Origin: Candidatus Doudnabacteria bacterium
Lineage (GTDB): Bacteria; Patescibacteriota; JAQUNI01
Assembly (NCBI GenBank): GCA_041644975.1
Contig: JBAZQX010000004.1
Location: forward strand, 9,189 to 73,188
Reading direction: 5' to 3'
Length of the DNA stretch: 64,000 nucleotides
In this document: positions 1 through 64,000 of the stretch, piece by piece
Numbering within the stretch: position 1 is the first letter of the stretch
Layout of the letters: every line of letters begins with the position of its first letter
Notes under the pieces: generated by a model
Database searches by the model: none
What the model was told of the DNA's origin: nothing
What the model saw: the letters and a program-made list of their open reading frames with translations, nothing else
Made by a program: the position numbers and the translations under genes

Positions 1-526
1 ATCCTTTTTCTTTTAAATAATGCCTTAGAGAAATATCTTGAGTATTGCCCTGTTGGGGCGAAGCAATCTTTTTCCCCTCCAAAGCTTTAAGGCCTTCCTT
101 CTTATATAAAGAAGCTAATTCTGGTTGGACGACTAAAGAAGCGCCACCCGAGGTCGCACCGCTAATAATCTTTAAAGCTTCACCGTTTGATTTAATATAA
201 CCGTTGATGGCCGGGCTGGGACCAATGTAGCCGATATCAATCTGCCCGGCGAACAAGGCTTCAATTTCTGAAGGCCCAGCATTAAAAGTCTCTGTTTTAA
301 TAGTAATATTATCACCTAAAAATTTCTGGAATGTCTCCTGGGCCATGCCGACTAAAGCCTGCGAATGCGTAATATTGGGAAAATAACCCACTCTAATCGT
401 CTGTTTATTTATTACCTCCTGAGGATTGGCAGTTTGCTCTTTTTTATGTTGATATCTTACAATAAAAAAAACTGATAAACTAAAAATTAAGACAAAAACC
501 AAGATGAAAAAAAGAATCTTACGCAT
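1..526 (-). CDS. ABC transporter substrate-binding protein, NitT/TauT (SsuA-like) family; 5' part only, gene continues past the left window edge
   Basis: Minus-strand ORF from ATG (rc of 524-526) reading MRKILFFILVFVLIFSLSVFFIV...TIRVGYFPNITHSQALVGMAQETF...SGATSGGASLVVQPELASLYKKEGLKALEGKKIASPQQGNTQDISLRHYLKEKG. N-terminal TM/signal then a periplasmic-binding fold typical of sulfonate/nitrate binding proteins. Absent from the ORF track because it is open at the edge. Confidence 0.55.
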   Translation of the reverse strand, partial: MRKILFFILVFVLIFSLSVFFIVRYQHKKEQTANPQEVINKQTIRVGYFPNITHSQALVGMAQETFQKFLGDNITIKTETFNAGPSEIEALFAGQIDIGYIGPSPAINGYIKSNGEALKIISGATSGGASLVVQPELASLYKKEGLKALEGKKIASPQQGNTQDISLRHYLKEKG

Positions 527-560
527 AGTATTTAAAAAAATTAAAATTAATAATATAATT

Positions 561-1022
561 TTAAATTAAATCGTCTAACGTTAAATTTTCTAATTTATCA
601 GCAATATAATCTCTGATTTCCCGCAAAACTTTTATAATTTTTTTTTCTTGGCTTAAGGGTGTTTTAGAAAAAAAATAATGACTAACTGATTCGGTCGGTG
701 CCAAAGCGCCATCCATCAACCTAATAATTTCAGCTACGGTGATCCGGTTGGCTTTCCTGGCTAGTTGATATCCTCCACTTGTACCTCGCTTAGTTTTTAT
801 ATAGCGGCTGTTTTTCAGAATATATAATAACTGCTCCAAATATTTCTTGGATAAATCGTATTCTTTGCAGATATCTTCTATCTTGATAAAACCGTTTTTT
901 TCGCGACGGGCTATATAGATTAAGGCCAATAAGGAATATTCGCTTTTAGTGGTTAATCTCATATTTTTGTTTATATCTACTTTGTCTATAAACATAGTAT
1001 ACTTTGTTATTTTATTCGTCAA
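561..1022 (-). CDS. Rrf2-family transcriptional regulator (IscR/CymR-like); true start probably the internal Met at about 962 (MRLTTKSEY...)
   Basis: N-terminal winged-helix motif LTTKSEYSLLALIYIARREKNGFIKIEDICKEYDLSKKYLEQLLYILKNSRYIKTKRGTSGGYQLA is diagnostic of the Rrf2 family. Confidence 0.85.
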   Translation of the reverse strand: MTNKITKYTMFIDKVDINKNMRLTTKSEYSLLALIYIARREKNGFIKIEDICKEYDLSKKYLEQLLYILKNSRYIKTKRGTSGGYQLARKANRITVAEIIRLMDGALAPTESVSHYFFSKTPLSQEKKIIKVLREIRDYIADKLENLTLDDLI

Positions 1023-1051
1023 GGGGGGGGAAGCCTGTGGATAAATAAAAA

Positions 1052-1085
1052 AGACGGTTTGTCAAAAAACCGCCTTTTTTATTGC
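1052..1085. terminator. Bidirectional intrinsic terminator (hairpin gacggtttgtcaaaaaaccgcc flanked by A-run and T-run)
   Basis: GC-containing hairpin with a T-run on both strands, between the cysC fragment and the Rrf2 gene. Confidence 0.45.
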
Positions 1086-1101
1086 CTATTTTTACATTAA
1101 T

Positions 1102-1302
1102 TTATATTAACTTCTTTCTCTCTAAATAAGTTAAAATTTCGTTAACACTTTCATTAATGGACATTTTGTCAGTTTTTAAATGGATAGCTGGTTTTTGTGG
1201 CTCTTCATAATGATGAGCAACTCCAGTAAAATCTTTGATTTTGCCTTCTCCAGCCTTTCTATACAAAAGGCGAATGGGGTCAGGTCTTGAATTGTGAATC
1301 AC
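1102..1302 (-). pseudogene. cysC: Adenylylsulfate (APS) kinase C-terminal fragment (cysC remnant, about 60 of 200 aa)
   Basis: RPDPIRLLYRKAGEGKIKDFTGVAHHYEEPQKPAIHLKTD matches the APS-kinase C-terminus ([35 protein letters not shown]). A stop codon lies immediately upstream in frame and no P-loop-containing N-terminal part is found in any frame of 1303-1700. Confidence 0.6.
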
Positions 1303-1365
1303 ATTTCTCCACTCTTTAAACGCTTACTTAGAACTTAAAGCGTTTATGGAGTAAGCAGTAACTGG

Positions 1366-1466
1366 CTCCACATCGTGGACAATAGCCTGCCCTCAAGCGA
1401 GTATATTTACATTCCGGATTTAAGTCCACGGGCTTAATTTATCATATTTTACCCCACCCTGCCACG
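1366..1466. repeat. Dispersed repeat family A copy (…CATCGTGGACAA…GAGTATATTTACATTCCGGATTTAAGTCCACGGGCTTA…TTTTACCCCACCCTGCCAC)
   Basis: Near-identical blocks at 7224-7290, 9446-9590, 9758-9861, and partial copies at 2259-2290, 8289-8314, 9606-9632, 13328-13353. Confidence 0.8.
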
Positions 1467-1529
1467 TCGCTCGCCCTGTCGCTCAAGAGCGACGGGGCTC
1501 GCGAGCGACGTGGTCTACTACTCACGGAA

Positions 1530-1560
1530 ATAAAAAAGGTCAAGTCTCAAGACCTGACCC
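1530..1560 (-). terminator. Intrinsic terminator for the 1709-2014 gene (hairpin ggtcaggtcttgagacttgacc + TTTTTTATTT on minus strand)
   Basis: 10-bp stem with one mismatch followed by a T-run on the minus strand. The same hairpin recurs at 8334-8355. Confidence 0.6.
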
Positions 1561-1708
1561 CAAATTTCCCAATTTCCGTGTCGCAAAATTATTATATTAT
1601 TTATAAAAATTTGGGCAAACCCCATTAGAAACTTCACCACAGCATAATTTATCAAAACGCGTTTTTGGCGAAATCTGTAAAGGATGGTTTCTAACGGGGC
1701 AAATCCCG

Positions 1709-2014
1709 TTAAACATCTTCTGGAATCGGCGGCGGTTGATTGGCTGGACTAACAGTGGGATACCGCCAAGCGCTGATCAGCCGCAGCTTGGCGCCGTGCT
1801 TCTGATACATCAGCCAAATTTCCGTAGGATGTTTTTTGCTGCCAGCGCGCTGCATTAAAGCCACAGTTTTTGGCGCCACGCCTTCTTCAATGCGATTGGG
1901 ATTTCGCAAAACTTTTTTCAGCCGATTTTCCGACAAACCATAAAAACGCATTTTTTCTTGACAATGCAATGTCCAAATAAACTTTTCACTTAATTTTGAT
2001 TTAATAATATTCAC
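1709..2014 (-). CDS. Small conserved hypothetical protein (DUF4258-like W-T-x-H-x-x-x-R-M motif, possible toxin-like fold)
   Basis: KFIWTLHCQEKMRFYGLSENRLKKVL pattern. Followed by a minus-strand terminator. Confidence 0.4.
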   Translation of the reverse strand: MNIIKSKLSEKFIWTLHCQEKMRFYGLSENRLKKVLRNPNRIEEGVAPKTVALMQRAGSKKHPTEIWLMYQKHGAKLRLISAWRYPTVSPANQPPPIPEDV

Positions 2015-2296
2015 CTTAGCAATTTAGCACCAAAAAATTTTAACCGCAATAAAAAACAACAGAAAAATTCCTGCTGCTTTATTTTTATTAACTAAATTTT
2101 TATTTAATGCTTGTCTCAAAAGAATCTAAAAGCGCTAAGGCTTCTGGCGCAGAAAATTTTGCTTTAGTAACCTTATTTTTGTTCGGATCAATCCCCGCAA
2201 CCATTGACAGATTAAAAAAAGTTGTTGGCTCCATAGTCCGAAGCGTTAGCGAGGCGAGCAGGGGGAGTGTAATTGGGGCTTGGGCATAATGGTCTT

Positions 2297-4087
2297 TTAT
2301 CTCTTCCTTTTATCACGGACGCGGTCGATTTCGGTCAATATTTTTTTCCTTAGGCGGACGGATTGAGGAGTGATTTCCAAATATTCATCATTGTTCACAA
2401 TTTCTAATCCTCTCTCAATGGTTAATTGAAGGGGTGGAGTTAGAATAAGCGCTTCCTCGGCGCCTTTGGAGCGCACATTAGTCAAATGTTTGCCTTTAGT
2501 GGGATTAACCGCCATCTCATCGCCTTTGGCTGTGTTGCCGATAATCATGCCCGCGTAAACTTCAGTGCCCGCGTTAATATAAAGAGCGCCGCGCTCTTGC
2601 AAATTATACAAAGCATAAGCGACAGCGGTACCGCGGGCCATAGAAACCATTGAGCCGACTTTTTTCTTTTTAATATTACCAACAAATAGTTTAAAACCGA
2701 TTACCTGACTATAAAGAATGCCTTCGCCCTTTGTATCAATCATGAAGTCGCCGCGATAACCCAATAATCCTCGAGTGGGAATTTCAAAAATAATGCGGGT
2801 ATAATTTTTTTCTTGGATTAGACTAGTCATTATCCCCTTTCTTCGGGATAATTTCTCAATTACCGTGCCCATAGCAAAATTCGGCACGCTAAGAGTTAAC
2901 TCTTCAAACGGTTCAAGCTTCACCCTATTTTCTTCTTTTATAATGACCTGGGGCTCGCTAACCTGAAGCTCGTGGCCTTCGCGCCGCATATTTTCTAATA
3001 AAATCGCGACATGCAATTCACCGCGGCCATATACTTTAAAATAATCTCCGGGCGAAAAATCAATTTTGAGACCTACATTCACTTCCAGTTCTCTTTCTAA
3101 TCTTTCCCGAATTTGGCGGCTGGTTACTTTGGCGCCCTCTTTGCCCACAAAGGGTGAATTGTTAACTGAAAAATTTAGAGAGATTGTCGGTTCATCAATA
3201 TTAATCGCGGGAAGAGCTTCCTCGTCGGGATCATTACAGACCGTTTCGCCGATATCAATATCAGGAAGACCGGCGAGCATCACAATATCGCCGGCAGAGG
3301 CTTCCGCCACTTCTTTCCTTTCCAAGCCTTGAAAGGTAAAGACTTTAGCAATTTTGCCCGGACGCGCCGCGCTGCCTCCCTTTTTAACATAAACTTTATC
3401 GCCCGCGTGAATAGTGCCTTCATAGACGCGGCAAATCGCCAATCGTCCCATAAAATTATCATAAGCAAGATTAAAAGGCTGGACTTTCAACTTCTTCCCG
3501 CTTAATCCTTCCTTGGAAGCGATCGGGACCTCCTTTAAGATAAGGTCAAGAAGCGGGGTTAAATCTTTGGATTCATCGCTTAGGTTTTTTTTAGCAATGC
3601 CTTCTCTGGCAATCGCGTAGACTAAGGGGAATTCAATTTGTTCTTCATTGGCGCCAAGATCAATAAAAAGTTCAATTAATTTATCATGCACCCAGGCTGA
3701 CCGCGCCGCTTCTTTGTCTATTTTATTAATCACTACGATCGGCTTTAATCCGAGCTCTAAAGATTTTTTAAGAACGAATTTGGTTTGGGGCATAGGACCC
3801 TCCTGCGCGTCCACGACTAGAATGACGGAATCTATGGAACGCAAAACGCGCTCCACCTCGGAACCAAAATCGACATGGCCTGGAGTATCCACGATGTTAA
3901 TTTTAGTTCCCTTGTAAAAAATGGAGGTATTTTTGGAGTAAATTGTAATGCCGCGCTCTTTTTCAAGATCATTGGAGTCCATACTAAATCCTTCTTCCAC
4001 CACACCGGTTTGACGCATTAGGGCATCGGTAAGGCTGGTTTTACCATGATCAACATGGGCAATAATGGCGATATTTCTAATTTCCAT
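2297..4087 (-). CDS. typA: Translational GTPase TypA/BipA
   Basis: 596 aa. N-terminal GTPase IAIIAHVDHGKTSLTDALM, DTPGHVDF, NKIDK, and EF-G-like domains II-V typical of BipA. Confidence 0.9.
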   Translation of the reverse strand: MEIRNIAIIAHVDHGKTSLTDALMRQTGVVEEGFSMDSNDLEKERGITIYSKNTSIFYKGTKINIVDTPGHVDFGSEVERVLRSIDSVILVVDAQEGPMPQTKFVLKKSLELGLKPIVVINKIDKEAARSAWVHDKLIELFIDLGANEEQIEFPLVYAIAREGIAKKNLSDESKDLTPLLDLILKEVPIASKEGLSGKKLKVQPFNLAYDNFMGRLAICRVYEGTIHAGDKVYVKKGGSAARPGKIAKVFTFQGLERKEVAEASAGDIVMLAGLPDIDIGETVCNDPDEEALPAINIDEPTISLNFSVNNSPFVGKEGAKVTSRQIRERLERELEVNVGLKIDFSPGDYFKVYGRGELHVAILLENMRREGHELQVSEPQVIIKEENRVKLEPFEELTLSVPNFAMGTVIEKLSRRKGIMTSLIQEKNYTRIIFEIPTRGLLGYRGDFMIDTKGEGILYSQVIGFKLFVGNIKKKKVGSMVSMARGTAVAYALYNLQERGALYINAGTEVYAGMIIGNTAKGDEMAVNPTKGKHLTNVRSKGAEEALILTPPLQLTIERGLEIVNNDEYLEITPQSVRLRKKILTEIDRVRDKRKR

Positions 4088-4230
4088 AAAAAAATTTAAT
4101 AAAGTTTTTGATAAAAAAACCCCGCTTACAAAAGAAGGGGGGAATTTTTCCGTTCCATCCTCGCTTTCTTTACTTAGATTATACTATATTTTTGTAAAAT
4201 GACAATAGCGACAAAAAAAATTAACTTTAC

Positions 4231-4259
4231 TTGCCAAATTTACGCCTTCGTGCTATTAT
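4231..4259 (+). promoter_or_regulatory. Sigma-70-type promoter: TTGCCA - 17 nt - TGcTATTAT (extended -10)
   Basis: Near-consensus -35/-10 with 17-nt spacing about 100 nt upstream of the 4358 ORF, which has a strong SD (AAGGAGGTAAGG). Confidence 0.55.
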
Positions 4260-4357
4260 ACACAGCTCTTGAATCCCCTACCGCAAACGGCGGAGTGTAA
4301 AAATTCAATAGACAACTGCATACTAGGAACTGTAAATCTATAAAGGAGGTAAGGAAG

Positions 4358-4630
4358 ATGTCCAGAGGGCTATATTATATCCCAATGTTACTGTTACATA
4401 CGGAAGAAGAGCTGGGCGAGCTAAAAGAAACCTTAACAGAAGCGCACAAGAGTTTGTTTGGCGCCCAACAAACAGAGGTGTTATTCAAAGAGATAAAAGA
4501 ATACTGGGGATTGGTGGCAGAGAGAATTGAAAAAGTCGCGCTTTATAAAAGAGAAACTGCCTCTCCCCTGCACATTTTTGTAGACAGCTTACCCAATGGC
4601 ACAGAAGATCTGATCCAGAAAACAGTATAG
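4358..4630 (+). CDS. Hypothetical protein; possibly the 5' part of a stop-interrupted gene continuing in the same frame to 4951
   Basis: Strong SD and promoter. ORF 4757-4951 (GTG start) is in the same frame, separated only by in-frame TAG (4628) and TGA (4724). Confidence 0.5.
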   Translation: MSRGLYYIPMLLLHTEEELGELKETLTEAHKSLFGAQQTEVLFKEIKEYWGLVAERIEKVALYKRETASPLHIFVDSLPNGTEDLIQKTV

Positions 4631-4756
4631 AGCTTAATCGCTTCAGGGGAAATCCCTGCCTACCAGATTATTGCCAAACTGCAAGCAGCCGGCGCAAAAG
4701 TGCACGGCACAGAAAATCTTGAGTGACTCATTAAAGAGGTCAACTATTGGAAAGCT

Positions 4757-4951
4757 GTGGTCGGGCGCGAGCGACAAAGGAACCCCCAAGAGGAAAAAGA
4801 GCTCCTTGAAAATCGCGATAAGGCGATAATTGACCGAATCAACGAAGTAGTGCCCCAAGAAGAAATAGGTATTATTTTCATCGGCAGAATGCACAATGTG
4901 GTAAAACCGCTAACCCAACCGCCCTACAACTTTGAAATAATCTATCTATGA
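4757..4951 (+). CDS. Hypothetical protein / downstream segment of the stop-interrupted gene
   Basis: Same reading frame as 4358-4630, GTG start, no SD of its own. Confidence 0.3.
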   Translation: MVGRERQRNPQEEKELLENRDKAIIDRINEVVPQEEIGIIFIGRMHNVVKPLTQPPYNFEIIYL

Positions 4952-4966
4952 AAGAAGGTGAAAAGT

Positions 4967-5503
4967 ATGCCGCGAGGCAAAGCAAGATGCGGGAAGTGTG
5001 GGTTCTTGGTAATTGCTGAAGTGGAGCAAATTATTGAATGCCCAGGTTGCGGCAGAAAATTCTATATACCTAATGAACCGCGATACACAAATCCTTTAAA
5101 TTCTTTAAGAAGCCACTCCATTGCTCGGTTAAGTTTGGGTCTTGGTTTGGGGCCTCTCTGGAATATAGAAGATTCAAGGCGCTTTACAGACGCACCTGAA
5201 AAAAAATGGGAGATACACCCAGAAGCAAGGCGCAAGGATTTGCGGATAAAGCTGCTGCCTTTCCCAGCAAGAAACGACCCCGAACTGATGCTAGAACATG
5301 GCTGGTTGAGGGTTATTGTAGAATTCTATGGTCACGATGAGGTTGAGAAGATTGGAGTGGCTGTAAGAAAAAGTGAGCTCATCCTTCAGAGCCACCTGTC
5401 TCTTTGCCCTTACCGCAACACAATTGCCTTGCCCGAGGGCTTTGGAACAATATCCGAAGCCACCTTGAGAAACGGCATACTAGAGGTGAGATTAAAAGAA
5501 TAA
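4967..5503 (+). CDS. Hsp20/alpha-crystallin family small heat-shock protein with N-terminal CxxC…CxxC zinc ribbon
   Basis: C-terminus IALPEGFGTISEATLRNGILEVRLKE is the Hsp20 signature. N-terminus CGKCG…CPGCG. SD GAAGGTG 7 nt upstream of the ATG at 4967. Confidence 0.75.
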   Translation: MPRGKARCGKCGFLVIAEVEQIIECPGCGRKFYIPNEPRYTNPLNSLRSHSIARLSLGLGLGPLWNIEDSRRFTDAPEKKWEIHPEARRKDLRIKLLPFPARNDPELMLEHGWLRVIVEFYGHDEVEKIGVAVRKSELILQSHLSLCPYRNTIALPEGFGTISEATLRNGILEVRLKE

Positions 5504-5524
5504 TCTCCCTACTATTAACCGTTT

Positions 5525-5581
5525 AAGGATGTCATTCGCGAATGACATCCTTAAAGATATCCTTGTGATATCTTTTTTTAT
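5525..5581 (+). terminator. Tandem hairpins (28-bp perfect palindrome aaggatgtcattcgcgaatgacatcctt, then agatatc…gatatct + T-run) terminating hsp20
   Basis: Perfect stems followed by TTTTTTT. Confidence 0.65.
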
Positions 5582-5711
5582 TTAGTCAGAATAAGAATCT
5601 TCGTTGGTTCAATTCTCTGAATTGAACCATTAGTTTATGCAGAATTATCTGGTTCAGGTCAGGAGACCTGAATCAACAAAGCGCATAATAGTAGACTTAG
5701 GAAAAATGAGG

Positions 5712-5963
5712 TCAACTCTGATTTTTTATTAAATTAAGTTTATTTTCTCGCCGCCAGCCCTTAATCTCGGCTTCTCTTTGTCTTGCCTCTCTTAGTGTTT
5801 TATATTCCTCCGAATACTTTAAAACAACCGGCCTACGAATTTTAGTATAATGGGCGCCATATTTTGATTGATTATGTTCTTGCAATCTCTTTTTTAGATT
5901 ATTTGTACAACCAACATATAAAGAATTATCGACGCATTCAAGAATGTAAGTATAATATAACAT
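5712..5963 (-). CDS. GIY-YIG nuclease family protein (small, URI domain)
   Basis: YTYILECVDNSLYVGCTNNLKKRLQEHN…REAEIKGW is the classic GIY-YIG motif set. Confidence 0.85.
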   Translation of the reverse strand: MLYYTYILECVDNSLYVGCTNNLKKRLQEHNQSKYGAHYTKIRRPVVLKYSEEYKTLREARQREAEIKGWRRENKLNLIKNQS

Positions 5964-6254
5964 TTTTATCTACTCGCTTTGTAACTTCCTCACTTCGTCG
6001 TCCTTCGTCGCTTCACTCCTCGGAGTTCCTCAGTGTCTCACTTTGCTCGAGCTGGGCATAAGGTACAATCTTCGAACTTTTTTTATGCTCAATGAATGAA
6101 AAAATGAGTTTGTGGAGAGGAAAAAGGTTAGGGTTCGGAAAATTTATGCCTCAGTTGTTTCCTTGAACAACTTCAAATAATTGGCTTGATGGGGGGTGAA
6201 ATTATTGGATTAGAAACATTGTCTTGCTAGTCGAGAAATGAGAATTAGGGAAGC

Positions 6255-7016
6255 TTAATCAATAAATCTGAAGGTATCTAACATCTGATGTGAAATTTTA
6301 TTATTTTTTATGGGTTCGGAGTAATTAGTATTTTCTTTTGCCACAGGAAATTCAAAGCTATACATTTTATCACTATTGGCTAAAAAAATTATTTCTTCTG
6401 ATCCCTCAATAACAAATACTCCGTCAAGCGCTACGGCTTGGATCTCGTTGACTTTAATCTGTTTAATCGTATCATAGTAATAGGGATTAGGAGCTCTGCC
6501 TGCTTTATATTCATTTTCTGCTTCTTGGATTAACTTATTGACATATTCAATTGAATTAAGGTTTTTTGGATTTTCCTCAATAAATAATGTCACTTCATAC
6601 CAAGCGGTTTCCTCAGAATTTGAAGGTGCGTGCCATATTATGAAAGGCGTTCCCTTACCTACGAGTTCGGGATGTAATCCGTGTTCTAAGATTTCCCAAT
6701 TGGGAGGATATTGAATTTCAAATCCATACTCTTTATTTTTATATATATTCCACTCTGTTTTTGGATTAACTGAAATTACTCCAATTAGTTCTTTTTTTGG
6801 TAAACTATATGGTTCTTGTTGTTTTTCTGAAGGCTCAAATTCGTCGTATGATGAACTTATGGGATGAATTACAATGGGTTCTTGTGAATTGAAATTAATC
6901 CCCTTTCCTCTGAAAATTTGCAGACTACTATACGATATTATCAAAACAAAAAAAGCACCTAAAACGATAAGGATAATTTTAAGAGTGATATCTTTGGAGA
7001 AAATTGACTTATTCAT
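6255..7016 (-). CDS. Membrane-anchored hypothetical protein (N-terminal TM, extracytoplasmic domain)
   Basis: TM helix ILIVLGAFFVLIISYSSLQIF, then a domain with no recognisable motifs. Confidence 0.5.
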   Translation of the reverse strand: MNKSIFSKDITLKIILIVLGAFFVLIISYSSLQIFRGKGINFNSQEPIVIHPISSSYDEFEPSEKQQEPYSLPKKELIGVISVNPKTEWNIYKNKEYGFEIQYPPNWEILEHGLHPELVGKGTPFIIWHAPSNSEETAWYEVTLFIEENPKNLNSIEYVNKLIQEAENEYKAGRAPNPYYYDTIKQIKVNEIQAVALDGVFVIEGSEEIIFLANSDKMYSFEFPVAKENTNYSEPIKNNKISHQMLDTFRFID

Positions 7017-7276
7017 GTTTTGATAATTATATTACCAAAAAATACAGAAATTGTCAACTTTTTAGATTTGATTTTTGCCTTCGAACCAAACATTTAGGCT
7101 AATCTAAGGATTTTTCAGGAAAACCGTACGGTCTGGGTATCAGGAGGAGTAAAATCTTCGAACCACCAATTTTGGCTTGTTTGAGAGAAAAAACGAGCAT
7201 AAAAAAACACCCGTTTGTCTGGGCTGGGCATCGTGGACAACGTTAGAACTATTATCCAGCAACAAAATGAGTATAT

Positions 7277-7831
7277 TTACATACCTACCTTATGTAACTC
7301 GTAAGCCACAATTGTAGAAAAAGATATTATAGCGACCTGCTCAAGAAAGTTTCTATATAAATCAAGTTCATCAGTTAAGATAGCATAACCTTTGTCCTTA
7401 GCTGTTGCAATAATAGAAATATCCGTAAATCCGAATTGTATGACTTGCTCTCGCTCTTTTAAAAGGGTTCTAAAATGAATATAGTTTTCTTCCCATTTCT
7501 CTATCTCTTGAATAATTCTGGGGAAATATTCATTTAATTTTTTCCCCTTGAATAGTCTTATACGAGAGAGACTGTTTACTTCTGCAAGAATTTGAGGTGT
7601 TATAACTATTCTGCCAATAAATATTTTTAAGATTTTTTCTAATAAATCAAAGTGCTCCTCGGTATAATTTTTGCCATTATCTGTCATCAATGGGCAATAT
7701 TTTAAATAGCCCTTGTCATATATACCAATTAAAAAAAGAAGTAATATATTTGTATCAAGAATTAAACACGCCTCAGGGTGTCTGAAGCGATAATAACCAA
7801 TCTTATTTATATCTGATAAGTATTTAACCAC
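7277..7831 (-). CDS. PIN-domain protein (VapC-like nuclease fold)
   Basis: LILDTNILL (N-terminal Asp), …EVNSL…, FTDISIIATAKDKGYAILTDELDL (C-terminal T-x-D) fit the PIN acidic quartet. Confidence 0.6.
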   Translation of the reverse strand: MVKYLSDINKIGYYRFRHPEACLILDTNILLLFLIGIYDKGYLKYCPLMTDNGKNYTEEHFDLLEKILKIFIGRIVITPQILAEVNSLSRIRLFKGKKLNEYFPRIIQEIEKWEENYIHFRTLLKEREQVIQFGFTDISIIATAKDKGYAILTDELDLYRNFLEQVAIISFSTIVAYELHKVGM

Positions 7832-7843
7832 AGAGATTAATTT

Positions 7844-8149
7844 TTACTCCGACTCTTTTCTGCTTTTCTTGTCTTTCATAGAAACCACCTCACCTCCATC
7901 TGTAATTTCAAACTCCTTATACTCTCTCTTTTTATCAAATGGAAACTCTCCAATATTGTCGTAACTCAAAACAACCATCCATTTTTTTTTAATGCCACTC
8001 CCTACGGGCACAAATTCCTCAATTCTGACTTCAGATATCTTTTGAGTCGGTGGTGTTATATCTGCTAGATATTTATAAGCCGCAAGCACTATTTCTCTTG
8101 GTGTTTTAGACATAGTGTAATTATATTTAATTTTTGTAAGACTTCCCAC
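7844..8149 (-). CDS. Small hypothetical protein immediately upstream of the PIN gene (candidate partner/antitoxin-position gene)
   Basis: 13-bp spacing to the PIN ORF, same strand. No known motif. Confidence 0.4.
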   Translation of the reverse strand: MGSLTKIKYNYTMSKTPREIVLAAYKYLADITPPTQKISEVRIEEFVPVGSGIKKKWMVVLSYDNIGEFPFDKKREYKEFEITDGGEVVSMKDKKSRKESE

Positions 8150-8322
8150 CTCAAGGTTGTGGATAAAGTAACATAGCTTATTTAGTCAATAGAAGTCAAG
8201 GGAAATGGATTTTAGAATTCTTATTTGTCTTTTTGCTTTTTATTTTTTATATTTGTCAAATATATTAGTTTATTTCATTATATCACAGTTTTACCCCACC
8301 CCGCTACTCACTATATCTTGGA

Positions 8323-8356
8323 AATAAAAAAAAGGTCAAGTTTCAAGACCTGACCC
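8323..8356 (-). terminator. Intrinsic terminator (same ggtcaggtcttgaaacttgacc hairpin as at 1538-1559) after the 8396-8794 gene
   Basis: Hairpin + T-run on the minus strand. Confidence 0.6.
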
Positions 8357-8395
8357 CAAATTTCCCCTTGATTGTTTGAATCTTTATTTTCCCTC

Positions 8396-8794
8396 TCATA
8401 TGTCTATCTGTTTCATTTTCCATTCAATACAGGCGGGAACATAAGTATCTCTGGTATGCCCATAATCATTACCATTTTGACAAAAAATATAACTATCTAT
8501 ATCAAACCAATCAACCTTTTCTTTACACATTTTTTCTCGCTGTTCAAGGAAAAAGCCTGTCAAATCAGGATTAGTTTGCATACTTTGCTTCCAATTTTCA
8601 TATACTTCATCATACTTTCTATCACACTCTTCTTGAAATTTTATTCGGTAACCTAATAATTTTTCCTTCCGTGCTCTTTCTTCTCCCAATTTTTGTTGAT
8701 TAGGCAAGAAAAATAAATAGTAATAAAAAACTGAACCAGCGATTATTAAAATGACTATAATTGCTACGATTTTGATAATTTTGTTTAAATCCAT
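8396..8794 (-). CDS. Small membrane-anchored protein; paralog of 12012-12362
   Basis: N-terminal TM then FYYYLFFLPNQQKLGEERARKEKLL, parallel to FYHYVIYIPNKEDLIRIEEKVDKEL in the paralog. Cys-containing C-terminal domain. Confidence 0.55.
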   Translation of the reverse strand: MDLNKIIKIVAIIVILIIAGSVFYYYLFFLPNQQKLGEERARKEKLLGYRIKFQEECDRKYDEVYENWKQSMQTNPDLTGFFLEQREKMCKEKVDWFDIDSYIFCQNGNDYGHTRDTYVPACIEWKMKQIDI

Positions 8795-8860
8795 AGTATT
8801 TTCTTCGTTGATTCAATTCTCCCGAATTGAACCACTAGTTTCTGCAGAATTATCAGAGAC

Positions 8861-9340
8861 TTAAGCTAACGAACTCTTTTTAAACTCCCTTTCACTATCA
8901 GTAAGTATCGCCATTATTAAATCTTTTTGATTTTGCCAAATAGTTTGGCTAATAGAAACAACTTGTTCGTTAGTTAAATTTTTAGCAACTTGCTCTGCTA
9001 ACCTATTACCTATATTTTTAACCATATCTATTAAAGCCTGTTCTCTGTCTCTTTGTGCCTTAATTCTAAAATAAGCAATTACCACAGAAAGACCCAAAAT
9101 GAAAAATCCTAACACGCCAAATAAAATCTGTTTCCGGAAATTTTGCTCATTGAAGACACCAAATACAATAACTGATCCACCTACATAGGTTATCACTCCA
9201 ATAACGCCAAATTCTCTTAAAACCTTTACCAGATTTGATTGTATTAGGTTCATAAAATCACTTATTAATTTTTTAATTAAAGGCCATAACCTTTGCAATC
9301 GGCAAGCTCCATGAAGACTAGAATTTTTATTATTAGTCAT
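8861..9340 (-). CDS. Hypothetical membrane protein (2 TM); real start probably MNLIQSNL at about 9252
   Basis: Hydrophobic helices VIGVITYVGGSVIVFGVF and ILFGVLGFFILGLSVVIAYF. Confidence 0.45.
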   Translation of the reverse strand: MTNNKNSSLHGACRLQRLWPLIKKLISDFMNLIQSNLVKVLREFGVIGVITYVGGSVIVFGVFNEQNFRKQILFGVLGFFILGLSVVIAYFRIKAQRDREQALIDMVKNIGNRLAEQVAKNLTNEQVVSISQTIWQNQKDLIMAILTDSEREFKKSSLA

Positions 9341-9445
9341 AATTTAGCCAAGCTAGAGCTTTATCTAACGGCTAAGGGAGATAGGTGCCCTGCGCCTGTG
9401 GCTACGGAGCGCTTTACTCCCACCCCCTCCATCTCCCCCTCGGGC

Positions 9446-9632
9446 AGGGGGAGTGTAATTGGTGCTGGGCATCGTGAACGATGTTATAACCATATTTCAA
9501 CGACAAACCGAGTATATTTACATACCAAATTTAAGTCTACAAGCTTAAAATCATTATATCAAATTTTACCCTACCCTGCTACTCACTATTGTTTTGCTCT
9601 TTGTTATTTTACCCCACCCCGCTACTCACTAT
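9446..9632. repeat. Repeat family A copy (longest copy, plus an extra partial TTTTACCCCACCCCGCTACTCACTAT unit)
   Basis: cagggggagtgtaattggtgctgggcatcgtgaacg…gagtatatttacataccaaatttaagtctacaagctta…ttttaccctaccctgctactcactat. Confidence 0.8.
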
Positions 9633-9757
9633 ATTACTAAGGGGGGTAGGGAGTGCCAGATTGAAAATCTAACGAATAAAAGAATTCTTATAGTCGCTCC
9701 GCACAGAAGTGTTTTTATCTTGAAATATATTTTAGTCCGATTTTTAAAATCTCCTCT

Positions 9758-9861
9758 AATGTTAGAACTATATTACAACGACAAAATGAGTATATTTACA
9801 TACCAGATTTAAGTCCACAAGCTTAGTTTATCAGATTTTACCCTACCCCGCTACTCACTAT
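9758..9861. repeat. Repeat family A copy
   Basis: gttagaactatattacaacgacaaaatgagtatatttacataccagatttaagtccacaagcttagtttatcagattttaccctaccccgctactcactat. Confidence 0.8.
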
Positions 9862-9870
9862 TTCTTAAAA

Positions 9871-9901
9871 ACAAAAAGCTCCCATTTCTGGGAGTTTTTT
9901 T
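9871..9901. terminator. Bidirectional intrinsic terminator (ctccca-tttc-tgggag with flanking A-run and T-run)
   Basis: 6-bp GC-rich stem flanked by AAAAA and TTTTTTT. Confidence 0.5.
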
Positions 9902-10244
9902 GTTGGAATAGCAAGCTACTTAAAAGGAAAACAAGATTTCGTCGCTTGTTTCGCCCTTTGTTCGCTCCCTCAAACGAGGCTCTTGGTATGTCCGTAAACC
10001 AATGTTGCTTTTAACCGCACAAGGCGGACTTATTGCACAACACCGTTTTCAGCCAAAAGACCGAAAAATACCAACTCTCACTATTCCAATCAAATTATAT
10101 CAAATTTTTCTTATAGCTTCCAGTAACTCCTGCTGGCGTTTTTGAAGCGAGGCGTCAAAGATAATACGGTATTCAAAGTTCTTATTTGCTTGCTGGAACT
10201 CCTTAAAGCCGATTTCTTTTGCTTACCTCGCAACATAACTTTGA

Positions 10245-11705
10245 TTATTTGAACCAATTTACAATTTTTTTGAAGACCCTACCGATCTTTGCTGGAATGT
10301 CCGAAAAGGTCGATTTTATAAATGACAAAATTTTGTCATTTTTATTTATAGATACGCTACTTTCCTGACTACTGTTACTATTATCTTTATTTTCTTGTTC
10401 CGCACCCTGCTCATCCGTTGTCATTATCGTATTTTGCGAGCTTATGGCATTTTTTTCTTTCTCAACTACCACGGCTTTATCAGTGATTTCCAAACAACTA
10501 TTTCCAACTTCTTTAAAACCTTCATTACATTGCCATACATCTGCAGGGCTATCCGTTACTGGATGTGCGTTTGAGGGTATTTTAATACATTCAGTCTTAT
10601 TCAACGAAAGCGCATATCCCGCGCTACAAGTTTTTCTTTTTTCTGGGCTGTTTTGTTCTTGCGTTATCTTGGTTTGATTATTCGTTACTGGGGGGATCGC
10701 AAAGTCTAGAGGGGGAGAACTGTCTTCCTCTTCCTTTTTTAAAGTGTAATCAGAATCAATTTTTTCTAAACTTGTAATGTCGCAGGTTTCATCGTCATCT
10801 TGCAAAACAATCTTATCCCATCTATCAACATCAAAATCAATTCCTAAATTGACTACAATTCTATCATTTAAATATCTCTTAATAGAGGATGTATAGCATC
10901 CAGAATCATAAGTGATTAGGTAATATTGGTAATTATATTCACTTTTGATAATAGCCTGCCTCTCATCTGTGTTAAGTTCTTTTAAAATAAAATAAACATT
11001 ATTTTGTTTTTCAACACATTGATTATCATCATTTAAAGTATAATTACTATCACATTCACATTTTTTATTTAAAGAATTATAAGAAGAGTGAAGACCATAT
11101 TTAGTGAAGCAAGAGACGCATTCATTGCCACCGCCTATAGTTTTTTGCCTCAGAATATAGCCGTTTCGACACTCACAGACATCAGATAATGAATTGTATG
11201 TCGAATTATACCCAAGTTTATTGTGGCAATATTCGGTTGTATCTATGCATTTTGTTTTTCCAAAAAGGTCTTCACTAAAAATATACCCATAACGACACTT
11301 ACAAGTATCAGACAAAGAATCGTATGTCGAGCCGTATCCATATTTGTCTTTGCATTGCTGTTCTGTAGAAATACATTGTGTTCTTCCTACTGCATCTTTT
11401 CCCAAAGAATATCCATATCCGCACTCACAAGAATCATTTAAAGAGTTATATTTTGAGTTAAAGCCATATTTATCTTTACACATTTGGTCTGCCGATACAC
11501 AGCTAGCATTACCAAGAATATCTTTACCAAAAACATAACCACTCATACATTTACAGCTATCTGTTAAAGAATTATATGTCGCCCATATACCGTATTGAGA
11601 ACACTCACCGTAGCTTTGAGTGATTTTAATGTGAAATAAAAACAAACCTGACAAAATAAGCAAAACAGTTATGGCATAAAATTTATGATTGAATTTGAAA
11701 TCCAC
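10245..11705 (-). CDS. Secreted/surface Cys-rich tandem-repeat protein (about 7 copies of a roughly 44-aa C…YG.NS.YNSLSD.C.C..GY…G…C module) with Ser/Asn-rich C-terminal tail
   Basis: N-terminal TM/signal (FYAITVLLILSGLFLFHI). Repeats such as QCKDKYGYGSTYDSLSDTCKCRYGYIFSEDLFGKTKCIDTTEY. Confidence 0.6.
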   Translation of the reverse strand: MDFKFNHKFYAITVLLILSGLFLFHIKITQSYGECSQYGIWATYNSLTDSCKCMSGYVFGKDILGNASCVSADQMCKDKYGFNSKYNSLNDSCECGYGYSLGKDAVGRTQCISTEQQCKDKYGYGSTYDSLSDTCKCRYGYIFSEDLFGKTKCIDTTEYCHNKLGYNSTYNSLSDVCECRNGYILRQKTIGGGNECVSCFTKYGLHSSYNSLNKKCECDSNYTLNDDNQCVEKQNNVYFILKELNTDERQAIIKSEYNYQYYLITYDSGCYTSSIKRYLNDRIVVNLGIDFDVDRWDKIVLQDDDETCDITSLEKIDSDYTLKKEEEDSSPPLDFAIPPVTNNQTKITQEQNSPEKRKTCSAGYALSLNKTECIKIPSNAHPVTDSPADVWQCNEGFKEVGNSCLEITDKAVVVEKEKNAISSQNTIMTTDEQGAEQENKDNSNSSQESSVSINKNDKILSFIKSTFSDIPAKIGRVFKKIVNWFK

Positions 11706-11743
11706 AAATTATATTTTAGTATTAGAAATTATTTAATTTCTAG

Positions 11744-11995
11744 CTAATAACGCAACTTATAACTTTTATAGGGGCTTGTATATCCTTTTGCGCCTGTGTA
11801 TGGGTTGTAATTTCCTTTCGTTGACCAGTTATCTAATCTGCTTCTGTTGGGGCTAGTCCTATAATATGGCTGGACATATGTGCCAGTGCTTTTTTTGTAA
11901 TAACTCCTAACTCTGATTGTGCGTGCTTCGGCAGAAAAGACAAACAAGCCAAAAACGAAAGACAGAATAATTGATAAAACAATAAGTTTTTTCAT
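11744..11995 (-). CDS. Small secreted Tyr/Lys-rich protein with signal peptide
   Basis: MKKLIVLSIILSFVFGLFVFSAEA signal, then Y-rich 60 aa. Confidence 0.5.
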   Translation of the reverse strand: MKKLIVLSIILSFVFGLFVFSAEARTIRVRSYYKKSTGTYVQPYYRTSPNRSRLDNWSTKGNYNPYTGAKGYTSPYKSYKLRY

Positions 11996-12011
11996 AATTT
12001 TCCCTTTTTAA

Positions 12012-12362
12012 TTATTTTATAGGATATTTTTTAAAACATTCATCTTTGATTTGTTGATAGGCTTTCTTTAAATCATCTGCTCTATTTGAAGCCAATAAAC
12101 AACTACCATCTGTGCCGATTTCCCTATTATCTACTTTGCAATATTCATTCCATTGGTCGCGAGATGTAGTTTTAGCGTCTTCTAGACAAGCCTCAAGCAT
12201 TGATTTATTTAATTCTTTATCCACTTTTTCCTCAATTCGTATTAAGTCTTCTTTATTAGGAATATATATAACATAATGATAAAAAATAGCAAAACCTATC
12301 AATAATACGGCGGCTGCTAAAGTAGCTTTGAACCAATTAATCTTTTTTATTTTTTCTTTCAT
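12012..12362 (-). CDS. Small membrane-anchored protein; paralog of 8396-8794 (start taken at MKEKIKKINWF)
   Basis: Same TM + PN(K/Q) + coiled segment + Cys-containing C-terminal architecture. Confidence 0.5.
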   Translation of the reverse strand: MKEKIKKINWFKATLAAAVLLIGFAIFYHYVIYIPNKEDLIRIEEKVDKELNKSMLEACLEDAKTTSRDQWNEYCKVDNREIGTDGSCLLASNRADDLKKAYQQIKDECFKKYPIK

Positions 12363-12366
12363 AAAT

Positions 12367-13308
12367 TTAAGGCAAAGTTTCACACACAACGCCGTCTTTA
12401 TCTCGGTCTAGTTTGTGCACATCTCCCCTGCCTTGTGTTATGCAGTAATTATAACAGGCTTGAGCCTGTTTTTGTGTTGTGAAATCAGGGCAATTATAGG
12501 TATTACTACTGCAATTGCAAACTGTTTCCGTTGTAGTAGTGGTGGGTGCAGGCGTAGTTTGAATTGTGGGGCTAGTTTGGGCTTGGTTTGCTGAATTATC
12601 AGCTACGCAAGCATCATCAGCCCATAATCCTCGCTTATTCTTCTCTGCTTCTTTTTGAGCTTCTTTAAATTCTGATTGGTATTTATAGGGTGTGGAGTAA
12701 GTATATTCGTAAGCGTAGCCTTCGGCAATCATTAGTTTATTAAAGTTTGTCCCGTCTTCTAAAAAGACATATCTCAATAATCTACCATATTTGTCTCTTT
12801 CTCCTTGGGTTGGGTCGTTTTCTAAAATTACACTTTTGCCATTCAAAACTTCCTTGGCTTTATCGGAGGCTTCTTTACCAAAACATTCAACGGGTTTGCG
12901 AGGGTCAACGGTTTCGGGGGTGTTAATACCTATAAGCCTTAGGGTCTCTTTTGTCCCGTCCATATCAACTGTTACCGTATCCCCGTCAACAACTTTAATC
13001 ACCTTGTATAATTTCTGGGCTGATTGCCCCTCTGTTGCAGAATCTACACTTGGGGAGGTCTGTTGTGGTTCTGTCTGGCTGGCTTCATTTTGAGGCTCTT
13101 GGGTTGCGGATTCAACGGCTTGGGCTAGGGGCTGGTCTTGCTTTTCCTCCTGCGGCTCATTTATTGTCTGTTCTTGATTGGCGGTATCCTCAATCTTGGT
13201 TTCGCCAGTTTCTTTAGGATGTTGGCTAGTTTGAGTAGTCTCTGCACATCCTGCCAAAACAAAAAAACCTAGTAGGAGAATTGTCCATTTAACAAATTTG
13301 ATATTCAT
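12367..13308 (-). CDS. Thermonuclease (staphylococcal-nuclease/SNase fold) lipoprotein with C-terminal Excalibur Ca-binding domain
   Basis: Lipobox VLAGC. SNase motifs DGDTV, LRLIGINTPE, YGRLLRYV. C-terminal CPDFTTQKQAQACYNYC…LDRDKDGVVCE is the Excalibur signature. Thr/Gln-rich linkers. Confidence 0.8.
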   Translation of the reverse strand: MNIKFVKWTILLLGFFVLAGCAETTQTSQHPKETGETKIEDTANQEQTINEPQEEKQDQPLAQAVESATQEPQNEASQTEPQQTSPSVDSATEGQSAQKLYKVIKVVDGDTVTVDMDGTKETLRLIGINTPETVDPRKPVECFGKEASDKAKEVLNGKSVILENDPTQGERDKYGRLLRYVFLEDGTNFNKLMIAEGYAYEYTYSTPYKYQSEFKEAQKEAEKNKRGLWADDACVADNSANQAQTSPTIQTTPAPTTTTTETVCNCSSNTYNCPDFTTQKQAQACYNYCITQGRGDVHKLDRDKDGVVCETLP

Positions 13309-13373
13309 ATTCTTTTGGAATCTACATATTTTACCCCACCCCTCATTCACTTATATTTTTAGAAACAGGATTT

Positions 13374-15269
13374 TTATTTAACTTTTTCAGGAGTTTTAAA
13401 AATAAGCATTGTTGTTCCTATTTTTTTATAGAAATAATCTTTAATCCTATTGTATTTTTTGTTTTCGGGTAATTTATCATTAAAAACATTGTTTTGATAT
13501 TCAAAAATAGAAACGACGATATATGAATCAGTCGGAATCCATCCCCATTCAATATTGTAAGGCTCATATCCCTTCCCCAGATAATATTGCAATGGAACAT
13601 TAGTAAAAATATGAGCATAAATTTTATTTATATTATTATCCTTTACCCATTCTGCTAGTCTTTTTACATCCTGACCGCCCCAGTCATAATTTGAATCCGT
13701 TGCAATTTTATAACCATTATTAGTTCCTCCGGCAAAAGCGTTGTAATAACTCAAATAATATGGAAAAAAAACTATAGTTGATACTAAAATGACAATTGCC
13801 AAAAGAAAGAATAAAGATTTTGTTTTCAGGACGCGGAACAATTTTAAGTTCCAATGTAAATCAATCCCCCTCGCCGTTAATAGTATAACGGAAATAATTA
13901 CGGGCATAATATGTCTCAATCCAATTTGTAAGTTTGAAGATAGAGTAATTACCATATATAAATACGAGAATAACAAGAGCAAAAAAGATAATGGATTTTT
14001 CAAGAATGTTGATAATCTGGTTTTAATGTCTATTTTAGAAGATATAAATTTCCAAGTTGCTAAAGCTAGAGAAACGAAAATTAAGATAAGGGCACTAATG
14101 GACAATTTCGTTAAAAATAGAATCGGAAAATATAATGCTCCGGCTCCTTCTGAACCATAAACTCTACCCATAAAATATGTTTTTTGTAAGGCAGAGGACA
14201 TTCTTCCCCCAACCATTATTACGCCCAGTATATATTCTGCTATCCCTTTTGTTAGCGGATTGCTAATTACAAAACTTGATAATATTTCTACCCCTTGAGA
14301 TGGTAGTTCTTGCGGATATGTCTGCACTATTTGGGTTATCATTTCATCATTAGTCATATTGCGAACGTGAAGAGAATAAAAAATGGCAACAATAAAGAAT
14401 ACGGAAAGAATAAACGAAGAATAACGAATTAAAAATTTACCCACTTCTTTTCTGCTCTTTTGAACGAAAATTATAAAAATTAATCCCCCTAAAAACATTG
14501 CTGGAATAATAAGGACTGAAGAAAACTTTGCTAATAGCGCCAGCGAGGTGAACAACACCGAGAATAGAAACCAAGCTAAAATTTTACCTTTTTGTGCATA
14601 GTTTTTAAGATAAATTGCAAAACATACAATAGCTATTATTTGAAGTAGGGACGACATAAAGTCCATTATAACCAGAGAACCCATTGAAATAACAAATTGA
14701 GAAGAGACCATTAAAAAAATCCCTATCAATGAGGTTCTTTTGCTCCATATTTTTGTTAAGAAAATATAAAGCAGAAAAATAAAAAATCCATTAAACACAA
14801 TAACTGCTAATCTAGACCAAAAGGCAATATTGTCAGGATCATTATTTGGATTAAACAAAAAAAGTCTCCCCCAATCCCATTGGGCATTTCCAACCTCCAG
14901 CTTTTTCGGCATTATGTAGCTTTTAAAGGGGTAATCCCATCTTGTAAATTCTGAACCGAGATTAATTTTGTCTGAAATCTCCGGAAAAGTAGGTTTAATA
15001 AGCAACAGGGGTAAGCCGGCAATATCTTTAACAATAGGAGGATGTTCAGGATTTATGAAGTATCTACCCGTTTTTAGATAATAATATCCACTTGGAATAT
15101 GTGATAATTCATCGGATGTGATTGCGTCTCCTGTATATTTTAAATTTTTCCAATGAAATCCCTCAACGGAAAAAAGGGCAATTAAAATAAAGAAGGTTGT
15201 TAAAAGTATTGCTAATATGAAATTTGTTTTATTTTTAAGAAATGATTTTGGCTCTAATTTTTTAATCAT
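13374..15269 (-). CDS. GT-C membrane glycosyltransferase, family 39-like (PMT/ArnT-type); paralog of 43779-45530
   Basis: More than 10 TM helices. Conserved SHIPSGYYYLK…NPEHPPIVKDIAGLPLL and C-terminal SNYDWGGQDVKRLAEWV shared with the 43779 paralog. Confidence 0.6.
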   Translation of the reverse strand: MIKKLEPKSFLKNKTNFILAILLTTFFILIALFSVEGFHWKNLKYTGDAITSDELSHIPSGYYYLKTGRYFINPEHPPIVKDIAGLPLLLIKPTFPEISDKINLGSEFTRWDYPFKSYIMPKKLEVGNAQWDWGRLFLFNPNNDPDNIAFWSRLAVIVFNGFFIFLLYIFLTKIWSKRTSLIGIFLMVSSQFVISMGSLVIMDFMSSLLQIIAIVCFAIYLKNYAQKGKILAWFLFSVLFTSLALLAKFSSVLIIPAMFLGGLIFIIFVQKSRKEVGKFLIRYSSFILSVFFIVAIFYSLHVRNMTNDEMITQIVQTYPQELPSQGVEILSSFVISNPLTKGIAEYILGVIMVGGRMSSALQKTYFMGRVYGSEGAGALYFPILFLTKLSISALILIFVSLALATWKFISSKIDIKTRLSTFLKNPLSFLLLLFSYLYMVITLSSNLQIGLRHIMPVIISVILLTARGIDLHWNLKLFRVLKTKSLFFLLAIVILVSTIVFFPYYLSYYNAFAGGTNNGYKIATDSNYDWGGQDVKRLAEWVKDNNINKIYAHIFTNVPLQYYLGKGYEPYNIEWGWIPTDSYIVVSIFEYQNNVFNDKLPENKKYNRIKDYFYKKIGTTMLIFKTPEKVK

Positions 15270-15520
15270 AAAATTAATTTCAGTAGATAATTATTATTTT
15301 GTAAAATGCAATCTTTTCATATTTTTAAATTATTTTTCAAGCATCACTATTTAACCAGAAACACGAAGCTCCCCGCCAGCGATAGCCTTGCGGCTACCCA
15401 TATCCCTTTCGAGATATGACCGACTAAGGTGCTCTGAACGAGGAGCTTGATGCCTTAGTCGGTTTTATGCCATACCTCATAGCAAAACTATCAGGGTTAG
15501 GCAATTTAATTTTCAAAATA

Positions 15521-15745
15521 CTATGTTATGTGCTTTCTCTCTAACAACCTCTTAATATCATCTTTTCTATAACGCCTTATCTTTTTTTCACCAATCCTGA
15601 TTGCAACCAAAATACCTTTTTTGTCCCACTGGCGCAAGGTGTTAGGATGACATTTTAAAATATCACAAGTCTCTTTGAGGGTAAGAAGTTCTGGCATATC
15701 TTGTCTGTTTTTTACTACTTTTACCATTGATTTTTTACTTAACAT
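15521..15745 (-). CDS. Helix-turn-helix DNA-binding protein, excisionase/MerR-like (Xis-type)
   Basis: LLTLKETCDILKCHPNTLRQWDKKGILVAIRIGEKKIRRY is the HTH_17/Xis pattern. Confidence 0.65.
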   Translation of the reverse strand: MLSKKSMVKVVKNRQDMPELLTLKETCDILKCHPNTLRQWDKKGILVAIRIGEKKIRRYRKDDIKRLLERKHIT

Positions 15746-15815
15746 TTGATACCATTATCATACAGCAGAAAAAAATAATCTGCAAATATTAAAATGAAAA
15801 TTACTATAAATTACT

Positions 15816-17423
15816 ATGACACCAGAAGCAAAAATTTGGCTAATTTTAAAAAATCTAAATGATGCACTTACAATTGCCCCGAGCAAAAATTTGGCACTGT
15901 TGAACGCAAAAGACTTAGAGAAGTTGATGGCTAGAGAAGAGCACGAACAAATTTTGGAAAAGTTAGTTAAGGATTACAAAGTGGTGGATATTCAGAAAAA
16001 ACCAGATTATCAAAAAAGCTTTTTTTACAAATGCAAAATTACTGACAGCGACGAGTTTAATAAAATTTTAGAAGATGCTCATATCAAATATTTTGGTAGT
16101 TTAGGAATGCTGACAGGTGATAATTTTTTATCCGTAGTTGATGTAGCGACAGACATAATGAACGAGCTCCAAATGACCAAGGGGGATGAAACAGTGATAC
16201 CGCTTTTTCCATCCATTGTCAGATTTTCTAATCTTATGCCAGCAGACAGTATTAACTTAAGAGATAGATACTGTGATTTGAGATGGAAAGCAGTAATATA
16301 TTTAAGAGATAATGAATATATTAAAAATTTTAAGCTATTGAATCAAGCTTATGGAAACTTCCACAGATGGGATTTTGAAATCAAAATATCGCTGAATAGA
16401 ATTAAATTTTATAAATTTTACGAACAATTGATAACAACATATAATAGGCGGGTAAAATTTAGAAGTGAAGAGAAAAAAATAAAAAAGGAAAATGAAGCCC
16501 TAGACTATACAGACACAGCTTCAAGAAGGGCGTGGGAGAAAAAATGGGACACATTGCAAGTAATATGGACTATTTATGAAAGCAACAACAAACCAAATCA
16601 GCTACTTGTGCCTATTAAAAGACTAACTATTAAAGATAGAATCATTCTTGAAATTGAAGGTCTATTAAACGGCTTTGAAGATGATGGCTGTTTTGATTGG
16701 TGTAGAGGAACGGAGAATTATGAGATTAAAAACATAAACCACAACCTATTTGCAGAAACTTACAAAAAAACAGGGCTTATTTATGATAAATTCGCCAAGA
16801 TTTACCGAGAAAGGGTTAGCGATAAAAATATTGAAGATAAACAACCAACACAAAAAATTGAAATTGTTGGAGGTAAAATAGAAATTGAAGGATTGCAGGA
16901 TGGATTAAAAGCAATCGCCCAGACCAAAAAAGAAGATAAAAATCAATTTCCTTATAAATTACCAGCAGGAACGAAATGGGAAAATTTTACTATTAAGTTT
17001 GAGGATGATGAAAATGTTTTTATCCAAGTAAAACAATTTAAGTATAGTGCTGACTACAGAAAGATGGGAATGGTCGGACGAGGCAAAAATCCCAATCCAA
17101 GCGAAGCGTGGACATTTCTGAAAGTTTTATCTCAAGTTAATAATGAACTGACAATAAAAGACGCCGAAGCGAGAGATAAATATAAAAAACAAAAAGAATT
17201 ATTAGCAAAAGCACTTCAAAAATACTTCTTACTTGATTATGACCCCTTCTATCCTTATCACTCATCAACAGAAAAAAGCGGCAACTCTTATAAAATTAAA
17301 ATTACCCTAATACCGCCACCAGACAAAAAAGAAAAAGCTGATACTAATAAAGACGATAACGACGATTTAGGAATAAAAGAATACTTCAATAAACAAACTC
17401 CACAAATTTATGAAGACCAGTAG
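15816..17423 (+). CDS. Large hypothetical protein (535 aa ORFan) in the mobile element
   Basis: No recognisable catalytic motifs. Followed by a clear terminator. Confidence 0.5.
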   Translation: MTPEAKIWLILKNLNDALTIAPSKNLALLNAKDLEKLMAREEHEQILEKLVKDYKVVDIQKKPDYQKSFFYKCKITDSDEFNKILEDAHIKYFGSLGMLTGDNFLSVVDVATDIMNELQMTKGDETVIPLFPSIVRFSNLMPADSINLRDRYCDLRWKAVIYLRDNEYIKNFKLLNQAYGNFHRWDFEIKISLNRIKFYKFYEQLITTYNRRVKFRSEEKKIKKENEALDYTDTASRRAWEKKWDTLQVIWTIYESNNKPNQLLVPIKRLTIKDRIILEIEGLLNGFEDDGCFDWCRGTENYEIKNINHNLFAETYKKTGLIYDKFAKIYRERVSDKNIEDKQPTQKIEIVGGKIEIEGLQDGLKAIAQTKKEDKNQFPYKLPAGTKWENFTIKFEDDENVFIQVKQFKYSADYRKMGMVGRGKNPNPSEAWTFLKVLSQVNNELTIKDAEARDKYKKQKELLAKALQKYFLLDYDPFYPYHSSTEKSGNSYKIKITLIPPPDKKEKADTNKDDNDDLGIKEYFNKQTPQIYEDQ

Positions 17424-17460
17424 CGAAGTTAACCTTTAGCTTTTAATAAATCTCTTACAT

Positions 17461-17496
17461 AAAACTCCTCACAAAATGGGGAGTTTTTTGTTTTTC
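17461..17496 (+). terminator. Intrinsic terminator after the 535-aa ORF
   Basis: aactcc…ggagtt stem + TTTTTTGTTTTT. Confidence 0.6.
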
Positions 17497-17578
17497 TGCG
17501 ACAGAGCGTGAAATTCGCCATCTATAAGTAGAAGGTCGCAAAAAATAAAAAAATCACAATTACCCAAAATTAAATTAT

Positions 17579-17839
17579 ATGGTTAAAAAATCACAAAAAA
17601 GTCAGTCAGACGAGATGTTCGCCACTTACGATTTAGGATGTGCCGCCGCTTTGATAACGGCAGATTTTGAGTTGCTCACTTTGGATAAAGCTAATCCACG
17701 CAAAGTCCAGTTCATCTTTCGCCGAGAAGTCGGCATTGAAAAAGTCGTGGATGACTACTGGGCTGACAGATTAGAAGTTAAAGCACGGGCGTTCTTTGAT
17801 AATATCAAAATGTTAAAGAACCGCATTTACTCGGAATAA
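17579..17839 (+). CDS. Small hypothetical protein, possibly phage-associated (weak DUF5659-like pattern)
   Basis: FATYDLGCAAALITADFELLTLDKANPRKVQFIFRRE loosely resembles DUF5659-type small phage proteins as recalled, not verified. Confidence 0.35.
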   Translation: MVKKSQKSQSDEMFATYDLGCAAALITADFELLTLDKANPRKVQFIFRREVGIEKVVDDYWADRLEVKARAFFDNIKMLKNRIYSE

Positions 17840-17842
17840 ATT

Positions 17843-18040
17843 ATGATAACCGATGTGCAGATTGCAAAATTCCAGACACTTTACAAAAATCGCTTTGGCA
17901 AAACAATCAGCCGAGAGGAAGCGTTTGATATGGGAGTAAAACTCATCCGATTAGTTGAGTTGATTTACAAACCGATGAAAGAAAATGAATATCAGGAATT
18001 GCAGAAACGCCGCCAAAGCCAAAAAACTGACGACATTTAA
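17843..18040 (+). CDS. Small hypothetical protein
   Basis: 65 aa, 4 nt after the previous gene (operonic). Confidence 0.35.
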   Translation: MITDVQIAKFQTLYKNRFGKTISREEAFDMGVKLIRLVELIYKPMKENEYQELQKRRQSQKTDDI

Positions 18041-18060
18041 TAAAATTTAACATTAAAATT

Positions 18061-20295
18061 ATGCAAGAATTACAAACCATTACAATTAAAGAGTATCTGG
18101 CACGCAAAGGCGTTGCCTTTCGTGAGAGCGGCAAAGAGCTTATCACCCACTGCCTTTTTAACGGCTGTGATGAGAATAGCAAAACTAACGAAGCTCATCT
18201 TTATTTTGACGCAGAAACAGGGCAATTCAACTGCAAAAAGTGCGGCGAAAAAGGCAACCTCATAACCCTTGCTAAACATCTTGGCGATAGAATAAATGAT
18301 ATTGCCCTTAATCCAATAGCTCCCATTAAAAATTCACAAAAATCCACGAAATTTGACGCAGAGCTGGTTGAAACCTGTCATCAAGCACTTTCAGTCAATA
18401 TCCGCCAGTATTTGAACGCACGGGGCATCACAGACCCCATTATAGACACATACAAGCTTGGTTGGGGCAAATTCTACGGCAAATGGTGGATTACTATTCC
18501 TATTCAGGATATTGATGGAAATTTTGTTTTTCTCAAATTACGGCAAGACCCAGAAGATACAAATAATCCAGATAAATATAAATTTTATCCTGCTGGGAGT
18601 AGCGCAACTATCTATGGATGGAAAATGCTGAAAAATAACAAAGGCACCATTGTAATCTGCGAAGGTGAGTTTGACCAATTAGTGTTGTTACAAAATGCTA
18701 TTCCCGCTATCACTTCCACGGCTGGCGTTGGAACTTTCAAAAAAGAGTGGATTGAATACTTGAAAAAATTGGAAAAAATTTATATTTGCTTTGATAAAGA
18801 TGAAGCTGGTGAGAAAGGAGCAGAGCGGCTCATTAAACTTTTATCTGAACATTTATCTGATACTGCTATTTACAAAATTACGCTCCCAGAACGAATGGTT
18901 GACGGCAAAGATATAACCGATTATTTCCTAAGATACAACGGCAATGTGGATGAATTGATTTACAAATTAGCAAAAGAATATCCAGAGCGAATTGATACCT
19001 CGCAGTTCAAGCCGCTATCCTCGCAGGATTTGGTTGAAATACTTGGATTGACGATAAAGCAGGATGATGAAAATAAAATCGTAACCTTCCTTTGCGAGTT
19101 ATCGGCATATACGGAAAACGCTCAATTCAACATCAGCTTTAACGCACCATCATCTACGGGTAAAAGCTATATCCCCACCGAGATTGCTCGGTTATTCCCA
19201 GAAGAAGATGTAATGGAGCTTGCCTATTGCAGTCCTACGGCATTTTTTCACGATGTCGGCGAATGGAACAAAGATATGAAAGGATATGTCGTGGATTTGT
19301 CTCGCAAAATTTTGATTTTTCTTGACCAACCACATACTTTACTTCTTCAACATCTCCGTCCGTTGCTCTCGCACGATAAAAAGGAGATTTCGGTGAAAAT
19401 TACTGATAAGACGCAGAAGTTTGGATTGAAGACCAAAAATATCCTACTCAAAGGATACCCCGCAGTGATTTTCTGCACGGCAGGATTGTTGATTAACGAG
19501 CAGGAAGCAACACGATTTCTCCTGTTAAGCCCAGAGATTAACCAAGAGAAAATCAGGCAAGGGATTTTGGAGAGCATTAAAAAAGAAGCAGACGCCGAGA
19601 GCTATAAGGGCTGGCTGGATGAAAACCCCGAACGAAAGCTACTTAAAGAGCGGATACGGGCAATAAAACTGGAAGGTATCCGTGAAATAAAAATTGCAAG
19701 TTATCAAAAGGTTGTTGATAGATTTTTGAGCGAAAATAAGGTGCTCAAGCCCCGACACCAGCGAGACATTAAACGCCTTGTCTCAATTATAAAATCCTTT
19801 GCCTTAATCAATCTCTGGTGGCGGGAAAAAAACGGCACAACCATTACCGCCAATGAGGATGACATTGAACAGGCATTTAAGATTTGGGACGCTATCTGCA
19901 TAAGCCAAGAGCTTAGTCTGCCACCGTATATCTACAATCTCTACCAAGAAGTTATCTTGAAGGCGTGGAATGACAAAAATAGCAACAGAAGCGAGGCAAC
20001 GGGACTGCTCGGCTTATCACGGCAGGAACTACTGCAAAAGCACTTTGAGGTCTATGGGCGGATGTTGGACACAAACCAGCTACGCCAGCAGATTTTGCCA
20101 ATGCTGGAGATGGCGGGGCTTATCGTGCAAGAGGCAGACCAAAACGACAAACGAAAAATGTTGATTTCCCCTACCGCACTAACCACTAAATCTCCGAACC
20201 AAAACAATAGTGAGAACGGGGGTGGGGTGAGCACCAACGAGGAAAACAATAGTGAAACGCAGGGTGGGGTAACTCCAAACTTAGGAATTTTCTGA
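18061..20295 (+). CDS. DNA primase (CHC2 zinc finger + TOPRIM) fused to a C-terminal P-loop NTPase-like domain (phage/plasmid primase, P4-alpha-like architecture)
   Basis: CHC2 ribbon HCLFNGCDENSKTNEAHLYFDAETGQFNCKKCGEKG. TOPRIM GTIVICEGEFDQ … CFDKDEAGEKGAERL. Walker-A-like NAPSSTGKSY in the C-terminal half. Confidence 0.75.
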   Translation: MQELQTITIKEYLARKGVAFRESGKELITHCLFNGCDENSKTNEAHLYFDAETGQFNCKKCGEKGNLITLAKHLGDRINDIALNPIAPIKNSQKSTKFDAELVETCHQALSVNIRQYLNARGITDPIIDTYKLGWGKFYGKWWITIPIQDIDGNFVFLKLRQDPEDTNNPDKYKFYPAGSSATIYGWKMLKNNKGTIVICEGEFDQLVLLQNAIPAITSTAGVGTFKKEWIEYLKKLEKIYICFDKDEAGEKGAERLIKLLSEHLSDTAIYKITLPERMVDGKDITDYFLRYNGNVDELIYKLAKEYPERIDTSQFKPLSSQDLVEILGLTIKQDDENKIVTFLCELSAYTENAQFNISFNAPSSTGKSYIPTEIARLFPEEDVMELAYCSPTAFFHDVGEWNKDMKGYVVDLSRKILIFLDQPHTLLLQHLRPLLSHDKKEISVKITDKTQKFGLKTKNILLKGYPAVIFCTAGLLINEQEATRFLLLSPEINQEKIRQGILESIKKEADAESYKGWLDENPERKLLKERIRAIKLEGIREIKIASYQKVVDRFLSENKVLKPRHQRDIKRLVSIIKSFALINLWWREKNGTTITANEDDIEQAFKIWDAICISQELSLPPYIYNLYQEVILKAWNDKNSNRSEATGLLGLSRQELLQKHFEVYGRMLDTNQLRQQILPMLEMAGLIVQEADQNDKRKMLISPTALTTKSPNQNNSENGGGVSTNEENNSETQGGVTPNLGIF

Positions 20296-20336
20296 CACTA
20301 TAAAAAAGGGCGAAAAACATATAACACTTCTAACAT

Positions 20337-20801
20337 ATGACAAAAGTATCACAAAAACAATTAGAGGCAAACCAAAAAAACGCCAAGCTCGGCGGAGTAA
20401 AGACCGATGAGGGCAAGGCGGTAAGTAAGCTAAATGCTTTAAAACACGGACTATTAAGTAAAGAGGTATTACTTAATGAAGAAGACGAAAAATCCCTTAT
20501 TGAACTCGGAAAAAGATTGCGGACAGAGTTAAAACCAGATACGGAACTTGAGCTATTGTTAGTTGATAGGATTGTAGCGAATTTTTGGAGATTGCGAAGA
20601 GCAATGATAATAGAACAACACGATGTTATCTCTGACACTGGAGGGTTAATGTATGATTGTGATAAATTTTTCCGCTATGAGACACTGCTTGAAAGAGGAA
20701 TTTATAAAGCCCTTCACGAATTGCAACGGATACAATCTGCTCGTGCTGGAGAGAAACCGCCCGCCCCATTGGCAGTGGATATTGATGTTTCTACTGATTA
20801 A
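20337..20801 (+). CDS. Hypothetical protein (mobile-element cargo)
   Basis: 154 aa, no known motif. Confidence 0.4.
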   Translation: MTKVSQKQLEANQKNAKLGGVKTDEGKAVSKLNALKHGLLSKEVLLNEEDEKSLIELGKRLRTELKPDTELELLLVDRIVANFWRLRRAMIIEQHDVISDTGGLMYDCDKFFRYETLLERGIYKALHELQRIQSARAGEKPPAPLAVDIDVSTD

Positions 20802-20950
20802 TAAAATGGGTTTGTTTCGCAAAAATGGTGGCTTTTGGTGGCTTTTTTTGTAAGGTTAATTGGAACAACAATTTATTCTTTATTCAAGCGGAAAAATTGA
20901 TTTTAATTTCAAAAAATAAACCTATCAATCTCTAATGATTTCGGCGGATT

Positions 20951-21553
20951 TTGAGAAAAAATATTATGGCAAAGCAAGAAGCAGAATGGAGTAAAAGATT
21001 AAGTATTTTCTGGCTAAAGAAGCACGGCTATCTTGATGGCGGCTGGCAGTATGGGAGTATTAAGTGGACTTATGGGATGAGCGGCAATGAAAGCAGTATC
21101 GGCTTCAATGTTATGATTAACGGGGATGAGGGCGACAATATCAGATTACAATACACATACACGAGCCGAGGAACTGATGAAAAAGAAAGTATGGATTACA
21201 GGGTTGAACTTACTACAACTCCTTGTAACTATGGCGGCAAACGATACTGGTTTATCTGCCCACTAACCAAGGATGGAAAGTATTGTGGACGGCGGGTAGG
21301 GGTGCTTTTCAGTATTGGCAAGTGGTTCGGTTGCCGACACTGTGGAAATATTGCATACCAATCACAGTTTGAGGGCGGTAATATTCGCACAGGTTCAGTT
21401 TTTGAACCAGATGTTGAAAAAGCATACAACGAAGTGAAATTGCAATACTACAACGGCAAACCAACAAGAAAATATAAACGCTACCTACGATTAAGACAAA
21501 AGATGGATAATTCGTGGGCAAAAGCGGCTTTAAAATTTGGCATTAAGTTTTAA
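20951..21553 (+). CDS. Hypothetical protein with C4 zinc-ribbon (CNYGGKRYWFICP…CGRRVGVLFSIGKWFGCRHCGN)
   Basis: Two CxxC pairs. Otherwise unrecognised. Confidence 0.4.
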   Translation: MRKNIMAKQEAEWSKRLSIFWLKKHGYLDGGWQYGSIKWTYGMSGNESSIGFNVMINGDEGDNIRLQYTYTSRGTDEKESMDYRVELTTTPCNYGGKRYWFICPLTKDGKYCGRRVGVLFSIGKWFGCRHCGNIAYQSQFEGGNIRTGSVFEPDVEKAYNEVKLQYYNGKPTRKYKRYLRLRQKMDNSWAKAALKFGIKF

Positions 21554-21582
21554 GTATGGTATTATAGATGTGTTGACCCGCC

Positions 21583-21682
21583 GCAAAAGCAATTCACAAG
21601 GATTTTTATTTGTAATGCTGTCCCTAAAGGGGCGGTCTGCCAGCATTACTACTCCTTGTGAGCAAGTGGTTGGGTCAACCAG
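21583..21682. promoter_or_regulatory. Inverted-repeat structure upstream of the recombinase gene: gttgaccc…gggtcaac flanking gtaatgctg-22nt-cagcattac
   Basis: Perfect 9-bp inverted repeat inside an outer 8-bp inverted repeat. Candidate recombination/operator site. Confidence 0.4.
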
Positions 21683-21704
21683 ACCGTCCTTTTAAGTAAT
21701 AAAT

Positions 21705-23402
21705 ATGACAAAAATTACACAAATTACACAAAAAAACATAAAAAATAAATATTTTCTTTATGCCCGCAAGTCATCAGAAAGCGAAGATAGACAGGTGCAG
21801 TCCATTGATGACCAAGTAAATCGGCTTAAACAACTTGCCAAAGATTTAAGTTTGGATATTAAAAAAATCTATACCGAATCAAAAACAGCCAAGAAGCCAA
21901 ACAACCGCCCCCTATTTGATGAAATGATACAGAGAATTGAAAATGGCGAAGCGGATGGAATTTTATGCTGGCACTTAAACAGATTGACACGCAACCCAAT
22001 TGATAGCGGTAAATTAAGTTGGCTTTTGCAACAAGGAGTAATCAAATCCATTCAAACCATAGAACGACAATATCTACCCGATGACAATGTTCTACTATTT
22101 AATGTTGAGACTGGTCAGGCTAATCAGTATCTTTTGGATTTAAGCCGTGATACTAAACGGGGACTTCTCAAAAAACTGAATACGGGCTGGCAAAATGGCA
22201 TCGCCCCATTGGGTTATCTGAATGACAAAGAAAACAAAACTATTATCAAAGACCCAGAGCGTTTTAATCTCGTCCGCAAAATGTGGGATTTAATGCTCAC
22301 GGGCAATTATACGCCGCCAAAGATTTTAGATATTGCTAATAAGGAGTGGGGTTTTAGAACACGAAAATTCAAAAGGATTGGCGGCTGTCCTCTGTCCAGA
22401 AGCGGGATTTATAAAATTTTTACAAGTTTGTTCTATGCGGGGGTTATTGAAAATAAAGGGGTGCAATATGAGGGGAAACACGAGCCGATAATTACCCTTG
22501 AAGAATACGACCGAGTGCAAATGTTGCTTGGGAGAAAAGGCAAGCCAAGACCCAAAAAGCACAAATTTGCCTTTACTGGATTTATTCGGTGCGGGGAGTG
22601 CGGCTGTCTTTATACTGCTGAAACAAAACAAAAACTAATCAAAAGCACTGGCGAAATCAAAAAATATACTTATTATCATTGCACCAGAAAAAAAAGAGAT
22701 ATTAACTGCACCCAAAGGAAATTTATTAGAGAAAACAAATTAGAACTCCAAATTGAAAAAGAATTAGAAAAATACACTATTCTCCCAGAATTTTTACATT
22801 GGGCTTTAGAGGGTCTGAATAAAAAAAATGACACCGAAATTGAAGACCGAACAAAAATTTATGAAATGCAACATAAAACTTTAACTGAAACTCAAAAAGG
22901 ATTGGACGAGCTTACTAAAATGAGATACCGCCAGTTAATTGATGATGAAACTTTTGTCAAAGAGCGTAATGAATTACAAACCAAAATCACCCAGCTTAAA
23001 GAAAAATTAAGAGAAACCGAAAGCCGAGCCGAGCGATGGCTGGAGCTAACAGAGAAGACTTTTAATTTTGCAACATATGCTAGAAAAGCATTTTTGATAG
23101 GAGGGTTAGAACTAAAGAAAGAAATACTGATGACATTAGGGAAAAATGCGATAATAAAGGACAAAAAGCTCTATATTGAGCCGAATGAATGGCTACAACC
23201 AATCAAAAATGGCTATCCTGCCTTAGAAAAAGAATATCTAAGGTTAGAACCAGCCAAAATGCGCTTAAATAAAACAAAAACAGAGGCTTTAACCTCTGTT
23301 CGTGCACGGTGGCTGGGGAGGCAGGATTCGAACCTGCGAATGGCGGCTTCAAAGGCCGCTGCCTTACCACTTGGCTACTCCCCAAAATGGAATCAGGAAT
23401 AA
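21705..23402 (+). CDS. Large serine recombinase (resolvase/invertase catalytic domain + recombinase domain + zinc ribbon + coiled coil)
   Basis: YARKSS…DDQ catalytic region, GILCWHLNRLTR, CGECGCLYTAE…YYHCTRKK zinc ribbon. The last roughly 30 codons are antisense translation of tRNA-Gln. Confidence 0.85.
   Translation: MTKITQITQKNIKNKYFLYARKSSESEDRQVQSIDDQVNRLKQLAKDLSLDIKKIYTESKTAKKPNNRPLFDEMIQRIENGEADGILCWHLNRLTRNPIDSGKLSWLLQQGVIKSIQTIERQYLPDDNVLLFNVETGQANQYLLDLSRDTKRGLLKKLNTGWQNGIAPLGYLNDKENKTIIKDPERFNLVRKMWDLMLTGNYTPPKILDIANKEWGFRTRKFKRIGGCPLSRSGIYKIFTSLFYAGVIENKGVQYEGKHEPIITLEEYDRVQMLLGRKGKPRPKKHKFAFTGFIRCGECGCLYTAETKQKLIKSTGEIKKYTYYHCTRKKRDINCTQRKFIRENKLELQIEKELEKYTILPEFLHWALEGLNKKNDTEIEDRTKIYEMQHKTLTETQKGLDELTKMRYRQLIDDETFVKERNELQTKITQLKEKLRETESRAERWLELTEKTFNFATYARKAFLIGGLELKKEILMTLGKNAIIKDKKLYIEPNEWLQPIKNGYPALEKEYLRLEPAKMRLNKTKTEALTSVRARWLGRQDSNLRMAASKAAALPLGYSPKWNQE
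23310..23384 (-). tRNA. tRNA-Gln (anticodon UUG), CCA encoded
   Basis: rc = TGGGGAGTAGCCAAGTGGTAAGGCAGCGGCCTTTGAAGCCGCCATTCGCAGGTTCGAATCCTGCCTCCCCAGCCA. 7-bp acceptor with U1-A72, anticodon stem CGGCC/GGCCG, loop CUUUGAA, T-arm GCAGG-TTCGAAT-CCTGC. Confidence 0.85.
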
Positions 23403-23471
23403 GGAATTATGAATTAGGAAGATAAAATGAAATTCATTATTCATGATTCACAATTCCTGATTCATAATTCC

Positions 23472-25109
23472 CTATTTCACAATCTCCCCTCCCAAAACCT
23501 CCAACGCTTCTCTAGTTAAATTATTATTCTGCCGCAATTCCACCTTTTCGCATTGAATCTGCCATTTGCCACCTAAGATTTGGTCTAAAACCCCTTCCAC
23601 TATTTTTTTATTGCGGGCTTGAGAAACCATATCTTTATGGAAATCCCGCGGGAAACCCAAAACCAAGGAGCCATCGCGAAAAGCGACTGGCTGGCAGAGT
23701 TTCAAGAAAGCGCATAGAGAATAATTTAAAGGTTCCACCGCCTTTAATACCTCGCTCCATTTACCTACTGCCTGTTCTAAATTCATTGTCGGCTTTTGAT
23801 ATTCGGGCAACCCCGTTAGATGTCTACTATCTAACGGGGCAAAGGAAGGCATTGATGGCTCTTCTTCTTTTTCTCCCAGTTTCGGGCTTTGCGTTTTCTC
23901 CTCGGTCTGCCCGCCTAAATTTGCCCGCCTAAATTTGCTTTCAAATTTTGGCGGGTTTGCTGACAAACTTGGGTGGGTCTGCCGCGCTTCCGCTACTTTG
24001 CCCATTGCTTCACTATATTCTATAATGGCTAACTCCAAAGACAATTGAGGAATTAAAGCCGCGTCCAAACTATTCTTCGCAGCCATAAAAAGCCTTACTA
24101 AATAGGCTAAACTTTTCAGAGAGAAATTTTGGGCGCGAGCGACTAATTCTTCTTTTTGGGCAGCAGAAAAAGAAAGCCCGGCGTGATCCAATAAAGCGGG
24201 CTGAACCTTAGCCAACATCATTCTGCGGAGATAATCAACGAGCTCGTCTGTAAAATTAAATAGGTCTTGACCATTGGCGACGATCTCGTTCACTTTGCGA
24301 ATAGCTTGCGCGCTGTCGCAAGAAGCCAGCATATTCACGAAATCGGATATTAAAGACCAATCGACCGTGCCTGAAAAATCAGCCACTTTACTCAACTTGA
24401 GCTCTTTTTTGGGCCAAGAAAGAATCTGACCTAAAATACCTTCGGCATCCCGCTCCCCGCCGTCCGCTTTGATGGCGATCAATCTCAAAATCTCGGGGTT
24501 TAAAGCGCGCTTCTCCTCCCTTAAAATCCGCGCTAAGCGGTGTTCAATTTCAGCGACTGTTAATTTTTTAAAGTCAAATCTCTGACAGCGTGAAAGAATC
24601 GTCTCTGGCACTTCGTGCACCTCTGTCGTCGCTAAAATGAAAAGAGTACGCGGAGGCGGCTCTTCCAAGGTTTTTAAAAGAGCGTTAAAGGCTTCCCGTG
24701 TCAACATATGCGCTTCATCAATAATAAAAACTTTAAAACTGTCTCTTTGGGGCGCGAAACGCACATTCTCACGGAGAGCGCGAATCTCATTGATGCCGCG
24801 GTTGGAGGCGGCGTCAATCTCAATTAAATCCAATGACCTGCCAACCGTAATCTCCTGACAACTCACACAACGGTTGCAGGGTTCCACTTTCCCGAGCCTG
24901 CGCTCGCGCACGCTTTTTTTGTTCTGGCAATTAATCGCTTTAGCGAGAATGCGCGCCACGGTGGTCTTGCCAATGCCGCGGGGACCCGCGAAAATATAAG
25001 CATGGGCAATTTTGCCCAAGCTTAATTCATTCTTTAAAGTTTGGATAATGGCAGTCTGTCCCTCCACTTCAGAAAATTTTTGCGGTCTGTATTTACGATA
25101 TAAAGTCAT
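23472..25109 (-). CDS. dnaX: DNA polymerase III subunit gamma/tau
   Basis: YRPQKFSEVEGQ…AYIFAGPRGIGKTT (Walker A), zinc module C..C..C, SRCQRF. Confidence 0.9.
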   Translation of the reverse strand: MTLYRKYRPQKFSEVEGQTAIIQTLKNELSLGKIAHAYIFAGPRGIGKTTVARILAKAINCQNKKSVRERRLGKVEPCNRCVSCQEITVGRSLDLIEIDAASNRGINEIRALRENVRFAPQRDSFKVFIIDEAHMLTREAFNALLKTLEEPPPRTLFILATTEVHEVPETILSRCQRFDFKKLTVAEIEHRLARILREEKRALNPEILRLIAIKADGGERDAEGILGQILSWPKKELKLSKVADFSGTVDWSLISDFVNMLASCDSAQAIRKVNEIVANGQDLFNFTDELVDYLRRMMLAKVQPALLDHAGLSFSAAQKEELVARAQNFSLKSLAYLVRLFMAAKNSLDAALIPQLSLELAIIEYSEAMGKVAEARQTHPSLSANPPKFESKFRRANLGGQTEEKTQSPKLGEKEEEPSMPSFAPLDSRHLTGLPEYQKPTMNLEQAVGKWSEVLKAVEPLNYSLCAFLKLCQPVAFRDGSLVLGFPRDFHKDMVSQARNKKIVEGVLDQILGGKWQIQCEKVELRQNNNLTREALEVLGGEIVK

Positions 25110-25199
25110 AAATTGGGAATGGGGAATTATGAATTATGAATCAAGAATAAGATTGTAAAAAAAATTCTTTTTCTGTTCACTCATCACTTATGAATTGCG

Positions 25200-25440
25200 C
25201 TAGTTATTCTCTTAAAATAACGCCTTGGGAATTAACCATTCAAAATTATTCTAATTAACCTAATTGTTCTAATTATTCTAAATAAATCCCAATACCCAAT
25301 GACCAATGCCTAAAATTAATTTTGGTTATTCATGATTTGGTCATTGGTCATTTCTTAGGTTAATTAGATCAATTAGAACAATTAGAATAATTCTTAGAAG
25401 TGAAAGGCACGGTGAATACCATAGCCTCAAATTCCCCTAA
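25200..25440. repeat. AT-rich word-repeat palindromic intergenic spacer (taattagaa / ccaatgacc words)
   Basis: Long imperfect inverted repeat of aattattctaattaacctaattgttctaattattctaaata…ccaatgaccaatg. Similar word-repeats at 29095-29257 and 35430-35481. Confidence 0.7.
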
Positions 25441-25467
25441 AATCAAGATGTTTAATTAGCATAATCC

Positions 25468-25947
25468 CTATTTACTTATATTTTTACTTGCTTCTTTTTT
25501 ATTAAACACAAAAAATTTATAGCCCACAAAATTCCAGATTAAAGAAACCGCGGTAGCCACAACCTTGACCGCGTTCGCCCATAATCCGACCGAGAGCCCG
25601 AAATGCGCGCTTACCATGGTAGTGCCCAAATAAACAATCGAACTGTTAATCCCCATTCCTATAATCGTCACAAAAATAAACTGGGCATATTGGAAAACCG
25701 CCCGCTCCTCCCCTTTATATTTGAAAGCCCACAGGCGATTCCAGAAGAAACTGTTCGTGGAAGCAATCGCGAAAGAGATCGCATTAAAAACGAAAACTGG
25801 CCAACCGCGGTAAATACTAAAAATCCACATCTCTAAATTTAAAATCCCGAAGTCAATCCCCGTGTTTATAAAACCGACAACCACAAAACGCAAGAATTGA
25901 CCAATGATGGGATACTTTTGCAAAAGATTTTTGTTTTCTGGACCCAT
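25468..25947 (-). CDS. GtrA-family membrane protein (polysaccharide biosynthesis/flippase-associated)
   Basis: FLRFVVVGFINTGIDFGILNL…, four TM helices, KFFVFN C-terminus typical of GtrA. Confidence 0.75.
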   Translation of the reverse strand: MGPENKNLLQKYPIIGQFLRFVVVGFINTGIDFGILNLEMWIFSIYRGWPVFVFNAISFAIASTNSFFWNRLWAFKYKGEERAVFQYAQFIFVTIIGMGINSSIVYLGTTMVSAHFGLSVGLWANAVKVVATAVSLIWNFVGYKFFVFNKKEASKNISK

Positions 25948-26143
25948 AATTTTATTTTATCTGATTAAAATTAAACAATTTTATTCTAACAAAAAAAAGA
26001 GAATCTAGCAATTAAGTAAATTCTCGAATTAGCATCCTTCACCGCAATCATACTTAACCACCCTGATGTCAACGCCTTGCTCGCTATTTTTTTTACAACA
26101 GTAAAAAAAACAACGATCAAACTTGGATACGTGATTGTTATTA

Positions 26144-26842
26144 CTATTCCTCATCATCTACCAAACCTTCCAAACCTTCCAGCTCGCTGTCCAAGTCGTC
26201 CACAACCTGATCGGGAACAACTTCTTTCTCCACCTCGGCAGAAGGCACAGCAGTCTCATCTCCCTTTTTCTCTACCATATCTTTCAAACTCGTTTTCTTG
26301 ATAATATTCTCCACCGCGCCCCATTCGGATTCGCCCTGGACGGGAATAACCAATGTTACCTCATCACCCGCTTCACCTTTAAAATAAGTGACGCTCGCTA
26401 ATAAAACTTTGTAGGCTTTATTCTCAACGATTACCTGATACTCCCCTTTATCATCCTGGGAAAGCACGCCTAACACCTTTTTACGTTCCACGGGCCCGAT
26501 TTGTTTATAAATAAAAGAACCGTCCTCGGTAATGGTAAGTTTAAGGGTATCACCCTGAATAATCTTGGATTTAGAGGCGTAATTGGCAGGCACGGGGTAT
26601 TCTGTGTCGTCCGGCGCGACCATACTCTGACCATTAAAAATACCCTGAATAATCCGCGTTTTCCCCGCAGAAGAGGCTAATTCTTGTGCCTTTTCTAAAA
26701 TTTGTTTTTTACTAATTTTCGGCTTGGAGCTTTCCACATCCCCCCCTAAAAATTCAGTCAGAACCTTTTTAGCCTGGGAGAGATTGGACTCCGCTTGCTC
26801 TAATATTTCACGAATTAAAGCGATTTTTTCTAAATCTGCCAT
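26144..26842 (-). CDS. Hypothetical protein with acidic C-terminal tail
   Basis: 232 aa, DDLDSELEGLEGLVDDEE tail. No known motif. Confidence 0.45.
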   Translation of the reverse strand: MADLEKIALIREILEQAESNLSQAKKVLTEFLGGDVESSKPKISKKQILEKAQELASSAGKTRIIQGIFNGQSMVAPDDTEYPVPANYASKSKIIQGDTLKLTITEDGSFIYKQIGPVERKKVLGVLSQDDKGEYQVIVENKAYKVLLASVTYFKGEAGDEVTLVIPVQGESEWGAVENIIKKTSLKDMVEKKGDETAVPSAEVEKEVVPDQVVDDLDSELEGLEGLVDDEE

Positions 26843-26949
26843 TTTTTTGCAATTTCTCTTTTATTTTATTTTTGGAGAAATTACTTGTTAATTTTTAGTT
26901 TTTGTTTTTGCGACTTTTTGATAAAAATAATATAGCAAAAAAAGGGGGA

Positions 26950-27078
26950 AAGGTCAATGATTTGTATTTGACCCCGTTAGAAACATGCCCCGCGGCTAGG
27001 CTAGCGGTTGGGTAGAAATGATAACTCGTGCGGTTGGGTTTCATGCCTCGCACGAGTTTCTAACGGGGTTGACCTTCC
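26950..27078. repeat. Nested-hairpin element (CCCCGTTAGAAAC…GTTTCTAACGGGG with inner ctcgtgcg…cgcacgag hairpin)
   Basis: Member of the family also at 1621-1699, 36194-36340, 61867-61994, and short 29-bp versions at 23811-23839 and 40079-40108. Confidence 0.75.
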
Positions 27079-27109
27079 AGAAATAAAGTTTTATAATTGA
27101 TTTAACGGC

Positions 27110-27290
27110 ACGAAACTTGCCTGTACTTTTTGAAGTTACGATGAATAATGCCATCCTTCGTTCTAATGAACTACGGAGGGCAAGCCTTCCTTTGCTCTAG
27201 TGAATTATGGCGGATAAACCCGCCTTCTCCGCCTTAGGTGGATTCGGCGGGCAAGTCCACCTTCGCTCTGGTGAGCTATGGCGGATACAA
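27110..27290 (+). repeat. Four degenerate tandem repeats of about 36 bp (…ccttcg(c/t)tcta(a/g)tga(a/g)(c/t)tatggcgga…) immediately upstream of corA
   Basis: gcaagccttcctttgctctagtgaattatggcggat / gcaagtccaccttcgctctggtgagctatggcggat etc. Confidence 0.6.
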
Positions 27291-27293
27291 AAA

Positions 27294-28238
27294 ATGAAAA
27301 CTAAAAAAATCAAAATCATTAAATCTTATAATCTGACTTGGTATGATCTGGAAACGCCGGGAGAAAAAGAATATAAATTTTTACGGGAGCGTTTTCAATT
27401 TCACCCCCTAGATATTCAAGACTGCGTTTCGCCGGTGCAACGTCCTAAGATTGAAGAATATAATCACTATATTTTTTTAGTTGTCCGTATCCCTTTCTAC
27501 CAAAAGGAGGAAAGAGTCATCCGCGCTTTGGAGATAGATATTTTTGTGGGACAAAATTATCTCGTTACCGTGCATCAGGGTAAAAGCACCACCTTGAAAG
27601 ATTTTGTCCGCGAATGCCAAAATTATCGCGCGATTCGGGAAAAATATTTTCAATTTGGACCCGGCTTCTTATTATATGAAATCTTAAATCGGATGTTTGA
27701 CCGCTGTTATTCTCTTCTGGATGCCGTAGGCTCTGAAATTGACCGCGTAGAAAATCAAATGTTCAAAGGCCAAGAAAGGGAAATCGTGGAAATTATCGCC
27801 GGCATCAAGAGAAATGTGATTAATTTCCGCAAGATTATGAAAGCGCACGGACCACTGATGAAAAAATTGATCAACAGCGAAAAATTCTTTCTGAATTTAA
27901 ACGGCGCGCGCTTTAACAACAAGGAAATTCTTTTTGACAATCTTTTTGACAAGATTCAAGACATCTGGGACATCCTTGACGGCCACACGGAAACGATCGC
28001 CGCTTTAGAGACGACGAATGAAAATCTGATTTCTCATCGTTTAAACGAAATTATGAAGACCTTGACCGTTGTTTCGTCTATATTGCTGCCCGCCGCTTTA
28101 ATCACCCAAATTTTTGGAATGTCCTATGAATCAGCCCCGTTGCTTACGACCGGCGGCGGCTTATTCGTTGTCTTTTTATTAATCCTCTTCACACCTATTT
28201 CGCTGATTGTCATCTTTAAAAAGAAAAAATGGTTGTAA
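27294..28238 (+). CDS. corA: CorA-family Mg2+/Co2+ transporter
   Basis: 314 aa from ATG 27294. C-terminal two TM helices with FGMSYE (GMN-like) motif. Confidence 0.75.
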   Translation: MKTKKIKIIKSYNLTWYDLETPGEKEYKFLRERFQFHPLDIQDCVSPVQRPKIEEYNHYIFLVVRIPFYQKEERVIRALEIDIFVGQNYLVTVHQGKSTTLKDFVRECQNYRAIREKYFQFGPGFLLYEILNRMFDRCYSLLDAVGSEIDRVENQMFKGQEREIVEIIAGIKRNVINFRKIMKAHGPLMKKLINSEKFFLNLNGARFNNKEILFDNLFDKIQDIWDILDGHTETIAALETTNENLISHRLNEIMKTLTVVSSILLPAALITQIFGMSYESAPLLTTGGGLFVVFLLILFTPISLIVIFKKKKWL

Positions 28239-28342
28239 AATCTATTGACTTACGTTATATTACAAAGGCAGCTTTTTAAAAAATAGCTGTCTTTATTTGT
28301 TATGTGCCGTTGACAACAAATACCGGAAAGGAGGGATAACTG

Positions 28343-29035
28343 ATGCACCTTGTAAAAACTACAGCAGCACTCCATATGGGTTCCGAGCTAATCGGTAGAG
28401 TACATAAAACCCAAGGAAGATTCGTATTCAGGATTGTGCGCGCGATCCACAAATGGCCAATTTTGAAATGGATCACGGCGGACATATTGACGGCGATGCG
28501 TTTGGTAATTGCCCTTATGAATGTTTTGCTCTTTATTTTAGGAATAAGATGGGGCTTAACCCATTTTCTCCCCCTTCTGTTAAGCCTCACTATCATTGCC
28601 TACGCGTCTGACTTTTTTGACGGACAATGGGCTCGCGTGGAAGCAGAGGAAGGGACAAAGAAAAAAGATACAGATTTTGGCTCTTGGTTTGACAATACGG
28701 CGGACAAGGCCGTATGCATACCAAGTATGTTTTTCATAATGTACTTACAAAGGGCCTATCTGGCGCCCATTACAATGCTGATTATAGATATCGCTCTAGG
28801 AATCTTCCGCTGGATGATTGCTCGGAGATACAAAATGCAACTTCGAGCCAACCATTACGGAAAGTTCAAAACCTGGCTGCAGGGTTTTAGTATCAGTTTT
28901 GTCTTGGCAGACTACCTTATTCCGGGTATTGGGCAGGTGGGATATTATATCCTGCTCTATGGAGCTATCCCTGTAGGCATATTAAGCTTCCTGAAACATT
29001 ATCAAAATGTATATCCTCAAATTAAGGGAGTGTAA
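28343..29035 (+). CDS. CDP-alcohol phosphatidyltransferase family protein (PgsA-like); true start possibly downstream
   Basis: Signature DFFDGQWAR…FGSWFDNTADK (D-G-x2-A-R…G-x3-D-x3-D). Confidence 0.7.
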   Translation: MHLVKTTAALHMGSELIGRVHKTQGRFVFRIVRAIHKWPILKWITADILTAMRLVIALMNVLLFILGIRWGLTHFLPLLLSLTIIAYASDFFDGQWARVEAEEGTKKKDTDFGSWFDNTADKAVCIPSMFFIMYLQRAYLAPITMLIIDIALGIFRWMIARRYKMQLRANHYGKFKTWLQGFSISFVLADYLIPGIGQVGYYILLYGAIPVGILSFLKHYQNVYPQIKGV

Positions 29036-29257
29036 AACGGGCTTTGAAACAAAGGCCCTTTTTTTTATCAATTTAATGAGGTAAAATAGGAGAAGAGTTA
29101 AAAATTATTCTAATTATTCTAATTATTCTAAATAATGACCAAATCTTGAATTACCCAATAATCTAACTTGATGATTGATTTTGTTTATTGGGATTTAGGC
29201 ATTGGGGCTTATTTAGGTCAATTAGGTTAATTAGAGCAATTAGAAATTTACAAATTT

Positions 29258-30697
29258 ATGCTTCAACTCTACAACACTCTAACCAAGAAAAAAGAAACAT
29301 TTATACCTCTGCATCGTGGCAAAGCAACGATGTATACCTGCGGTCCAACGGTTTATAATTACGCCCACATTGGCAATTTTCGCGCCTATTTAACCGCGGA
29401 TATTTTGCGCCGTTTTTTAGAATATTCAGGCTATGAAGTAAAAAACGTAAAAAATATTACCGATGTGGGACACTTAACGTCTGATTCCGACACTGGCGAG
29501 GATAAAATTGAAGCAACCGCAAAAAAGAAAAAATTGGATCCTTATGAGATCTCCTATTTTTACATGGAAAAATTTTTAGAGGATGAGGCACGGCTTAATA
29601 TCCTCCCGGCGCACAAATATCCCCGCGCCACCGCGCATATTCAGGAAATGATTAAAGCAATCGCCAGTTTAATCAAAAAGGGTTATGCCTATGAAAAAAA
29701 TGGCAATGTATTTTTTGATGTTACGCGCTTTAAAGATTATGGCAAATTATCCGGCAACACTTTGGAAAAATTAAAACAAGGAGCGCGGATTGAGCCCCAT
29801 CCGGATAAGAAAAATCCTTTTGACTTTGCCCTCTGGAAAAAAGCGGAAAAGGACCATATTATGCGCTGGGAATCACCTTGGAGCGTTGGCTACCCGGGCT
29901 GGCATATTGAATGTTCGGTAATGAGCATGGAATACCTTGGCGAAACATTAGATATTCACACTGGCGGAGAGGATAATATCTTCCCCCACCACGAAGATGA
30001 AATCGCCCAATCAGAAAGTTTAACAGGCAAACCCTTTGTCCATTATTGGGCGCATACAAGCTGGCTCCTTGTGGACAACGAAAAAATGAGCAAATCGCGC
30101 GGTAACTTTTACACTTTGCGCGATCTTGTTAAACTTGGCTACTCGCCGATGGCTTTCCGGCTTTTGGTCTTGCAATCGCACTACAAAAGCCATCTCAATT
30201 TCACCCATGGGGCGATTGACGCGGCGCAAGAAGGCTTACAAAAAATATACGATTTTACAGAAACTATGCTCTTATCCGGCGAACACGAAAAAGGCGGCGC
30301 TTCGCCCCAAGCAATCCGAAAGTTGATAAAGGAATACGAAAAAAAATTCATAGAAGCGCTGAACGACGATTTAAATACGCCCCAAGCCGTAGCCGTATTA
30401 TTTGATTTTATACGAAAAATTAATAATCTCGCTCCTCTGCGCAAGCGCGAAGCAAAGCCGATTTATAAATTTATATTACATTTGGATCGGGTTTTGGGGT
30501 TGGGAATAGACAAAGTGGGTCAAAAAAAGCAGGAAATTCCAGAAAAAATAAAAAAGATGGCAGAGGAAAGAGAAAAGGCGCGCGAGGCAAAAGATTTCGC
30601 GCAAGCGGATAACTTGCGAAAGGAGATAAAAAAGGCCGGATTTCTGATCCGCGATACAAAGAAAGGCGCGATTTTGACTAAAAAAAGAGGGCACTGA
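29258..30697 (+). CDS. cysS: Cysteine--tRNA ligase
   Basis: HIGN (class I HIGH variant), zinc-binding Cys residues, KMSKSRGN. Confidence 0.9.
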   Translation: MLQLYNTLTKKKETFIPLHRGKATMYTCGPTVYNYAHIGNFRAYLTADILRRFLEYSGYEVKNVKNITDVGHLTSDSDTGEDKIEATAKKKKLDPYEISYFYMEKFLEDEARLNILPAHKYPRATAHIQEMIKAIASLIKKGYAYEKNGNVFFDVTRFKDYGKLSGNTLEKLKQGARIEPHPDKKNPFDFALWKKAEKDHIMRWESPWSVGYPGWHIECSVMSMEYLGETLDIHTGGEDNIFPHHEDEIAQSESLTGKPFVHYWAHTSWLLVDNEKMSKSRGNFYTLRDLVKLGYSPMAFRLLVLQSHYKSHLNFTHGAIDAAQEGLQKIYDFTETMLLSGEHEKGGASPQAIRKLIKEYEKKFIEALNDDLNTPQAVAVLFDFIRKINNLAPLRKREAKPIYKFILHLDRVLGLGIDKVGQKKQEIPEKIKKMAEEREKAREAKDFAQADNLRKEIKKAGFLIRDTKKGAILTKKRGH

Positions 30698-30711
30698 TGG
30701 AATAGTGCCCA
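30679..30711 (-). terminator. Minus-strand intrinsic terminator (gggcact…agtgccc + T-run) overlapping the cysS 3' end
   Basis: 7-bp stem and CTTTTTTT on the minus strand, downstream of the small ORF 30731-30910. Confidence 0.5.
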
Positions 30712-30730
30712 AATTAAGGAACAAACTTCA

Positions 30731-30910
30731 CTAGGCGAATAGGTTTTGCCTATATGCATTTTTTATGATATCCGCAAGGTAAGCTGGAAGTATAAACAGC
30801 ACTACTAAAACAATCACCAAAACAACCAAGAGAATACCAAGATACACTAACAGTGGTCCCAGCAATAACCAAAACCAGTATTCTGCAAAAAAATTCAAAA
30901 ATTTTTTCAT
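30731..30910 (-). CDS. Small (59 aa) membrane protein, not in the supplied ORF track
   Basis: MKKFLNFFAEYWFWLLLGPLLVYLGILLVVLVIVLVVLFILPAYLADIIKNAYRQNLFA. Strong SD GGTGGTGAGGAGAGG directly upstream and its own terminator. Confidence 0.5.
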   Translation of the reverse strand: MKKFLNFFAEYWFWLLLGPLLVYLGILLVVLVIVLVVLFILPAYLADIIKNAYRQNLFA

Positions 30911-30951
30911 CCTCTCCTCACCACCTTTTATCTTGATTCAGAATCTTAAAA

Positions 30952-32034
30952 TTAGGACAGGGGTGGGTAGAAAAAGAATAACTGGACGTGGGGATTGCCT
31001 ACAATCGTATACTCGTGCCCTGCCAGACAAGCAGGCATCATTAGGGTCACGCCCGGTTTTAAATAAAGATCGGAACCGAACCCTTTCAAATATCCGCTCC
31101 CAGAAGTCACGGCTATTCCGTAGAAGCCTTCTTTACATATCTCAACCTCTGAATTAACCGTAAGGCGAGAAGCGCCAAAGAATTGCCCCGTATTCTCTGG
31201 CAGGATGTCGCATTCGTTATTTCCGCCTTCCGTCCAGATGGTGCGGGGCTTCATAAACACTTCACTTTCAAACTTTTTCTTGTTGAAATAGCTAAAGTCA
31301 AGAGAATCTAGGGCTGTTTCCCAGTCCAATCCTAATAGCCCGTCGGCAGCACGAGGCAGACCAAGCATCTTCCACTCGGCAAAGATACTCCAGTCCGTCG
31401 GTTCCTGCGGCTCAAGGACGCAACAACCTATCAGCGAATGCGGCACTCCCGCTGGAATATAGAAGATATCCCCCCCAATTTCTGGTTCATAGATGAACAT
31501 GCAGCTACGCATCCCGTTCCCATTTTGATCCCGATACCATTCAGTAATGTCACGGCGAGTGATCTGACGGTCCCAGCCTACCCATACCTTGGCATCTCTC
31601 CTCGTTGCTATAATAATCCAGGCTTCCGTCTTCCCAAAAGGAGAGTTTAAATACTTTTGCGCAAATTTGCGATCCGGATGCCAGTGGACGGGGATATAGC
31701 TTGCTGTGTCAAAAATCTTTACTAAAATCCCCAGTGCCTGCCCCCATTTTACTAAATGATTGGGTCCTAACATTTCGGCTGGGAATTGCGCAATCAGTTC
31801 AGTTAAAAGGACAGTGCCGCCCCCAGGAAGCGCAACCCGCCCAATCCCCTCGTGGGGCTCATTCGTTCTTCCTGGCGTCATTGCCTTGTTCGTAGATAAA
31901 AACCAGCCCTCCGGGCGGCGATCATCCCGGGGACTAGGTTCGCCAAAGAATTGCGCCCTTAGTTTTCCACCCTGGTAACAATGCGGAAAAACACTGGGGA
32001 CCAGAACCAACGGACGTTCTAATAGACTTCCCAT
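30952..32034 (-). CDS. manA: Mannose-6-phosphate isomerase, class I (cupin, Bacillus ManA/YvyI-like)
   Basis: VHWHPDRKFAQKYLNSPFGKTEAWIIIAT matches the type I PMI zinc-site motif (QVHPDD…GKTECWYI). Confidence 0.7.
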   Translation of the reverse strand: MGSLLERPLVLVPSVFPHCYQGGKLRAQFFGEPSPRDDRRPEGWFLSTNKAMTPGRTNEPHEGIGRVALPGGGTVLLTELIAQFPAEMLGPNHLVKWGQALGILVKIFDTASYIPVHWHPDRKFAQKYLNSPFGKTEAWIIIATRRDAKVWVGWDRQITRRDITEWYRDQNGNGMRSCMFIYEPEIGGDIFYIPAGVPHSLIGCCVLEPQEPTDWSIFAEWKMLGLPRAADGLLGLDWETALDSLDFSYFNKKKFESEVFMKPRTIWTEGGNNECDILPENTGQFFGASRLTVNSEVEICKEGFYGIAVTSGSGYLKGFGSDLYLKPGVTLMMPACLAGHEYTIVGNPHVQLFFFYPPLS

Positions 32035-32123
32035 CTTGGACCTCCTTGAAAGAGAGTTATTGGTTTATAGCGTTGTGAAAAAGAGCCCTCTAGAATCTAA
32101 AATTCTAACACTGTTTTGTAAAA

Positions 32124-33173
32124 ATGTCTAATTTTCATTGGCAAAAACTCACCAAACCCTTTATTTGTCTGGCGCCCTTGGCCGGGATCTCTGACTCCCC
32201 TTTTCGTCAAATCTGCAAGGAATTTGGCGCGGATGTGGTTTTTACTGAAATGATTTCCGCTGAAGGACTTAGCCGTGAGCAAAATAAAACTCTAGAGCTC
32301 ACCGCTTTTTCTCCCAAAGAACGACCTATTATCTTGCAACTCTTTGGTAAAAATCCAGAGAGTTTTGGACGCGCCGCGCAAGTGATTCAGAATTTATCGC
32401 CTGGGAAAAAACCAGATGGCGTTGACCTGAATCTAGGTTGTCCAGCGCGTAAAGTAAAAACTCACGGTTCGGGAATTTCCTTAATGCGCGATCCTGGTCT
32501 CGTTAATAAAATTATTGCCGCAATCACCGCGCATACCGATCTGCCGCTCTCCATTAAAATCCGCGCGGGAATTGGGAAAGAAGGGATTAAAGCGGCGAGT
32601 TTCGCTTCAAAAATCAACTGGCAAAAACTAGCCGCCGTTACTGTCCATGGCCGTTATTTAGAACAAGGATTTTCCGGACCCATTGATTATACGGAGATTA
32701 AAAAAATCAAAAGGATTGTGGGTGATAAAACCGTGATTGGAAATGGGGGGATTAAGGACTTAAGAAGCGCCCAAATAATGTTAAAAAAAACGGGAGTTGA
32801 TGGCGTAATGATTGGCAAAGGAGCTTTGGGGAGACCGTGGGTTTTTGAAAAAATTAAAAAAGCCTTAAAAAGAAAGACCCCTCCTAGCCTCCCCTTGCCA
32901 AGGGGAGGAAGAAATACTCTCCCCCTTGGTAAAGAGGGTAGAAAAGAGAGGGTCTTCGCCCCTTCATTACCAAACACAATAAAAACCGCCCTCAAGCACG
33001 CAAGATTGATGATTAAACTCAAAGGCGAAGAGAAGGGAATACGGGAAATGCGGAAACACCTTTTATGGTATTTCCACGATTTTGAGGGCGCCAAAGGAAC
33101 AAGGAAAAAACTTACTAAAATTGAAACATTTAGAGACTTGGAGGACACTCTCCTTTATCTTCCCAGTAATTAG
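32124..33173 (+). CDS. dus: tRNA-dihydrouridine synthase (DusB-like) carrying an in-frame insertion of about 35 aa derived from a palindromic repeat
   Basis: CLAPLAGISDSPFR…, LNLGCPARKV, FMN-binding TIM barrel. Inserted PPSLPLPRGGRNTLPLGKEGRKERVFAPSLP is encoded by repeat 32873-32958. Confidence 0.85.
   Translation: MSNFHWQKLTKPFICLAPLAGISDSPFRQICKEFGADVVFTEMISAEGLSREQNKTLELTAFSPKERPIILQLFGKNPESFGRAAQVIQNLSPGKKPDGVDLNLGCPARKVKTHGSGISLMRDPGLVNKIIAAITAHTDLPLSIKIRAGIGKEGIKAASFASKINWQKLAAVTVHGRYLEQGFSGPIDYTEIKKIKRIVGDKTVIGNGGIKDLRSAQIMLKKTGVDGVMIGKGALGRPWVFEKIKKALKRKTPPSLPLPRGGRNTLPLGKEGRKERVFAPSLPNTIKTALKHARLMIKLKGEEKGIREMRKHLLWYFHDFEGAKGTRKKLTKIETFRDLEDTLLYLPSN
32873..32958. repeat. RPE-like palindromic element (gacccctcc…caaggggagga…cccccttg…gagggtcttc) inside the dus coding region
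   Basis: About 80% identical to 48068-48153. Arms are mutually complementary. Confidence 0.8.
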
Positions 33174-33331
33174 CCGCAACAATCATAGCGCAAAAAATTA
33201 CGGCTAAAAGAATGATGAGCAACCTTATTATAAGCATGATCCTACCCTCTTTCTTTGATAAATGCGCCCTTTGAATCCCTTCCTTTTCTATGTTATACTA
33301 AAATGAATTAGCAGGCAAAATCTAGAAGCCT

Positions 33332-34690
33332 ATGGCCAGAACACAAAATCAAAAAGAAATAGAAAAAATGCCGCCTCAAAATATTGAAGCCGAAAAATCG
33401 GTTTTAGGGGCGGTGATGCTTGATCAAGACGCAATCATAAAAATCGCGGACACGATTAATGCCCAAGATTTTTATGTGGAAAAAAACAAGCAAATTTTTG
33501 AAGTAATGCTTGAGCTCTATGAAAAACGAGAACCAATTGACATCTTAAGCCTATCTAACTGTCTAGAAAACAAAGGCACATTAAAAGAGCTGGGGGGCTC
33601 AACGTATTTAACAAGCCTCGTGAATAGCGTGCCTAGCGCCGCGAATATTTTGCATTATGCAAAGATTGTTCGGGAAAAAGCGACCTTGCGCAGACTCATC
33701 CAAACTGGTCAAAAGATTGTGGAGTTAGGATATCTGGAAGAAGAGGATTTAGAAAAATTATTAGATAAAGCAGAGCAAGGGTTGTTTGCCGTTTCCCAGA
33801 AATATTTAAAACACAATTTCATTCCCATTCAGAGTATTTTAACCGAGGCCTTTGACCGCATTGATGAACTCCACAAACAGAAGGGCAAGCTCCGCGGCTT
33901 GCCGACAGGCTTTACAGATTTAGATAATCTTTTGGCGGGTTTGCAAAATTCTGACCTCATTGTCCTCGCCGCCAGACCTTCAATGGGGAAAACCTCTTTA
34001 GCCCTGGATATTGCCCGCCAAGTAGCCACACAAACGAAAGTGCCGGTTGGCATCTTTAGTTTGGAAATGAGTAAAGAACAGCTTGTGGACCGTCTCCTCT
34101 GCGCTGAAGCAGGCGTGGACCTTTGGAAGATGCGCACCGGTAAAATTAAAGAGGATGAATTCCCATATATTGGCGAGGCAATGGGCATTTTGGCGGAAAC
34201 GCCAATCTTTTTAGACGATTCCGCAACCAGTAATATTATGGAAATCCGCACCAAAGCCCGCCGTCTGCAGATGGAGCATAAAGTGGGACTCTTAATCATT
34301 GATTATTTGCAGTTGATGGAGGGCCGCACAACCGACAATCGGGTGCAGGAAGTTTCGGAAATCTCCCGCAACCTAAAGGCAATCGCCCGAGAACTCAATA
34401 TCCCCGTTCTCGCTTTGTCCCAGCTCTCGCGCGCCGTGGAATCGCGCTCACCAGCCATTCCTCAACTTTCTGATTTACGCGAATCGGGCAGCATTGAACA
34501 AGATGCCGATGTGGTAATATTTATCTATCGGGAAGTAATGTATAGGCGGGAAACCGAACGCGCCAATATTGCCGACATCTTTATTAAAAAACACCGTAAT
34601 GGTCCCACTGGCCAACTGGAACTTTATTTTAACGAAAATCAAGCCTCATTTAAAAATCTAGACAGACAACACAGCGAACTAACTACCTAA
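33332..34690 (+). CDS. dnaB: Replicative DNA helicase DnaB
   Basis: N-terminal PQNIEAEKSVLGAV, Walker A ARPSMGKTS, IIDYLQLM, RecA-like C-terminus. Confidence 0.9.
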   Translation: MARTQNQKEIEKMPPQNIEAEKSVLGAVMLDQDAIIKIADTINAQDFYVEKNKQIFEVMLELYEKREPIDILSLSNCLENKGTLKELGGSTYLTSLVNSVPSAANILHYAKIVREKATLRRLIQTGQKIVELGYLEEEDLEKLLDKAEQGLFAVSQKYLKHNFIPIQSILTEAFDRIDELHKQKGKLRGLPTGFTDLDNLLAGLQNSDLIVLAARPSMGKTSLALDIARQVATQTKVPVGIFSLEMSKEQLVDRLLCAEAGVDLWKMRTGKIKEDEFPYIGEAMGILAETPIFLDDSATSNIMEIRTKARRLQMEHKVGLLIIDYLQLMEGRTTDNRVQEVSEISRNLKAIARELNIPVLALSQLSRAVESRSPAIPQLSDLRESGSIEQDADVVIFIYREVMYRRETERANIADIFIKKHRNGPTGQLELYFNENQASFKNLDRQHSELTT

Positions 34691-34947
34691 CTGTCATTTC
34701 GCGAGCGACCTGCCTCGGGCGGACTTCGTCACGTCGAAGGCTCTAACTTAGTCCAGCCGAAGGCGGACTCCTCGCATATTATAGACCTTTTACAAAATAA
34801 CCTTTTCTACTGCAATTGCCAGATTTCGGCTGCAAATGTTTCAGGGCTCGTTGCCGTATTTTAACCAAATACGGCTTCCTCGCCCTTCAACATTTTCGCT
34901 CGAAATCTGTCAATTTCGTAACGAAAAATTATTTCACAAAAGGTCTT

Positions 34948-35229
34948 ATGTTTGACTCTCTCAAGAATCTCAACCAATTAAGACAACAAGCCAAAAAAAT
35001 CAAAGAAGAATTAGGTAAAGAAGTTTTGATCGGCACCGCGGAAGATGGCAAAATTCAAATCACGATGGACGGCAACCAAGAGGTGAAGGCTGTGCGCATA
35101 GAACCGGATTTGCTTATTTCCGAAAACAAGGAAAAAATTGAAAAAGGCATCAAAGAAGCGATTACCCAATGTATTACCCAGATGCAAATGGCAATGGCGC
35201 GGAAAATGCAAAACGGCGGTTTATTTTAA
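34948..35229 (+). CDS. ybaB: Nucleoid-associated protein YbaB/EbfC
   Basis: 93 aa from ATG 34948. LMKQAQKMQ-like QLRQQAKKIKEEL…GKIQITMDGNQEVKAVRI pattern. Confidence 0.8.
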   Translation: MFDSLKNLNQLRQQAKKIKEELGKEVLIGTAEDGKIQITMDGNQEVKAVRIEPDLLISENKEKIEKGIKEAITQCITQMQMAMARKMQNGGLF

Positions 35230-35262
35230 TTACCATTTTGAAATTATTCTCATTCTTCTTGA

Positions 35263-35481
35263 TTTGGAGGTCAAGCCTGCCGGCAGGCAGGCGAAGGCTT
35301 GACACTGGAGGTCGTGTGTCTGAAGATCTGGCATAGCCATGAAAAGCGCGACACGAGTAGCTGTCAGACTCTCGCCCGCCTGCCATCGCCTGTTGGTGAA
35401 GCCAATGGCGGGCAGGTCTGACCTCCAAGGCACGATACGGTTAATTAGACTAATTAGACATTAGGTTAATTAGAAATTTCT
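35263..35481. repeat. GC-rich mosaic repeat E (copy 1) ending in ggttaattagactaattagacattaggttaattagaaatttct, directly upstream of the recR ATG
   Basis: Shares cctgccggcaggcaggcgaaggc, gcgcgacacgagta, gtcagactct and the 35-bp taattag block with 61141-61288. Confidence 0.75.
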
Positions 35482-36087
35482 ATGTCTCTTCTTCCCCAAT
35501 CCATAAAAGATTTAATAGATGAATTTGCCAAGCTACCCGGCATCGGTCCTAAGACCGCGGCTAGGCTTACTTTTTATTTATTGAAACAGCCGGATCAAGA
35601 ACTGGAGCGTTTTGGCGAAACCTTGCAAAATCTAAAGCAAAAAATCAATCTTTGCCCCACTTGCTTTACATTGGTTCAAAATAACTTCTGTCCTTTTTGC
35701 GATAATGTTAACCGCGATTCTAATCTAATCTGCGTAGTGGAAGAACCATTGGACATTATTGCCCTAGAAAAAACTAAAGAATACCGCGGGCTTTACCATG
35801 TCCTCCACGGTATCATTTCACCGATGGACGGAATTGGACCCGAACACTTAAAAATCCCCGAGCTAATCTCCCGTATTAAAAAAAATAAACCCGAAGAGAT
35901 TATCATCGCGACCAACCCCTCTCTTGAGGGAGAGGCAACGGCGATGTATCTTCAACGAGTTTTAAAAGATTTTAAGATCAAACTTACCCGCCTTGGCCGG
36001 GGATTGCCCACAGGCGGCGAATTGGAATACGCGGATGAAATTACCTTGATTAACGCTCTGCAAGGGCGGAGAGAAATAAAGCTATAA
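35482..36087 (+). CDS. recR: Recombination protein RecR
   Basis: HhH LPGIGPKTAARL, C4 zinc finger CPTCFTLVQNNFCPFC, TOPRIM/Walker-B region. Confidence 0.9.
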   Translation: MSLLPQSIKDLIDEFAKLPGIGPKTAARLTFYLLKQPDQELERFGETLQNLKQKINLCPTCFTLVQNNFCPFCDNVNRDSNLICVVEEPLDIIALEKTKEYRGLYHVLHGIISPMDGIGPEHLKIPELISRIKKNKPEEIIIATNPSLEGEATAMYLQRVLKDFKIKLTRLGRGLPTGGELEYADEITLINALQGRREIKL

Positions 36088-36144
36088 TACAAAATGTAGA
36101 GACGCAAATCATCGCGCCTCTACAACATATTGATTCTATTTTTT

Positions 36145-36190
36145 GTAGAGACAGGTTTCAAATTGGTCTCTACAATTTTTTTATTTTTTA
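36145..36190 (+). terminator. Intrinsic terminator after recR (gtagagac…gtctctac + T-run); a second similar hairpin just upstream
   Basis: 8-bp perfect stem followed by TTTTTTTTATTTTTT. Confidence 0.6.
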
Positions 36191-36193
36191 TTT

Positions 36194-36340
36194 ACCCCAT
36201 TAGAGAAAGTTCATCCTGTTACAAATAAATTTGTAACGGGACACGCTGACAAAGTCGGTGGCGGGGAAGATATAGACGCTGACGGTGGTTTAATGCTACC
36301 GTCAGCGGAAACCGTTAGAGAACGAAGTTCTCTAACGGGG
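36194..36340. repeat. Nested-hairpin element (CCCCATTAGAGAA…TTCTCTAACGGGG) with inner cctgttacaaataaatttgtaacggg and gctgacggtggtttaatgctaccgtcagc hairpins
   Basis: Closest relative is 61867-61994, which shares the outer arms and the gttacaaat…atttgtaac inner hairpin. Confidence 0.75.
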
Positions 36341-36655
36341 TTTACACACAATCTCTTGCACTTGTAAAACTGTATACTGCGGACGAAAGCCTTGTCTTTT
36401 GGTATATCGCTTTTTCGCTTTGAATTTCAAAATATGCACTTTTTTACCTTTCTTGAGCGGCTCCAAAACCTTGACGGAAACCGAAATGCCAGAGACGCGC
36501 GGCTGGCCAACCTTAATCCCTTTATCATCCGCGTATACTAAAACATCATCCAAATTAATTGTTTCTTCTTTTTTGACATCCATTTTATCCACTTCTAAAA
36601 CATCACCCCGCGAAACCATATATTGTTTTCCCTGAACACGAATAATAGCAAACAT
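36332..36655 (-). CDS. rplU: 50S ribosomal protein L21
   Basis: MFAIIRVQGKQYMVSRGDVLEVDKM…ILKFKAKKRYTKRQGFRPQYT. Confidence 0.9.
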   Translation of the reverse strand: MFAIIRVQGKQYMVSRGDVLEVDKMDVKKEETINLDDVLVYADDKGIKVGQPRVSGISVSVKVLEPLKKGKKVHILKFKAKKRYTKRQGFRPQYTVLQVQEIVCKPR

Positions 36656-36747
36656 AAAATAAGATAAATAATGATATGGTTTAGATTATAGCAAAAAAAT
36701 AAAAATTGGTCAAATAAAAATAAAATATGCTGATCTAGAAAAGGCGC

Positions 36748-37872
36748 CTATAAAGAAGCATCGCGCCCCTCCTTACGGCGATACCGTAAAACCAAGGTTA
36801 AAGCCAGACTAACCATAACAACGACCATAATGATAAGCGCCAAAAGTTTTTCTTTAGCTTGCAAAAACAAACCCGAAACCCCAAAGGCAAAAGATAAAAA
36901 GCACAAAAAGAGCACGGCTTGACGATGGGTAAAGCCAATGCCCAAAAGACGGAAATGCAGATGTTTCGCGTCGCCCTTAAATGGCGAACGGTGCTCAAAA
37001 AAGACGCGGCGGCAAATCACCCACAATGCGTCTAAAATTGGAATCCCCATAATAAGGAGCGTGGTTGCGATTTTTCCTCCCGCTAAAATAGCAAGTACCG
37101 CAAGCATAAAACCAGCGAACGTACTCCCGCCTTCGCCTAAAAAAATCTTCGCTGGATGGAAATTCAGAACTAAAAACCCCAAGAATACGCCGGCGCAAAT
37201 TATGGATAACAGAGCCGTTTCTGGCTGGTGCACGGCTTGGCTTAAACTTAAAAAGAACAAAATAACTGCTCCAATCGTCGTAACCCCCGAAGCCAAACCA
37301 TCCAAACCATCCAGATATTTCGTAGTGTAGATCATACCCAAAATCCAGAAAAAAGCAAACAAATCCGCGAACAAAGTAAGATAATAAGGAATACCCGCTA
37401 AAGTGAAAATCTCGATTTTCACCTGATCAAAATAAAAAAGCCCGCCCAAAGGATTAGTCGCGTATTTGATACCAATGCCGGAAGCTACGATGGCGGCAGC
37501 GGCAAGGAGCGGCCAGATAAACTGCTTCCACGGTTTTAAATTGTATTTGTCGTCTAAAATCCCTCCAATCATTAAAAATAAGCCGCCTACTAAGATGCCA
37601 ATCATATTTTTCAACCTAATCGTGCCTGTGGCTAAACTATGCGTAAAAAAAAGGTAAAAGAGAACTACCAAAACAAAAGCCGCGTAAACCGCCAGCCCGC
37701 CTAAAAGCGGAATCGGCGCCTTTTGAATCTTGCGTGGTAAAATTGGGTAATCCAAAATCCTAAAACGCAAAGCCAACTTGCGCACTAAAAAAGTCAAAAT
37801 CAAACAAAGCAAAGCCCCGATGAAAAAGGGAAGAATGAAACTGGCTAAATTATAGTGCCAAATGGTGGACAT
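36748..37872 (-). CDS. MraY/WecA-family polyprenyl-phosphate N-acetylhexosamine-1-phosphate transferase (GT4)
   Basis: 10-11 TM. LDDKYNLKPW, DGLDGLASG, GDAKHLHFRL (WecA-like HLHHRL). Confidence 0.65.
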   Translation of the reverse strand: MSTIWHYNLASFILPFFIGALLCLILTFLVRKLALRFRILDYPILPRKIQKAPIPLLGGLAVYAAFVLVVLFYLFFTHSLATGTIRLKNMIGILVGGLFLMIGGILDDKYNLKPWKQFIWPLLAAAAIVASGIGIKYATNPLGGLFYFDQVKIEIFTLAGIPYYLTLFADLFAFFWILGMIYTTKYLDGLDGLASGVTTIGAVILFFLSLSQAVHQPETALLSIICAGVFLGFLVLNFHPAKIFLGEGGSTFAGFMLAVLAILAGGKIATTLLIMGIPILDALWVICRRVFFEHRSPFKGDAKHLHFRLLGIGFTHRQAVLFLCFLSFAFGVSGLFLQAKEKLLALIIMVVVMVSLALTLVLRYRRKEGRDASL

Positions 37873-37978
37873 TATAATAACTCAAAATGTAAAACTCAAA
37901 CCTCAAAACTGTAACTTGAAAATAAAAAAGCTTCGAGGTTTTAGGTTTTGACTTTTGACATTTGAGTTTTGAAATATT
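37870..37978. repeat. AT-rich word-repeat palindromic spacer (caaaac / ttgagtttt words)
   Basis: ctcaaaatgtaaaactcaaacctcaaaac … gttttgacttttgacatttgagttttgaaat are inverted. Similar at 57290-57388. Confidence 0.65.
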
Positions 37979-39568
37979 TTATACTTTCTTAAACAGCGCG
38001 CTAGAATGGGCTTTTGCATCTTTGATATTTTCGGCTTTATGTAACCGCGGTTTGGGCGTTACTAAAAAGCCCATATATTTTTTCAAGGCAAGCCGCGTCT
38101 GGGCATCAATCGCGGGCACGCTCCCAAAAAAGATGGTCACAATCGGCAAAAGGAGCCACTGCAAAACCATATAAAAATATTTATAACGCCGATGCTGCTT
38201 GGGCCGTGGCGGCACTAAAAACGTGGAAATAATCGCGGAAACGAAAATCCCAATCATAGAAAGAGTCATTAAAAGCCGCGTCAAATAGGGAAGATTGCGC
38301 GCTAAAACTGTTTCCCGAAAATCATCGCCCCCCAGAAATATAGGCATCCAACCGACGACCACTAAAATAATTGCCGTTACCGCCCAAGAATATTTCCCCT
38401 CTAACTCCCTGTAAATAATGCGCGTCTTTTTAAAAAAAGGAATGCCGCGCGTTTTTATGGAACGAAAAATCACATAAGGCAAATTTTCCACACCCCAACC
38501 CCAACGCCTCCGCTGTTTATATTGATTTACAATACTTTCCCAAAAGGATTTGCCCAAAACCGTATCCATAGAGACCGGCATATAAAGAGGAATCACGCGA
38601 TAGTTCCCGCGATAATAGAAAAAGCATTGATAGAAAATGCGCGAGTCTTCCGAGACGATATTTGTTTGCCAAAAACCGATTTCCACCGCGGTTTGGAAGC
38701 TCATCGCGTGGGAAGAAAAAGTTCCCATCCGCTCTGGCCGCTCCTGCTCCATCATATGCCAAAAGGTAGTGGAAGCGCTAGCCACGCGCGCGAGAGCCGG
38801 CGCATCCCAAAGGTTATTATTAAAGAAAGGAACGGGTTGGTAGGAAGCACGCGTCCGATTTGATGTCGCAAGATAATGATAGGCAAGACAGGAAAAATAT
38901 TTGGGGTGGACACAGGTATCGGCGTCAAAAACGGAAACGATTACATTATCATAGGGGATACCCTCTCTATCAAGCCATTTTTGGACCTCGCGACCCGCCC
39001 AAGTCTCATTAGAACCCTTGCCGGCAAGTTCGCCGATAATATCGCCAGGGTGCACCGTGACCATAAGTTTGTAAAACTCGCTGCCAAATTTTTCTTCCAA
39101 GTCCTGCGCATTTTTTAAACCGTTTTCACGATCCCTCTCTTCCACGCCGAGCACGACAATCATCTTCTTCGGGGGATAATCGGAATCCACTAGGGCTTTA
39201 AAAGTGGTTTCTAAAACCTCCAATTCTTCTTTGTAAGTAGGCAGGATAATCAAATGATAAAGCTCGCTCCATTTTTTATCACCCTGAAAACTCTGGCATT
39301 TTGAGAACCAATCCGTTTTCAAATAGCGCTTCATGCGAAAATAAGAAGCAATCTGATGGACGCAAAGATAAGAAACGCGCAAGAGCCAGTGCAAATCAAA
39401 GGCAATAATAAAAATCGCCACCCAGATAGGCTTCACAAATGAGAATATAATACAAGAAAGAAGCGTGCCCCAAGCCAAAGCCGCAGGAAGAATTTCTAAA
39501 CTGCGATAAAGGATCCGATCGCGGGGATTATCTAAACTTGTGTAGTGAGCGATACCTTTAGGGTCCAT
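37979..39568 (-). CDS. Processive family-2 glycosyltransferase (cellulose/chitin-synthase-like, QxxRW type) with flanking TM helices
   Basis: MIVVLGVEE…, VSVFDADTC (DxD), QYKQRRRWGWG (QxxRW), N- and C-terminal TM bundles. Confidence 0.7.
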   Translation of the reverse strand: MDPKGIAHYTSLDNPRDRILYRSLEILPAALAWGTLLSCIIFSFVKPIWVAIFIIAFDLHWLLRVSYLCVHQIASYFRMKRYLKTDWFSKCQSFQGDKKWSELYHLIILPTYKEELEVLETTFKALVDSDYPPKKMIVVLGVEERDRENGLKNAQDLEEKFGSEFYKLMVTVHPGDIIGELAGKGSNETWAGREVQKWLDREGIPYDNVIVSVFDADTCVHPKYFSCLAYHYLATSNRTRASYQPVPFFNNNLWDAPALARVASASTTFWHMMEQERPERMGTFSSHAMSFQTAVEIGFWQTNIVSEDSRIFYQCFFYYRGNYRVIPLYMPVSMDTVLGKSFWESIVNQYKQRRRWGWGVENLPYVIFRSIKTRGIPFFKKTRIIYRELEGKYSWAVTAIILVVVGWMPIFLGGDDFRETVLARNLPYLTRLLMTLSMIGIFVSAIISTFLVPPRPKQHRRYKYFYMVLQWLLLPIVTIFFGSVPAIDAQTRLALKKYMGFLVTPKPRLHKAENIKDAKAHSSALFKKV

Positions 39569-39626
39569 AAAGAAAATGTAAAATTGAAAATGAAAAATGT
39601 AAAATAATATTTGAGATTCTACATTT

Positions 39627-40040
39627 TTATTGGTTGATATAAATCAAGCTTACTGCCCCGATTAAAACAAAAATTTGCACCGTGAACGCGGTTAAAAGTA
39701 AAATATAATTTACAAGACGATCTTTCAAATAAAACCAAAAGCCGAGGACAAAATTCATTAAAATAATGAAGAGCCCAATTAAAGGGAGGGTAAAAATACG
39801 GCGATAGGAACCAATTAAGTCAATACCAAAATAGATATTATAATGAAGAGGAATGGGATATTCCGAGGGTTTGATAAAATAAGCCAAAAAAATCCAACTT
39901 AAAATGTTAAAAAATAAGCTCCCGAAAAAAAATCCTAAATTAGTTTTATTGCGCCAAAATTGGGCGCGAAAAAAGCTCTGGACATAAGCCAGGAAACGGC
40001 TAAAAATATTTAGTTTTTCTTGATTTTGGACCTCTTGCAT
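39627..40040 (-). CDS. Hypothetical integral membrane protein (4 TM)
   Basis: Hydrophobicity only. Confidence 0.45.
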   Translation of the reverse strand: MQEVQNQEKLNIFSRFLAYVQSFFRAQFWRNKTNLGFFFGSLFFNILSWIFLAYFIKPSEYPIPLHYNIYFGIDLIGSYRRIFTLPLIGLFIILMNFVLGFWFYLKDRLVNYILLLTAFTVQIFVLIGAVSLIYINQ

Positions 40041-40234
40041 CTTGCTATAACTATATCTAAAAAAGCCTTAAAAGTAAACCCCGTTAGATGTTTACTATCT
40101 AACAGGGTAAACAAAATATTGACAAATAAAAATAGCTGTGCTTTAATGTAGTTTCTCCCCCAAATTGATCTTTTATCAAACAAGTTTCCTGATTTTGGGA
40201 GAAGATTGGGAAAAATCATACGGAGGAATGAGAG

Positions 40235-41161
40235 ATGGCTGAACAGAAATATGTTATTGGAAGATTGGTGGCTGAAGTGAATGATAATGGCGCAATAAAT
40301 GGTGAATTAACCGATCTTACAGTTTATGAAGGAAGACGACCAGCAAAAGCCGAAGACTTTGGCGCAGATCCCGAGCAAATTGCTTTACTGAATTCCAGAA
40401 TTCCTCGTGCGAAAATCAACACTTTAGTGCGTCCCGGTGTTGGTGCGGGGATAATCTTATTTAGTCTCTATACCTTAAGACTAACACAGGAAAAATGGAT
40501 GGAAAAATTTATGATGAATGTTAAATCTCTGAAACAGAAAGCAATTATTGGTCCTCGCCGTAATATTAGAGCAGGAGGCACTTGGCTGGTGCAAGATACC
40601 TGTGCTGGGATCTTGGAAGAAAAAGATTTTATCGCAGGAGCGATAAAGGAAATGGTGGAAATTGGATTTTATGATGTTGATGGTTGGCTAAAATATATAT
40701 TGCCAGTAGAATATTCACAGTATCAAGATATGCTAGATCAAGAACAGAAAAGTGTTTGGCAACTTTTCGGCGGTCCTGATTTTAAACCAATTAAGGAGGA
40801 AATGGTAAATATATTAAAAGCGCGAGATAGCCTTAATGGTTTTTCTGTGATACTGTCCGGGGAAGAGAATTCTGGAAGCGCTGAAATTACACTACTAACT
40901 TCAATAAGTCTGCCAATAATAGAAAAAGGTTGGCTAATAACAGATCTGGAAACCGGTAGCGATGATGAAAGAGGAGAATTTTTACTAAACAGGAAGGTGT
41001 TGGTTATAGCAGAAAGACAAATGAAAACCCCTATCCAGATTGGATTTGGAGATGAGGGGATGGATCTTGATTATCCAGCTATAGCCATGGAGGGTGAGAA
41101 TCTTTTACTGAATACAAATGCTAAGGTGCGCTCAATGATGGCGTATCTAGGTTGGATCTAA
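40235..41161 (+). CDS. Hypothetical protein (308 aa ORFan)
   Basis: No recognised motif. Confidence 0.45.
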   Translation: MAEQKYVIGRLVAEVNDNGAINGELTDLTVYEGRRPAKAEDFGADPEQIALLNSRIPRAKINTLVRPGVGAGIILFSLYTLRLTQEKWMEKFMMNVKSLKQKAIIGPRRNIRAGGTWLVQDTCAGILEEKDFIAGAIKEMVEIGFYDVDGWLKYILPVEYSQYQDMLDQEQKSVWQLFGGPDFKPIKEEMVNILKARDSLNGFSVILSGEENSGSAEITLLTSISLPIIEKGWLITDLETGSDDERGEFLLNRKVLVIAERQMKTPIQIGFGDEGMDLDYPAIAMEGENLLLNTNAKVRSMMAYLGWI

Positions 41162-41221
41162 GAATCTGTAGAAGACTTTGGTTCAAGTCGGGAGACTTGA
41201 ACCAATAAAAGGAGTAAGAAA

Positions 41222-41752
41222 ATGAGAATGACAAAAGTGAAGAAAACGCAAGATTTCGGCTTAATCGGCTTAATCAGAGTAGAAAATGTAGGAGACAAAT
41301 GGGAAATTTTCGATAGAAACAAAGGTGAGTATATCGGGAAAGACTACGATCAGGTTTATAAACCAATAGTACATAATCAACGATATGCAATGGCTTTTAT
41401 AAAAGATGGGGATACGAGTATAATATTTGACGGCACACCTTTAAATGCAGGTTACGTTAAAATTAAAGGATTACAATTCAGCCCGGATGGTAGGCGTATC
41501 GGTTACATAGGAATGTTGAAAACGGGAGAATTTGTAGCAATGAGCCATGCAGATCCTCATTATGGATCTTCCAAAGGATATTTTCAGTCTGATCCTTCTA
41601 AATCAATTACGAACTTAAAGATGCGGAATGACGATATATCCTTCGATATAAGAAAAAAGGGTGGTAAAAAACGGGGTTATAGTATTGCTTTAGCGAAACT
41701 AAAAGAAGAACCTGACGACACAGACTGGGATGCAGTATTCCATAAAAAATAA
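41222..41752 (+). CDS. Hypothetical protein (176 aa ORFan)
   Basis: SD AAGGAG upstream, followed by a terminator. Confidence 0.45.
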   Translation: MRMTKVKKTQDFGLIGLIRVENVGDKWEIFDRNKGEYIGKDYDQVYKPIVHNQRYAMAFIKDGDTSIIFDGTPLNAGYVKIKGLQFSPDGRRIGYIGMLKTGEFVAMSHADPHYGSSKGYFQSDPSKSITNLKMRNDDISFDIRKKGGKKRGYSIALAKLKEEPDDTDWDAVFHKK

Positions 41753-41761
41753 TTTCAATGA

Positions 41762-41791
41762 CTGAAAAATCTAGACTGATTTAAAAATCAG
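41762..41791 (+). terminator. Intrinsic terminator (agactgattt-aaa-aatcagtct + TTTTTTT)
   Basis: 10-bp perfect stem + T-run. Confidence 0.7.
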
Positions 41792-41975
41792 TCTTTTTTT
41801 ATATTTTCGATTTCATAACCCACCCCTACCCTCCCTTATCAGGGAGGGAGTAAAACAATTGCTGAAAAATAATACGTAGTTTATAATAAAGATGAAGATA
41901 AAAATTATCAATGAGATTGCTTCGTCGTCCCTCGGCAAGCTCGGGACTTCTCGCAATGACAGTATAAAATAAACA

Positions 41976-43595
41976 ATGCACACAAAAAGTAAAATCACCA
42001 TAGTTTTATTTTTATTGATTTTGATTCTCGCTGGCATCTTCCGTTTTTGGCAAATCCGGGATCTCCCTGGCGGACTCTACTCGGATGAAGGCGCGAACGG
42101 GTTGGATGTTTTGGATATCTTATCCGGCAAGAACCGCGATGTCTTTTATGAGCGCAACTACGGTCGGGAGGGATTATTCTTCTACCTGCTCGCTCTCTCG
42201 GTTAAAATTTTTGGCATTGGTGTCTGGCAAATGAAAATCGTCTCGGGGATTTTAGGGATCCTCACGATTATTGGCCTTTATCTCTTGACCAAAACACTTT
42301 TTAACCGCACGATCGCGCTTTTAGCCTCTCTATTTGCCGCGGTGTCTATTCCTTATACTTTTTTGAGCCGCGTGGCTTTCCGCGCCAATATGCTGCCTTT
42401 TGTCTCGGTTTTTCTTTTTTATTTCTGTGTTAAGACCCTTAAAGATAAAAAGGATGAATACTTTTATTCTTTTTTAGCCGGCATCTTCTTAGCCTTAGGA
42501 TTTTATACCTATATCTCCTTCCGCATTGTCCCCTTCTGCATCATCGCTCTCATCATCCTATTTGAAATTATTTCCCGCCGCACTGGCAACCCAAAAGGAT
42601 TCATTGTCCCCCACCGTAAACAAATTTTCACCGCTCTTATCGCTTTTCTGATTGCCATCGCGCCTCTTGCCTTCTATTTCTACCAACACCCATCTTCTTT
42701 CTTCGGCCGCGCCAATGATGTTTCTATTTTGAATCCCAATCTAGCGCATGGCCCTTTTTATTATCTCCTCCGCAATATTGGCATTACCGCAATTATGTTT
42801 AATGTTTATGGCGATGCCAATTGGCGCCATAACCTTTCGGAAGCGCCATTTTTTGACCCCGTGACTGGCGTTCTTTTTTTAGTCGGCTTGATCATCGCAG
42901 CGACTATATTTTTAAAAACAGGCTTAAAAGTTTTAAAACATAAAGACATCGCTTTGCGCGAAACCTTTGCCGGCTATCTTCTTATTTTTGGCTGGTTTTT
43001 CAGCCTCCTTGTTCCGATGATGGCGACAGAAGAAGCAATCCCGCATTTCTTGCGCAGCATTGGTATTATCCCTGTCGTGTTTATTTTTCCCGCTTTGGGT
43101 CTGCGCGCCCTTTTCTTACGCATCCGCTACCGACCAGTGATGCTCGGCTTTCTGCTCCTTCTTTCAGTTGTCTTTGTGGTCAACTATAATCTCTGGCTAT
43201 ATTTTCAAGTAGCTAAAAATGCTTACGGATATTATACCTCCTATTATGGCGATTTAACTTTGGCAAGTCGCTACATCAACGAAATTAATGCGAGTAATGC
43301 TAAATTCCCTACCATTAACAGCGCCAACACTTTCCTTGTGCTTGATGACAAAGCTGACCGCACAGTCCGCTTCTTGACTGCGCCCGCGAATCCTTATATT
43401 TTAATACCAATAAACGCAGAGATAAAAACGACCTATCCCGAGAGCGCAAGAATTATCTTTCCCTCTTTAAGTTTCAATCGCTTGGCTTCCTTCCAGAACA
43501 TTTTCCCGGAAGCGAGATTAATTTATGAAGAATACAATCGGTTTGGGGAAAAAGCATTTGAAGTATACACAATAATTTTTAATTCTAAATTTTAA
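41976..43595 (+). CDS. GT-C membrane glycosyltransferase, family 39/83-like (ArnT/PMT-type)
   Basis: LYSDEGANGLDVLDILSG (DE motif in first extracytoplasmic loop), more than 10 TM. Confidence 0.65.
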   Translation: MHTKSKITIVLFLLILILAGIFRFWQIRDLPGGLYSDEGANGLDVLDILSGKNRDVFYERNYGREGLFFYLLALSVKIFGIGVWQMKIVSGILGILTIIGLYLLTKTLFNRTIALLASLFAAVSIPYTFLSRVAFRANMLPFVSVFLFYFCVKTLKDKKDEYFYSFLAGIFLALGFYTYISFRIVPFCIIALIILFEIISRRTGNPKGFIVPHRKQIFTALIAFLIAIAPLAFYFYQHPSSFFGRANDVSILNPNLAHGPFYYLLRNIGITAIMFNVYGDANWRHNLSEAPFFDPVTGVLFLVGLIIAATIFLKTGLKVLKHKDIALRETFAGYLLIFGWFFSLLVPMMATEEAIPHFLRSIGIIPVVFIFPALGLRALFLRIRYRPVMLGFLLLLSVVFVVNYNLWLYFQVAKNAYGYYTSYYGDLTLASRYINEINASNAKFPTINSANTFLVLDDKADRTVRFLTAPANPYILIPINAEIKTTYPESARIIFPSLSFNRLASFQNIFPEARLIYEEYNRFGEKAFEVYTIIFNSKF

Positions 43596-43778
43596 ATTTT
43601 TCCGCCCAAGGCGGATCAGCTCTTCGAGTCTGAAGACTCATCAGAGTCTGAACGACCTAGGGCTGAAAATCAATTTGAAAATCCAAATTTTAAATTTTTT
43701 AATTTTAAAACTTTTTTTGTTTTAGAATTTAAAATTAAAGCATTTAAAATTGAATTAAAATTAAGAATTAAAAATTTT
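43596..43778. repeat. AT-rich word-repeat spacer (aattttaaa words) containing a GC-rich palindromic insert ggatcagctcttcgagtctgaagactcatcagagtctgaacgacc
   Basis: The insert (43613-43657) recurs inverted at 61197-61240. Matching aattttaaa spacer at 45531-45662 flanks the other side of the GT39 gene. Confidence 0.7.
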
Positions 43779-45530
43779 ATGTCTAAACTGACTAAAATTC
43801 TCCCCCCTCTCTTAATTATCATAATGGTCTTGATCTCTTTCTTCTCCGTCCGCCAGGATTCCGCGATTATGGACGAGGTCGCCCATATCCCTGCTGGCTA
43901 TTCCTACCTTAAATATCAAGATTACCGCTTAAACCCCGAGCATCCCCCTTTAGCGAAAATGCTGGCTGCTCTTCCTCTCCTTTTCTTGCACCTCCAATTC
44001 CCCTTAAATCATCCCTCTTGGACAACCGATGTGAATGGTCAATGGGAAGCGGGATATCAATTTTTATACCACCTTGGCAATGACGCGGATAAAATACTCC
44101 TCTGGTCGCGCCTGCCGATCATCGCTCTTTTAATTTTGCTGGGGATCTATGTTTGGAAATGGGCGAAAGAACTTCTGGGAGCAAAATGGGCGCTTGCGGT
44201 TCTGTTTTTATATACTTTCTCTCCCACGATCATTGCCCATAGCCACTATGTGACCACTGATTTGGCCGCGACATGCTTTATCTTTATCGCCTTTTATTAT
44301 TTTGTTCATTATTTAAAAAAACCGAGCCTTAAGAATACTCTCTTGGCTGGTCTTGCTCTGGGTTTAGCCGAGGTCGCTAAATTTTCGGCGGTTCTTCTTT
44401 TCCCGTGTTTTGTTCTTCTTGCCCTTGTCTCTCTCCTTTTGAACAGGCCTCCTCAAACCTCGTGGCTCAAGCAAACAAAAAACCATATCGGCAAATTTAT
44501 TCTGATTTGTTTGATTGCGCTCGGAGTAATCCTCATTGTCTATCAACCCGCGGTCTGGGCTTTCAATTTAGAAAAACAACAAGAGTTAATCCGCGGTTCT
44601 ATCGGGCCGGAAAAAATTGAAAATATTGTGCTCGCTATAAGTAAAATCCCAGGCGCCCAAGGCCTTGCTCAATACATCTTGGGTATTGTGATGGTCTTTG
44701 CCCGCGTGGGAGGCGGCAACACCAATTACTTCTTAGGTCAGGTTTCTAATCAAGGGTGGTGGTATTATTTCCCAACCTGTTTTTTTCTAAAAGAAACAAT
44801 TTCGGTCTTAATCTTAACGGGATTAGCTTTGCTTTTTGTGATTCGTAAATTTGCCACCAATCTCGTAAAAGATCGTTCGCGCAAATGGCTTCCTTGGCTT
44901 AGGGAATACGCGCTTTGTCATCTGGCGGAAATCTCAATGGTAGTTTTTATCATTGTTTATGGGGTGGTCAGTATGAAGGGCAAACTGAACTTAGGTGTCC
45001 GCCACATTATGGTCCTTTTCCCCTTTATCTACATTTTAATCATTAAAGAATTTAAACGGCGTACAGCAGAAACCGCCTACAAAAAACTTTTCACAGGAAT
45101 ATTAATTGTTCTCCTTGTTTGGGTTGGCGTGGAAGTCACGATAAATTATCCTTCGTACCTTGCTTATTATAGCGAACTCACTGGCGGCTCAAAGAATGGT
45201 TACAAATTTATCACGGATTCCAATCTGGACTGGGGGCAGGATTTAAGACGTATGGCGGAATGGGTGAACGCTAACCCTGATATCCAAAAGATTAAAGTGG
45301 ATTATTTTGGCGGCGGAGTACCCTCTTATTATCTTGGCGATAAATATCAAGAATGGCATTCGCAGAATGGACCAACAACGGGTTGGATTGCTGTCAGCAC
45401 CAACTATTTTTCTGAAAGTATTTATCGCAAAGATTCCACCCTTGCCACCTCTTATTACTATCTGGAATTAAGAAAGCCCGAAAAAATCTTCGGGCATTCC
45501 ATATTTGTGTATTATATACCAGAAAAGTAA
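43779..45530 (+). CDS. GT-C membrane glycosyltransferase, family 39-like (PMT_2-type)
   Basis: MDEVAHIPAGYSYLK…NPEHPPLAKMLAALPLL, C-terminal SNLDWGQDLRRMAEWV. Paralog of 13374-15269. Confidence 0.65.
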   Translation: MSKLTKILPPLLIIIMVLISFFSVRQDSAIMDEVAHIPAGYSYLKYQDYRLNPEHPPLAKMLAALPLLFLHLQFPLNHPSWTTDVNGQWEAGYQFLYHLGNDADKILLWSRLPIIALLILLGIYVWKWAKELLGAKWALAVLFLYTFSPTIIAHSHYVTTDLAATCFIFIAFYYFVHYLKKPSLKNTLLAGLALGLAEVAKFSAVLLFPCFVLLALVSLLLNRPPQTSWLKQTKNHIGKFILICLIALGVILIVYQPAVWAFNLEKQQELIRGSIGPEKIENIVLAISKIPGAQGLAQYILGIVMVFARVGGGNTNYFLGQVSNQGWWYYFPTCFFLKETISVLILTGLALLFVIRKFATNLVKDRSRKWLPWLREYALCHLAEISMVVFIIVYGVVSMKGKLNLGVRHIMVLFPFIYILIIKEFKRRTAETAYKKLFTGILIVLLVWVGVEVTINYPSYLAYYSELTGGSKNGYKFITDSNLDWGQDLRRMAEWVNANPDIQKIKVDYFGGGVPSYYLGDKYQEWHSQNGPTTGWIAVSTNYFSESIYRKDSTLATSYYYLELRKPEKIFGHSIFVYYIPEK

Positions 45531-45662
45531 ATTTTAAATTCTTAATTTTTAATTTTAAATCAATTTTAAATGCTTGAATTTTAAATTTTAAAACAAAGAA
45601 TAAAAAGTTTTAAAATTAAGGATTTGAAATTTGGATTTGATTTAAAATTTAGAATTTAAAAT

Positions 45663-46715
45663 TTATTTATAATACACCAATCCCTGCACTCTCAAATCAA
45701 TATAGTATTTAATTTCTTTATTATTTTTCCCAATATCCTCTTTAAAAACTAAGGTTAAAGCTTCAAGTTGGTTTTGCAGGCTCTGTTTAGTATCAAAAAA
45801 TATTTGATAACCTTTGTCCGTTTTGATATATAAGTCGCGGGAATCAGAGATCGGCACAATGAATTCTTGGACTTTCAAATCCGTCTTTAAAGATAACAAA
45901 TCCTGCACTTGAAAAAGAAAACGCAAGAAAGAGGGATCTAAAATCTGCTCACGCGGCTCTACTTTTTTAAAAGACTGGTCATAAAGAACGGGTAATCCCT
46001 TTTCCCATACCGTTTCCTCGGGAATTTCCTCGCCAATTCTTCCCTCTGCATCTAAAAAGTAATAAAGAATAGTGGGATTTTCGGGATAGGAGGTTTGAGT
46101 CAAGATGGCTTGCGACTCCTTATCTTTAACTTCCCCGATTTCCTCCCTACTCGTAGAATCACTGGCAAAAGCTTCAGGGGGTAAAAATAAATCCTGCGGC
46201 GCGCCATTTGCCCAAATCGCTTTCGGCTCCCTCTCGGTAATGGTAATCTTTAAAACATCCGGAAATTCTTTTTTAATGTCTATTTTCTCAATCTGGGCAA
46301 AATGGTCATAGATTACGCTACTTAAATGCTTTTTACCGGCAATGATCAGATTTTCTTTGGGAAAAATAAAAGCGCGTCCCTTTAAATTCTCTCGCGCCAA
46401 CTTTTCCACATCTTCACCCTTGACATTAACATTGCCCACCACTACGATCTCCTTGATTTGCCAGAACGGAAAAAAGAATAAAAAATAAACGAGCGAACCT
46501 AACGCAAGCAAAAAAAGAAAAAAGGCAATTTTCCGCTGCAAATGTCCCGAAGACTCGCGGGCGCGAAAACGAGGAGTCGCGAGATAAATCCTGGGGCTCG
46601 CCAGGGTCCGCTTTTTCCTAAAAAACCCGCGCTTCCACTCCACTCTCCTTTTGCGGGATTTTTGTTTATACGGATTTAAGTATAATTTTTTGCGGCTGGG
46701 TTTGTGAGAAAACAC
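45663..46715 (-). CDS. ftsQ: Cell-division protein FtsQ/DivIB-like (TM + POTRA)
   Basis: Basic N-terminus, single TM, POTRA-like QIKEIVVVGNVNVKGEDVEKLA. Confidence 0.55.
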   Translation of the reverse strand: MFSHKPSRKKLYLNPYKQKSRKRRVEWKRGFFRKKRTLASPRIYLATPRFRARESSGHLQRKIAFFLFLLALGSLVYFLFFFPFWQIKEIVVVGNVNVKGEDVEKLARENLKGRAFIFPKENLIIAGKKHLSSVIYDHFAQIEKIDIKKEFPDVLKITITEREPKAIWANGAPQDLFLPPEAFASDSTSREEIGEVKDKESQAILTQTSYPENPTILYYFLDAEGRIGEEIPEETVWEKGLPVLYDQSFKKVEPREQILDPSFLRFLFQVQDLLSLKTDLKVQEFIVPISDSRDLYIKTDKGYQIFFDTKQSLQNQLEALTLVFKEDIGKNNKEIKYYIDLRVQGLVYYK

Positions 46716-46829
46716 TTGACAAAATGCTAAGGTTTATTATATAATATTAATTCGCTCTTTGATGGTACATTCTACATTTAGTTGCGCTTTGAACAGTTAT
46801 AAAAAATCCTAATTATAAGGAGAGACGCT

Positions 46830-47120
46830 ATGTCTTTTAATAACGATATATATGATAGTTTTGGGGATATAATAATACCCCAAGAGAAGAAAAAAGTCGT
46901 AGCAGAAAAATTAGAAGGGATTACACAAGAAATAGAAGAACTCTCTGCTAATTTGGTGCAACTCAACTCTGTGGAATTGTTAAAAGAGATCCTTTCCCTC
47001 CTTAAGCAAGGAAAGCGAGGAGAAGCAGAGGAAACCATTGGAAAAGCATGGACAACTCTGGAACGTGAGTATTATAGTCTCGCGGAAGGATCCTCTCTTA
47101 TCCCTACTGAAAAGAAATAA
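46830..47120 (+). CDS. Hypothetical small protein
   Basis: 96 aa, no motif. Confidence 0.35.
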   Translation: MSFNNDIYDSFGDIIIPQEKKKVVAEKLEGITQEIEELSANLVQLNSVELLKEILSLLKQGKRGEAEETIGKAWTTLEREYYSLAEGSSLIPTEKK

Positions 47121-47477
47121 AAACTATGTAAAATAGCCTCTTTAATAGAAGGGGCTGAGGACGATTTTATAACCCAAGGATTAGATACTAACGTGTCTTT
47201 TTCTTTGGGTGGGGATAGCCATATAAGAACCATTAAACAGGACATGTGGCTCCCTCCAGATAAAAGAGTCTATCCAGTGCTTTTGATGGGATTGATGAAA
47301 GCTACATCCATGCCGCAACCCTAAAAGTTGCGGATTTTTTTATAAAAATTGAAATATGATTTTTTACGATGCAATTTCCCAAACACTTGCTCTGTGATTA
47401 ATTTTCTGCTTTAATATAAACAGGTTTGTTCCTGAACGCACCCTTAATGCACCTTGAATATCTTCAGGAGGTAGAAA

Positions 47478-47753
47478 ATGGCGGAAGGTTTAAATTTAAA
47501 ACTAAGCCCTGTTCAAAGCTTAACAGTAAGATTAATTGCTGGAAAAGAAAATATGACAGGAGAAGAAATAATAACTGTCGCTCTAAACCTATATGAAACC
47601 GTACAGGGTGAGCTAGACTCATCACCTGACCGAGTAGCCTTAGCATTAGTGAAAAACAATGGAGAAGTTTATAAGGAAATAATCCTCCCTAACCATATTC
47701 CAATACTACCCGCTCATACCAATATAATTTCAATACAAAAAACATCATCTTAA
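47478..47753 (+). CDS. Small hypothetical protein, tandem paralog 1
   Basis: SD AGGAGGT. LALVKNNGEVYKEIILPNH parallels LALVSPRFRIRKEIVLPRH of the next gene. Confidence 0.5.
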   Translation: MAEGLNLKLSPVQSLTVRLIAGKENMTGEEIITVALNLYETVQGELDSSPDRVALALVKNNGEVYKEIILPNHIPILPAHTNIISIQKTSS

Positions 47754-47766
47754 AGGAGGTTTAGTA

Positions 47767-48042
47767 ATGTCAGAGTTGAGTATCACATTTAGTAAGAACT
47801 GGAGCGCCGAGATAAAAAGAATGGCTGAAAAAAGGGGAATAGAACCAAAAAACTTGATTTTAGACGCGCTGACTGTACTATCAGTCTTAGAAGAAGAACT
47901 AGCTTCTGGAGAGGGAAAACAAGGTTTAGCTTTAGTAAGCCCCCGTTTCCGAATCAGAAAAGAAATAGTGCTTCCCCGTCATTCCTCTAAACTATTAACA
48001 CAGAATTCGCTTACAATAGGGCCCACGCTCGCCGTAGACTAA
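47767..48042 (+). CDS. Small hypothetical protein, tandem paralog 2
   Basis: SD AAAGGAGG. Paralogous to 47478-47753. Confidence 0.5.
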   Translation: MSELSITFSKNWSAEIKRMAEKRGIEPKNLILDALTVLSVLEEELASGEGKQGLALVSPRFRIRKEIVLPRHSSKLLTQNSLTIGPTLAVD

Positions 48043-48067
48043 AAATCTACGGTTTTTTTTTATTCTA

Positions 48068-48153
48068 CTAGACCCCTCCCCAGCCTCCCGTAGGTCAAGG
48101 GGAGGAAAATTTTCACTCCCCCTTGCCAAGGGGGAGAAAAGAGGGGGTCTTTC
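48068..48153. repeat. RPE-like palindromic element, intergenic copy
   Basis: tagacccctccccagcctcccgtaggtcaaggggaggaaaattttcactcccccttgccaagggggagaaaagagggggtctttc. Confidence 0.8.
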
Positions 48154-49439
48154 TACCTCTTGATCTCTTTGAACCCACAATATTTTTGCAAAACCTTGGG
48201 CACTTCAATAGAACAGTCTTCGCGCTGATAATTTTCCATAATCGCAATTAAAGCCCTGCCAATCGCAATAGCAGTGGAATTGATGGTATGGACAAATTTT
48301 TTATTCCCTTTCTCGTCTTTGTATTTGATATTCAGGCGGCGCGCTTGGAAATCCGTGTCGTGGCTCGCCGAAACTACCTCGCGGTAACAACCCTCTGACG
48401 GCAGCCAAGCTTCCAAGTCAATTTTTTTAGCATTAGGCGCGCCCAGATCGCCGGTTGCGATATTCACTGCTTGATAATGAATTCCCAAGCCCTGCCAAAT
48501 TTCTTCTACGGTTTTGACAATCATTTTATAAACTTGCCACGAATCTTCTTGCGTAGCGAACGCGAACATTTCCAGTTTATCAAATTGATGCCCCCGCAAA
48601 ATTCCTTTTAAATCCTTGCCATAAGCGCCAGCCTCCCGCCGAAAGCAAGACGAAAAACCCGTATAAAGTTTTGGTTTCCCGGGGGCTAGCCCCAAAATCT
48701 CGTCCATATGATACGCTGCAAGCACAACCTCGGCGGTGCCAATCAAATATAATTTTTCTTTTTCATCACCCGTGAGCTCATAAATTTCATTTTTATCCGC
48801 GGGGAAGAAGCCTGTGCCATACATCGCAGCCTCGCGCACGAGCATAGGCGGCAGGATCGGAGTAAAACCTTTTTTAATTAAAATATCCAAAACATATTGT
48901 ATAAGAGCAAATTCCAGGCTCACAAGCTCGTTTTTTAGATACCAAAAACGGGCGCCTGAAACCTGCGCGCCTTTTTCAATATCTATTAAATCCAAAGCCT
49001 CCCCCAATTCATAATGAGATTTGGGTTTAAAATCAAACTTTGATGGCTCTCCCCATTTATGATCCACCGCGTTGCCGGAAGCATCCGGCGCCACTGGCAC
49101 AGAATGATCTGAAAGATTAGGAAATTGATCTAATAAAATTTTGATTTCTGCTTCTTTCTCCTTTAATTTTTCCTTTAACCCTTTTTCAAACTCACTCTTT
49201 TTCTGTATTCTCTGAATCATTTTCTGACGCTCCTTTTCATCTTCAATTTTCACTATTTTACGGGAAAATTCATTCTTAGCTTGTTCGTGTTTATTTTTTA
49301 TACCAATCAGATTCCTCCGTATTTTGTCCAATTCTAAAAATTCATCCACTTTTTCTGATGGCATTGCCTTTAAATGGCGATTTTTAAATTCCGTCCGCCA
49401 GAGATCTGGCTGTTCGCGCAATAATTTTATATCAATCAT
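48153..49439 (-). CDS. serS: Serine--tRNA ligase
   Basis: N-terminal coiled coil, class II motifs (FRRE, GxGxGxxR), 428 aa. Confidence 0.9.
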   Translation of the reverse strand: MIDIKLLREQPDLWRTEFKNRHLKAMPSEKVDEFLELDKIRRNLIGIKNKHEQAKNEFSRKIVKIEDEKERQKMIQRIQKKSEFEKGLKEKLKEKEAEIKILLDQFPNLSDHSVPVAPDASGNAVDHKWGEPSKFDFKPKSHYELGEALDLIDIEKGAQVSGARFWYLKNELVSLEFALIQYVLDILIKKGFTPILPPMLVREAAMYGTGFFPADKNEIYELTGDEKEKLYLIGTAEVVLAAYHMDEILGLAPGKPKLYTGFSSCFRREAGAYGKDLKGILRGHQFDKLEMFAFATQEDSWQVYKMIVKTVEEIWQGLGIHYQAVNIATGDLGAPNAKKIDLEAWLPSEGCYREVVSASHDTDFQARRLNIKYKDEKGNKKFVHTINSTAIAIGRALIAIMENYQREDCSIEVPKVLQKYCGFKEIKR

Positions 49440-49463
49440 AGTTTTATCTTTATAACGTGAATA

Positions 49464-51581
49464 TTAAAGTCCTAAATTTTGAGATATATCTTGCATCGCC
49501 CGAAGGCCGATTTGAATGAATTCTTCCAGCACAAGACCAAAAGATTCGCAGGAAGCAATCACTTCGCGTCTAGCGCCTTGGGCGAAAGATTTTTCTTTAA
49601 ATCTCTTTAAGACAGATTGCGCCGATAAATCGGATAATTTTTTCGATGGCAAAACCAAGGTGGCAGCCACAATCAAACCAGTCAAAGGATCCACGGCATA
49701 AATCGCTTTTTCCATTAAGGTTTTGCGAGGTGCGCCGCATTGATCATTATGCGCCTTGATGCCAGCTAAAATTACGGGATGCACTCCTTCTTGCTCTAAA
49801 ATCCCCGCGGTGGTCGGACCGTGTTTTTCCGGCGTTTCACGATAGTCAAACATCTCCATATCTAGGTCGTGCAGAAGACCAGTAAGCCCCCAGACTTCCT
49901 CATTCTTTTGAAAATGCTTGGCGAGAGCGCGCATTATCGCTTCCGTTGCCAACATATGTTTGCGCGAATTTTCATTCTTTACATATTGGCAAACCAAATC
50001 CCAAGCTTTGGCGCGCGTAATCCCTGACTTAACTGCCTCCTCGTTTTGAGTGGGCGCTTTTGTCGCTGGACAGACCTTCTGCGTATTTAATGGTCTCATT
50101 AGAGGAAAGAACACTGCCTCACGGATGCTCGGAGCGTTGGTTAAAAACATTACCAGACGATCCACCCCCATCCCCCAGCCCGCGATCGGCGGCATTCCGT
50201 ATTCCATCGCCCGCACATAATCTTCATCCATCATATGCGCCTCCGCGTCCCCCGCTTCCCGCATTTCAACCTGTTCCTCAAAACGCCTACGCTGCTCCAA
50301 AGGATCAACTAACTCGGAATAAGCATTGACTAATTCCTGCCCTAAAACCACTAGCTGAAAACGATCCACAATCTTTGGATTCTGATCGTTTCTGCGCGCC
50401 AAGGGCGATAATTCAATGGGATGACCGGTTAGAAAAAGAGGACCCTTAATTTTCGGCCGCGAAACCTTTTTATATAATTGATCCACTAAACCCCCAAAGC
50501 CTAATTTGCCAAGGTCTTCAATTTCAATTTTTTTCTTCTGTATTTCCTTTCTAAGCTTCTCCGCGGTATCAGCCTTGTTAATATCAATGCCGCAATCTTC
50601 CAAAATCAAGCTTCTAAAATTTTTTTTCTGCCAAGGAGGAGTAAAATCTATTTTCTCGCCTTGGTAATCAATTTGCAAGGTTCCGAAAACGCGGTTTAAG
50701 AGATAAACCAACATCTCTTCAGTTTGCGCCATCAAAAATTCATAATTTTTGTAAGCCCAATAAAATTCCAGCATCGTAAAATCTTGAAGATGGGCGGTGT
50801 CCATTCCTTCATTGCGAAAAACCCGCGCCATCTCAAAAACCTTTTCCAAACCGCCCACAATTAAGCGCTTCAAATATGTTTCCGGCGCAATCCTTAAATA
50901 CAAGGGAATCTGCAGGGCTTCGTGCTCTGTAATGAAAGGCCGCGCGAGCGCGCCCGAAGCCTTGGTTTGAAGCACTGGCGTCTCCACCTCCAAAAAACCC
51001 CTCTCTGTTAGAAAATCACGCAGGGCATCGCAGATCTCCGCGCGCTTCCGAAAACGCTCACGCACTTCTGGATGAACAAGCAGATCCAAATAACGTTCCC
51101 GAAATCTGATCTCTTGATTAGAGAGGCCTTTCCATTTTTCCGGCAGAGGACGGATGGATTTAGCGAGAATTTTATAATCGGAAACAAGGAGGGTTCTTTC
51201 CCCTTTTTGGGTGACAAAAACGGTTCCTTGGAGTTCAATAAAGTCGCCAATGTCAAAATTTTTAAAGAATTTGTATTTCTCCGGACCTAAAATGTCTTGT
51301 TTAAGATAGGCTTGGATTCTGCCGCTTTCATCATCAATATGGATAAAGGTAGAGCCGCCGTGTCCGCGAATGCCGCGTATACGCCCCGCGACCACGATCT
51401 CGCCTTTTTCCTTTTCTATGGCTTCAAAATCATCCAGTATCCTCCCTATTGTATGCGTCCGACGCGAAGAATCAGGGTAAGGATTGATTTCGACCTTTAA
51501 AATTTTATTCAATTTTTCTTTGCGATTTTGGATTAAATCTTGAAGCATATATTTTATTATACCTTGAATTACAAAATTCAT
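49464..51581 (-). CDS. lysS: Lysine--tRNA ligase (class II) fused to a C-terminal YqeK-like HD phosphohydrolase domain
   Basis: LysRS core: anticodon-binding OB, FRNEGMDTAHLQDFTMLEFY, GMPPIAGWGMGVDRL. C-terminal 200 aa: HMLATEAIMRALAKHF…GLTGLLHDLD (H…HD motif). Confidence 0.8.
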   Translation of the reverse strand: MNFVIQGIIKYMLQDLIQNRKEKLNKILKVEINPYPDSSRRTHTIGRILDDFEAIEKEKGEIVVAGRIRGIRGHGGSTFIHIDDESGRIQAYLKQDILGPEKYKFFKNFDIGDFIELQGTVFVTQKGERTLLVSDYKILAKSIRPLPEKWKGLSNQEIRFRERYLDLLVHPEVRERFRKRAEICDALRDFLTERGFLEVETPVLQTKASGALARPFITEHEALQIPLYLRIAPETYLKRLIVGGLEKVFEMARVFRNEGMDTAHLQDFTMLEFYWAYKNYEFLMAQTEEMLVYLLNRVFGTLQIDYQGEKIDFTPPWQKKNFRSLILEDCGIDINKADTAEKLRKEIQKKKIEIEDLGKLGFGGLVDQLYKKVSRPKIKGPLFLTGHPIELSPLARRNDQNPKIVDRFQLVVLGQELVNAYSELVDPLEQRRRFEEQVEMREAGDAEAHMMDEDYVRAMEYGMPPIAGWGMGVDRLVMFLTNAPSIREAVFFPLMRPLNTQKVCPATKAPTQNEEAVKSGITRAKAWDLVCQYVKNENSRKHMLATEAIMRALAKHFQKNEEVWGLTGLLHDLDMEMFDYRETPEKHGPTTAGILEQEGVHPVILAGIKAHNDQCGAPRKTLMEKAIYAVDPLTGLIVAATLVLPSKKLSDLSAQSVLKRFKEKSFAQGARREVIASCESFGLVLEEFIQIGLRAMQDISQNLGL

Positions 51582-51819
51582 TTTGGTCTATTAGCGAGGG
51601 AGGCATTTGATGCCGACCGAAGCCCGCCCGCCTCGCCTGAAGCGAAGCTTGTGAGCGGGCAGGCAATCTCCTAAATCTGTATAAATACAGCTCGATGAGA
51701 TTGCGGAGCCTGTCCCGAGCGGAAGCGAAGGATCTGACTTAAAGGGCCCTCCTCGCAATGACGACGCATTTCGCAATTCAAGGTCTTTAATATATTATAT
51801 CAAAAATCATAAATTTCAC

Positions 51820-51855
51820 CAAACAAAAACAGAGACGCAAAATTTCACGTCTCTA
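51820..51855 (-). terminator. Intrinsic terminator after greA (agagacg…cgtctct + T-run on minus strand)
   Basis: 7-bp stem, GTTTTTGTTT on the minus strand. Confidence 0.5.
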
Positions 51856-51880
51856 CGCATAAAATATTCATCATCCCTCC

Positions 51881-52339
51881 CTAAGATATTTCCAAAATTT
51901 TGTATTCTATCTTGCCACCCGGCGTCTCCACCTCTACTGTATCTCCCTTTTTCTTACCAAGGAGCGCCTGACCAATCGGGCTTTCATTAGAAATCTTCCC
52001 CAACGGAGGGTCAGCCTCATTGGAGCCGACAATGGTAAATTCTTTCTCGCTGGTATTATTTTTCACCTTCACGCTGTTTCCCACTTCCACAATATTATGC
52101 TGACCACTTTTATCAATAATAACCGCATTTTTGATCATATTTTCAATCTCTATGATCTTTCCTTCGTTAAAAGCCTGTTCATCCTTTGCGTCTTGATATT
52201 CCGCGTTTTCGGAAAGATCGCCCAATTCCTTGGCTACTTTAATCCGATTGGCAATTTCTCTTCTTTTGACTGTCTTGATAAACTCTAATTTTTCTTTTAA
52301 TTTTTTGAGCCCTTCGGCAGTAATATATTTCTTGGTCAT
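51881..52339 (-). CDS. greA: Transcription elongation factor GreA
   Basis: MTKKYITAEGLKKLKEKLE…ENAEYQDAKDEQ… coiled-coil + FKBP-like C-terminus. Confidence 0.85.
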   Translation of the reverse strand: MTKKYITAEGLKKLKEKLEFIKTVKRREIANRIKVAKELGDLSENAEYQDAKDEQAFNEGKIIEIENMIKNAVIIDKSGQHNIVEVGNSVKVKNNTSEKEFTIVGSNEADPPLGKISNESPIGQALLGKKKGDTVEVETPGGKIEYKILEIS

Positions 52340-52728
52340 ATTTTGTAAGTTTTTTAAAATGCGCTTACGCACTATATAAGCACATTTCTAGAGTTCTCTA
52401 TTTAATTTAATTATCCCCATCATAATAATCCAAGAAAAAGGCGATGTCAAGGGGATAAAAAATTTTAAAATTTAAAAATCAAAAATTAAAATAACAAATC
52501 AAAATGTTAAAATTATTTTGGGAATTCAGAGTTCTCGCCCGCTTATACCTAAGCATAGCGATGGCGAGCGGGCATCCTTTTCACCTTTTTCCAGTGACCA
52601 CCCGGGAGGCGTGGCAAAACCCTATAAAAAACCTCGGTTTTAAAACCATAAATGGTGAATTCTCAAAAAACGTAATTCATTTCAAAATTTTACATTGTCT
52701 CGCTTCGCGAGATCTCGCAAAGCGATGA

Positions 52729-53553
52729 TCATTTTGCATTTTGATTTTTACATTTTACATTATTTACCAGTTCTACCAGATTCATAAGAAGCATCATCAC
52801 AGTCATTGGTCCGACGCCGCCCGGCACAGGCGCCAGAAAAGAAGCTTTTTTCTTCACGCTCGCCGCTTCCACATCCCCTTGAATTTTTCCCGCCCTCCAG
52901 CTCGTACCGGCATCAATCACGACGGCTCCTCTCTTGATCATCGTCCCGCGAATTAAATTGGGTTTACCCACACCCGAAATGATAATATCAGCTTTTTTAA
53001 CTTGAGCGGCTAGAGCTTTTGTATTTTGATCGTAAACCTTTACGCTTGCGCCTAATTTTTGCATTAAACGCGCCGCCGGCTCACCCACTAATTTTCCCGC
53101 TCCCACTACCGCCACCTCGCAACCTTCCACCGCGACCTTATATTCGGCGAGGAGCGCGGCAATTCCTAAAGCCACAGGCGAGACTATGGCACGATTTTTA
53201 AAACCCTCTACGTCCATCTTCTTAGGTATACATTTCAGAACTTGATCTCTATCAATACCCTTAGGCAGGGGCAACTGCACCACTATGCCGTGAGGTTCTT
53301 TTTGTTTAATCGCCAAACGCAATATTTGGCAAATCTTTGGAGCGGGGGAAGAAGCAGGCAGGGTGACTAAGGAAAAGCTGACCCCCAAAGAATGGCAAAT
53401 TTCCTTTTTCCTGCGCACAAAAATTTGGGAGGCTCGATCATGCCCGACCATCAAAACTAAGAGGCGAGGTTTTACAGATAGACCTTTTATCTCCTTCTGA
53501 AGATAACGAAAAAATTTTTGGGCTAGTTTTTTACCATCTAAAATCTGGAACAT
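52729..53553 (-). CDS. folD: Bifunctional methylene-THF dehydrogenase/cyclohydrolase FolD
   Basis: ILDGKKLA…, VQLPLP, GAGKLVGEP, GVGKPNLI. Confidence 0.9.
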   Translation of the reverse strand: MFQILDGKKLAQKFFRYLQKEIKGLSVKPRLLVLMVGHDRASQIFVRRKKEICHSLGVSFSLVTLPASSPAPKICQILRLAIKQKEPHGIVVQLPLPKGIDRDQVLKCIPKKMDVEGFKNRAIVSPVALGIAALLAEYKVAVEGCEVAVVGAGKLVGEPAARLMQKLGASVKVYDQNTKALAAQVKKADIIISGVGKPNLIRGTMIKRGAVVIDAGTSWRAGKIQGDVEAASVKKKASFLAPVPGGVGPMTVMMLLMNLVELVNNVKCKNQNAK

Positions 53554-53629
53554 AATGTTGGGAATCAGGAATAAGGAATTATGAATTAGGAATTATGAAG
53601 CAGGAATTAAATATTTGTCTCTAATTGCT

Positions 53630-53679
53630 CTACTCACTCCTTTTCAAAAATTTCGTAATTTGTAGGACTCCTTATTCCT
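53630..53679 (-). promoter_or_regulatory. Conserved about 50-bp block (rc AGGAATAAGGAGTCCTACAAATTACGAAATTTTTGAAAAGGAGTGAGTAG) upstream of folD; near-identical copy upstream of mreB (58472-58521)
   Basis: Two copies in the same position/orientation relative to two minus-strand operon starts. Contains TTGAAA -35-like hexamer. Confidence 0.5.
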
Positions 53680-53705
53680 TATTCCTGCTTCCTGATTCAT
53701 TCTTC

Positions 53706-55631
53706 CTACTGCCTATTAAAATACCACTCTAACACATTTTTTGCGATAGGTACAGCTGCTGTTTCACCGCCGCCACCGCCCTCGACCAGAATAGTCAGCA
53801 CAATCTTAGGACGGTCATAAGGCGCAAAACCAGTAAACCAAGCATGGGTAGGCTGTCCACTGCCCGCAAATTGCGCGGTGCCTGTTTTTCCCGCTACCGC
53901 CACAGGAAGGCTATTAAGCAAACGGGCAGAACCATCGGTGACAGTTTGGCGCATACCTTGCCGCACCACCTCTAAACTTTTGCTACTAATAAAATCTTTT
54001 CGGATAATCTCAGATGGGATTTCTGTTTCTTTTTTTTCTATCTCATCAATCATCTTGCAGCCCATCTTTGGCTTGTAAAGAATCCCGCCATTCGCAATGG
54101 TAGCAATATAATTAGTAAGCTGCAATGGGCTAACTAAAATATCCCCTTGACCAATACTCACATGATAAGTGTCGCCGATGTACCATTGTTCCCCTTTGAC
54201 TTTTTCTTTCCATGCCGCATCAGGCACGAGACCCGCCGTTTCTCCCGGTAAATCCACGCCAAGAGGGACATTGAAACCGAACTTGCTGGTCCAGGCTTTT
54301 ATTCTATCTATTCCTAAACCCTCAATTCCAATGTCTTCATTCCCTCCGCCTACCGTATAAAAAAACACATTACAAGACTCGGCGATCGCGCGCCTGACAT
54401 CCACCGCGCCGTGGGCTTTCCAGTCCGGGAAATTCCAAACTGTCCCTCCCCAACCTTGGTAAGTGAGACTCCCCGGGCAATTCACCACTTGAGACGGGGT
54501 AATAATTTTCTCTTCTAAAGCGGCGGCGGCGATGAGGGGTTTAATAATGGAACCCGGGGGATATTCGCCGGAAATCGCTCGATTAAACAAAGGCTGATTA
54601 GGATCACGATTCAACTCGTTCAATTTCTCCTCGGAAATCCCTTGGGTAAAAAGGTTATTATCATAAAAAGGGAAACTGACCAGCGCTAAAATGCGTCCAT
54701 TCTCCGGATCCATAGCCACAACGGCTGCTCTTTCTGTTTTTGTTTGGGAAAGCATTGCCTTAACTTCCTCGGCAATCTTTTTTTCTAATTCTAGGTCCAA
54801 AGAGAGCTGTAAACTGCGACCCGCCTCGGGACTTTCTCGCCCTATGATCTTGGCAATTTGCCCGCGCGAATTTACCTCCGCAATCTTGCGACCATTTTTA
54901 CCTTTTAAGACTTGTTCGTAGGAATATTCTACACCTTGTTTGCCAATATAATCGGTTAAAAAGTAACCCTGTTCTTTATTTGCGGCGTATTCTTCCGGCG
55001 AAATCCTGCCGGTATAACCTATAATGTGGGCAATGAGTTCCCCGCCTAGATATTCCCGCACGGGAGAACTAAGAAGACTAATCCCTGGCAGAGAAGATAA
55101 TTTTGCGTCCAGAATTAACGCCTGTTCGCGTCCTAAATTACGCACCAAGATTTCCGGTTCATAAGAATGAGGATCCGCCTCCCTAAACGCGATTTCAATC
55201 TCTGTCGCGTCTTTCCCTAAAATCTGGGCTAAATTTTCAATAAAACTTTTTCTCTCAGGAGGAGGAGGCAAATCCGCAGGAATGAACACAACCTCGAAAT
55301 TGGGAATGTTGCGCACCAATAAGTTTCCCTTCTGATCATAAATAACGCCCCGAGGAGCCATCAGGCTTAAAGTGCGAATCCGATTGCTTTCCGCTTCCCT
55401 GGTGTAAGACTCTCCAGCTAAAATCTGCAGGGAAAAAATACGCCAACCCAAGATCAAAAAACAAATAATCACTACTAATCTTAAAAGACTCAAGCGCCCT
55501 AAGCGGAAGCGCAACTCCGCCGGCCTTAAATCATCCTCTTGCGCAAAACCTTCCTGCCCCTCCCAATCCTTCTCCGCTAAAAACTTTTCGGAAATCTTAA
55601 ATTCGGATTTTGAAAAATTAAAAAAATTCAT
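53706..55631 (-). CDS. mrdA: Penicillin-binding protein 2 (peptidoglycan D,D-transpeptidase, elongasome)
   Basis: SIIKP (SxxK), ESCN (SxN), AGKTGTA (KTG). Immediately downstream of mreBCD. Confidence 0.85.
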   Translation of the reverse strand: MNFFNFSKSEFKISEKFLAEKDWEGQEGFAQEDDLRPAELRFRLGRLSLLRLVVIICFLILGWRIFSLQILAGESYTREAESNRIRTLSLMAPRGVIYDQKGNLLVRNIPNFEVVFIPADLPPPPERKSFIENLAQILGKDATEIEIAFREADPHSYEPEILVRNLGREQALILDAKLSSLPGISLLSSPVREYLGGELIAHIIGYTGRISPEEYAANKEQGYFLTDYIGKQGVEYSYEQVLKGKNGRKIAEVNSRGQIAKIIGRESPEAGRSLQLSLDLELEKKIAEEVKAMLSQTKTERAAVVAMDPENGRILALVSFPFYDNNLFTQGISEEKLNELNRDPNQPLFNRAISGEYPPGSIIKPLIAAAALEEKIITPSQVVNCPGSLTYQGWGGTVWNFPDWKAHGAVDVRRAIAESCNVFFYTVGGGNEDIGIEGLGIDRIKAWTSKFGFNVPLGVDLPGETAGLVPDAAWKEKVKGEQWYIGDTYHVSIGQGDILVSPLQLTNYIATIANGGILYKPKMGCKMIDEIEKKETEIPSEIIRKDFISSKSLEVVRQGMRQTVTDGSARLLNSLPVAVAGKTGTAQFAGSGQPTHAWFTGFAPYDRPKIVLTILVEGGGGGETAAVPIAKNVLEWYFNRQ

Positions 55632-55695
55632 TAAAGTATAAGCCCGCTCGGCAAACGCTCTTAGCTTCCAGAGCGTGTGCGGCCCGCCCCCCTTT

Positions 55696-56220
55696 TTATT
55701 TAATTTGTTCTTCTGTCTTTAATAATACAGAATAACAATATCTTAATATCCTGTAGCCCAATACTGTCACCACTAAATTATAAAATATTGTGGGCAAAAC
55801 TAGATATTTTAAATCATAAAATAAATCTACCTGAAGATCGCTTAAACGCATCCAGCTAAAAAGTTTTACCAAAATAATTAGGGCTAAATTGTAAATTATA
55901 CTTCCTAAAATAGTCACGAGAATAATTGCGCTCACATCCCTCTCTCTGAATAACTTAAGAGATAATATTCTAATCAAGAAGATAACTAAAAGAAAACTTA
56001 GAGTTACCACCCCGAAAGGAAGACTAGAACTAAGGTCTAAAAAAAGCAAAAATGGGAAATACCATTTCAAGGTTGTCTTGACTCCGAGGGTGAGAAAACA
56101 AATTAAGAAACCAATCAAAATAAAGTTTGGCCTTGCTAACCCAATACTTAAATGAGGTCCCCAAACCAACTCTAGAAAAAATAAAAATAATAAAATCAGC
56201 AAGAAAAAAAATTTATTCAT
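55696..56220 (-). CDS. mreD: Rod shape-determining protein MreD-like (polytopic small membrane protein)
   Basis: Position after mreC, 5 TM, 174 aa. Confidence 0.55.
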   Translation of the reverse strand: MNKFFFLLILLFLFFLELVWGPHLSIGLARPNFILIGFLICFLTLGVKTTLKWYFPFLLFLDLSSSLPFGVVTLSFLLVIFLIRILSLKLFRERDVSAIILVTILGSIIYNLALIILVKLFSWMRLSDLQVDLFYDLKYLVLPTIFYNLVVTVLGYRILRYCYSVLLKTEEQIK

Positions 56221-56452
56221 AATAGTTAAGCTTGAGGCAAGATTCTCTATTCACTTTGAATTATAAAATACATTTTTTTGAGGACTTCGGGCATCCCCGC
56301 CCGAAGTTTCAGCCAAGAGCAAGATGCCCGTGGCCCTCAAAATCTATAAATCACTCCATTTCGTAATTAAAGGCTATTTAAAAAGCACTAATCACGTCTA
56401 TCCCCTTAAAACCTTTAAATCTGAAGGATTGATGGTTCGGCTTCGCTCACCA

Positions 56453-57325
56453 TCAATCCTGGAGCGTAGTCGAAGGATTGATATCCGTCACTACCAGCAC
56501 CTTTTCTAATTTTGAAAAGTTCACATAAGACCGCACTTGGGCTTTTTGAAAGAGTTCACCGCTATTACTTTCCACCTTCACAATTTCACCAATCACTAAC
56601 CCTTTGGGCAATTCGCCAGAAAGCCCGGAGGTAATGACTGTATCCCCTACCTGCACAATCTCGTTTTGGGGGATCATCTCCATTGTTAACCCCAAACCAT
56701 GCTGACCATAAATATTACCGCTTGCTCGCGAATCAATAATTAAAGCGTTCACCACACTATTTTGATCAGTAATTAATAAAACAGTCGCTGTTTTGGAAAA
56801 AACTTCAATTACCTTGCCGACCAAAAATCCTTCCCCAAAAATCACGGGCGCGCCGACCCTGACATTATCTTGCGCGCCGCGATTGATTTTTAGACTCTGA
56901 ATGAGATTATCCGGATTCCGCCCAACGACATCAGCGTCAATTCCCCTCACTCCTCCCTTCTCTTTAAATTTTAATTGATCACGTAAAAACGCGTTTTCCT
57001 TCTCTATTTCTTTCAACCTCACATTTTCCGCAATTAAACGATAGTTCTCTCCACTTAAATCTTGGTTTTCCCGCGCGAGATCTCGGATCGCCGTCAAGAG
57101 ATGAAAAAAATTATCAATCTTATTTACTGTTTTAAAAGCAGCTCTTTCCACGGGCGCGGTAACAACAAAAATCGCATTTTCTACAGGACGCAAAACTTTC
57201 ACATAATGCAAAAAAATGAGCAGTGTAATCACGCCCATTGCTAATAAAATTATACCCGACTTAGAACGAAAAAAACGAGGCATAAAATATAAACTCAAAA
57301 CGTAAAATTCAAAATTTAAAACCAC
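56453..57325 (-). CDS. mreC: Rod shape-determining protein MreC
   Basis: N-terminal TM, coiled coil, beta-rich C-terminal domain with G-rich motifs. Gene order mreB-mreC-mreD. Confidence 0.75.
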   Translation of the reverse strand: MVLNFEFYVLSLYFMPRFFRSKSGIILLAMGVITLLIFLHYVKVLRPVENAIFVVTAPVERAAFKTVNKIDNFFHLLTAIRDLARENQDLSGENYRLIAENVRLKEIEKENAFLRDQLKFKEKGGVRGIDADVVGRNPDNLIQSLKINRGAQDNVRVGAPVIFGEGFLVGKVIEVFSKTATVLLITDQNSVVNALIIDSRASGNIYGQHGLGLTMEMIPQNEIVQVGDTVITSGLSGELPKGLVIGEIVKVESNSGELFQKAQVRSYVNFSKLEKVLVVTDINPSTTLQD

Positions 57326-57388
57326 AACTTAAAACTAAAAACTTTTGAGATTTCATTAATTTTGAGATTTGAGTTTTAAGCTTTGAAT

Positions 57389-58429
57389 TTATTTATACTG
57401 TGTGTCCACCAACACCTCGCGCAAAAGGTCTAAATTTTCTAAAACCATGCCCGTGCCTCTAACAACACAAGTCAATGGATCATTGGCGATCTGCACGGGC
57501 ATCTGCGTCTCCCGCGCGACGAGACGGTCAAGACCACGCAGGAGCGCGCCTCCGCCCGCCAAAATAATACCCCGATCCATAATATCCGCGACGAGTTCAG
57601 GAGGGGTTTCCTCAATCGTTCCTTTAATATTAGAAACTAGATTTCTAATGGAACGTGATAAGGCTTCGCGCACCTGACTATCATTGATAATCACCTCCTT
57701 CGGCAGACCCGTGACGATGTCCCGCCCGCGCAACTTTGCTTCCAAAGGTTTCTTTAAAGGCCAGGCCGAGCCAATGGCGATTTTAATTTCTTCGGCTTTC
57801 CTTTCCCCGATTAACAAATTAAAGTGGTCACGGGAATATTGAATAACATCCTCGTTTAATTCATCTCCCGCAATCCGCAACGATCGCGCCACCACGCCCC
57901 CGCCCAGAGAAATTACCGCCATCTCGGTTGTGCCGCCGCCAATATCCACAATCATACTTCCCGAAGCGTCTTGCACGGGAAGGCGGGAACCAATGGCTGC
58001 GGCCATCGGTTCTTCAATTAAGAAAGCTTGCCTTGCGCCAGCCGTACGCGTGGCATCCTCCACCGCTCGCCGCTCCACCTCGGTGCAACCCGAAGGAATG
58101 CCAATCACTACCCTAGGTCGCGGAATGAGAGTGAACATTCCTTGGTGCACCTTCTGAATAAAATATTTTAACATTTGCTCGGTCACTTCAAAATCAGAAA
58201 TCACCCCGTCCACAAGCGGACGGGTAGCCACAATATGCATCGGTGTTCTTCCCACCATCTTTTTCGCTTCATTGCCAATTGCCAAAACCTGACCCGTCTT
58301 TGTATTCATAGCCACAACCGAAGGCTCATTAATGACGATGCCTTTCCCTCGCACATACACTAAAGTATTCGCTGTCCCTAAATCAATACCGATGTCGCGG
58401 GAAAAAGCGCCTAAAAGACGATTAAACAT
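57389..58429 (-). CDS. mreB: Rod shape-determining actin homolog MreB
   Basis: DIGIDLGTANTLVY…, DIGGGTTE, actin-fold phosphate loops. Confidence 0.9.
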   Translation of the reverse strand: MFNRLLGAFSRDIGIDLGTANTLVYVRGKGIVINEPSVVAMNTKTGQVLAIGNEAKKMVGRTPMHIVATRPLVDGVISDFEVTEQMLKYFIQKVHQGMFTLIPRPRVVIGIPSGCTEVERRAVEDATRTAGARQAFLIEEPMAAAIGSRLPVQDASGSMIVDIGGGTTEMAVISLGGGVVARSLRIAGDELNEDVIQYSRDHFNLLIGERKAEEIKIAIGSAWPLKKPLEAKLRGRDIVTGLPKEVIINDSQVREALSRSIRNLVSNIKGTIEETPPELVADIMDRGIILAGGGALLRGLDRLVARETQMPVQIANDPLTCVVRGTGMVLENLDLLREVLVDTQYK

Positions 58430-58471
58430 ATTTTAGAATTAGGAATCGGGAATTAAGTGTTTATCTCCAAT

Positions 58472-58521
58472 TTCTACTCACTCCTTTTTAAGAATTTCGT
58501 AATTTGTAGGACTCCTTATTC
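58472..58521 (-). promoter_or_regulatory. Second copy of the conserved upstream block (upstream of mreB)
   Basis: ctactcactcctttttaagaatttcgtaatttgtaggactccttattcct, 2 mismatches vs the folD copy. Confidence 0.5.
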
Positions 58522-58554
58522 CTGATTCATTATTCATTATTCCTCCCTCCCGAC

Positions 58555-60000
58555 CTAGTACGCTTGAGCGAAGAGCCAGCGATGTTTTGCGTCTTTGCCG
58601 CAGTAAATACATTTACCTGTCTCTTCCTTTGCGTCAAGTTCTAAGCATCGCGCAGTCGCGCGAGTTTCTTCTTTAATCTTATCCTCGCATTCGCTCTTCT
58701 CACACCAAAAGGCGCGCAGAAAACCCCGCTCCTTCTTCATAATATCTTGAAACTCTAAATAAGAATCAATAAGATGAGTGTGCTCTTCCGTGAATTTCTG
58801 GTGTCGCTCGAAAATCTCTTTTTGCATTATCTCCAGGATCTTGTGAACACGGGATGACAACTCTGCAAGGTTTACTTTCTCTTTGACAAAATTATCGCGC
58901 CTGACTAAGGTCGCCGCTCCCGCTTTTATTTCCTGCTCGCCAATTTCTACGCGCAGGGGCACCCCTTTCAATTCCCACTTGTTGAATTTAAAACCCGCAG
59001 TTTCTCCTTCTCTTAAATCCACTTCCACATGGAAATTTTGGAGCGACTCTTTCACCTTTTCCGCAAAACCCAATACCTTGTCCTGACTTTCTGTTTTGAA
59101 TATTGGAATAATAATAACCTGTATGGGCGCGATTTGCGGAGGGAGAACCAAACCATTATCATCGCCGCCCGCCATCACAAGACCGCCGATGCTGCGCGTG
59201 GAGAGACCCCAGCTGTTCTGCCAAGGATAAAGATTGCGCCGATCTTTGTTTTGCACGGTCCAATGGAAAGCGCGCGAGAAGTTTTGACCCAAATCATGCG
59301 AAGTGCCGCCTTGAAGAGCCCTGCCGTCCGGCATCAAAATTTCAAAGCTAAAAGTTTTTGCCGCGCCGGCAAATTTTTCACTCTCGCTCTTCACGCCCGC
59401 AATACCATAAAGAGATAAAAGCTCATTGTAGACTTTTTTGTAGGTTTGAAGCGCCCACATTACTGTTTCCAGACTCTCTTCGTAAGTCGCGTGCGCGCAG
59501 TGCCCTTCCTGCCACAAAAATTCCGAAGTCCTTAAAAACAAATAGGTTCTTTTCTCCCAGCGCACTACATTATTCCACTGGTTAATCATAATCGGCAAGT
59601 CGCGCCAAGACCTCACCCATTTCTTGTACATTTCATACATCACGGTTTCCGAGGTGGGACGGATCACAAGCTTCTCCTTTAGTTTCTCGCCGCCTGCCTC
59701 CGTGACGATGGCCGTCTGCGGGGCAAATCCCGCCACATGTTCTTTTTCTCTATTTAAGAAACTTTCTGGAATAAAAAGGGGGAAATAAGCATTTTGGACG
59801 CCATGAGCTTTAATCAAAGTGTCAAGAAAGGCTTGAATTTTCTCCCACAAAGCGTAACCATAAGGCCTAATAACCATACAGCCCTTCACGGGCGCGTAAT
59901 CCGCGAGCTCCGCTTTCAAAATAACGTCTTGATACCACTTTCTTAAATCCTTGCTCTTTTTGGTAATTTGTTTCGCTTGTTCGGTTTTATTTTTAATCAT
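58555..60000 (-). CDS. proS: Proline--tRNA ligase, archaeal/eukaryotic-type (no editing insertion, C-terminal zinc-binding domain)
   Basis: Class II motifs, 481 aa, C-terminal …CIYCGK…. Confidence 0.85.
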   Translation of the reverse strand: MIKNKTEQAKQITKKSKDLRKWYQDVILKAELADYAPVKGCMVIRPYGYALWEKIQAFLDTLIKAHGVQNAYFPLFIPESFLNREKEHVAGFAPQTAIVTEAGGEKLKEKLVIRPTSETVMYEMYKKWVRSWRDLPIMINQWNNVVRWEKRTYLFLRTSEFLWQEGHCAHATYEESLETVMWALQTYKKVYNELLSLYGIAGVKSESEKFAGAAKTFSFEILMPDGRALQGGTSHDLGQNFSRAFHWTVQNKDRRNLYPWQNSWGLSTRSIGGLVMAGGDDNGLVLPPQIAPIQVIIIPIFKTESQDKVLGFAEKVKESLQNFHVEVDLREGETAGFKFNKWELKGVPLRVEIGEQEIKAGAATLVRRDNFVKEKVNLAELSSRVHKILEIMQKEIFERHQKFTEEHTHLIDSYLEFQDIMKKERGFLRAFWCEKSECEDKIKEETRATARCLELDAKEETGKCIYCGKDAKHRWLFAQAY

Positions 60001-60015
60001 ATGGATGCAAAAAAA

Positions 60016-61113
60016 TTAGAAGAACATTTTAATTTTATCCACAATGCCGAATTTTAAAACATCACGCGACGTAATCATTAACATCAATCCCATTAAAAGC
60101 ACAAAACCCACTGTATTAGCCCATCTTTCAAACTTCCGATTCAAAGGGTGGCGGATAATGCTTTCCACGCCTAAAAAGAGCAGACGCCCGCCATCCAAAG
60201 CGGGAAAAGGAAGGATATTGATAATCGCAAGATTAATAGAAAGAAGAGCGGTAAACTGCATTAAATAGACAAACCCTAAAGCAGTCGCGCGCCCCGTCAT
60301 CACCGCCACGCCCACGGGGCCAGACAGATCCGCGGAAACTTTTCCCGTCATAATAATGTTCGAAACGAGATCATACAAAGTCTGCGCAATGAATTTCACA
60401 GCATAGGCAGTATCTATAATTCCCGCTTTCACCGCCTGTAGCAGGGGATAAGAAATAATCGCGGTTTTTACAAGCCCCACGCCCATAGGACCGTCGCCCT
60501 CGGGAAAATTAACGCGCGGCGTCCCTTTGAGGGTGATTAATTCCTTACCCCTTTCAATAAAAAAGGTGGTTTCGCGACCGCGCGATGCGTTGATTATTTG
60601 CTGCATATCCTCTATTTCTTTAATCTCCTTGCCATTGATCTCGCGCACGGTATCGCCTACCTCCAAACCTGCGGCTTCGGCGGGCGAACCTTTATTCACC
60701 TCTAGAATCTGCACTTTAGGATCCTTAACATTGCCTTTAACCTCGCCCTCCACCGTCTGTGGCGCGCCAATCTTGTAGCCCGCGGAAATTAAGACAGCAG
60801 CTAAAACAAGATTCATCACGACCCCTGCCACCAAGGTGAGAGCGCGCTTGCCATAAGACTTAGAGGCAAAACTGCGCGGATCTTGTTCTTCTCCTCCGTC
60901 TTCACCCTGAATCTTGACAAAGCCGCCTAGAGGAATAAGATTCACCGAATAAACCGTCTCCCCGCGCCGCACGGCAAAAAGACGCGGGGGAAAGCCGAAA
61001 CCGAATTCTTCTACCCCCATCCCAAATTTCTTCGCCATCACAAAATGGCCCAACTCGTGGACAAAAATCAGCAAACCCAAAATTAAAATAAAAACAAAAA
61101 GAGTAAAAAACAT
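60016..61113 (-). CDS. rseP: RIP metalloprotease RseP (site-2 protease, PDZ domain)
   Basis: HELGHFVMAKK (HExxH), PDZ, LDGG motif (NILPFPALDGGR). Confidence 0.85.
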   Translation of the reverse strand: MFFTLFVFILILGLLIFVHELGHFVMAKKFGMGVEEFGFGFPPRLFAVRRGETVYSVNLIPLGGFVKIQGEDGGEEQDPRSFASKSYGKRALTLVAGVVMNLVLAAVLISAGYKIGAPQTVEGEVKGNVKDPKVQILEVNKGSPAEAAGLEVGDTVREINGKEIKEIEDMQQIINASRGRETTFFIERGKELITLKGTPRVNFPEGDGPMGVGLVKTAIISYPLLQAVKAGIIDTAYAVKFIAQTLYDLVSNIIMTGKVSADLSGPVGVAVMTGRATALGFVYLMQFTALLSINLAIINILPFPALDGGRLLFLGVESIIRHPLNRKFERWANTVGFVLLMGLMLMITSRDVLKFGIVDKIKMFF

Positions 61114-61140
61114 AGAAATTTCTAATTGACCTAAGAGGTC

Positions 61141-61288
61141 GCGCCTGCCTGCCGGCAGGCAGGCGAAAGCGCAACACGAGTAATTGCCCGCATTAGGTCG
61201 TTCAGACTCTAATGAGTCTTCAGACTCGAAGAGCGGATCTCCAAAGCGCGAAACGGTTAATTAGACTAATTAGACATTAGATTAATGA
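61141..61288. repeat. GC-rich mosaic repeat E (copy 2)
   Basis: gcctgccggcaggcaggcgaaagcgcaacacgagta…ggtcgttcagactctaatgagtcttcagactcgaagagcggatc…cggttaattagactaattagacattagattaat. Confidence 0.75.
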
Positions 61289-61839
61289 GGCATTATTTCC
61301 TTCTCTTTCTTCTCGCTCATCGTTTCCAATTTCAGGGTATATTCCTTGGTCTTCTGATCCAATTCCTCCAAACCCCGAAACTTCTCATCCTCGGACATAG
61401 TCCCTTGTTTGGTCGCTTCTTGGACCTCTTCCCTGACTTTGTCGCGCCAATGCCGCAAAGTAATCCGACTCTGCTCCAGTTTTCCCCTCAAAACCTTGAC
61501 GAGCTGCTTCCTCCTCTCCTCCGTAAGATCAGGGAGTTTAATCCGAATGACATCCCCTTCTGTGCTGGGATTTAAACCGAGGGGGGAGCTAGCGATAGCC
61601 TTTTCCACCTCCTTGATCACATTTTGATCCCAAGGTCTCACCACTAACATATTCGGTTCCGGCGCGGAAATGCTGCCCAGTTCCCGAATCTGCATCCGCG
61701 AGCCGTAAACCTCGGCGACTAAATTTTCCACCAAAGAAGGATTTGCCCTGCCCGTCCGTATCCCCGCCAACTCTTCACTAAAATGCTTTAATACCGCTTC
61801 AAACTCGGAGACGTATTTTTTAAAGATTAACTCAAACAT
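61282..61839 (-). CDS. frr: Ribosome recycling factor
   Basis: 185 aa, …AGIRTGRANPSLVENL…IRIKLPDLTEERRK…. Confidence 0.9.
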   Translation of the reverse strand: MFELIFKKYVSEFEAVLKHFSEELAGIRTGRANPSLVENLVAEVYGSRMQIRELGSISAPEPNMLVVRPWDQNVIKEVEKAIASSPLGLNPSTEGDVIRIKLPDLTEERRKQLVKVLRGKLEQSRITLRHWRDKVREEVQEATKQGTMSEDEKFRGLEELDQKTKEYTLKLETMSEKKEKEIMPH

Positions 61840-61866
61840 ATAGTGAACCCCATTAGAGAATTTCTT

Positions 61867-61994
61867 TATCTAACCCCGTTTAAAAATTTATTTTTAACGG
61901 GGTCAGCGTCTATATTTTTCCCACCATCCCGTTACAAATTTATTTGTAACAGGATGAACTTTCTCTAACGGGGGTAAAAAAATTATTTTTTAAC
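61867..61994. repeat. Nested-hairpin element (CCCCATTAGAGAA…TCTCTAACGGGGG) with inner ccccgtttaaaaatttatttttaacgggg and cccgttacaaatttatttgtaacagg hairpins
   Basis: Related to 36194-36340. Confidence 0.75.
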
Positions 61995-63029
61995 TGCTCT
62001 CAAACCTAAATAAATAGTGTTGGAATTCACAGGATGATACCTGATGATGTGGATCGCTTCAGCCGCATACATTTTGCGCACCTGCCAAGACTCGCCCTCG
62101 TTCACCGACTTAAAAACCGTATTCCCAGCGATAAAAAACAGCTCTTCTTGATTCTGGGGATTCACCGCGACCGCCACAATCGGCAAAGAGGCGGAGGGTG
62201 TTAAAGTCTTCATCGGCGTCCAAGTCCTGCCTTCATCTTGGCTTAGAAGCAAACCATAGCTCGTCGCCAGATAAAAAGTATTATTCCGCTTATCCCTTTC
62301 TAATTGGTAAATCCCCGACCCGCCCCTAAAGGGCTTTAAACCCTCTAGGGCAATCTCCGTCCAGGAAACGCCGCCGTCCTCGCTTTTAAAAATACCCTCG
62401 GTAGATGTCACATACCACATCATTCTAGAATCCTGCTCGTCTATCTGCAGCCTTCCTGTCTTCGCCGTAAGTTCTGCTAATTTAGTCCATGTTTTACCTT
62501 GATCCTCTGATTTCAAAATCCCGCCCCAACCCGTGGTGGTAATGATATTATTATGATTATACCAATCAATTACAACATTATAAAGAGGCTGTCCCGCTAT
62601 CGCATCGGCAAAAACCATCTCCCAATTTTCTCCGCCGTCACGCGTCGCGTAGAGCCGGCCTGCCCCGCCCGAAAACACGCTCACATACATAATCTTAGGG
62701 TCGTCAGAATCAATAGCCATATCCCAAACGTCCCCAATGGTGATTTTCGTTGTCGCCCAGGTGTCCCCGTTATTATGAGAAACATACATTCCCTTGCCTT
62801 CCGACCCGAGATAAATTGTCTGCGGGTCCGTGGGGTCAAAAATAATCTTTAAGATATTTAAAGTGGCAATGCTCTGTTTCTCATCAATCTTCACTTTGAA
62901 GGCCCAGGTCTCACCCCCGTCATCCGATCGCCAAATCCCCGCCTGCTTTGACTGAAAACAACCTGGCAGGCTCAAACCTAAAAAGAGGAGGGATATAGGG
63001 AGCAAAAGAAGGAACGATTTTCGGGTCAT
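61983..63029 (-). CDS. BNR/Asp-box repeat beta-propeller protein (Ycf48-like), probable lipoprotein/secreted
   Basis: Seven S-x-D-x-G-x-(T/S)-W boxes (SDDGGETW, HNNGDTW, RDGGENW, SEDQGKTW, SEDGGVSW, SQDEGRTW, VNEGESW). N-terminal signal with LPGC. Confidence 0.7.
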   Translation of the reverse strand: MTRKSFLLLLPISLLFLGLSLPGCFQSKQAGIWRSDDGGETWAFKVKIDEKQSIATLNILKIIFDPTDPQTIYLGSEGKGMYVSHNNGDTWATTKITIGDVWDMAIDSDDPKIMYVSVFSGGAGRLYATRDGGENWEMVFADAIAGQPLYNVVIDWYNHNNIITTTGWGGILKSEDQGKTWTKLAELTAKTGRLQIDEQDSRMMWYVTSTEGIFKSEDGGVSWTEIALEGLKPFRGGSGIYQLERDKRNNTFYLATSYGLLLSQDEGRTWTPMKTLTPSASLPIVAVAVNPQNQEELFFIAGNTVFKSVNEGESWQVRKMYAAEAIHIIRYHPVNSNTIYLGLRAVKK

Positions 63030-63034
63030 AAAAA

Positions 63035-63979
63035 TTAGATATTAATTAACAATGTTTCTAAAGCCAAACGTTTACTAATATTAAATTTTAAATTTTTCAA
63101 AATGGTTTGCGTCGTTTGCGCAAGAGACAAAACCTCTCGGCTGGCGTAAGCTTGGCTTGCCTTGGCAATCTCCGGAGTAAAATCAGGATTGCTCACTAAA
63201 TCCATGCAGTTATTCTTGGCTAAGATTAAATCGTGGTAAAAAGCAAGCCACTCTCTTAGCATCTGTTCTAAAACTTTGCCGTCACGAGAGACTTTTTCCG
63301 CAAAGATAAAACGCCGAGCTAAGGAATCACTTTTTAATTGGATCAGATTGCGGACATAATTTATTTTCTTTTCCACTTCCTCGGGGTTTTGAAAATAAGT
63401 CCAAGCCAATCCCGGACGCCCTTCCGAAAGATAAGCCAAGACGCGGGCTTGCTCCGGAGAGGCTCCCGCGCTTTTTAAAAAGCTTTCTATCTCCACCCGC
63501 GCGACGCGGTAAAACTTAAAAATCTGGCACCGCGAAACAATCGTGGGCAATAAAATTTTTATAGAGGGAGCGATTAAAATTAAAATCGTCTGTCCCGCTG
63601 GTTCTTCCAAAAGCTTTAAAAAAGAATTCGCCGCTGGTCGGTTCATCTTTTCCGCGTAGGGCAGAAAGGCGATTTTATAAGGAGCAGAATAAGGAGTAAG
63701 GGCAAGATGATGTTTCAATTCCCTCATCTGGTCAATCGTCACCAATTTTTCTCCCTCCACGATTTTCACATCTGGATGAACAGTTATCTTTTCCTTGTCT
63801 TCCAAATCCAAAATTTCCGCAATAAACCGCTTTGCGATTGCTTTTTTCCCTAAATGAGGATCGCCCGCAAAAAGATAGGCATGGGCAAAATTTTTCCGCA
63901 CCAAAATATGGCTCAAAATTTCAAGCTGAATTTTATGTCCCGCAATGCCGGAAAAAACATTCTTTGGAGGGTTCGCCAT
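63035..63979 (-). CDS. holB: DNA polymerase III subunit delta-prime
   Basis: HAYLFAGDPHLGK, LKLLEEP, SRCQIFKF. Confidence 0.8.
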   Translation of the reverse strand: MANPPKNVFSGIAGHKIQLEILSHILVRKNFAHAYLFAGDPHLGKKAIAKRFIAEILDLEDKEKITVHPDVKIVEGEKLVTIDQMRELKHHLALTPYSAPYKIAFLPYAEKMNRPAANSFLKLLEEPAGQTILILIAPSIKILLPTIVSRCQIFKFYRVARVEIESFLKSAGASPEQARVLAYLSEGRPGLAWTYFQNPEEVEKKINYVRNLIQLKSDSLARRFIFAEKVSRDGKVLEQMLREWLAFYHDLILAKNNCMDLVSNPDFTPEIAKASQAYASREVLSLAQTTQTILKNLKFNISKRLALETLLINI

Positions 63980-64000
63980 ATTTTCTTTATCTGGCGCCTT

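Follow-up and report, generated by a model that had tools for sequence, protein, structure and literature searches.

The dnaX gene (DNA polymerase III gamma/tau) in the 64-kb stretch of DNA analysed here, referred to below as the window, carries a 29-bp hairpin element that is very probably a mobile element insertion as such and quite probably a minimal MITE-like, non-autonomous DNA transposon that landed in the linker of the protein (Table 1). The string at window positions 23811-23839, ccccgttagatgtctactatctaacgggg, had been described in a sequence-only reading as a perfect palindrome; string and place are as given there, but the perfection does not hold, since two inverted, perfectly complementary arms of 11 bp (CCCCGTTAGAT and ATCTAACGGGG) enclose a 7-nt centre, GTCTACT, that is asymmetric and not self-complementary. 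On the mRNA strand this centre reads AGTAGAC, and AGTAAAC marks the commonest 29-mer type.

Table 1. The dnaX gene and members of the hairpin family in the window (positions in nucleotides unless residues are stated; outer coordinates including the flanking repeats in brackets).
Feature	Position	Strand	Remarks
dnaX (DNA polymerase III gamma/tau)	23472..25109	-	545 aa
DnaX Pfam domains	residues 18-183, 187-228, 239-365 (domain III), 439-527 (DnaX_C)		
Hairpin element in dnaX	23811..23839	-	29 bp; arms CCCCGTTAGAT / ATCTAACGGGG and 7-nt centre; L001 and L002 dnaX lack it at the corresponding position
Net insertion in dnaX	23811..23843	-	33 nt = 11 codons; residues 423-433, FAPLDSRHLTG
Second 29-mer copy	40079-40107 (40075..40111)	-	exact 4-bp direct repeat TAAA/TAAA (TTTA on minus strand)
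80-nt member	1620-1699 (1616..1703)		ends CCCCATTAGAAAC...GTTTCTAACGGGG; exact CAAA/CAAA; intergenic
97-nt member	26972-27068 (26968..27072)		ends CCCCGTTAGAAAC...GTTTCTAACGGGG; exact TTGA/TTGA; intergenic
146-nt composite member	36195-36340 (36191..36344)		TTTA/TTTA; internal hairpins
126-nt composite member	61848..61973		nested small hairpins; flanking repeats imperfect, TGAA / GTAA

The insertion is polymorphic. Nucleotide alignment with the closest dnaX ortholog, that of L001 (GCA_028717685.1; ∼95% identical over aligned columns), reveals a clean 33-nt insertion in the window, made up of the 29-mer and 4 nt, with flanks that are otherwise collinear, and the dnaX gene of L002 likewise has no insertion at the site; such presence and absence is one of the marks by which MITEs are recognized. 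The empty site is reconstructed as …CCTTCCTTGCCCGAATATC…. At the protein level the element is read as ...F-APLDSRHLTG-L..., in keeping with the coding potential first ascribed to it, and the segment occurs in 0/8 DnaX orthologs in the protein alignment, so that orthologs sharing the residues and lacking the palindrome were not seen. The proposal that a small palindromic element entered an essential gene and left its frame intact is thus supported, although the insert comprises 11 rather than the expected 10 or so amino acids. Its assignment to the variable tau linker also stands, as it lies within residues 378-441, a linker that is predicted by AlphaFold2 to be disordered (pLDDT <50, without secondary structure) and that in the region of the insert varies in length across orthologs in the protein alignment; for these reasons the site is counted as tolerant. 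No sign of benefit to dnaX was seen, and the copy looks like tolerated, presumably neutral, selfish DNA.

The junction of the dnaX copy is atypical of the family, in which the 4-nt flanks usually match exactly. The flanking tetranucleotides are TTTG and TTGC on the mRNA strand (GCAA and CAAA on the plus strand), an imperfect repeat that sits uneasily with a MITE. A clean CTTG duplication in the dnaX frame would create an in-frame TAG, which leaves the junction with an unexplained shift of 1 nt on each side; reconstruction from a clean 4-bp duplication was attempted, and no single simple event fits.

The second copy in the window matches the dnaX 29-mer at 27/29 positions in the same orientation, with an outer stem of CCCT/GGGG that includes a G-U pair in the minus-strand RNA. 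It lies in the intergenic space that separates the divergently oriented genes 39627-40040(-) and 40235-41161(+), upstream of both, with 39 nt to the start of the former and 128 nt to the latter; it had been placed at 40079-40108, and near-identity and intergenic position are confirmed, while the end is corrected to 40107. The sole related contig available for comparison of this site (L122) stops 13 nt before it. With up to three mismatches allowed, the window contains the 29-mer exactly twice, whereas 100 dinucleotide-preserving shuffles predict 0.00 occurrences, and a search of the other coding regions of the window, which had been suggested, returned none, leaving dnaX as the only gene there with the 29-mer. 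The nested-hairpin family to which the element had been assigned is real: the window holds six members, some nested, including four longer ones with the same ends. In the sister genome L001 the site of the 97-nt member is occupied by a shorter and degenerate version of 41 nt, and relatives of this member occur in L208 and L240. The 146-nt member contains an internal hairpin, CCGTTAGAGAAC-gaa-GTTCTCTAACGG, at 36313-36340, and its architecture is repeated in an Omnitrophota MAG (L069); hairpins at 61874-61902 (29 nt, 13-bp arms) and 61927-61956 are nested in the 126-nt member. Exact 4-bp repeats flank the copies at 40079, 1620, 26972, and 36195.

Across metagenomes the family is defined by a 13-bp terminal inverted repeat with the consensus CCCCGTTAGARAY and RTYTCTAACGGGG at the opposite end; positions 1-13 are conserved and the sequence is random from position 14 onward. 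An exact 4-bp target-site duplication abuts 66/125 unbiased metagenome copies, vs. 0/125 in a control shifted by 5 nt, and 84/125 have matching 4-bp flanks when up to one mismatch is allowed; among 29-mer copies in GTDB genomes, exact abutting 4-nt direct repeats were found in 32/119. The target consensus is YTTR|C, and the tetranucleotides vary (TTTA, TTCA, CTTG, TCAG, CTGG, CGTG, and others), which identifies them as duplications and not as part of the element. Lengths range from 25 to ∼150 nt (25-55+ nt in the metagenome scan) with a sharp mode at 29, and longer members (61-146 nt) also carry matching duplications. Stem pairs of the 29-mer include CCCC/GGGG (49 copies) and CCCT/AGGG (28) as well as CCCA/TGGG and CCGT/AGCG, compensatory changes that imply that pairing of the stem is kept. 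Nested insertions bear duplications of their own (TCAG in L061, TCTA in L099). Terminal inverted repeats, a duplication of fixed length, and small, non-coding, multicopy units with size variants are all features of MITEs.

On this evidence the unit may be pictured as two terminal inverted repeats of ∼13 bp set back to back with ∼3 unpaired bases between them. A putative transposase, supplied in trans, would bind both ends and insert the element at T-rich sites (YTTR followed by C) via a 4-bp staggered cut, repair of which would duplicate 4 bp; one copy would have landed in this way between domain III and the C-terminal tau domain of DnaX, to be read through with the host protein. If this is true, the element is close to the minimum size on record for a transposable unit with a clean target-site duplication; it amounts to little more than a pair of ends for a transposase to bind, and as such constrains the minimal needs of a transposase. 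That the elements consist almost only of two ends plus the duplication, peak sharply at 29 nt, and have no parent adjoining them could also indicate excision footprints, in which the 29-mers are the residue of a larger cut-and-paste transposon (its duplication and both tips) rather than units that move themselves. This is very unlikely, however, as one 29-mer, its 7-nt centre included, is repeated hundreds of times at unrelated sites and in unrelated phyla, which is better explained by the copying of a unit than by separate imprecise excisions. Other members, up to 146 nt long, have interiors that are conserved as wholes from one phylum to another, and nested copies carry their own duplications.

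A different mode of movement is suggested by the relation of the element to its target. A T-rich tetranucleotide adjoins the 5′ side of most copies, and ∼28/32 informative copies of the AGTAAAC 29-mer have the T-rich strand of their duplication on the same strand as the loop; this polarity of about 28:4 is unexpected for an element with symmetric ends. Together with a short, stable hairpin whose stem is preserved by compensatory changes, it would suit a REP/REPIN-like or IS200/IS605-type single-stranded DNA element, in which an HUH transposase (Y1, RAYT-like) recognizes the hairpin and inserts it beside a tetranucleotide. HUH transposition makes no target duplication, whereas both flanks of the present elements co-vary (CTGG/CTGG, TCAG/TCAG, CGTG/CGTG, and others), as duplications do. 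Nor does pairing between interior and flank exceed chance (5-6 observed, 5.4-5.7 in shuffles), and no conserved GTAG-type 5′ motif lies outside the stem. Many copies are intragenic and no RAYT or TnpA gene recurs near them, in conflict with the extragenic, duplication-free, RAYT-associated habit of REP/REPIN sequences, and variable, duplicated flanking 4-mers differ from the fixed, guide-specified and unduplicated tetranucleotide of IS200/IS605 elements. An HUH mechanism is accordingly rated as improbable.

For the MITE-like transposon favoured here, the mobilizing enzyme was sought among neighbouring genes. No transposase gene is encoded in the window, and pairing of family ends at 300-5000 bp with matching 4-mers at 243 loci found no autonomous parent of 0.3-5 kb in ∼1.6 Mb of sequence around ∼240 copies. 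Candidate parents (L204, L154, L146, L232, L158, and others) each resolved into two independent small elements around ordinary genes, and seemingly lone ends turned out to be degenerate small hairpins. All-against-all clustering of neighbouring ORFs revealed no recurrent gene near the copies, only housekeeping clusters (IscS, FtsE-like ABC ATPases, histidine kinases, and clamp-loader subunits), as is expected of dispersed non-autonomous elements. If the element is mobile, the chances that its enzyme is a DDE-type cut-and-paste transposase are about even. In ISfinder tables, IS1380 ends reportedly start with CC and are accompanied by 4-5 bp duplications, and piggyBac elements have TTAA duplications and CCC...GGG termini. 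The 4-bp duplication and CC start of the present family agree with these and offer a lead, but the ends are only weakly alike, and insertion is at YTTR|C rather than TTAA. Plasmid sequences confirmed the left end of ISEcp1, CCTAGATTCTACGT, which has TAGAT in common with CCCCGTTAGAT; a tblastn search with the ISEcp1 transposase as probe found no IS1380-like transposase in the window or in the ∼1.6 Mb of loci. The loop was also considered as a target guide (GTAAA being complementary to a TTTAC flank), but complementarity is not enriched in the diverse family, and the duplication does not shift where the loop differs.

The strength of the fold invites the alternative of a functional hairpin under selection, acting as a regulatory RNA, terminator or insulator, protein operator, or pausing or frameshift signal for production of a short gamma form of DnaX. 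The 29-mer forms a stem of 11-12 bp with a loop of 5-7 nt at −19.3 to −19.6 kcal/mol (z about −4 to −6), the intergenic copy is, judged only by consensus matches, terminator-like on the minus strand and closely followed by a promoter-like site, and programmed frameshifting in Escherichia coli dnaX uses a stem-loop. Yet the closest ortholog has no hairpin, and the sequence upstream of it in dnaX (...GGA GAA AAA GAA GAA GAG CCA TCA ATG CCT TCC TTT G|CCCC) offers no in-frame X XXY YYZ heptamer 5-9 nt away, so that neither the slippery sequence nor the conservation among orthologs characteristic of programmed −1 frameshifting is present. By terminator scoring the dnaX copy is not terminator-like. 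Rfam gave no match at gathering score in the window, and nothing near threshold at E values up to 10 around both copies and four other loci. Duplications and insertions in unrelated genes speak for mobility instead of a local function, which gives the functional explanation very little probability.

Less probable still is a site-specific recombination site, with the 11-7-11 structure as a tyrosine-recombinase core and the two direct copies 16.2 kb apart, or a nearby large serine recombinase, defining an excisable segment. Identical 11-bp arms do surround an asymmetric 7-bp centre, the two copies in the window point the same way, dnaX is 400 bp from a gene for a large serine recombinase, and GTTAGAT/ATCTAAC conform to the integron core consensus GTTRRRY/RYYYAAC. 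Between the copies, however, lie housekeeping genes (recR, dnaB, cysS, and most of dnaX) that are collinear with L001, in which dnaX has no copy; recombination sites are not accompanied by 4-bp duplications and do not occur as solitary intragenic insertions, and no recombinase recurs near copies. An attC site is an imperfect palindrome of 57-141 nt with its boxes in the order RYYYAAC ... GTTRRRY, in an array beside an integrase, whereas the 29-mers are solitary, with neither arrays nor a nearby integrase, and carry the GTT and AAC boxes in the reverse of this order (GTTAGAT...ATCTAAC) on either strand.

The exact 29-mer type was found in MAGs labelled as more than a dozen phyla (15 or more). 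A 19-base core occurs in >116 stretches of species-representative genomes, vs. ∼4 expected from a back-of-envelope estimate, and is carried by ∼55 MAGs; matches in the two collections searched numbered at least 116 and at least 120. Carriers are labelled WOR-3, Stahlbacteria, Omnitrophota, Nitrospirota, Planctomycetota, Desulfobacterota/Deltaproteobacteria, Elusimicrobia, Aerophobetes, Cloacimonadota, Chloroflexota, Nitrospinota, and several CPR groups, and GC content of the loci is 31-55%. IMG/VR yielded 3 exact-type and 23 family matches, plasmid records had no match to the 29-mer, and phage records had chance matches only. The carriers are without exception metagenome-assembled genomes, and many of the copies lie at contig ends, a pattern that might point to a sequencing or assembly artefact; contig breaks are, however, expected at repeats, and the copies vary in a compensatory manner, come from many projects and assemblers, occur on contigs as long as 2.9 Mb, and are translated in frame as part of conserved enzymes. 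Coincidence, which had been left open for the dnaX copy, is excluded by the shuffles and by the hundreds of copies elsewhere with target-site duplications, and the probability of chance similarity or artefact is negligible.

MITEs are normally lineage-specific, and for such elements near-identity over the full 29 nt between phyla is unusual. CPR bacteria are ultra-small and thought to live on other cells. A tentative view, held with less than even confidence, is that the CCCCGTTAGARAY hairpins may form an undescribed pan-bacterial superfamily of 25-150 bp elements, with an enzyme other than a standard IS transposase resident in the same genome, which might be phage-, plasmid-, or episymbiont-borne, and a 29-nt unit that crosses phyla essentially unchanged, including between CPR bacteria and potential hosts, and that recurrently gives rise to 11-residue inserts in essential proteins, owing to its 33-bp length with the duplication and its three open frames. 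Near-identical 29-mers in MAGs from sediments and groundwater mark DNA traffic among uncultivated lineages, those of the CPR included.

The 29-mer is without a match in Rfam or plasmid records; literature searches found no relevant match to the sequence or peptide strings and nothing related on MITEs in CPR bacteria. Bacterial MITEs resemble it in having terminal inverted repeats and target-site duplications but no coding capacity, in occurring in many copies and in size variants that keep the ends, in sometimes inserting in frame into genes, and in being presumably mobilized in trans. In a MITE review, size is given as 'typically <500 bp' and the smallest copies cited are 39-bp QMITE1 remnants; the present modal unit of 29 bp is much smaller, essentially two ends, with no parent IS found and a range of many phyla in place of one lineage. 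Rickettsia palindromic elements (RPEs) are likewise palindromic selfish DNA inserted in frame at tolerant places in unrelated, often essential genes, where they add an extra peptide, but as far as the source describes them they are ∼100-150 bp long, add ∼30-50 aa, and are confined to Rickettsia (Ogata et al., 2000; PMC10969869). They further differ in that no sharp 4-bp duplication is described for them and no sequence resemblance is evident by eye. The cyanobacterial repeats SDR4-6 are also very small, hairpin-prone, mutually nesting mobile repeats whose mobilizing activity is likewise unassigned. They are reportedly 21-27 nt long (Elhai et al., 2008, Genome Res 18:1484). Their sequences differ from that of the present 29-mer, and they are reported only in Nostocaceae (PMC3116915, PMC5861425). 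REP/REPIN sequences with RAYT are short dispersed hairpin palindromes too, sometimes paired or nested, but they are extragenic, species-specific, without target duplications, and RAYT-linked (PMC3116915), whereas the 29-mer also lies within genes, is spread over many phyla, has target duplications, and shows no recurrent RAYT gene in its neighbourhood.

The arithmetic of the element favours its persistence within genes. Element and duplication add 29 + 4 = 33 nt, or 11 codons, and three of the six readings are stop-free (PLDSKHLTG, PVRCLLSNG, and PLDVYYLTG), so that insertions in tolerant parts of proteins can survive selection. Selfish DNA thereby gains a simple, repeatable route for adding short peptides to conserved enzymes (DnaX, IscS, WecB, RecG, and Lnt), which widens what the much larger RPEs had shown; for annotation, it accounts for odd 11-aa inserts such as TPLDSKHLTG, NPVRCLLSNG, and PLDVYYLTG and for contig breaks in MAGs. 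Some 12-16 of 121 copies lie inside ORFs, and in-frame copies were found in genes for cysteine desulfurase, UDP-GlcNAc 2-epimerase, RecG, Lnt, and other proteins. Comparison of the cysteine desulfurase and UDP-GlcNAc 2-epimerase with solved structures places a gap of 11-12 residues exactly at the insert.

The gene dnaX contains at window 23811-23839 a 29-mer (ccccgttagatgtctactatctaacgggg) composed of two fully complementary 11-bp arms (CCCCGTTAGAT and ATCTAACGGGG) around a 7-nt centre that lacks self-complementarity; the hairpin sequence recognized here in a sequence-only reading is therefore real, but it is not the perfect palindrome described. Both strands fold, as RNA or single-stranded DNA, into a stem of 11-12 bp (-19.3 to -19.6 kcal/mol; z of about -4 against shuffles). 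The protein is 100% identical to an NCBI DnaX entry of Candidatus Doudnabacteria. The encoded segment FAPLDSRHLTG is missing from all eight of the closest DnaX orthologs (55-89% identity), and when the DNA of the two closest, at loci L001 (GCA_028717685.1) and L002, was compared, the window dnaX was found to differ from that of L001 at this point by a clean insertion of 33 nt in an otherwise collinear region. The insertion falls between Pfam domain III (residues 239-365) and DnaX_C (439-527), in a stretch (378-441) that differs in length among orthologs and for which an AlphaFold2 model built from the ortholog alignment shows no secondary structure, at pLDDT values under 50. Absence from the orthologs, the 33-nt insertion and the variable linker, predicted to be disordered, together favour insertion of a small element with the frame intact, as had been proposed.

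The junction reads CCTTCC-TTTG-(29-mer)-TTG-CCCGAA in the window and CCTTCC-TTA-CCCGAA in L001; the flanks of the dnaX copy (TTTG and TTGC) are imperfect. A clean duplication of CTTG, which matches the target consensus of the family, would give an in-frame stop (...TTG CCC CGT TAG); relative to it the observed junction has one additional T on the left and one C fewer on the right, and the frame thereby stays open. A functional role of the hairpin in dnaX, in pausing or in frameshifting to yield gamma, is contradicted on three counts: orthologs lack it, no slippery heptamer lies upstream, and no terminator-like tail is present. The intergenic copy resembles a terminator on the minus strand and adjoins a promoter-like site, both at the level of consensus matches only. 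The same linker contains a further 81-nt (27-aa) segment that is missing from L001 and partly present in L002. It holds a 14+4+14 hairpin (CCCGCCTAAATTTG cttt CAAATTTTGGCGGG), with a tandemly duplicated left arm, that occurs once in the window and is unrelated in sequence to the CCCCGTTAGA family.

The near-identical intergenic copy noted previously is present (27/29 identity, same orientation), ending at 40107 rather than 40108, and lies between divergent genes with start codons 39 nt and 128 nt downstream on either side. Exactly two matches to the 29-mer occur in the window at up to three mismatches, compared to none in 100 shuffles. A recombination site is suggested by the 11-7-11 geometry, by the direct orientation of two copies separated by 16 kb and by the nearby serine recombinase gene, a reading contradicted by the 4-bp duplications described below and by the collinearity with L001 of the housekeeping genes between the copies.

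A scan of GTDB (one genome per species) with a pattern of 19 fixed bases (GTTAGATAGTNNACATCTAAC) detected at least 116 matching stretches, where about four are expected by chance as estimated from the collection size and the 19 fixed bases. Among the matches listed, the loop is almost always AGTAAAC and four outer pairs that the pattern does not demand are also kept (CCC[C/T]...[G/A]GGG). The variable stem position is represented there by CCCC/GGGG (49), CCCT/AGGG (28), CCCA/TGGG (1) and CCGT/AGCG (1), with 17 single-step intermediates; judged from these sequences, pairing is maintained through compensatory change. The listed matches derive from about 55 MAGs labelled WOR-3, Stahlbacteria, Omnitrophota, Nitrospirota, Nitrospinota, Planctomycetota (Scalindua among them), Deltaproteobacteria/Thermodesulfobacteriota, Elusimicrobia, Aerophobetes, Cloacimonadota and Chloroflexota/Dehalococcoidales and, within the CPR, Parcubacteria, Falkowbacteria, Nealsonbacteria and Saccharibacteria. 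Their loci range from 31 to 55% GC, and the longest carrier contigs reach 2.9 Mb.

Exact 4-nt direct repeats abut both ends of many GTDB copies and vary in sequence by copy (TTTA 15 and TTCA 7 among the matches listed, then TCAA, TTTG, CTCG, CTGG, TCAG, TCTA, CGCG and others). A metagenome scan intended to avoid the bias of the first pattern, with only ten outer bases fixed per side (CCCCGTTAGA N5-35 TCTAACGGGG), yielded at least 129 elements with highly diverse interiors; those listed are 25-55 nt long (55 being the pattern's upper limit), most often 29, and show smaller maxima at 32-33, 38-40 and 52-53 nt. Exact 4-nt repeats abut 66 of 125 listed elements, against 0/125 after a 5-nt shift of both flanks, and 84/125 have them at up to one mismatch; the target appears to be Y-T-T-R followed by C. 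The outer 13 positions on either side are conserved (CCCCGTTAGA-R-A-Y) and the sequence is random further in; the 29-mer thus amounts to a pair of 13-bp ends with about 3 nt between them. Matching 4-mers also flank longer members (61, 97, 119, 128 and 144-146 nt), some of which contain nested 29-mers with duplications of their own, e.g., TCAG at L061 and TCTA at L099.

Because 13-bp inverted ends, a variable 4-bp duplication, free interiors, nesting and insertion polymorphism are combined, the sequence evidence points to a non-autonomous cut-and-paste element, mobilized by a transposase that would act in trans and cut its target with a 4-bp stagger. Were the 29-mers excision footprints, their bare ends would be explained, but not the hundreds of identical units or the conserved longer ones. 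A HUH/REP-like single-strand mechanism would account for the hairpin and for a strand polarity of the copies, leaving unexplained the co-varying duplicated flanks and the intragenic copies. In about 28 of the 32 informative AGTAAAC copies among the GTDB matches listed, the loop and the T-rich version of the duplication share a strand, a polarity unexpected for an element with symmetric ends. The loop, complementary to TTTAC, was considered as a target guide and rejected, since complementarity is not in excess across the diverse family.

Six family members were found in the 64-kb window (see table). The 146-nt composite corresponds to L069:2298-2441 of an Omnitrophota MAG (73% identity across 156 nt), with four hairpins in like order and TAAA flanks in both; it is common to CPR and Omnitrophota genomes, and therefore multi-hairpin composites also move between phyla as units.

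Positions of family members and other features in the window
Feature	Position	Strand	Details
Family member	1620-1699		80 nt; flanks CAAA/CAAA
Perfect palindrome	5522-5555		34 bp, no spacer, TTTAAGGATGTCATTCG/CGAATGACATCCTTAAA; unrelated to hairpin family
LOOT RNA (Rfam RF03000)	15381-15503	minus	full-length; 88.9 bits, gathering score 46.4
Probable integrated mobile element	15816-23402		adjoins dnaX
Toprim-domain protein	18061-20295		within putative integrated element
Large serine recombinase	21705-23402		
tRNA-Gln	23310-23384	minus	
dnaX	23472-25109	minus	545 aa; hosts 29-mer
Family member	23811-23839		29 nt; flanks imperfect, inside dnaX
Inserted codons	23811-23843		DnaX residues 423-433
Further dnaX-linker segment	23901-23981		81 nt
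Tandem 14-mer	23910-23937		
14+4+14 hairpin	23924-23955		
Family member	26972-27068		97 nt; flanks TTGA/TTGA
Family member	36195-36340		146 nt; flanks TTTA/TTTA
Family member	40079-40107		29 nt; flanks TAAA/TAAA
Family member	61848-61973		126 nt; flanks imperfect, nested

With its duplication the element adds 29 + 4 = 33 nt, and hence 11 codons, and by direct reading three of its six frames are stop-free (PLDSKHLTG, PVRCLLSNG and PLDVYYLTG). Among the matches listed, 18 of 121 copies fall within open stretches 150 or more codons long, about 12-16 of them clearly intragenic, and intragenic copies use each of the three frames. Pfam-typed hosts include RecG, a DNA methylase, GtrA, TnpB, apolipoprotein N-acyltransferase, an ArsP permease, a sortase and a SPOR protein, mostly with the element at inter-domain or terminal sites. 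An Elusimicrobia UDP-GlcNAc 2-epimerase shows a 12-residue gap against solved structure 5enz precisely at ...NPVRCLLSNGV..., and an Omnitrophota cysteine desulfurase an 11-residue gap against 9wep at VNPVRCLLSNG. The dnaX insertion is therefore one case of a general behaviour, and chance or artefact, including the coincidence entertained earlier, is excluded by these gaps, the shuffles and the compensatory stem changes. In a Planctomycetota MAG (L076:672-1601) the 29-mer lies in frame just past the TNB domain of a TnpB gene (OrfB_IS605/Cas12f-like TNB), a mobile element parasitized by another.

In WOR-3/Stahlbacteria MAGs homologous flanks (GGTCATTCA...CAGGGAG) enclose the 7-nt centre in either orientation (L003 versus L064), loci L003, L059 and L116 forming one group and L023, L057, L064, L081 and L115 the other. 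This suggests that the loop may flip in situ between perfect arms; the middle of a perfect inverted repeat, if free to flip, should be seen both ways round. In some phyla the 29-mer is part of larger lineage-specific repeats with direct repeats of 8-9 nt and no 4-nt duplication, namely AATCTGYGT in Deltaproteobacteria-type MAGs (L005, L019, L031, L044 and L067, among others) and AACCACAGA in Nitrospirota MAG138 (L010, L035, L068 and L075). A CCACAGA/TCTGTGG motif repeatedly adjoins the core in three phyla.

No transposase gene was found in the window, where the large serine recombinase beside tRNA-Gln is the sole recombinase, nor any recurring gene family among the neighbouring genes of the retrieved loci, and every pair of ends with a spacing of 0.3-5 kb in these loci (1.6 Mb) proved to be two separate small elements. 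IS1380, the prokaryotic relative of piggyBac, generates 4-5 bp duplications and has ends starting with CC according to ISfinder. The ISEcp1 end (CCTAGATTCTACGT) was confirmed in plasmids, and its transposase had no matches in the window or in the 1.6 Mb of loci; IS1380 is a lead only. At L204:4767-6929 a cassette of two genes, one of them glycosyltransferase-like on visual judgement and the other an ORF of 432 aa, lies between two near-identical 33-nt members that both have CAAA flanks, in the manner of a composite transposon, which may be coincidence.

MITEs are non-autonomous, typically <500 bp and have inverted ends and flanking duplications, the smallest examples reviewed being 39-bp remnants (PMC10969869); the hairpin family is MITE-like save for a parent element, which searches did not find, and the 29-mer is below every size cited there. 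Rickettsia palindromic elements likewise show in-frame read-through in essential genes, but are five times longer and, unlike the 29-mer, lineage-restricted. Elhai and colleagues reportedly described in 2008 nested 'small dispersed repeats' of 21-27 nt in Nostocaceae, which are alike in size and nesting and differ in sequence and range. Nothing relevant to the 29-mer or its encoded peptides was found among 8 million papers and preprints, no Rfam family for the hairpin, no match among PLSDB plasmids and only chance matches in phage records. The elements would form a family of ultra-small transposable hairpins that spans phyla and is apparently undescribed.

Members of the family appear to cause breaks in short-read assemblies: many GTDB matches lie 10-50 nt from contig ends, and a Logan contig of a close strain (L122, SRR22387966; 97% identity to 40121-41205) stops 13 nt short of the intergenic 29-mer. 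Beside dnaX, the putative integrated element also holds several ORFs without Pfam hits, and the tail of its recombinase ORF runs antisense across tRNA-Gln; L001 has different genes downstream of dnaX (bAvd-like and others). The LOOT RNA lies between two large ORFs whose function is unassigned.

Follow-up and report, generated by a model that had tools for sequence, protein, structure and literature searches.

The window analysed here, a stretch of 64,000 nt from Candidatus Doudnabacteria (Patescibacteria, CPR), contains a tRNA-dihydrouridine synthase gene, dus (32124..33173, plus strand), encoding a protein of 349 aa (ORF list; Pfam PF01207 Dus, E = 3e-71). Within dus lies a palindromic doublet of 81 nt (32875..32955, plus strand, measured from inverted repeat to inverted repeat), which is in frame with the gene. 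A second 81-nt doublet is intergenic (48070..48150, plus strand) and ends 2 nt from the stop codon (48153-48155, minus strand) of serS, the seryl-tRNA synthetase gene (48153..49439, minus strand; 428 aa; Pfam Seryl_tRNA_N and tRNA-synt_2b), whose product is 100% identical to one named Ca. Doudnabacteria serS protein. A canonical terminator adjoins the serS copy. The first-pass annotation had placed a palindromic element in frame in dus, with another copy at the 3' end of serS, and both sequences are present as it quoted them; its limits, 32873-32958 and 48068-48153, point to the right sites, while the exact ends are those given above.

The two copies have the same orientation, are ~78% identical and each form an imperfect palindrome of exactly 81 nt with terminal inverted repeats, AGACCCC[T/C]C...G[A/G]GGGTCT. 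Each doublet consists of two inverted modules, in each of which a CCTCCCC/GGGGAGG hairpin follows a C-rich box, ACCCCTCC. The left module of the dus copy (32875..32908, plus strand) comprises AG, the box, TAG and the perfect hairpin CCTCCCC-TTGCCAA-GGGGAGG, and is joined by a spacer (32909..32918, plus strand; AAGAAATACT) to the inverted and partly decayed right module (32919..32955, plus strand), which runs CTCCCCC-TTGGTAA-AGAGGGT ... GAGAGGGTCT. The whole element can fold as an outer stem around two hairpins, or as a single long hairpin. Folding energy is -45.4 kcal/mol for the dus copy (z = -5.5 against shuffled sequence) and -40.7 kcal/mol for the serS copy in the window (z = -2.2 to -3.6 depending on strand). 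A covariance model scores the two at 66 and 67 bits, respectively, both being training members of that model.

Single modules also occur between genes. One (41814..41848, plus strand) reads ATAACCCACCCC-TA-CCCTCCC-TTATCA-GGGAGGG and is matched by the covariance model over 41814-41884 with 26.5 bits (E = 3e-5); its syntenic counterpart in L005, likewise a single module, lies at 15706-15763 and differs in its stem bases. Another, of a sub-type (9416..9453, plus strand; ACTCCCACCCCCTCC-AT-CTCCCCC-TCGGGCA-GGGGGAG), is a weak match to the model (E = 0.055), and a near-identical module is found at an unrelated site in the relative L017 (7751-7771). Box-plus-hairpin modules number five in the window against 0.12 expected, a count reached by none of 200 simulated sequences. 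No third full copy is present within the 64 kb, and an additional ~17 kb of the same genome adds no new copy. The density in this genome is low, with ~4 loci per 81 kb. At the serS site of L017, an 89% relative, the ends are the same but two tandem doublets are present, with a fold of -88 kcal/mol.

The dus copy contains no stop codon and leaves the reading frame of 349 codons unbroken. It encodes approximately residues 251-277 of the protein, KTPPSLPLPRGGRNTLPLGKEGRKER[V], or ~26-27 aa, rather than the roughly 35 aa first proposed; the residues VFAPSLP, quoted then, are native to Dus and match VFPPPLL in an orthologue with an empty site. The enzyme is otherwise well formed. Its catalytic residues are intact, the family-invariant C106, K145, H175 and R177 are present, its PDB matches are 1vhn and 6ei9, and its AlphaFold model has a mean pLDDT of 92.4 and a pTM of 0.90. 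In that model pLDDT falls below 65 solely at residues 251-280, between helices 240-249 and 282-300. The insert is the sole low-confidence loop of the model and lies in the linker joining the TIM barrel to the helical domain, in agreement with the surface loop that the first-pass annotation had suggested looking for. Its claim that the insertion falls between conserved Dus segments likewise holds, both from the empty site of the orthologue P0003 and from the alignment with 1vhn, which splits at the same point (query residues 250-277; 28 aa versus 4 aa). The linker measures 50 aa in the window protein, and the canonical length is 26 aa (42 of 71 homologues).

Linker length in CPR Dus proteins is naturally variable, and ~30% of them carry unrelated expansions at this same linker, so the extra segment might be read as a native lineage-specific expansion, or else as an assembly artefact, with its likeness to the serS flank a coincidence. 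This reading can be regarded as refuted for practical purposes. The dus and serS copies share 81 nt at ~78% identity with equal length and equal architecture, element copies are recovered with profile E-values of 1e-20, and the same architecture recurs in dozens of unrelated genomes. The identical dus gene is present in two independent datasets and independent assemblies, and hence the insert is not an artefact. In every orthologue with the additional peptide the repeat DNA is present as well; none shares the segment at the protein level without the repeat. A search of 1.84 billion representative proteins with a 33-aa peptide derived from the insert returned a single low-complexity false match (P0241).

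Comparison of orthologues confirms the insertion, as an alignment had been expected to do. The site is empty in P0003 (L005/L006), whose Dus is 68% identical and which in the Dus tree is sister to the clade with filled sites (94% bootstrap). Within that clade the insert is present in two orthologues of 89% identity, which have kept its frame although the hairpin decays: across the three orthologous dus copies the hairpin energy goes from -45.4 to -37.5 to -12.7 kcal/mol. The insert evolves under relaxed constraint. Between the window and L003, nucleotide identity is 75% over the insert versus 92% over the remaining dus gene, and dN/dS is 0.81 versus 0.22; in L004 the insert has lost 21 nt, again in frame. 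Judged from these comparisons, decay of the insert is apparently neutral, with only the reading frame conserved.

The same repeat family also occupies the same codon position in two further Dus proteins, P0004 and P0005, the latter carrying a single unit. Inserts shared at this site mean that the element was either gained long ago and then precisely lost several times, or inserted there more than once. On the second reading the linker would be a preferred target, hit independently in the window clade, P0004 and P0005, rather than the seat of one ancient insertion since decayed or lost. We consider this somewhat doubtful. It draws on the tree, in which the empty-site P0003 groups as sister to the filled clade and P0004 and P0005 fall outside that clade, on the lower cost of independent gains (2-3 events, against 3-4 precise losses for a single gain) and on the ~30% of CPR Dus proteins with unrelated insertions in this linker. 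The deeper nodes of the Dus tree are, however, poorly supported (23-61%), and hairpins are deletion-prone, hence loss of the insert would be easy. All three inserts fall at one codon position. A spacer similar to AAGAAATACT is also found in the L008 Dus insert, the string GAAGAAAT(A)ACTC being common to the window dus copy and the L008 Dus copy and absent from the serS copy (alignment score 81 versus 72).

Outside the window, near-identical sequence with the same architecture is found in a Verrucomicrobiia MAG (L011), and copies are present in plasmids or other replicons of Moraxella, Aeromonas, Rahnella, Shewanella, Azospirillum and Pseudanabaena; one Aeromonas record has the element in 10 places. 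On viral contigs, some of them proviral, 53 stretches hold 55 non-redundant copies, 18 of which are doublets of 71-96 nt. The family consensus has the loop TTATCA in the left module and TGATAA in the right, as inverted modules should. How common the family appears depends on the pattern used. A strict 22-base core drawn from both window copies (CAAGGGGAGGAA-N8-CTCCCCCTTG) is too strict for the family: it gave 2 loci among GTDB genomes, 5 loci among JGI metagenomes, mostly generic hairpins, and none among viral contigs, whereas a looser module pattern showed the family to be common on the viral contigs. A right-module pattern had no match in viral contigs, and a blastn search with the serS copy found none among phages and plasmids. 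Rfam matches all stayed below threshold and were microRNA-hairpin noise (23-26 bits, where the thresholds are 74-87). Literature searches with the element's sequence strings, or combining CPR with MITE or REP, brought no relevant report. As far as these sequence searches reach, the repeat family appears undescribed and unusually widespread across phyla.

In-frame copies are not restricted to dus. Two further cases are solid, one in the C-terminal tail of a GpA terminase (phage locus L063) and the other in a polyvalent phage protein of 1250 aa (L024). Open reading frames spanning copies at L037, L050, L051, L052 and L069 were set aside, since their Pfam domains begin downstream and the copies therefore lie upstream of the real gene starts.

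We infer the mobility of the element rather than demonstrate it, because no transposase is visible in ~81 kb: Pfam annotations of this part of the genome include no transposase of any kind, the RAYT (HUH Y1 transposase) among them. No parent or autonomous insertion sequence with matching ends was seen in the loci examined. Target-site duplications were surveyed at 21 loci, namely 18 viral doublets, the two window copies and the Verrucomicrobiia locus. A convincing flanking repeat was found at the serS copy and L028b only (that of L065 is a trivial 4/5 match), and the flanks of most doublets from other genomes merely extend the inverted repeat. Across these loci target-site duplication is not a general feature, and its absence from most copies favours a single-strand mechanism of REP/RAYT or IS200/IS605 type. 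The modules do not fit the TIRYT flanking-repeat consensus GGGGWSAS. No filled/empty pair of near-identical sequences was found, the empty dus site being that of an orthologue of 68% identity; for the Moraxella narG-narH copy, all 7 of 7 plasmids of that genus carry the element, and sequences from other genera have diverged too far to be compared.

The 7-bp flanking repeat of the serS copy stands as one counter-hint to a single-strand mechanism. It consists of TTCTACT on the left (48063..48069, plus strand) and TTCTACC on the right (48151..48157, plus strand), the latter including the serS stop codon (CTA on the plus strand, TAG on the gene strand). The two abut the ends of the copy, agree at 6/7 positions (empirical chance 0.003) and are conserved in L017 (GGTAGAA / AGTAGAA). 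This possible target-site duplication suggests cut-and-paste transposition, in conflict with the repeat-free majority of copies. On this reading a DDE transposase would have moved the element as a classical MITE, with 7-bp duplication, in place of a single-strand HUH transposase moving a REPIN-like repeat. The terminal inverted repeats are in keeping with such an origin. Since 81 nt plus a 7-bp duplication would shift the frame, a surviving in-frame dus copy would be expected to have lost the duplication, and the dus copy indeed has no flanking direct repeat. Most doublets elsewhere also have none, however, and a match or two could plausibly arise by chance when ~20 loci are compared at several offsets; together with the missing parent insertion sequence, this makes the classical MITE an unlikely explanation.

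A different reading takes the module or doublet chiefly as a signal that serves host or phage, with the dus copy an accidental by-product. Candidate roles would be to stabilise an mRNA 3' end or act as a terminator-like hairpin, to sequester a GGAGG of Shine-Dalgarno type, or to bind a conserved protein, and such a function would account for the conservation across phyla. From Patescibacteria to Proteobacteria and Cyanobacteria, conservation extends to the sequence as well as the structure, and the intergenic copies at the serS site of both the window and L017 keep strong folds. Many phage copies lie ~10-30 nt from a start codon, with GGAGG and CCTCC motifs in the modules, and the syntenic single module upstream of a PMT_2 gene is kept, with altered stem bases, between genomes diverged to 68%. 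Against this, copies point either way with respect to the genes beside them, and their settings include coding regions as well as 5' and 3' flanks. The hairpins are not followed by a U-tract, and the serS copy already has a terminator next to it. Copy number and internal composition vary among close relatives, as with the one doublet of the window and the two of L017 at the serS site; covariation in the family alignment is minimal, Rfam has no matching family, and the dus copy freely loses its structure. We regard a primarily functional origin as quite improbable. A cross-phylum conservation far exceeding that of the usual REP/REPIN families could nonetheless reflect a host function instead of selfish spread.

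The element had been likened to the Rickettsia palindromic elements (RPEs; Ogata et al. 2000, 2002). As outlined in passages of PMC10969869 and PMC3733652, these are short palindromic repeats found both between genes and in frame within them, nearly half of the 44 RPE copies of R. conorii being intragenic, and a passage of the latter source gives them a CGTC tetranucleotide at one end and a length of ~100-150 bp. The resemblance in behaviour is borne out: the palindrome occurs both between genes and in a housekeeping gene, and its intragenic copy is in frame, free of stops, read through and placed at a site tolerated by the fold. Its identity as an RPE is not. The present element has 81 nt, ends in AGACCCC...GGGGTCT and lacks the CGTC tag; it resides in a CPR bacterium, free-living or episymbiotic, and not in a member of the Rickettsiales; and its family is found in several phyla and in phages, whereas RPEs are confined to one genus. 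Nor was there evidence here for colonisation of many ORFs, as implied by the comparison, with one intragenic site among the four loci of ~81 kb and no conserved element-encoded peptide found. On tag, length and, within ~81 kb, colonisation, the element stands apart and is not an RPE.

REPINs are REP doublets that form hairpins and are mobilised by RAYT, and they are described as lineage-specific and vertically inherited (PMC3337134, PMC3116915). The present family shares with them a unit of 5' flank, short palindrome and 3' flank, combined here into inverted-module doublets, as well as the lack of target-site duplication at most copies, those at serS and L028b apart. It also shows the coexistence of single units, apparently decaying remnants (window 9416 and 41814, P0005 Dus), with tandem clusters (L008 657-770, the L017 serS site). 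It departs from them in a consensus that has the box ACCCCTCC and neither a GTAG nor a CGTC tag, in its low copy number with no RAYT gene in ~81 kb, and in a distribution over at least four phyla, with near-identical cores, and over phage genomes.

Among bacterial MITEs, comparison was made with ERIC, BOX, QMITE1, Anabaena MITEs, Nezha and Correia (PMC10969869, PMC3184786). Like these the element is under 300 bp, has terminal inverted repeats and no transposase ORF, is occasionally fused in frame with host ORFs and, at the serS copy, is flanked by what is plausibly a target-site duplication of 7 bp. Unlike them, most copies have no duplication, no parent insertion sequence is seen, and the two box-plus-hairpin modules form a REP-like architecture rather than one derived from an insertion sequence. 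GTAG/CGTC REP stem-loops located in genes of several species have been read as tolerated insertions (Di Nocera et al. 2013, PMC3733652), and a tolerated repeat copy within the gene of a known protein is likewise what dus presents; the element has neither tag, and its sequence strings are absent from that survey. In-frame intragenic copies are known for ERIC, BOX, QMITE1, Anabaena MITEs and GTAG/CGTC REPs (PMC10969869, PMC3733652). To call such an insertion unusual outside Rickettsiales, as was done initially, is consequently an overstatement. The element is probably a REPIN/MITE-like selfish repeat and is not itself an RPE, and in-frame repeat insertions had already been documented outside Rickettsiales.

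The dus feature is probably one copy of a palindromic repeat, small, non-autonomous and of REPIN/MITE type, that landed in the Dus linker, was tolerated there and has since decayed. In the sequence of events we propose, a copy inserted into dus in a Candidatus Doudnabacteria lineage, at the surface linker that connects the catalytic TIM barrel to the C-terminal helical domain. Because the element has 81 nt and is G+C-rich, it brought no stop codon, the frame stayed open and Dus gained a disordered loop of ~27 aa; because the linker tolerates length variation, the insertion would have been neutral or nearly so and was inherited. Point mutation and in-frame deletion have since eroded it, with the reading frame alone conserved. 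The family itself presumably spread by transposition with an enzyme encoded elsewhere, and phages may have carried it between phyla.

The small, streamlined genomes of CPR bacteria (Patescibacteria) still harbour selfish palindromic repeats, and one of these has presumably been translated over long evolutionary time within a conserved tRNA-modification enzyme, giving a clean natural case of protein-loop gain from mobile DNA outside Rickettsia. The wider and more interesting lead is a doublet of 72-81 nt that distant phyla and phage genomes share almost without change. REP/REPIN repeats usually being lineage-specific, an untagged, phage-borne family crossing phyla points to an unrecognised mobilising enzyme or to a conserved function, and the covariance model and module pattern make this question directly testable. 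Tentatively, and with less than even confidence, the family may represent an undescribed superfamily of REPIN-like doublets without GTAG/CGTC tag, having a ~30-nt core near-invariant in Patescibacteria, Verrucomicrobiota, Cyanobacteria, Alpha- and Gammaproteobacteria and phages. If so, it would imply either horizontal, phage-carried spread, contrary to the view of strictly vertical REPIN-type inheritance, or dependence on a very conserved recognition partner, whether transposase or host factor. No repeat family of this kind would previously have been reported from the candidate phyla radiation, and this one would have persisted there in an essential-type gene across ~35-40% protein divergence.

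Inserts of this kind also matter in practice: proteins carrying them look more diverged than they are, and where the genome is A+T-rich, a G+C-rich repeat can lead gene callers and alignments astray. A covariance-model candidate in bipA (3492-3563) was rejected, the protein aligning to E. coli BipA with a length difference of just 2 residues. A possible fragment of a 9433-type module, assigned tentatively, lies at 2255..2283 (plus strand; GCAGGGGGAGTGTAATTGG; repeat family D16) and is 90% identical to 9441-9469.

Two copies of an imperfect palindromic element lie in the same orientation within the window, one inside the dus gene and one beside serS, and share ~78% identity. The first-pass annotation had placed a palindromic element and its second copy at 32873-32958 and 48068-48153. 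Both sequences that it quoted are present and the elements are located there, with exact limits, from inverted repeat to inverted repeat (AGACC...GGTCT), of 32875-32955 and 48070-48150, each exactly 81 nt. Their G+C content is 53-58%, vs 40% for the window. Folded as RNA, the dus copy reaches -45.4 kcal/mol (z = -5.5; none of 200 shuffles was equally good) and the serS copy has z = -2.2 to -3.6 depending on the strand. No third full copy was found in the window by blastn-short, nhmmer or a covariance model. The end of the serS copy is 2 nt away from the stop codon of that gene, and the element is directly bracketed by TTCTACT and TTCTACC (6 of 7 positions match, empirical chance 0.003), the right flanking repeat including that stop codon. 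At the serS site of an 89% relative (L017) the same ends and flanking repeats are found, and a covariance model resolves two tandem doublets there. The element is absent beside serS in a 71% relative, in which the gene order also differs. Between serS and an FtsQ-like POTRA gene lies a segment of ~1.4 kb (46716-48060) that carries three small ORFs without annotation and closes with a canonical terminator (CCGTAGACTAAAAATCTACGG then nine Ts, 48031-48060); it is common to the 89% relative and missing from the 71% relative, where serS adjoins the next gene.

Two modules in inverted orientation build up each 81-nt element; every module has a C-rich box, ACCCC[T/A]CC, followed after 2-4 nt by a hairpin with a 7-bp C-stem/G-stem (CCTCCCC-loop-GGGGAGG). 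Single intergenic modules are present at 9416-9453 and at 41814-41848, the latter syntenic with a module of different stem bases at L005, a locus of the Dus orthologue P0003. The 9433-type module has a near-identical copy at an unrelated site in L017, and a module cluster precedes dus at the locus of another orthologue, P0004 (L008). In total, five modules are observed in the window vs 0.12 expected, a number reached in 0 of 200 simulations. No further copies were found in ~17 kb of the same genome past the window ends, giving a density of ~4 loci per 81 kb. With its hairpin-forming inverted doublets, its clusters in tandem and its single units in decay, the family fits the published description of REPINs (PMC3337134).

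The ORF containing the first element (32124-33173) encodes a Dus enzyme (Pfam PF01207, E = 3e-71) with homologues from Patescibacteria, and residues invariant in the family are intact. SerS matches an NCBI protein named as Candidatus Doudnabacteria at 100% identity, in line with the assignment of this MAG to that CPR lineage. An assembly artefact is excluded, since ENA ERZ27249422 and Logan SRR8449827, two independent datasets, both contain the identical dus with its insert. Alignment with the Dus structure 1vhn from Thermotoga falls into two blocks, query residues 14-249 and 278-341, with 28 query residues facing 4 between them, and the break lies where the TIM barrel meets the C-terminal helical domain. 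In an AlphaFold model (71 homologues; pLDDT 92.4, pTM 0.90) the only low-confidence stretch is residues 251-280 (10-residue block means 62, 44 and 57), which loop out between helices 240-249 and 282-300. The interval between the invariant residues F241 and H292 measures 26 residues in 42 of the 71 homologues and 50 in the window protein. Unrelated expansions of up to +33 aa occur at the same place in ~30% of these CPR Dus proteins, thus this linker tolerates insertions.

Filled and empty sites can be compared among Dus orthologues. The insert is kept in two 89%-identical orthologues, with many substitutions in one (L003) and a 21-nt in-frame deletion in the other (L004). P0003 (68% identical; loci L005-L007) is without it, KKASAE running directly into VFPPPLL where the window protein has KKALKRK, the insert and VFAPSLP. 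With the insert columns removed, a neighbour-joining tree places P0003 as the sister of the filled clade (94% bootstrap), in support of the proposed insertion. The net gain is 26-27 codons, below the ~35 aa first estimated, since VFAPSLP is native sequence. Between the window and L003 the insert has 75% nucleotide identity and the remaining gene 92%, with dN/dS of 0.81 and 0.22, respectively; the insert evolves ~3x faster. Across the orthologous dus copies the hairpin energy weakens from -45.4 to -37.5 to -12.7 kcal/mol with the frame retained. The insert peptide is thus a near-neutral passenger, and inside the gene the element's RNA/DNA structure is not kept up.

Two more distant orthologues, P0005 and P0004, have inserts of the same repeat family at the same codon position. 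That of P0005 is a single module, GATCCCCTCC-AG-CTCCCCC-TTAAC-AAGCGAGGG. That of P0004 comprises a box, a nested 73-nt palindrome of another type (GCCCGCC) and then the remaining element; its spacer is similar to the one in the window dus copy. These inserts and that of the window reflect either a single old insertion that later decayed and was lost in places or several hits on the same site, and the weak deeper nodes of the Dus tree are insufficient to choose between the two. The nested palindrome (L008 1590-1662, still in frame) represents a second, unrelated G+C-rich family, GCCCGCC...GGCGGGC, also present at L005 11277-11432. Just upstream of dus, a 360-aa gene (30952-32034, minus strand) without a Pfam match, by eye cupin-type phosphomannose isomerase-like, is absent from P0003-type relatives, where the corresponding position has only an ORF of 55 aa.

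In-frame copies are recurrent, yet a minority; they follow naturally from the high G+C content of the sequence and its lack of stop codons in most frames. In the viral or proviral locus L063, a module after the complete GpA nuclease domain forms the terminase C-terminal tail (...LEPQ-TPPSLPLSGEE-QKV...), with TPPSLPLSGEE in the reading frame that gives TPPSLPLPRGG in Dus. Two other such loci have a module within an ORF, at residue 490 of a polyvalent phage protein of 1250 aa in L024 and inside an 84-aa hypothetical ORF in L064. Among 1.84 billion representative proteins, a search with the peptide returned no further hosts. Other apparent in-frame cases were rejected as read-through of upstream DNA. 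On the G+C-rich prophage contigs L051, L052 and L069, several different G+C-rich palindromic repeats, some translating as SPLVGEMAAARGG, lie upstream of TerL terminase genes and yield long spurious N-terminal read-through ORFs.

The unexpected aspect of the family is its breadth across phyla and its occurrence in phage genomes. With the strict core pattern, a Verrucomicrobiia MAG has two intergenic copies in the same layout, box-hairpin-spacer-hairpin-box, one locus also encoding a protein typical of the PVC superphylum. With a looser module pattern, viral and proviral contigs have 53 stretches vs ~1 expected, in DNA of 30-67% G+C. Without redundancy these amount to 55 copies, of which 18 are full doublets (71-96 nt); several contigs have 2-3 copies each, and a Mu-like phage with relatives among Pseudomonas and Stenotrophomonas phages is one of the carriers. 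The consensus is (T)AACCCCTCC-CNG-CCTCCCC-TTRTCA-GGGGAGG-AG...spacer...TCCCCCC-TGAYAA-GGGGGGA-TTGA-GGGGGGTT(A). The left and right loops are reverse complements; the right module is therefore a true inverted copy. The search pattern fixed the left module and left the right one free. By RNAalifold the boxes pair as an outer stem with two hairpins, covariation being almost nil. In the plasmid collection, matches include Moraxella (narG-narH spacer), Aeromonas caviae (10 places in one record), A. media, Shewanella, Rahnella (up to 7 places per megaplasmid), Photobacterium, Azospirillum, the cyanobacterium Pseudanabaena and, as a pattern match only, Deinococcus. All are in unannotated DNA, and the three inspected are all doublets; E. 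coli has no match. Intergenic copies may serve a host or phage function, which would help explain the sequence conservation across phyla. In seven Moraxella plasmids the narG/narH spacer of ~300 nt holds the doublet (e.g. L077 1493-1790, Moraxella sp. DOX410), whereas narG and narH are adjacent in other genera.

Like Rickettsia palindromic elements (RPEs), the element is a palindromic repeat translated in frame, here within an RNA-modification enzyme, but it falls outside the RPEs by its terminal tag, its length and, in the ~81 kb examined, its lack of recurrent ORF colonisation. The RPE-like reading of the first-pass annotation holds largely in its mechanistic sense, that of selfish palindromic DNA tolerated in a surface linker. 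The observation itself is confirmed; its rarity ('unusual outside Rickettsiales') was overstated, as in-frame MITE and REP insertions are already documented in several bacteria (PMC10969869, PMC3733652). The architecture matches REPINs, but the element carries neither the GTAG nor the CGTC tag and no RAYT gene was seen; terminal repeats are MITE-style, but without a consistent target-site duplication. In the searchable literature, of incomplete coverage, no description of this family or of any REP/MITE in CPR bacteria was found, and the family may already have a name elsewhere.

Directly shown are the insertion and where it lies, the relaxed evolution of the inserted segment and a dispersed modular family; mobilisation would occur in trans. 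No transposase was found in the ~81 kb of genome examined, where the only recombinase is a large serine recombinase beside tRNA-Gln, probably belonging to an integrated element. Cut-and-paste transposition is hinted at only by the 7-bp repeat around the serS copy; were such a duplication made, 81 + 7 nt would break the frame, and an in-frame dus survivor would be expected without one, as seen. Most doublets, however, have no target-site duplication, their flanks merely prolonging the inverted repeat, and for this reason a REP/RAYT-like or IS200/IS605-like single-strand route is favoured.

The serine recombinase gene (21705-23402) overlaps or abuts tRNA-Gln (23310-23384, minus strand), and in its vicinity are SNase and GIY-YIG genes and a gene for a Toprim primase-like protein (18061-20295); the region 18061-23402, with the sequence upstream to about position 1, probably represents an integrated mobile element or a prophage. 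Inside this putative element a ~125-nt composite repeat, a 67-nt unit containing GAGTATATTTACATACC and then TTTTACCCCACCCCGCTACTCACTAT, occurs 4-5 times (1370-1436, 7240-7306, 9481-9547 and 9759-9825; and 8289, 9564, 9607, 9836 and 20164) and could be a promoter, leader or small RNA gene. A 65-nt inverted repeat (43713-43777/45536-45600, 91% complementary) exactly brackets a 583-aa PMT-family glycosyltransferase gene (43779-45530), an arrangement that may be invertible or cassette-like. A+T-rich heptad-like intergenic repeats of the ATTCATG/ATTCCTG and TAATTAGA types form direct and inverted pairs around many genes (23420-23485, 25100-25147, 53552-53613, 53669-53706 and 58499-58550; also 25244-25392, 29099-29241, 35420-35478 and 61236-61294). 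Two dispersed hairpin-containing pairs, one of 56 nt (36186-36241/61927-61982, 93% complementary) and one of CCCCGTTAGAT...ATCTAACGGGG (23799-23839/40079-40119), look like terminators. About 1-9 kb past the 3' end of the window, the same genome has a gas-vesicle gene cluster (L023 705-8413) with three GvpL/F genes, GvpG, GvpO, GvpK, two GvpA-type Gas_vesicle genes and an ArsA-like ATPase, unexpected in Ca. Doudnabacteria (CPR), an ultra-small episymbiont lineage.

What the first reader, a model, noticed from the sequence alone, without database searches (positions are those of the whole stretch)
49464..50100. LysRS fused to a YqeK-like HD phosphohydrolase domain
The lysS ORF continues about 200 aa past the class II catalytic core into an HD domain (HMLATEAIMRALAKHF…GLTGLLHDLD), resembling the YqeK/Ap4A-hydrolase family. 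LysRS is the principal cellular source of Ap4A, so the fusion would couple synthesis and hydrolysis of the alarmone in one polypeptide. The architecture is not one recognised by eye as described.
Basis: partly seen in the sequence, partly recalled or inferred. Interest (0 to 1): 0.65.

Follow-up and report, generated by a model that had tools for sequence, protein, structure and literature searches.

The report
LysRS fused to uncharacterised HD hydrolase
The lysyl-tRNA synthetase gene here really does carry an extra C-terminal metal-dependent phosphohydrolase (HD) domain; the fusion recurs in bins assigned to several phyla and has not been studied, and it may destroy the Ap4A that the synthetase makes, but it is not a true YqeK enzyme.

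Summary
A single uninterrupted ORF (49464..51581, minus strand; likely start 51548) encodes a canonical class II LysRS (residues 12-498), a low-confidence linker of about 21 residues, and a 186-residue HD domain (520-705). It is not an assembly artefact. An identical protein is deposited from a Candidatus Doudnabacteria MAG, and 144 LysRS-HD fusions were recovered from bins labelled Patescibacteria, Planctomycetota and Spirochaetota. Relatives also carry split (8-nt overlap) or one-gene-separated versions at the same greA-lysS-HD-serS locus.

The "YqeK-like" interpretation is only partly right. The domain has the same six-ligand binuclear signature as YqeK (H542, H571-D572, H587, H611, D631), and YqeK structures are its best profile matches in the PDB. 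But no family member approaches the YqeK model cutoff (at most 20.5 bits against 70.15), YqeK's phosphate-binding residues are replaced, and other HDIG families match as well or better. It belongs to a large uncharacterised HDIG family that is mostly stand-alone, about 185 aa.

The most likely function is hydrolysis of Ap4A/Ap4N made by LysRS (about 0.4). The main rival is a phosphoesterase acting on tRNA or RNA ends (about 0.25). No paper describing the fusion was found. Interest is moderate.

The parts
49464..51581 (-). lysS::HD fusion ORF (705 aa maximal; probable start ATG at 51546..51548, giving 694 aa; stop TAA at 49464..49466)
   Evidence: It is 100% identical to P0121, 'lysine--tRNA ligase [Candidatus Doudnabacteria bacterium]'.
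51165..51395 (-). LysRS anticodon-binding OB-fold domain (residues 63-139)
   Evidence: Pfam PF01336, E 6.3e-16.
50097..51119 (-). Class II (D/K/N) aminoacyl-tRNA synthetase catalytic core (residues 155-495)
   Evidence: Pfam PF00152, E 5.5e-81. NCBIfam lysS TIGR00499 at 560.9 bits and PRK00484 at 625.5 bits, both above their cutoffs.
50025..50087 (-). Interdomain linker NTQKVCPATKAPTQNEEAVKS (residues 499-519)
   Evidence: Part of the linker, residues 507-514 in 705-aa numbering (496-503 of the 694-aa model), has pLDDT below 50 in the full-length AlphaFold model. Linker length varies from 7 to 182 residues among fusions. The DNA has no stop, no N and is in frame.
49467..50024 (-). C-terminal HD (HDIG-type) metallophosphohydrolase domain (residues 520-705), co-linear with stand-alone ~185-aa homologues
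   Evidence: Pfam HD and NCBIfam HDIG. Stand-alone homologues are 56-69% identical over the whole domain. The AlphaFold model is all-helical with pLDDT 96.5 and pTM 0.93.
49956..49958 (-). H542, first metal-ligand histidine (equivalent to YqeK H21)
   Evidence: H in 75 of 116 fused and 120 of 120 stand-alone forms; Q in a 41-member subgroup (those with source names are labelled Planctomycetota).
49860..49871 (-). H571-D572-L-D574, the 'HDxD' motif (H571 and D572 equivalent to YqeK H50 and D51; D574 invariant)
   Evidence: H571 and D574 are invariant in 236 sequences; D572 is N in the same 41-member subgroup.
49821..49823 (-). H587, first of two extra histidines (putative second-metal ligand, inferred equivalent of YqeK H83)
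   Evidence: Invariant in fused forms; H in 80 and Q in 40 stand-alone forms. The equivalence to H83 is inferred from order and spacing and is not covered by the alignment.
49749..49751 (-). H611 (equivalent to YqeK H109)
   Evidence: Invariant; aligned to H109 of 2o08.
49689..49691 (-). D631 (equivalent to YqeK D127)
   Evidence: D or E in all sequences; aligned to D127 of 2o08.
49566..49649 (-). Conserved basic patch P645-x-K647-K ... K659-R660-F-K ... F666-A667 ... R672, a candidate phosphate or polyanion binding site
   Evidence: P645, F666, A667 and R672 are near-invariant and K647, K659 and R660 are highly conserved, including in the ligand-degenerate subgroup. The 640-680 segment containing this patch has pI 9.9 in a domain that is otherwise neutral to acidic. 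Its role is inferred.
51881..52372 (-). greA, conserved upstream neighbour
   Evidence: Pfam GreA_GreB_N and GreA_GreB. Same position in L001, L004, L005, L007 and L009.
48153..49439 (-). serS, downstream neighbour starting 24 nt after the lysS::HD stop
   Evidence: Pfam Seryl_tRNA_N and tRNA-synt_2b. Same position in L001 and L009.

Best explanation
This is a genuine bifunctional gene. A complete class IIb lysyl-tRNA synthetase is tethered by a flexible linker of about 21 residues to a C-terminal HD-domain metallophosphohydrolase. That domain belongs to a large, uncharacterised HDIG-type family that usually occurs as a stand-alone protein of about 185 aa. The window's copy retains a full binuclear-type ligand set (H542; H571-D572; H587; H611; D631), so it is predicted to be catalytically active. 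These points are shown: the architecture, the conservation, the ligand set and the recurrent linkage to lysS. The following is inferred: the domain most likely hydrolyses a phosphoanhydride side-product of the LysRS active site, namely Ap4A and related Ap4N, and possibly Np4 caps on RNA. LysRS makes these when lysyl-adenylate reacts with ATP or NTP instead of tRNA. Tethering the hydrolase to the main producer would keep the dinucleotide from accumulating or would set its steady-state level. Rel/SpoT enzymes do something similar by combining a (p)ppGpp synthetase with an HD hydrolase. The substrate-contact residues differ from YqeK, so if the substrate is Ap4A it must be bound in a different way.
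For: Architecture and authenticity. P0121 is 100% identical, and five orthologues (68-82% identity) have the same layout. All 116 long hits carry the domain. All 144 fused proteins have a LysRS partner, never another aaRS, with the HD always at the extreme C-terminus. Recurrent linkage: split genes with an 8-nt overlap in L001; lysS-ydjM-HD in L004 and L005; lysS immediately upstream in 15 of 80 GTDB loci; fused and stand-alone forms interleaved on a rough HD tree, with at least 32 state changes. Catalytic competence: the six ligand positions are conserved with the same order as YqeK's H21, H50, D51, H83, H109 and D127 and an identical H-to-HD spacing of 29. Relation to Ap4A hydrolases: the top five PDB profile hits are all YqeK-type Ap4A hydrolases (E 3.8e-6 to 4.6e-3), while other HD families score above 0.08. 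The domain is mildly acidic with one conserved basic patch, which suits a small-molecule enzyme better than a general RNA binder. Other fusions of the family involve nucleotide-cleaning or phosphatase domains (HD+Ham1, LysRS+HAD+HD). That LysRS is the principal Ap4A source is established knowledge (PMC13627108).
Against: The domain is not a YqeK family member. There is no TIGR00488 hit for the window protein, and other members score at most 20.5 bits against a cutoff of 70.15. RNase Y HD (34 of 40 members, 2.7e-9), the HD half of PRK12703 (30 of 40, 3.8e-10) and TIGR00295 (29 of 40) match better than YqeK (22 of 40, 1.3e-5). YqeK's phosphate binders R18, K54 and R133 correspond to S/L, conserved E576 and I/V. 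Foldseek finds no close structure: the best TM is about 0.5 and the top hit is the non-catalytic GlyRS beta HD domain. Some fusions insert tRNA-directed domains (tRNA_bind, B3_4, DUF2000) between LysRS and HD. In Bacillota the stand-alone gene sits beside rnr and smpB. From general knowledge, Bacillota usually already have YqeK, which would argue for a different role there; this was not tested. Close relatives with the same locus lack the domain entirely (L009). No biochemical data exist.
Confidence: 0.4

Rival explanations
1. The HD domain is a phosphoesterase that acts on tRNA or RNA. It might heal 2',3'-cyclic phosphate or 3'-phosphate ends so that tRNA(Lys) can be charged, as the HD domain of bacterial CCA-adding enzymes is thought to do, or it might act as a nuclease in the manner of the RNase Y HD domain. 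It would be recruited to its substrate by LysRS.
For: By coverage and E-value, the closest NCBIfam models are the HD half of PRK12703, which is fused to another tRNA enzyme (the tRNA Cm56 methyltransferase), and the RNase Y HD domain. Fusion variants include LysRS+tRNA_bind+B3_4+HD, LysRS+B3_4+HD and LysRS+DUF2000+HD. The stand-alone gene lies next to rnr (15 loci) and smpB (16 loci) in Bacillota. The top Foldseek hit is the tRNA-acceptor-arm-binding HD domain of GlyRS beta (PMC8464048). A conserved basic patch is present.
Against: The partner is always LysRS and never another aaRS, which a general tRNA-end repair enzyme would not predict. The domain is net acidic to neutral (median pI 5.6 to 6.2). 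The Bacillota neighbourhood may only reflect shared ancestry of related genomes. The inserted tRNA-related domains could be independent additions. All similarity scores to RNase Y and PRK12703 are far below the family cutoffs.
Confidence: 0.25
2. The HD domain hydrolyses some other nucleotide unrelated to Ap4A, for example non-canonical or surplus (d)NTPs, (p)ppGpp or (p)ppApp, or cyclic dinucleotides. In that case its linkage to lysS reflects co-regulation with translation and not substrate channelling.
For: Most family members are stand-alone and unlinked to lysS (65 of 80 GTDB loci). An HD+Ham1 (ITPase) fusion exists. Weak structural matches include PgpH, small alarmone hydrolases and dNTP triphosphohydrolases. 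The binuclear ligand pattern is also typical of cyclic-dinucleotide phosphodiesterases.
Against: Repeated, independent physical fusion specifically to LysRS in bins from several phyla is hard to explain without a functional link to LysRS chemistry. PDB profile hits rank YqeK above those families.
Confidence: 0.15
3. The domain is mainly non-catalytic. It would be a tRNA-binding or ligand-sensing module that modulates LysRS, as the degenerate HD domain of bacterial GlyRS beta does.
For: 41 of 116 fused proteins have lost two ligands together (H542Q and D572N), yet they keep the rest of the domain, including the basic patch, under strong conservation. The GlyRS beta HD domain is the top structural hit, and it is non-catalytic but affects aminoacylation.
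Against: The window protein and about two thirds of the fusions retain all six ligands. All 120 stand-alone relatives keep H542 and HD. Stand-alone forms have no partner to regulate in cis.
Confidence: 0.1
4. The fusion is an artefact, caused by a sequencing or assembly frameshift or a lost stop codon joining two adjacent genes.
For: Relatives do have lysS and the HD gene as adjacent, overlapping separate genes (L001), so an indel could in principle join them.
Against: The ORF has a clean in-frame linker of about 21 codons with no N. The identical protein is present in an independent public record. Five orthologues at 68-82% identity and more than 100 more distant proteins from different samples have the same fused layout with linkers of various lengths.
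Confidence: 0.02

Closest known systems
YqeK (COG1713, TIGR00488), the symmetrical Ap4A/Ap4N hydrolase and Np4-decapping enzyme of Firmicutes (PDB 2o08, 2ogi, 3ccg, 8wmy, 8jja)
   Same: Both are small all-helical HD domains of about 185-195 aa. They share the same six-ligand H..HD..H..H..D binuclear pattern with an identical H-to-HD spacing, and a similar N-terminal helix. YqeK structures are the best PDB profile hits.
   Different: Scores are far below the family cutoff and TM is only about 0.5. The motif is 'HDxDxE' where YqeK has 'HDxxK'. The R18, K54 and R133 phosphate contacts are not conserved. The HD-to-third-His spacing is shorter (15 against 32). The genomic partner is lysS, where YqeK's is nadD.
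HD half of PRK12703 (tRNA Cm56 methyltransferase-HD fusion) and the TIGR00295 archaeal HD proteins
   Same: These are the NCBIfam models that align over nearly the whole domain (about 150 residues) with the best E-values (3.8e-10 and 2.9e-8). PRK12703 is likewise a tRNA-enzyme-HD fusion.
   Different: Scores (about 30-40 bits) are far below the family cutoffs (434 and 172 bits). Both are themselves uncharacterised, so they give no function.
HD domain of the bacterial heterotetrameric GlyRS beta subunit (PDB 7eiv, 7yse)
   Same: It is the only previously described HD domain inside an aminoacyl-tRNA synthetase, and it is the top Foldseek hit (E 9.8e-3, TM 0.52).
   Different: The GlyRS HD is catalytically dead (HD replaced by SK), is an internal domain, and contacts the tRNA acceptor arm (PMC8464048). 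The window's HD keeps all metal ligands, is a C-terminal tethered module, and has free-living homologues.
Rel/SpoT (RSH) bifunctional enzymes and LysX (MprF-LysRS)
   Same: These are functional analogies. RSH combines an alarmone synthetase with an HD hydrolase in one chain. LysX fuses LysRS to an enzyme that consumes a LysRS product.
   Different: There is no sequence relationship beyond the HD superfamily. The analogy rests on general knowledge and was not tested here.

Membership tests
Class II lysyl-tRNA synthetase (TIGR00499 / PRK00484) | Score above the curated cutoff over the full model, with an N-terminal OB anticodon-binding domain and a class II core | tested here: met
   TIGR00499 scores 560.9 bits (cutoff 427.6) and PRK00484 scores 625.5 bits (cutoff 468), over residues 14-497. 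PF01336 and PF00152 are both present.
HD superfamily (PF01966) / HDIG (TIGR00277) | H...HD...D metal-binding motif and a score above the gathering cutoff | tested here: met
   PF01966 scores 27.8 to 30.1 bits (cutoff 22). HDIG scores 29.2 to 29.4 bits for the isolated tail (cutoff 27.6) but 26.7 bits, just below the cutoff, in the full-length protein. All 40 aligned family members match HDIG. The model has an all-helical HD fold with pLDDT 96.5.
YqeK Ap4A hydrolase (TIGR00488 / COG1713) | Score at or above the curated cutoff of the YqeK equivalog model | tested here: not met
   The window protein gives no hit at E<=1. Among 40 family members, 22 give weak hits (best E 1.3e-5). Among the members scanned individually, the highest score seen was 20.5 bits against a cutoff of 70.15.
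YqeK Ap4A hydrolase (TIGR00488 / COG1713) | Binuclear metal site formed by H21, H50, D51, H83, H109 and D127 | tested here: met
   H542, H571, D572, H611 and D631 align to H21, H50, D51, H109 and D127 and are conserved. H587 is assigned to H83 by order and spacing only. Ligand identities come from PMC13627108.
YqeK Ap4A hydrolase (TIGR00488 / COG1713) | Tetraphosphate-binding residues R18, K54 (HDxxK) and R133 | tested here: not met
   The aligned positions are S539 (S or L in the family) and E576 (conserved E or D). R133 (D127+6) corresponds by spacing to I637 (I or V). An invariant D574 gives 'HDxD'.
YqeK Ap4A hydrolase (TIGR00488 / COG1713) | Close structural superposition with YqeK structures (RMSD 0.7-1.0 A within the family) | tested here: not met
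YqeK Ap4A hydrolase (TIGR00488 / COG1713) | Symmetrical hydrolysis of Ap4A to 2 ADP | not testable with these tools
   This needs an enzyme assay.
GlyRS-beta-type aaRS HD domain | Degenerate HD dyad and an internal position contacting the tRNA acceptor arm | tested here: not met
   The window keeps H571-D572 and all other ligands and the domain is C-terminal behind a flexible linker. The GlyRS HD has S393-K394 in place of HD (PMC8464048).

The most novel reading that the evidence does not exclude
LysRS-HD is a self-contained Ap4A/Ap4N synthetase-hydrolase, the dinucleotide counterpart of Rel/SpoT. Its HD domain would then found a new family of Ap4A hydrolases (or Np4-decapping enzymes) distinct from ApaH, YqeK, Nudix and HIT enzymes. 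That family would serve lineages such as Patescibacteria and Planctomycetota, where Ap4A turnover has, as far as I know, not been described. An even more unusual alternative is that the HD heals damaged tRNA(Lys) ends before charging.
Probability: 0.35. Interest if true: 0.75.

Novelty: new variant of a known kind. Interest (0 to 1): 0.55.

Why it matters
Ap4A is an old and still poorly understood alarmone. LysRS is its main source, and only a few hydrolase families are known (ApaH, YqeK, Nudix, HIT-type). A conserved physical fusion of LysRS to an apparently active binuclear HD hydrolase is a classic Rosetta-stone clue. It assigns a testable function to a large uncharacterised HD family (5,618 cluster representatives at E<=0.001), and it suggests how small-genome bacteria might control Ap4N or Np4 caps. 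If instead the domain acts on tRNA, it would be a new type of cis-acting tRNA quality-control module on a synthetase. Either way the experiment is simple: one recombinant protein and a substrate panel.

Tried and rejected
- **Frameshift or assembly artefact:** rejected, because of the clean in-frame linker and many independent orthologues.
- **YqeK membership:** rejected.
- **GTDB locus scan:** the scan with the diverse alignment A1 failed for lack of a conserved stretch. It was repeated with the tighter A3, which biases the 80 loci towards close relatives.
- **Model coordinates and PAE:** The full-length model has pTM 0.71 and a disordered linker, so no fixed docking is claimed.
- **Rfam scan of 47000-53000:** no T-box or other leader RNA upstream of lysS.
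- **Motif scan of window ORFs:** no Nudix, HIT or ApaH signatures and no second member of this HD family. Absence in 64 kb says little about the genome. The other 'HD' motif hit (18061..20295) is a Toprim protein.
- **Literature:** seven searches found no description of a LysRS-HD fusion. The original YqeK family paper (PMC7186459) is not held.
- **Cluster name look-up:** gave almost no taxonomic names.
- **Third homology search:** I ran no further search on building a YqeK profile for hhalign, because the NCBIfam and PDB profile results already answered the membership question.
Full report
**1. The observation**

The window contains one uninterrupted ORF on the minus strand at 49464..51581, 705 aa. 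The junction region (residues 488-530) has no stop codon and no ambiguous base.

Pfam places an OB anticodon-binding domain at residues 63-139, the class II D/K/N catalytic core at 155-495 (E 5.5e-81) and an HD domain at 541-617, which scores 27.8 to 30.1 bits against a gathering score of 22. NCBIfam identifies the N-terminal 497 residues as lysS: TIGR00499 scores 560.9 bits (cutoff 427.6) and PRK00484 scores 625.5 bits (cutoff 468). The isolated tail passes the HDIG model at 29.2 bits (cutoff 27.6).

Orthologue alignment and the identical public protein P0121 (694 aa) indicate that the real start is ATG 51548 and not 51581. I keep the 705-aa numbering below.

**2. Not an artefact, and not rare**

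Searching with the full-length protein returns a 100% identical protein labelled "lysine--tRNA ligase [Candidatus Doudnabacteria bacterium]". It also returns five orthologues at 68-82% identity with the same length, and about 110 more proteins of 680-750 aa at 42-53% identity. Those that carry names are labelled Patescibacteria, Planctomycetota, Spirochaetota or Peribacteraceae.

- All 116 hits longer than 550 aa carry the same C-terminal domain.
- In a pooled set of 461 domain-bearing proteins, 144 are fused to an aaRS. In every case the partner scores as LysRS (0.39-2.2 bits per residue, 5th percentile 0.75, against about 0.2 for an AspRS/AsnRS-like control).
- The HD domain is always within 10 residues of the C-terminus, and linkers range from 7 to 182 residues.

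A sequencing frameshift cannot explain this.

**3. The same locus in relatives**

The closest relatives of the tail (56-69% identity) are stand-alone 185-aa proteins.

- **L001:** the gene order is greA - lysS - HD - serS, exactly as in the window. The HD gene is separate and overlaps the end of lysS by 8 nt (ATGAATAG).
- **L004 and L005:** a ydjM-like gene sits between lysS and the HD gene, again with an 8-nt overlap into the HD gene.
- **L009:** lysS is 76% identical to the window's, in a folD - greA - lysS - serS - ftsQ arrangement with no HD domain at all.
- **GTDB species representatives:** the 80 best loci include 15 with lysS ending directly upstream of the HD gene, most of them Patescibacteria-type bins by record title.

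On a rough neighbour-joining tree of 294 HD domains, fused and stand-alone forms interleave, with at least 32 state changes by parsimony. The window's clade nests among stand-alone Patescibacteria-type clades. The tree is crude, and some "stand-alone" entries may be fragments. Even so, the overall pattern is repeated fusion and fission with persistent linkage to lysS, which is the signature of a functional connection.

**4. What the HD domain is**

An exhaustive profile search finds 5,618 cluster representatives at E<=0.001 and 560 at E<=1e-30. Most of the best 150 are stand-alone proteins of 180-200 aa. They include cultured Bacillota (Neomoorella, Desulfovirgula, Desulfallas) as well as Dehalococcoidia, WOR-3, Zixibacteria and Thermosipho.

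The domain models with very high confidence as an all-helical fold (pLDDT 96.5, pTM 0.93). Column-by-column conservation shows the following:

| Position (705-aa numbering) | Conservation |
|---|---|
| H542 | H in 75 of 116 fused and all 120 stand-alone forms; Q in 41 fused |
| H571, D574, H611 | invariant |
| D572 | D in 75 of 116 fused and all 120 stand-alone forms; N in the same 41 fused |
| H587 | invariant in fused forms; H in 80 and Q in 40 stand-alone forms |
| D631 | D or E in all |
| G568, G635 | invariant |
| A639, P645, F666, A667, R672 | near-invariant |
| K647, K659, R660 | highly conserved basic positions (part of the 645-672 patch) |

The window's protein has every ligand.

YqeK's published binuclear ligands are H21, H50, D51, H83, H109 and D127 (PMC13627108). 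The HD-superfamily review singles out YqeK among phosphatases for having two extra histidines between HD and D (PMC8177086). The window domain has the same order of ligands, an identical H-to-HD spacing (29), and similar H-to-H (24 against 26) and H-to-D (20 against 18) spacings.

**5. Is it YqeK?**

- **For:** a profile of the family against all PDB sequences ranks five YqeK-type Ap4A hydrolases first: 8jja at 3.8e-6, 2ogi at 1.8e-4, 8wmy at 1.8e-3, 2o08 at 2e-3 and 3ccg at 4.6e-3. Other HD families score above 0.08.
- **Against, model score:** the window protein gives no TIGR00488 hit at E<=1. Members scanned individually reach at most 20.5 bits where 70.15 is required.
- **Against, other families match better:** across 40 members, RNase Y HD (34 members, 2.7e-9), the HD half of PRK12703, a tRNA Cm56 methyltransferase-HD fusion (30 members, 3.8e-10), and TIGR00295 (29 members, 2.9e-8) match more often and better than YqeK (22 members, 1.3e-5). 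PRK12703 and TIGR00295 align over nearly the whole domain, whereas YqeK aligns mainly over the N-terminal helix and H..HD segment.
- **Against, structure:** Foldseek finds nothing at E<=1e-3. The best matches (TM about 0.5) are the GlyRS beta HD domain, YqeK and PgpH.
- **Against, substrate contacts:** using the 2o08 alignment and the published contacts, R18 aligns with S or L and K54 (HDxxK) with a conserved acidic residue in an HDxDxE motif. R133 corresponds by spacing to I or V.

My conclusion is that the domain has the same catalytic-metal design as YqeK but belongs to a different, uncharacterised HDIG family with a different substrate-contact surface.

**6. Context clues to function**

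Other architectures containing this HD family are:

- LysRS + tRNA_bind + B3_4 + HD (P0364)
- LysRS + B3_4 + HD (P0388)
- LysRS + HAD + HD (P0268)
- LysRS + DUF2000 + HD (P0157)
- AMMECR1 + HD (P0295)
- HD + Ham1/ITPase (P0330)
- beta-propeller + HD (P0257)

In Bacillota the stand-alone gene recurrently neighbours RNase R (15 loci), SmpB (16 loci), a membrane pyrophosphatase (13 loci) and enolase (8 loci). These loci come from related genomes, so they are not independent observations.

The domain is mildly acidic overall (median pI 5.6 stand-alone, 6.2 fused), and the 640-680 segment holding the conserved basic patch has pI 9.9. The full-length model has confident domains but a disordered linker and pTM 0.71, so it looks tethered and not rigidly docked.

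**7. Mechanism**

*Shown:* a complete LysRS and a ligand-complete binuclear-type HD domain are made as one polypeptide, and the lysS-HD association recurs across lineages in fused, overlapping and adjacent forms.

*Inferred:* the HD domain is an active metal-dependent phosphohydrolase whose substrate is connected to LysRS chemistry. I rank Ap4A/Ap4N, and possibly Np4-cap, hydrolysis first, at about 0.4, for these reasons:

- The partner is exclusively LysRS, the main cellular Ap4A synthase.
- The metal-site design matches the only dinuclear HD phosphatase known, which is an Ap4A hydrolase.
- YqeK structures are the best solved relatives.
- The domain looks like a small-molecule enzyme.
- Nucleotide-cleaning fusions exist.

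A phosphoesterase acting on tRNA or RNA ends is second, at about 0.25. It is supported by the PRK12703 and RNase Y similarities, the tRNA-directed inserted domains and the rnr-smpB neighbourhood. Another nucleotide substrate (about 0.15) and a mainly non-catalytic role (about 0.1) follow. The non-catalytic role is more plausible for the Q/N-substituted subgroup than for this protein. An artefact is at about 0.02.

**8. Novelty**

The architecture is visible in public databases, where it is annotated only as "lysine--tRNA ligase". Seven full-text searches and targeted reading of recent YqeK, Ap4A and GlyRS-HD papers found no description of it.

I class it as a new variant of a known kind: an aaRS with an appended accessory enzyme domain, from an uncharacterised branch of the HD superfamily. 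Interest is moderate to good. It is not startling to a specialist, but it gives a clean and cheap experimental route into Ap4A turnover, or a new tRNA quality-control activity, in poorly studied phyla.

Noticed in passing
P0174, P0176, P0227, P0240 and 37 others (related proteins, not in the window); columns equivalent to window residues 542 and 572: A subgroup of 41 of the 116 fused LysRS-HD proteins has H542->Q and D572->N together, one ligand from each presumed metal site. It keeps H571, D574, H587, H611, E631 and the basic patch conserved. Members with source names are labelled Planctomycetota. This suggests an altered metal site or a non-catalytic role, not decay.
   Followed up: partly
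P0364 (1072 aa), P0388 (973 aa), P0268 (918 aa), P0157 (868 aa): Longer LysRS variants insert extra domains between the synthetase and the terminal HD: tRNA_bind + B3_4 (the PheRS-editing fold), B3_4 alone, a HAD phosphatase, or DUF2000 (PF09391). P0388 is labelled as coming from a Promethearchaeota (Asgard) MAG.
   Followed up: partly
L001:3731-5008: The lysS next to the split HD gene encodes only 425 aa. NCBIfam matches it in two stretches, so part of the region between class II motifs 2 and 3 seems to be missing. It still scores above the lysS cutoff.
   Followed up: partly
L004:3499-4008 and L005:3502-4008: A YdjM-family (PF04307) membrane protein gene of about 168 aa is inserted between lysS and the HD gene, and it overlaps the HD start by 8 nt, the same overlap length as lysS-HD in L001.
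   Followed up: partly
L032-L087 (Bacillota loci from the GTDB scan): In Clostridia-type genomes the stand-alone HD gene lies next to RNase R (rnr) and smpB, often with an H+-pyrophosphatase and enolase nearby. That is a ribosome-rescue and RNA-decay neighbourhood.
   Followed up: partly
window 47478..47753 (+) and 47767..48042 (+); also 46830..47120 (+): Two tandem 91-aa ORFs are paralogues (30% identity over 69 residues, E 1e-8) with no Pfam match. Together with a third small ORF they occupy a stretch of about 1.4 kb on the opposite strand between serS and the ftsQ-like gene. In the close relative L009, serS is followed directly by the POTRA/FtsQ-type gene.
   Followed up: partly
window 51546..51620: The maximal ORF starts at ATG 51581, but orthologues and the NCBI record start at ATG 51548. 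That ATG is preceded by AAGG and a TATAAT-like hexamer (GGTATAATAAAATATATG). The 300-nt greA-lysS spacer has no Rfam match.
   Followed up: partly
window 18061..20295 (+): A 744-aa ORF flagged by an 'FFHDVG' motif is not an HD protein. It carries a Toprim domain (PF13155, residues 198-288), and the rest is unannotated.
   Followed up: partly
window 1..64000: ARAGORN finds only one tRNA gene (tRNA-Gln, 23310..23384, minus strand) in the whole 64-kb window. GC content drops to about 33-35% in 6-18 kb, compared with about 40-46% elsewhere.
   Followed up: no
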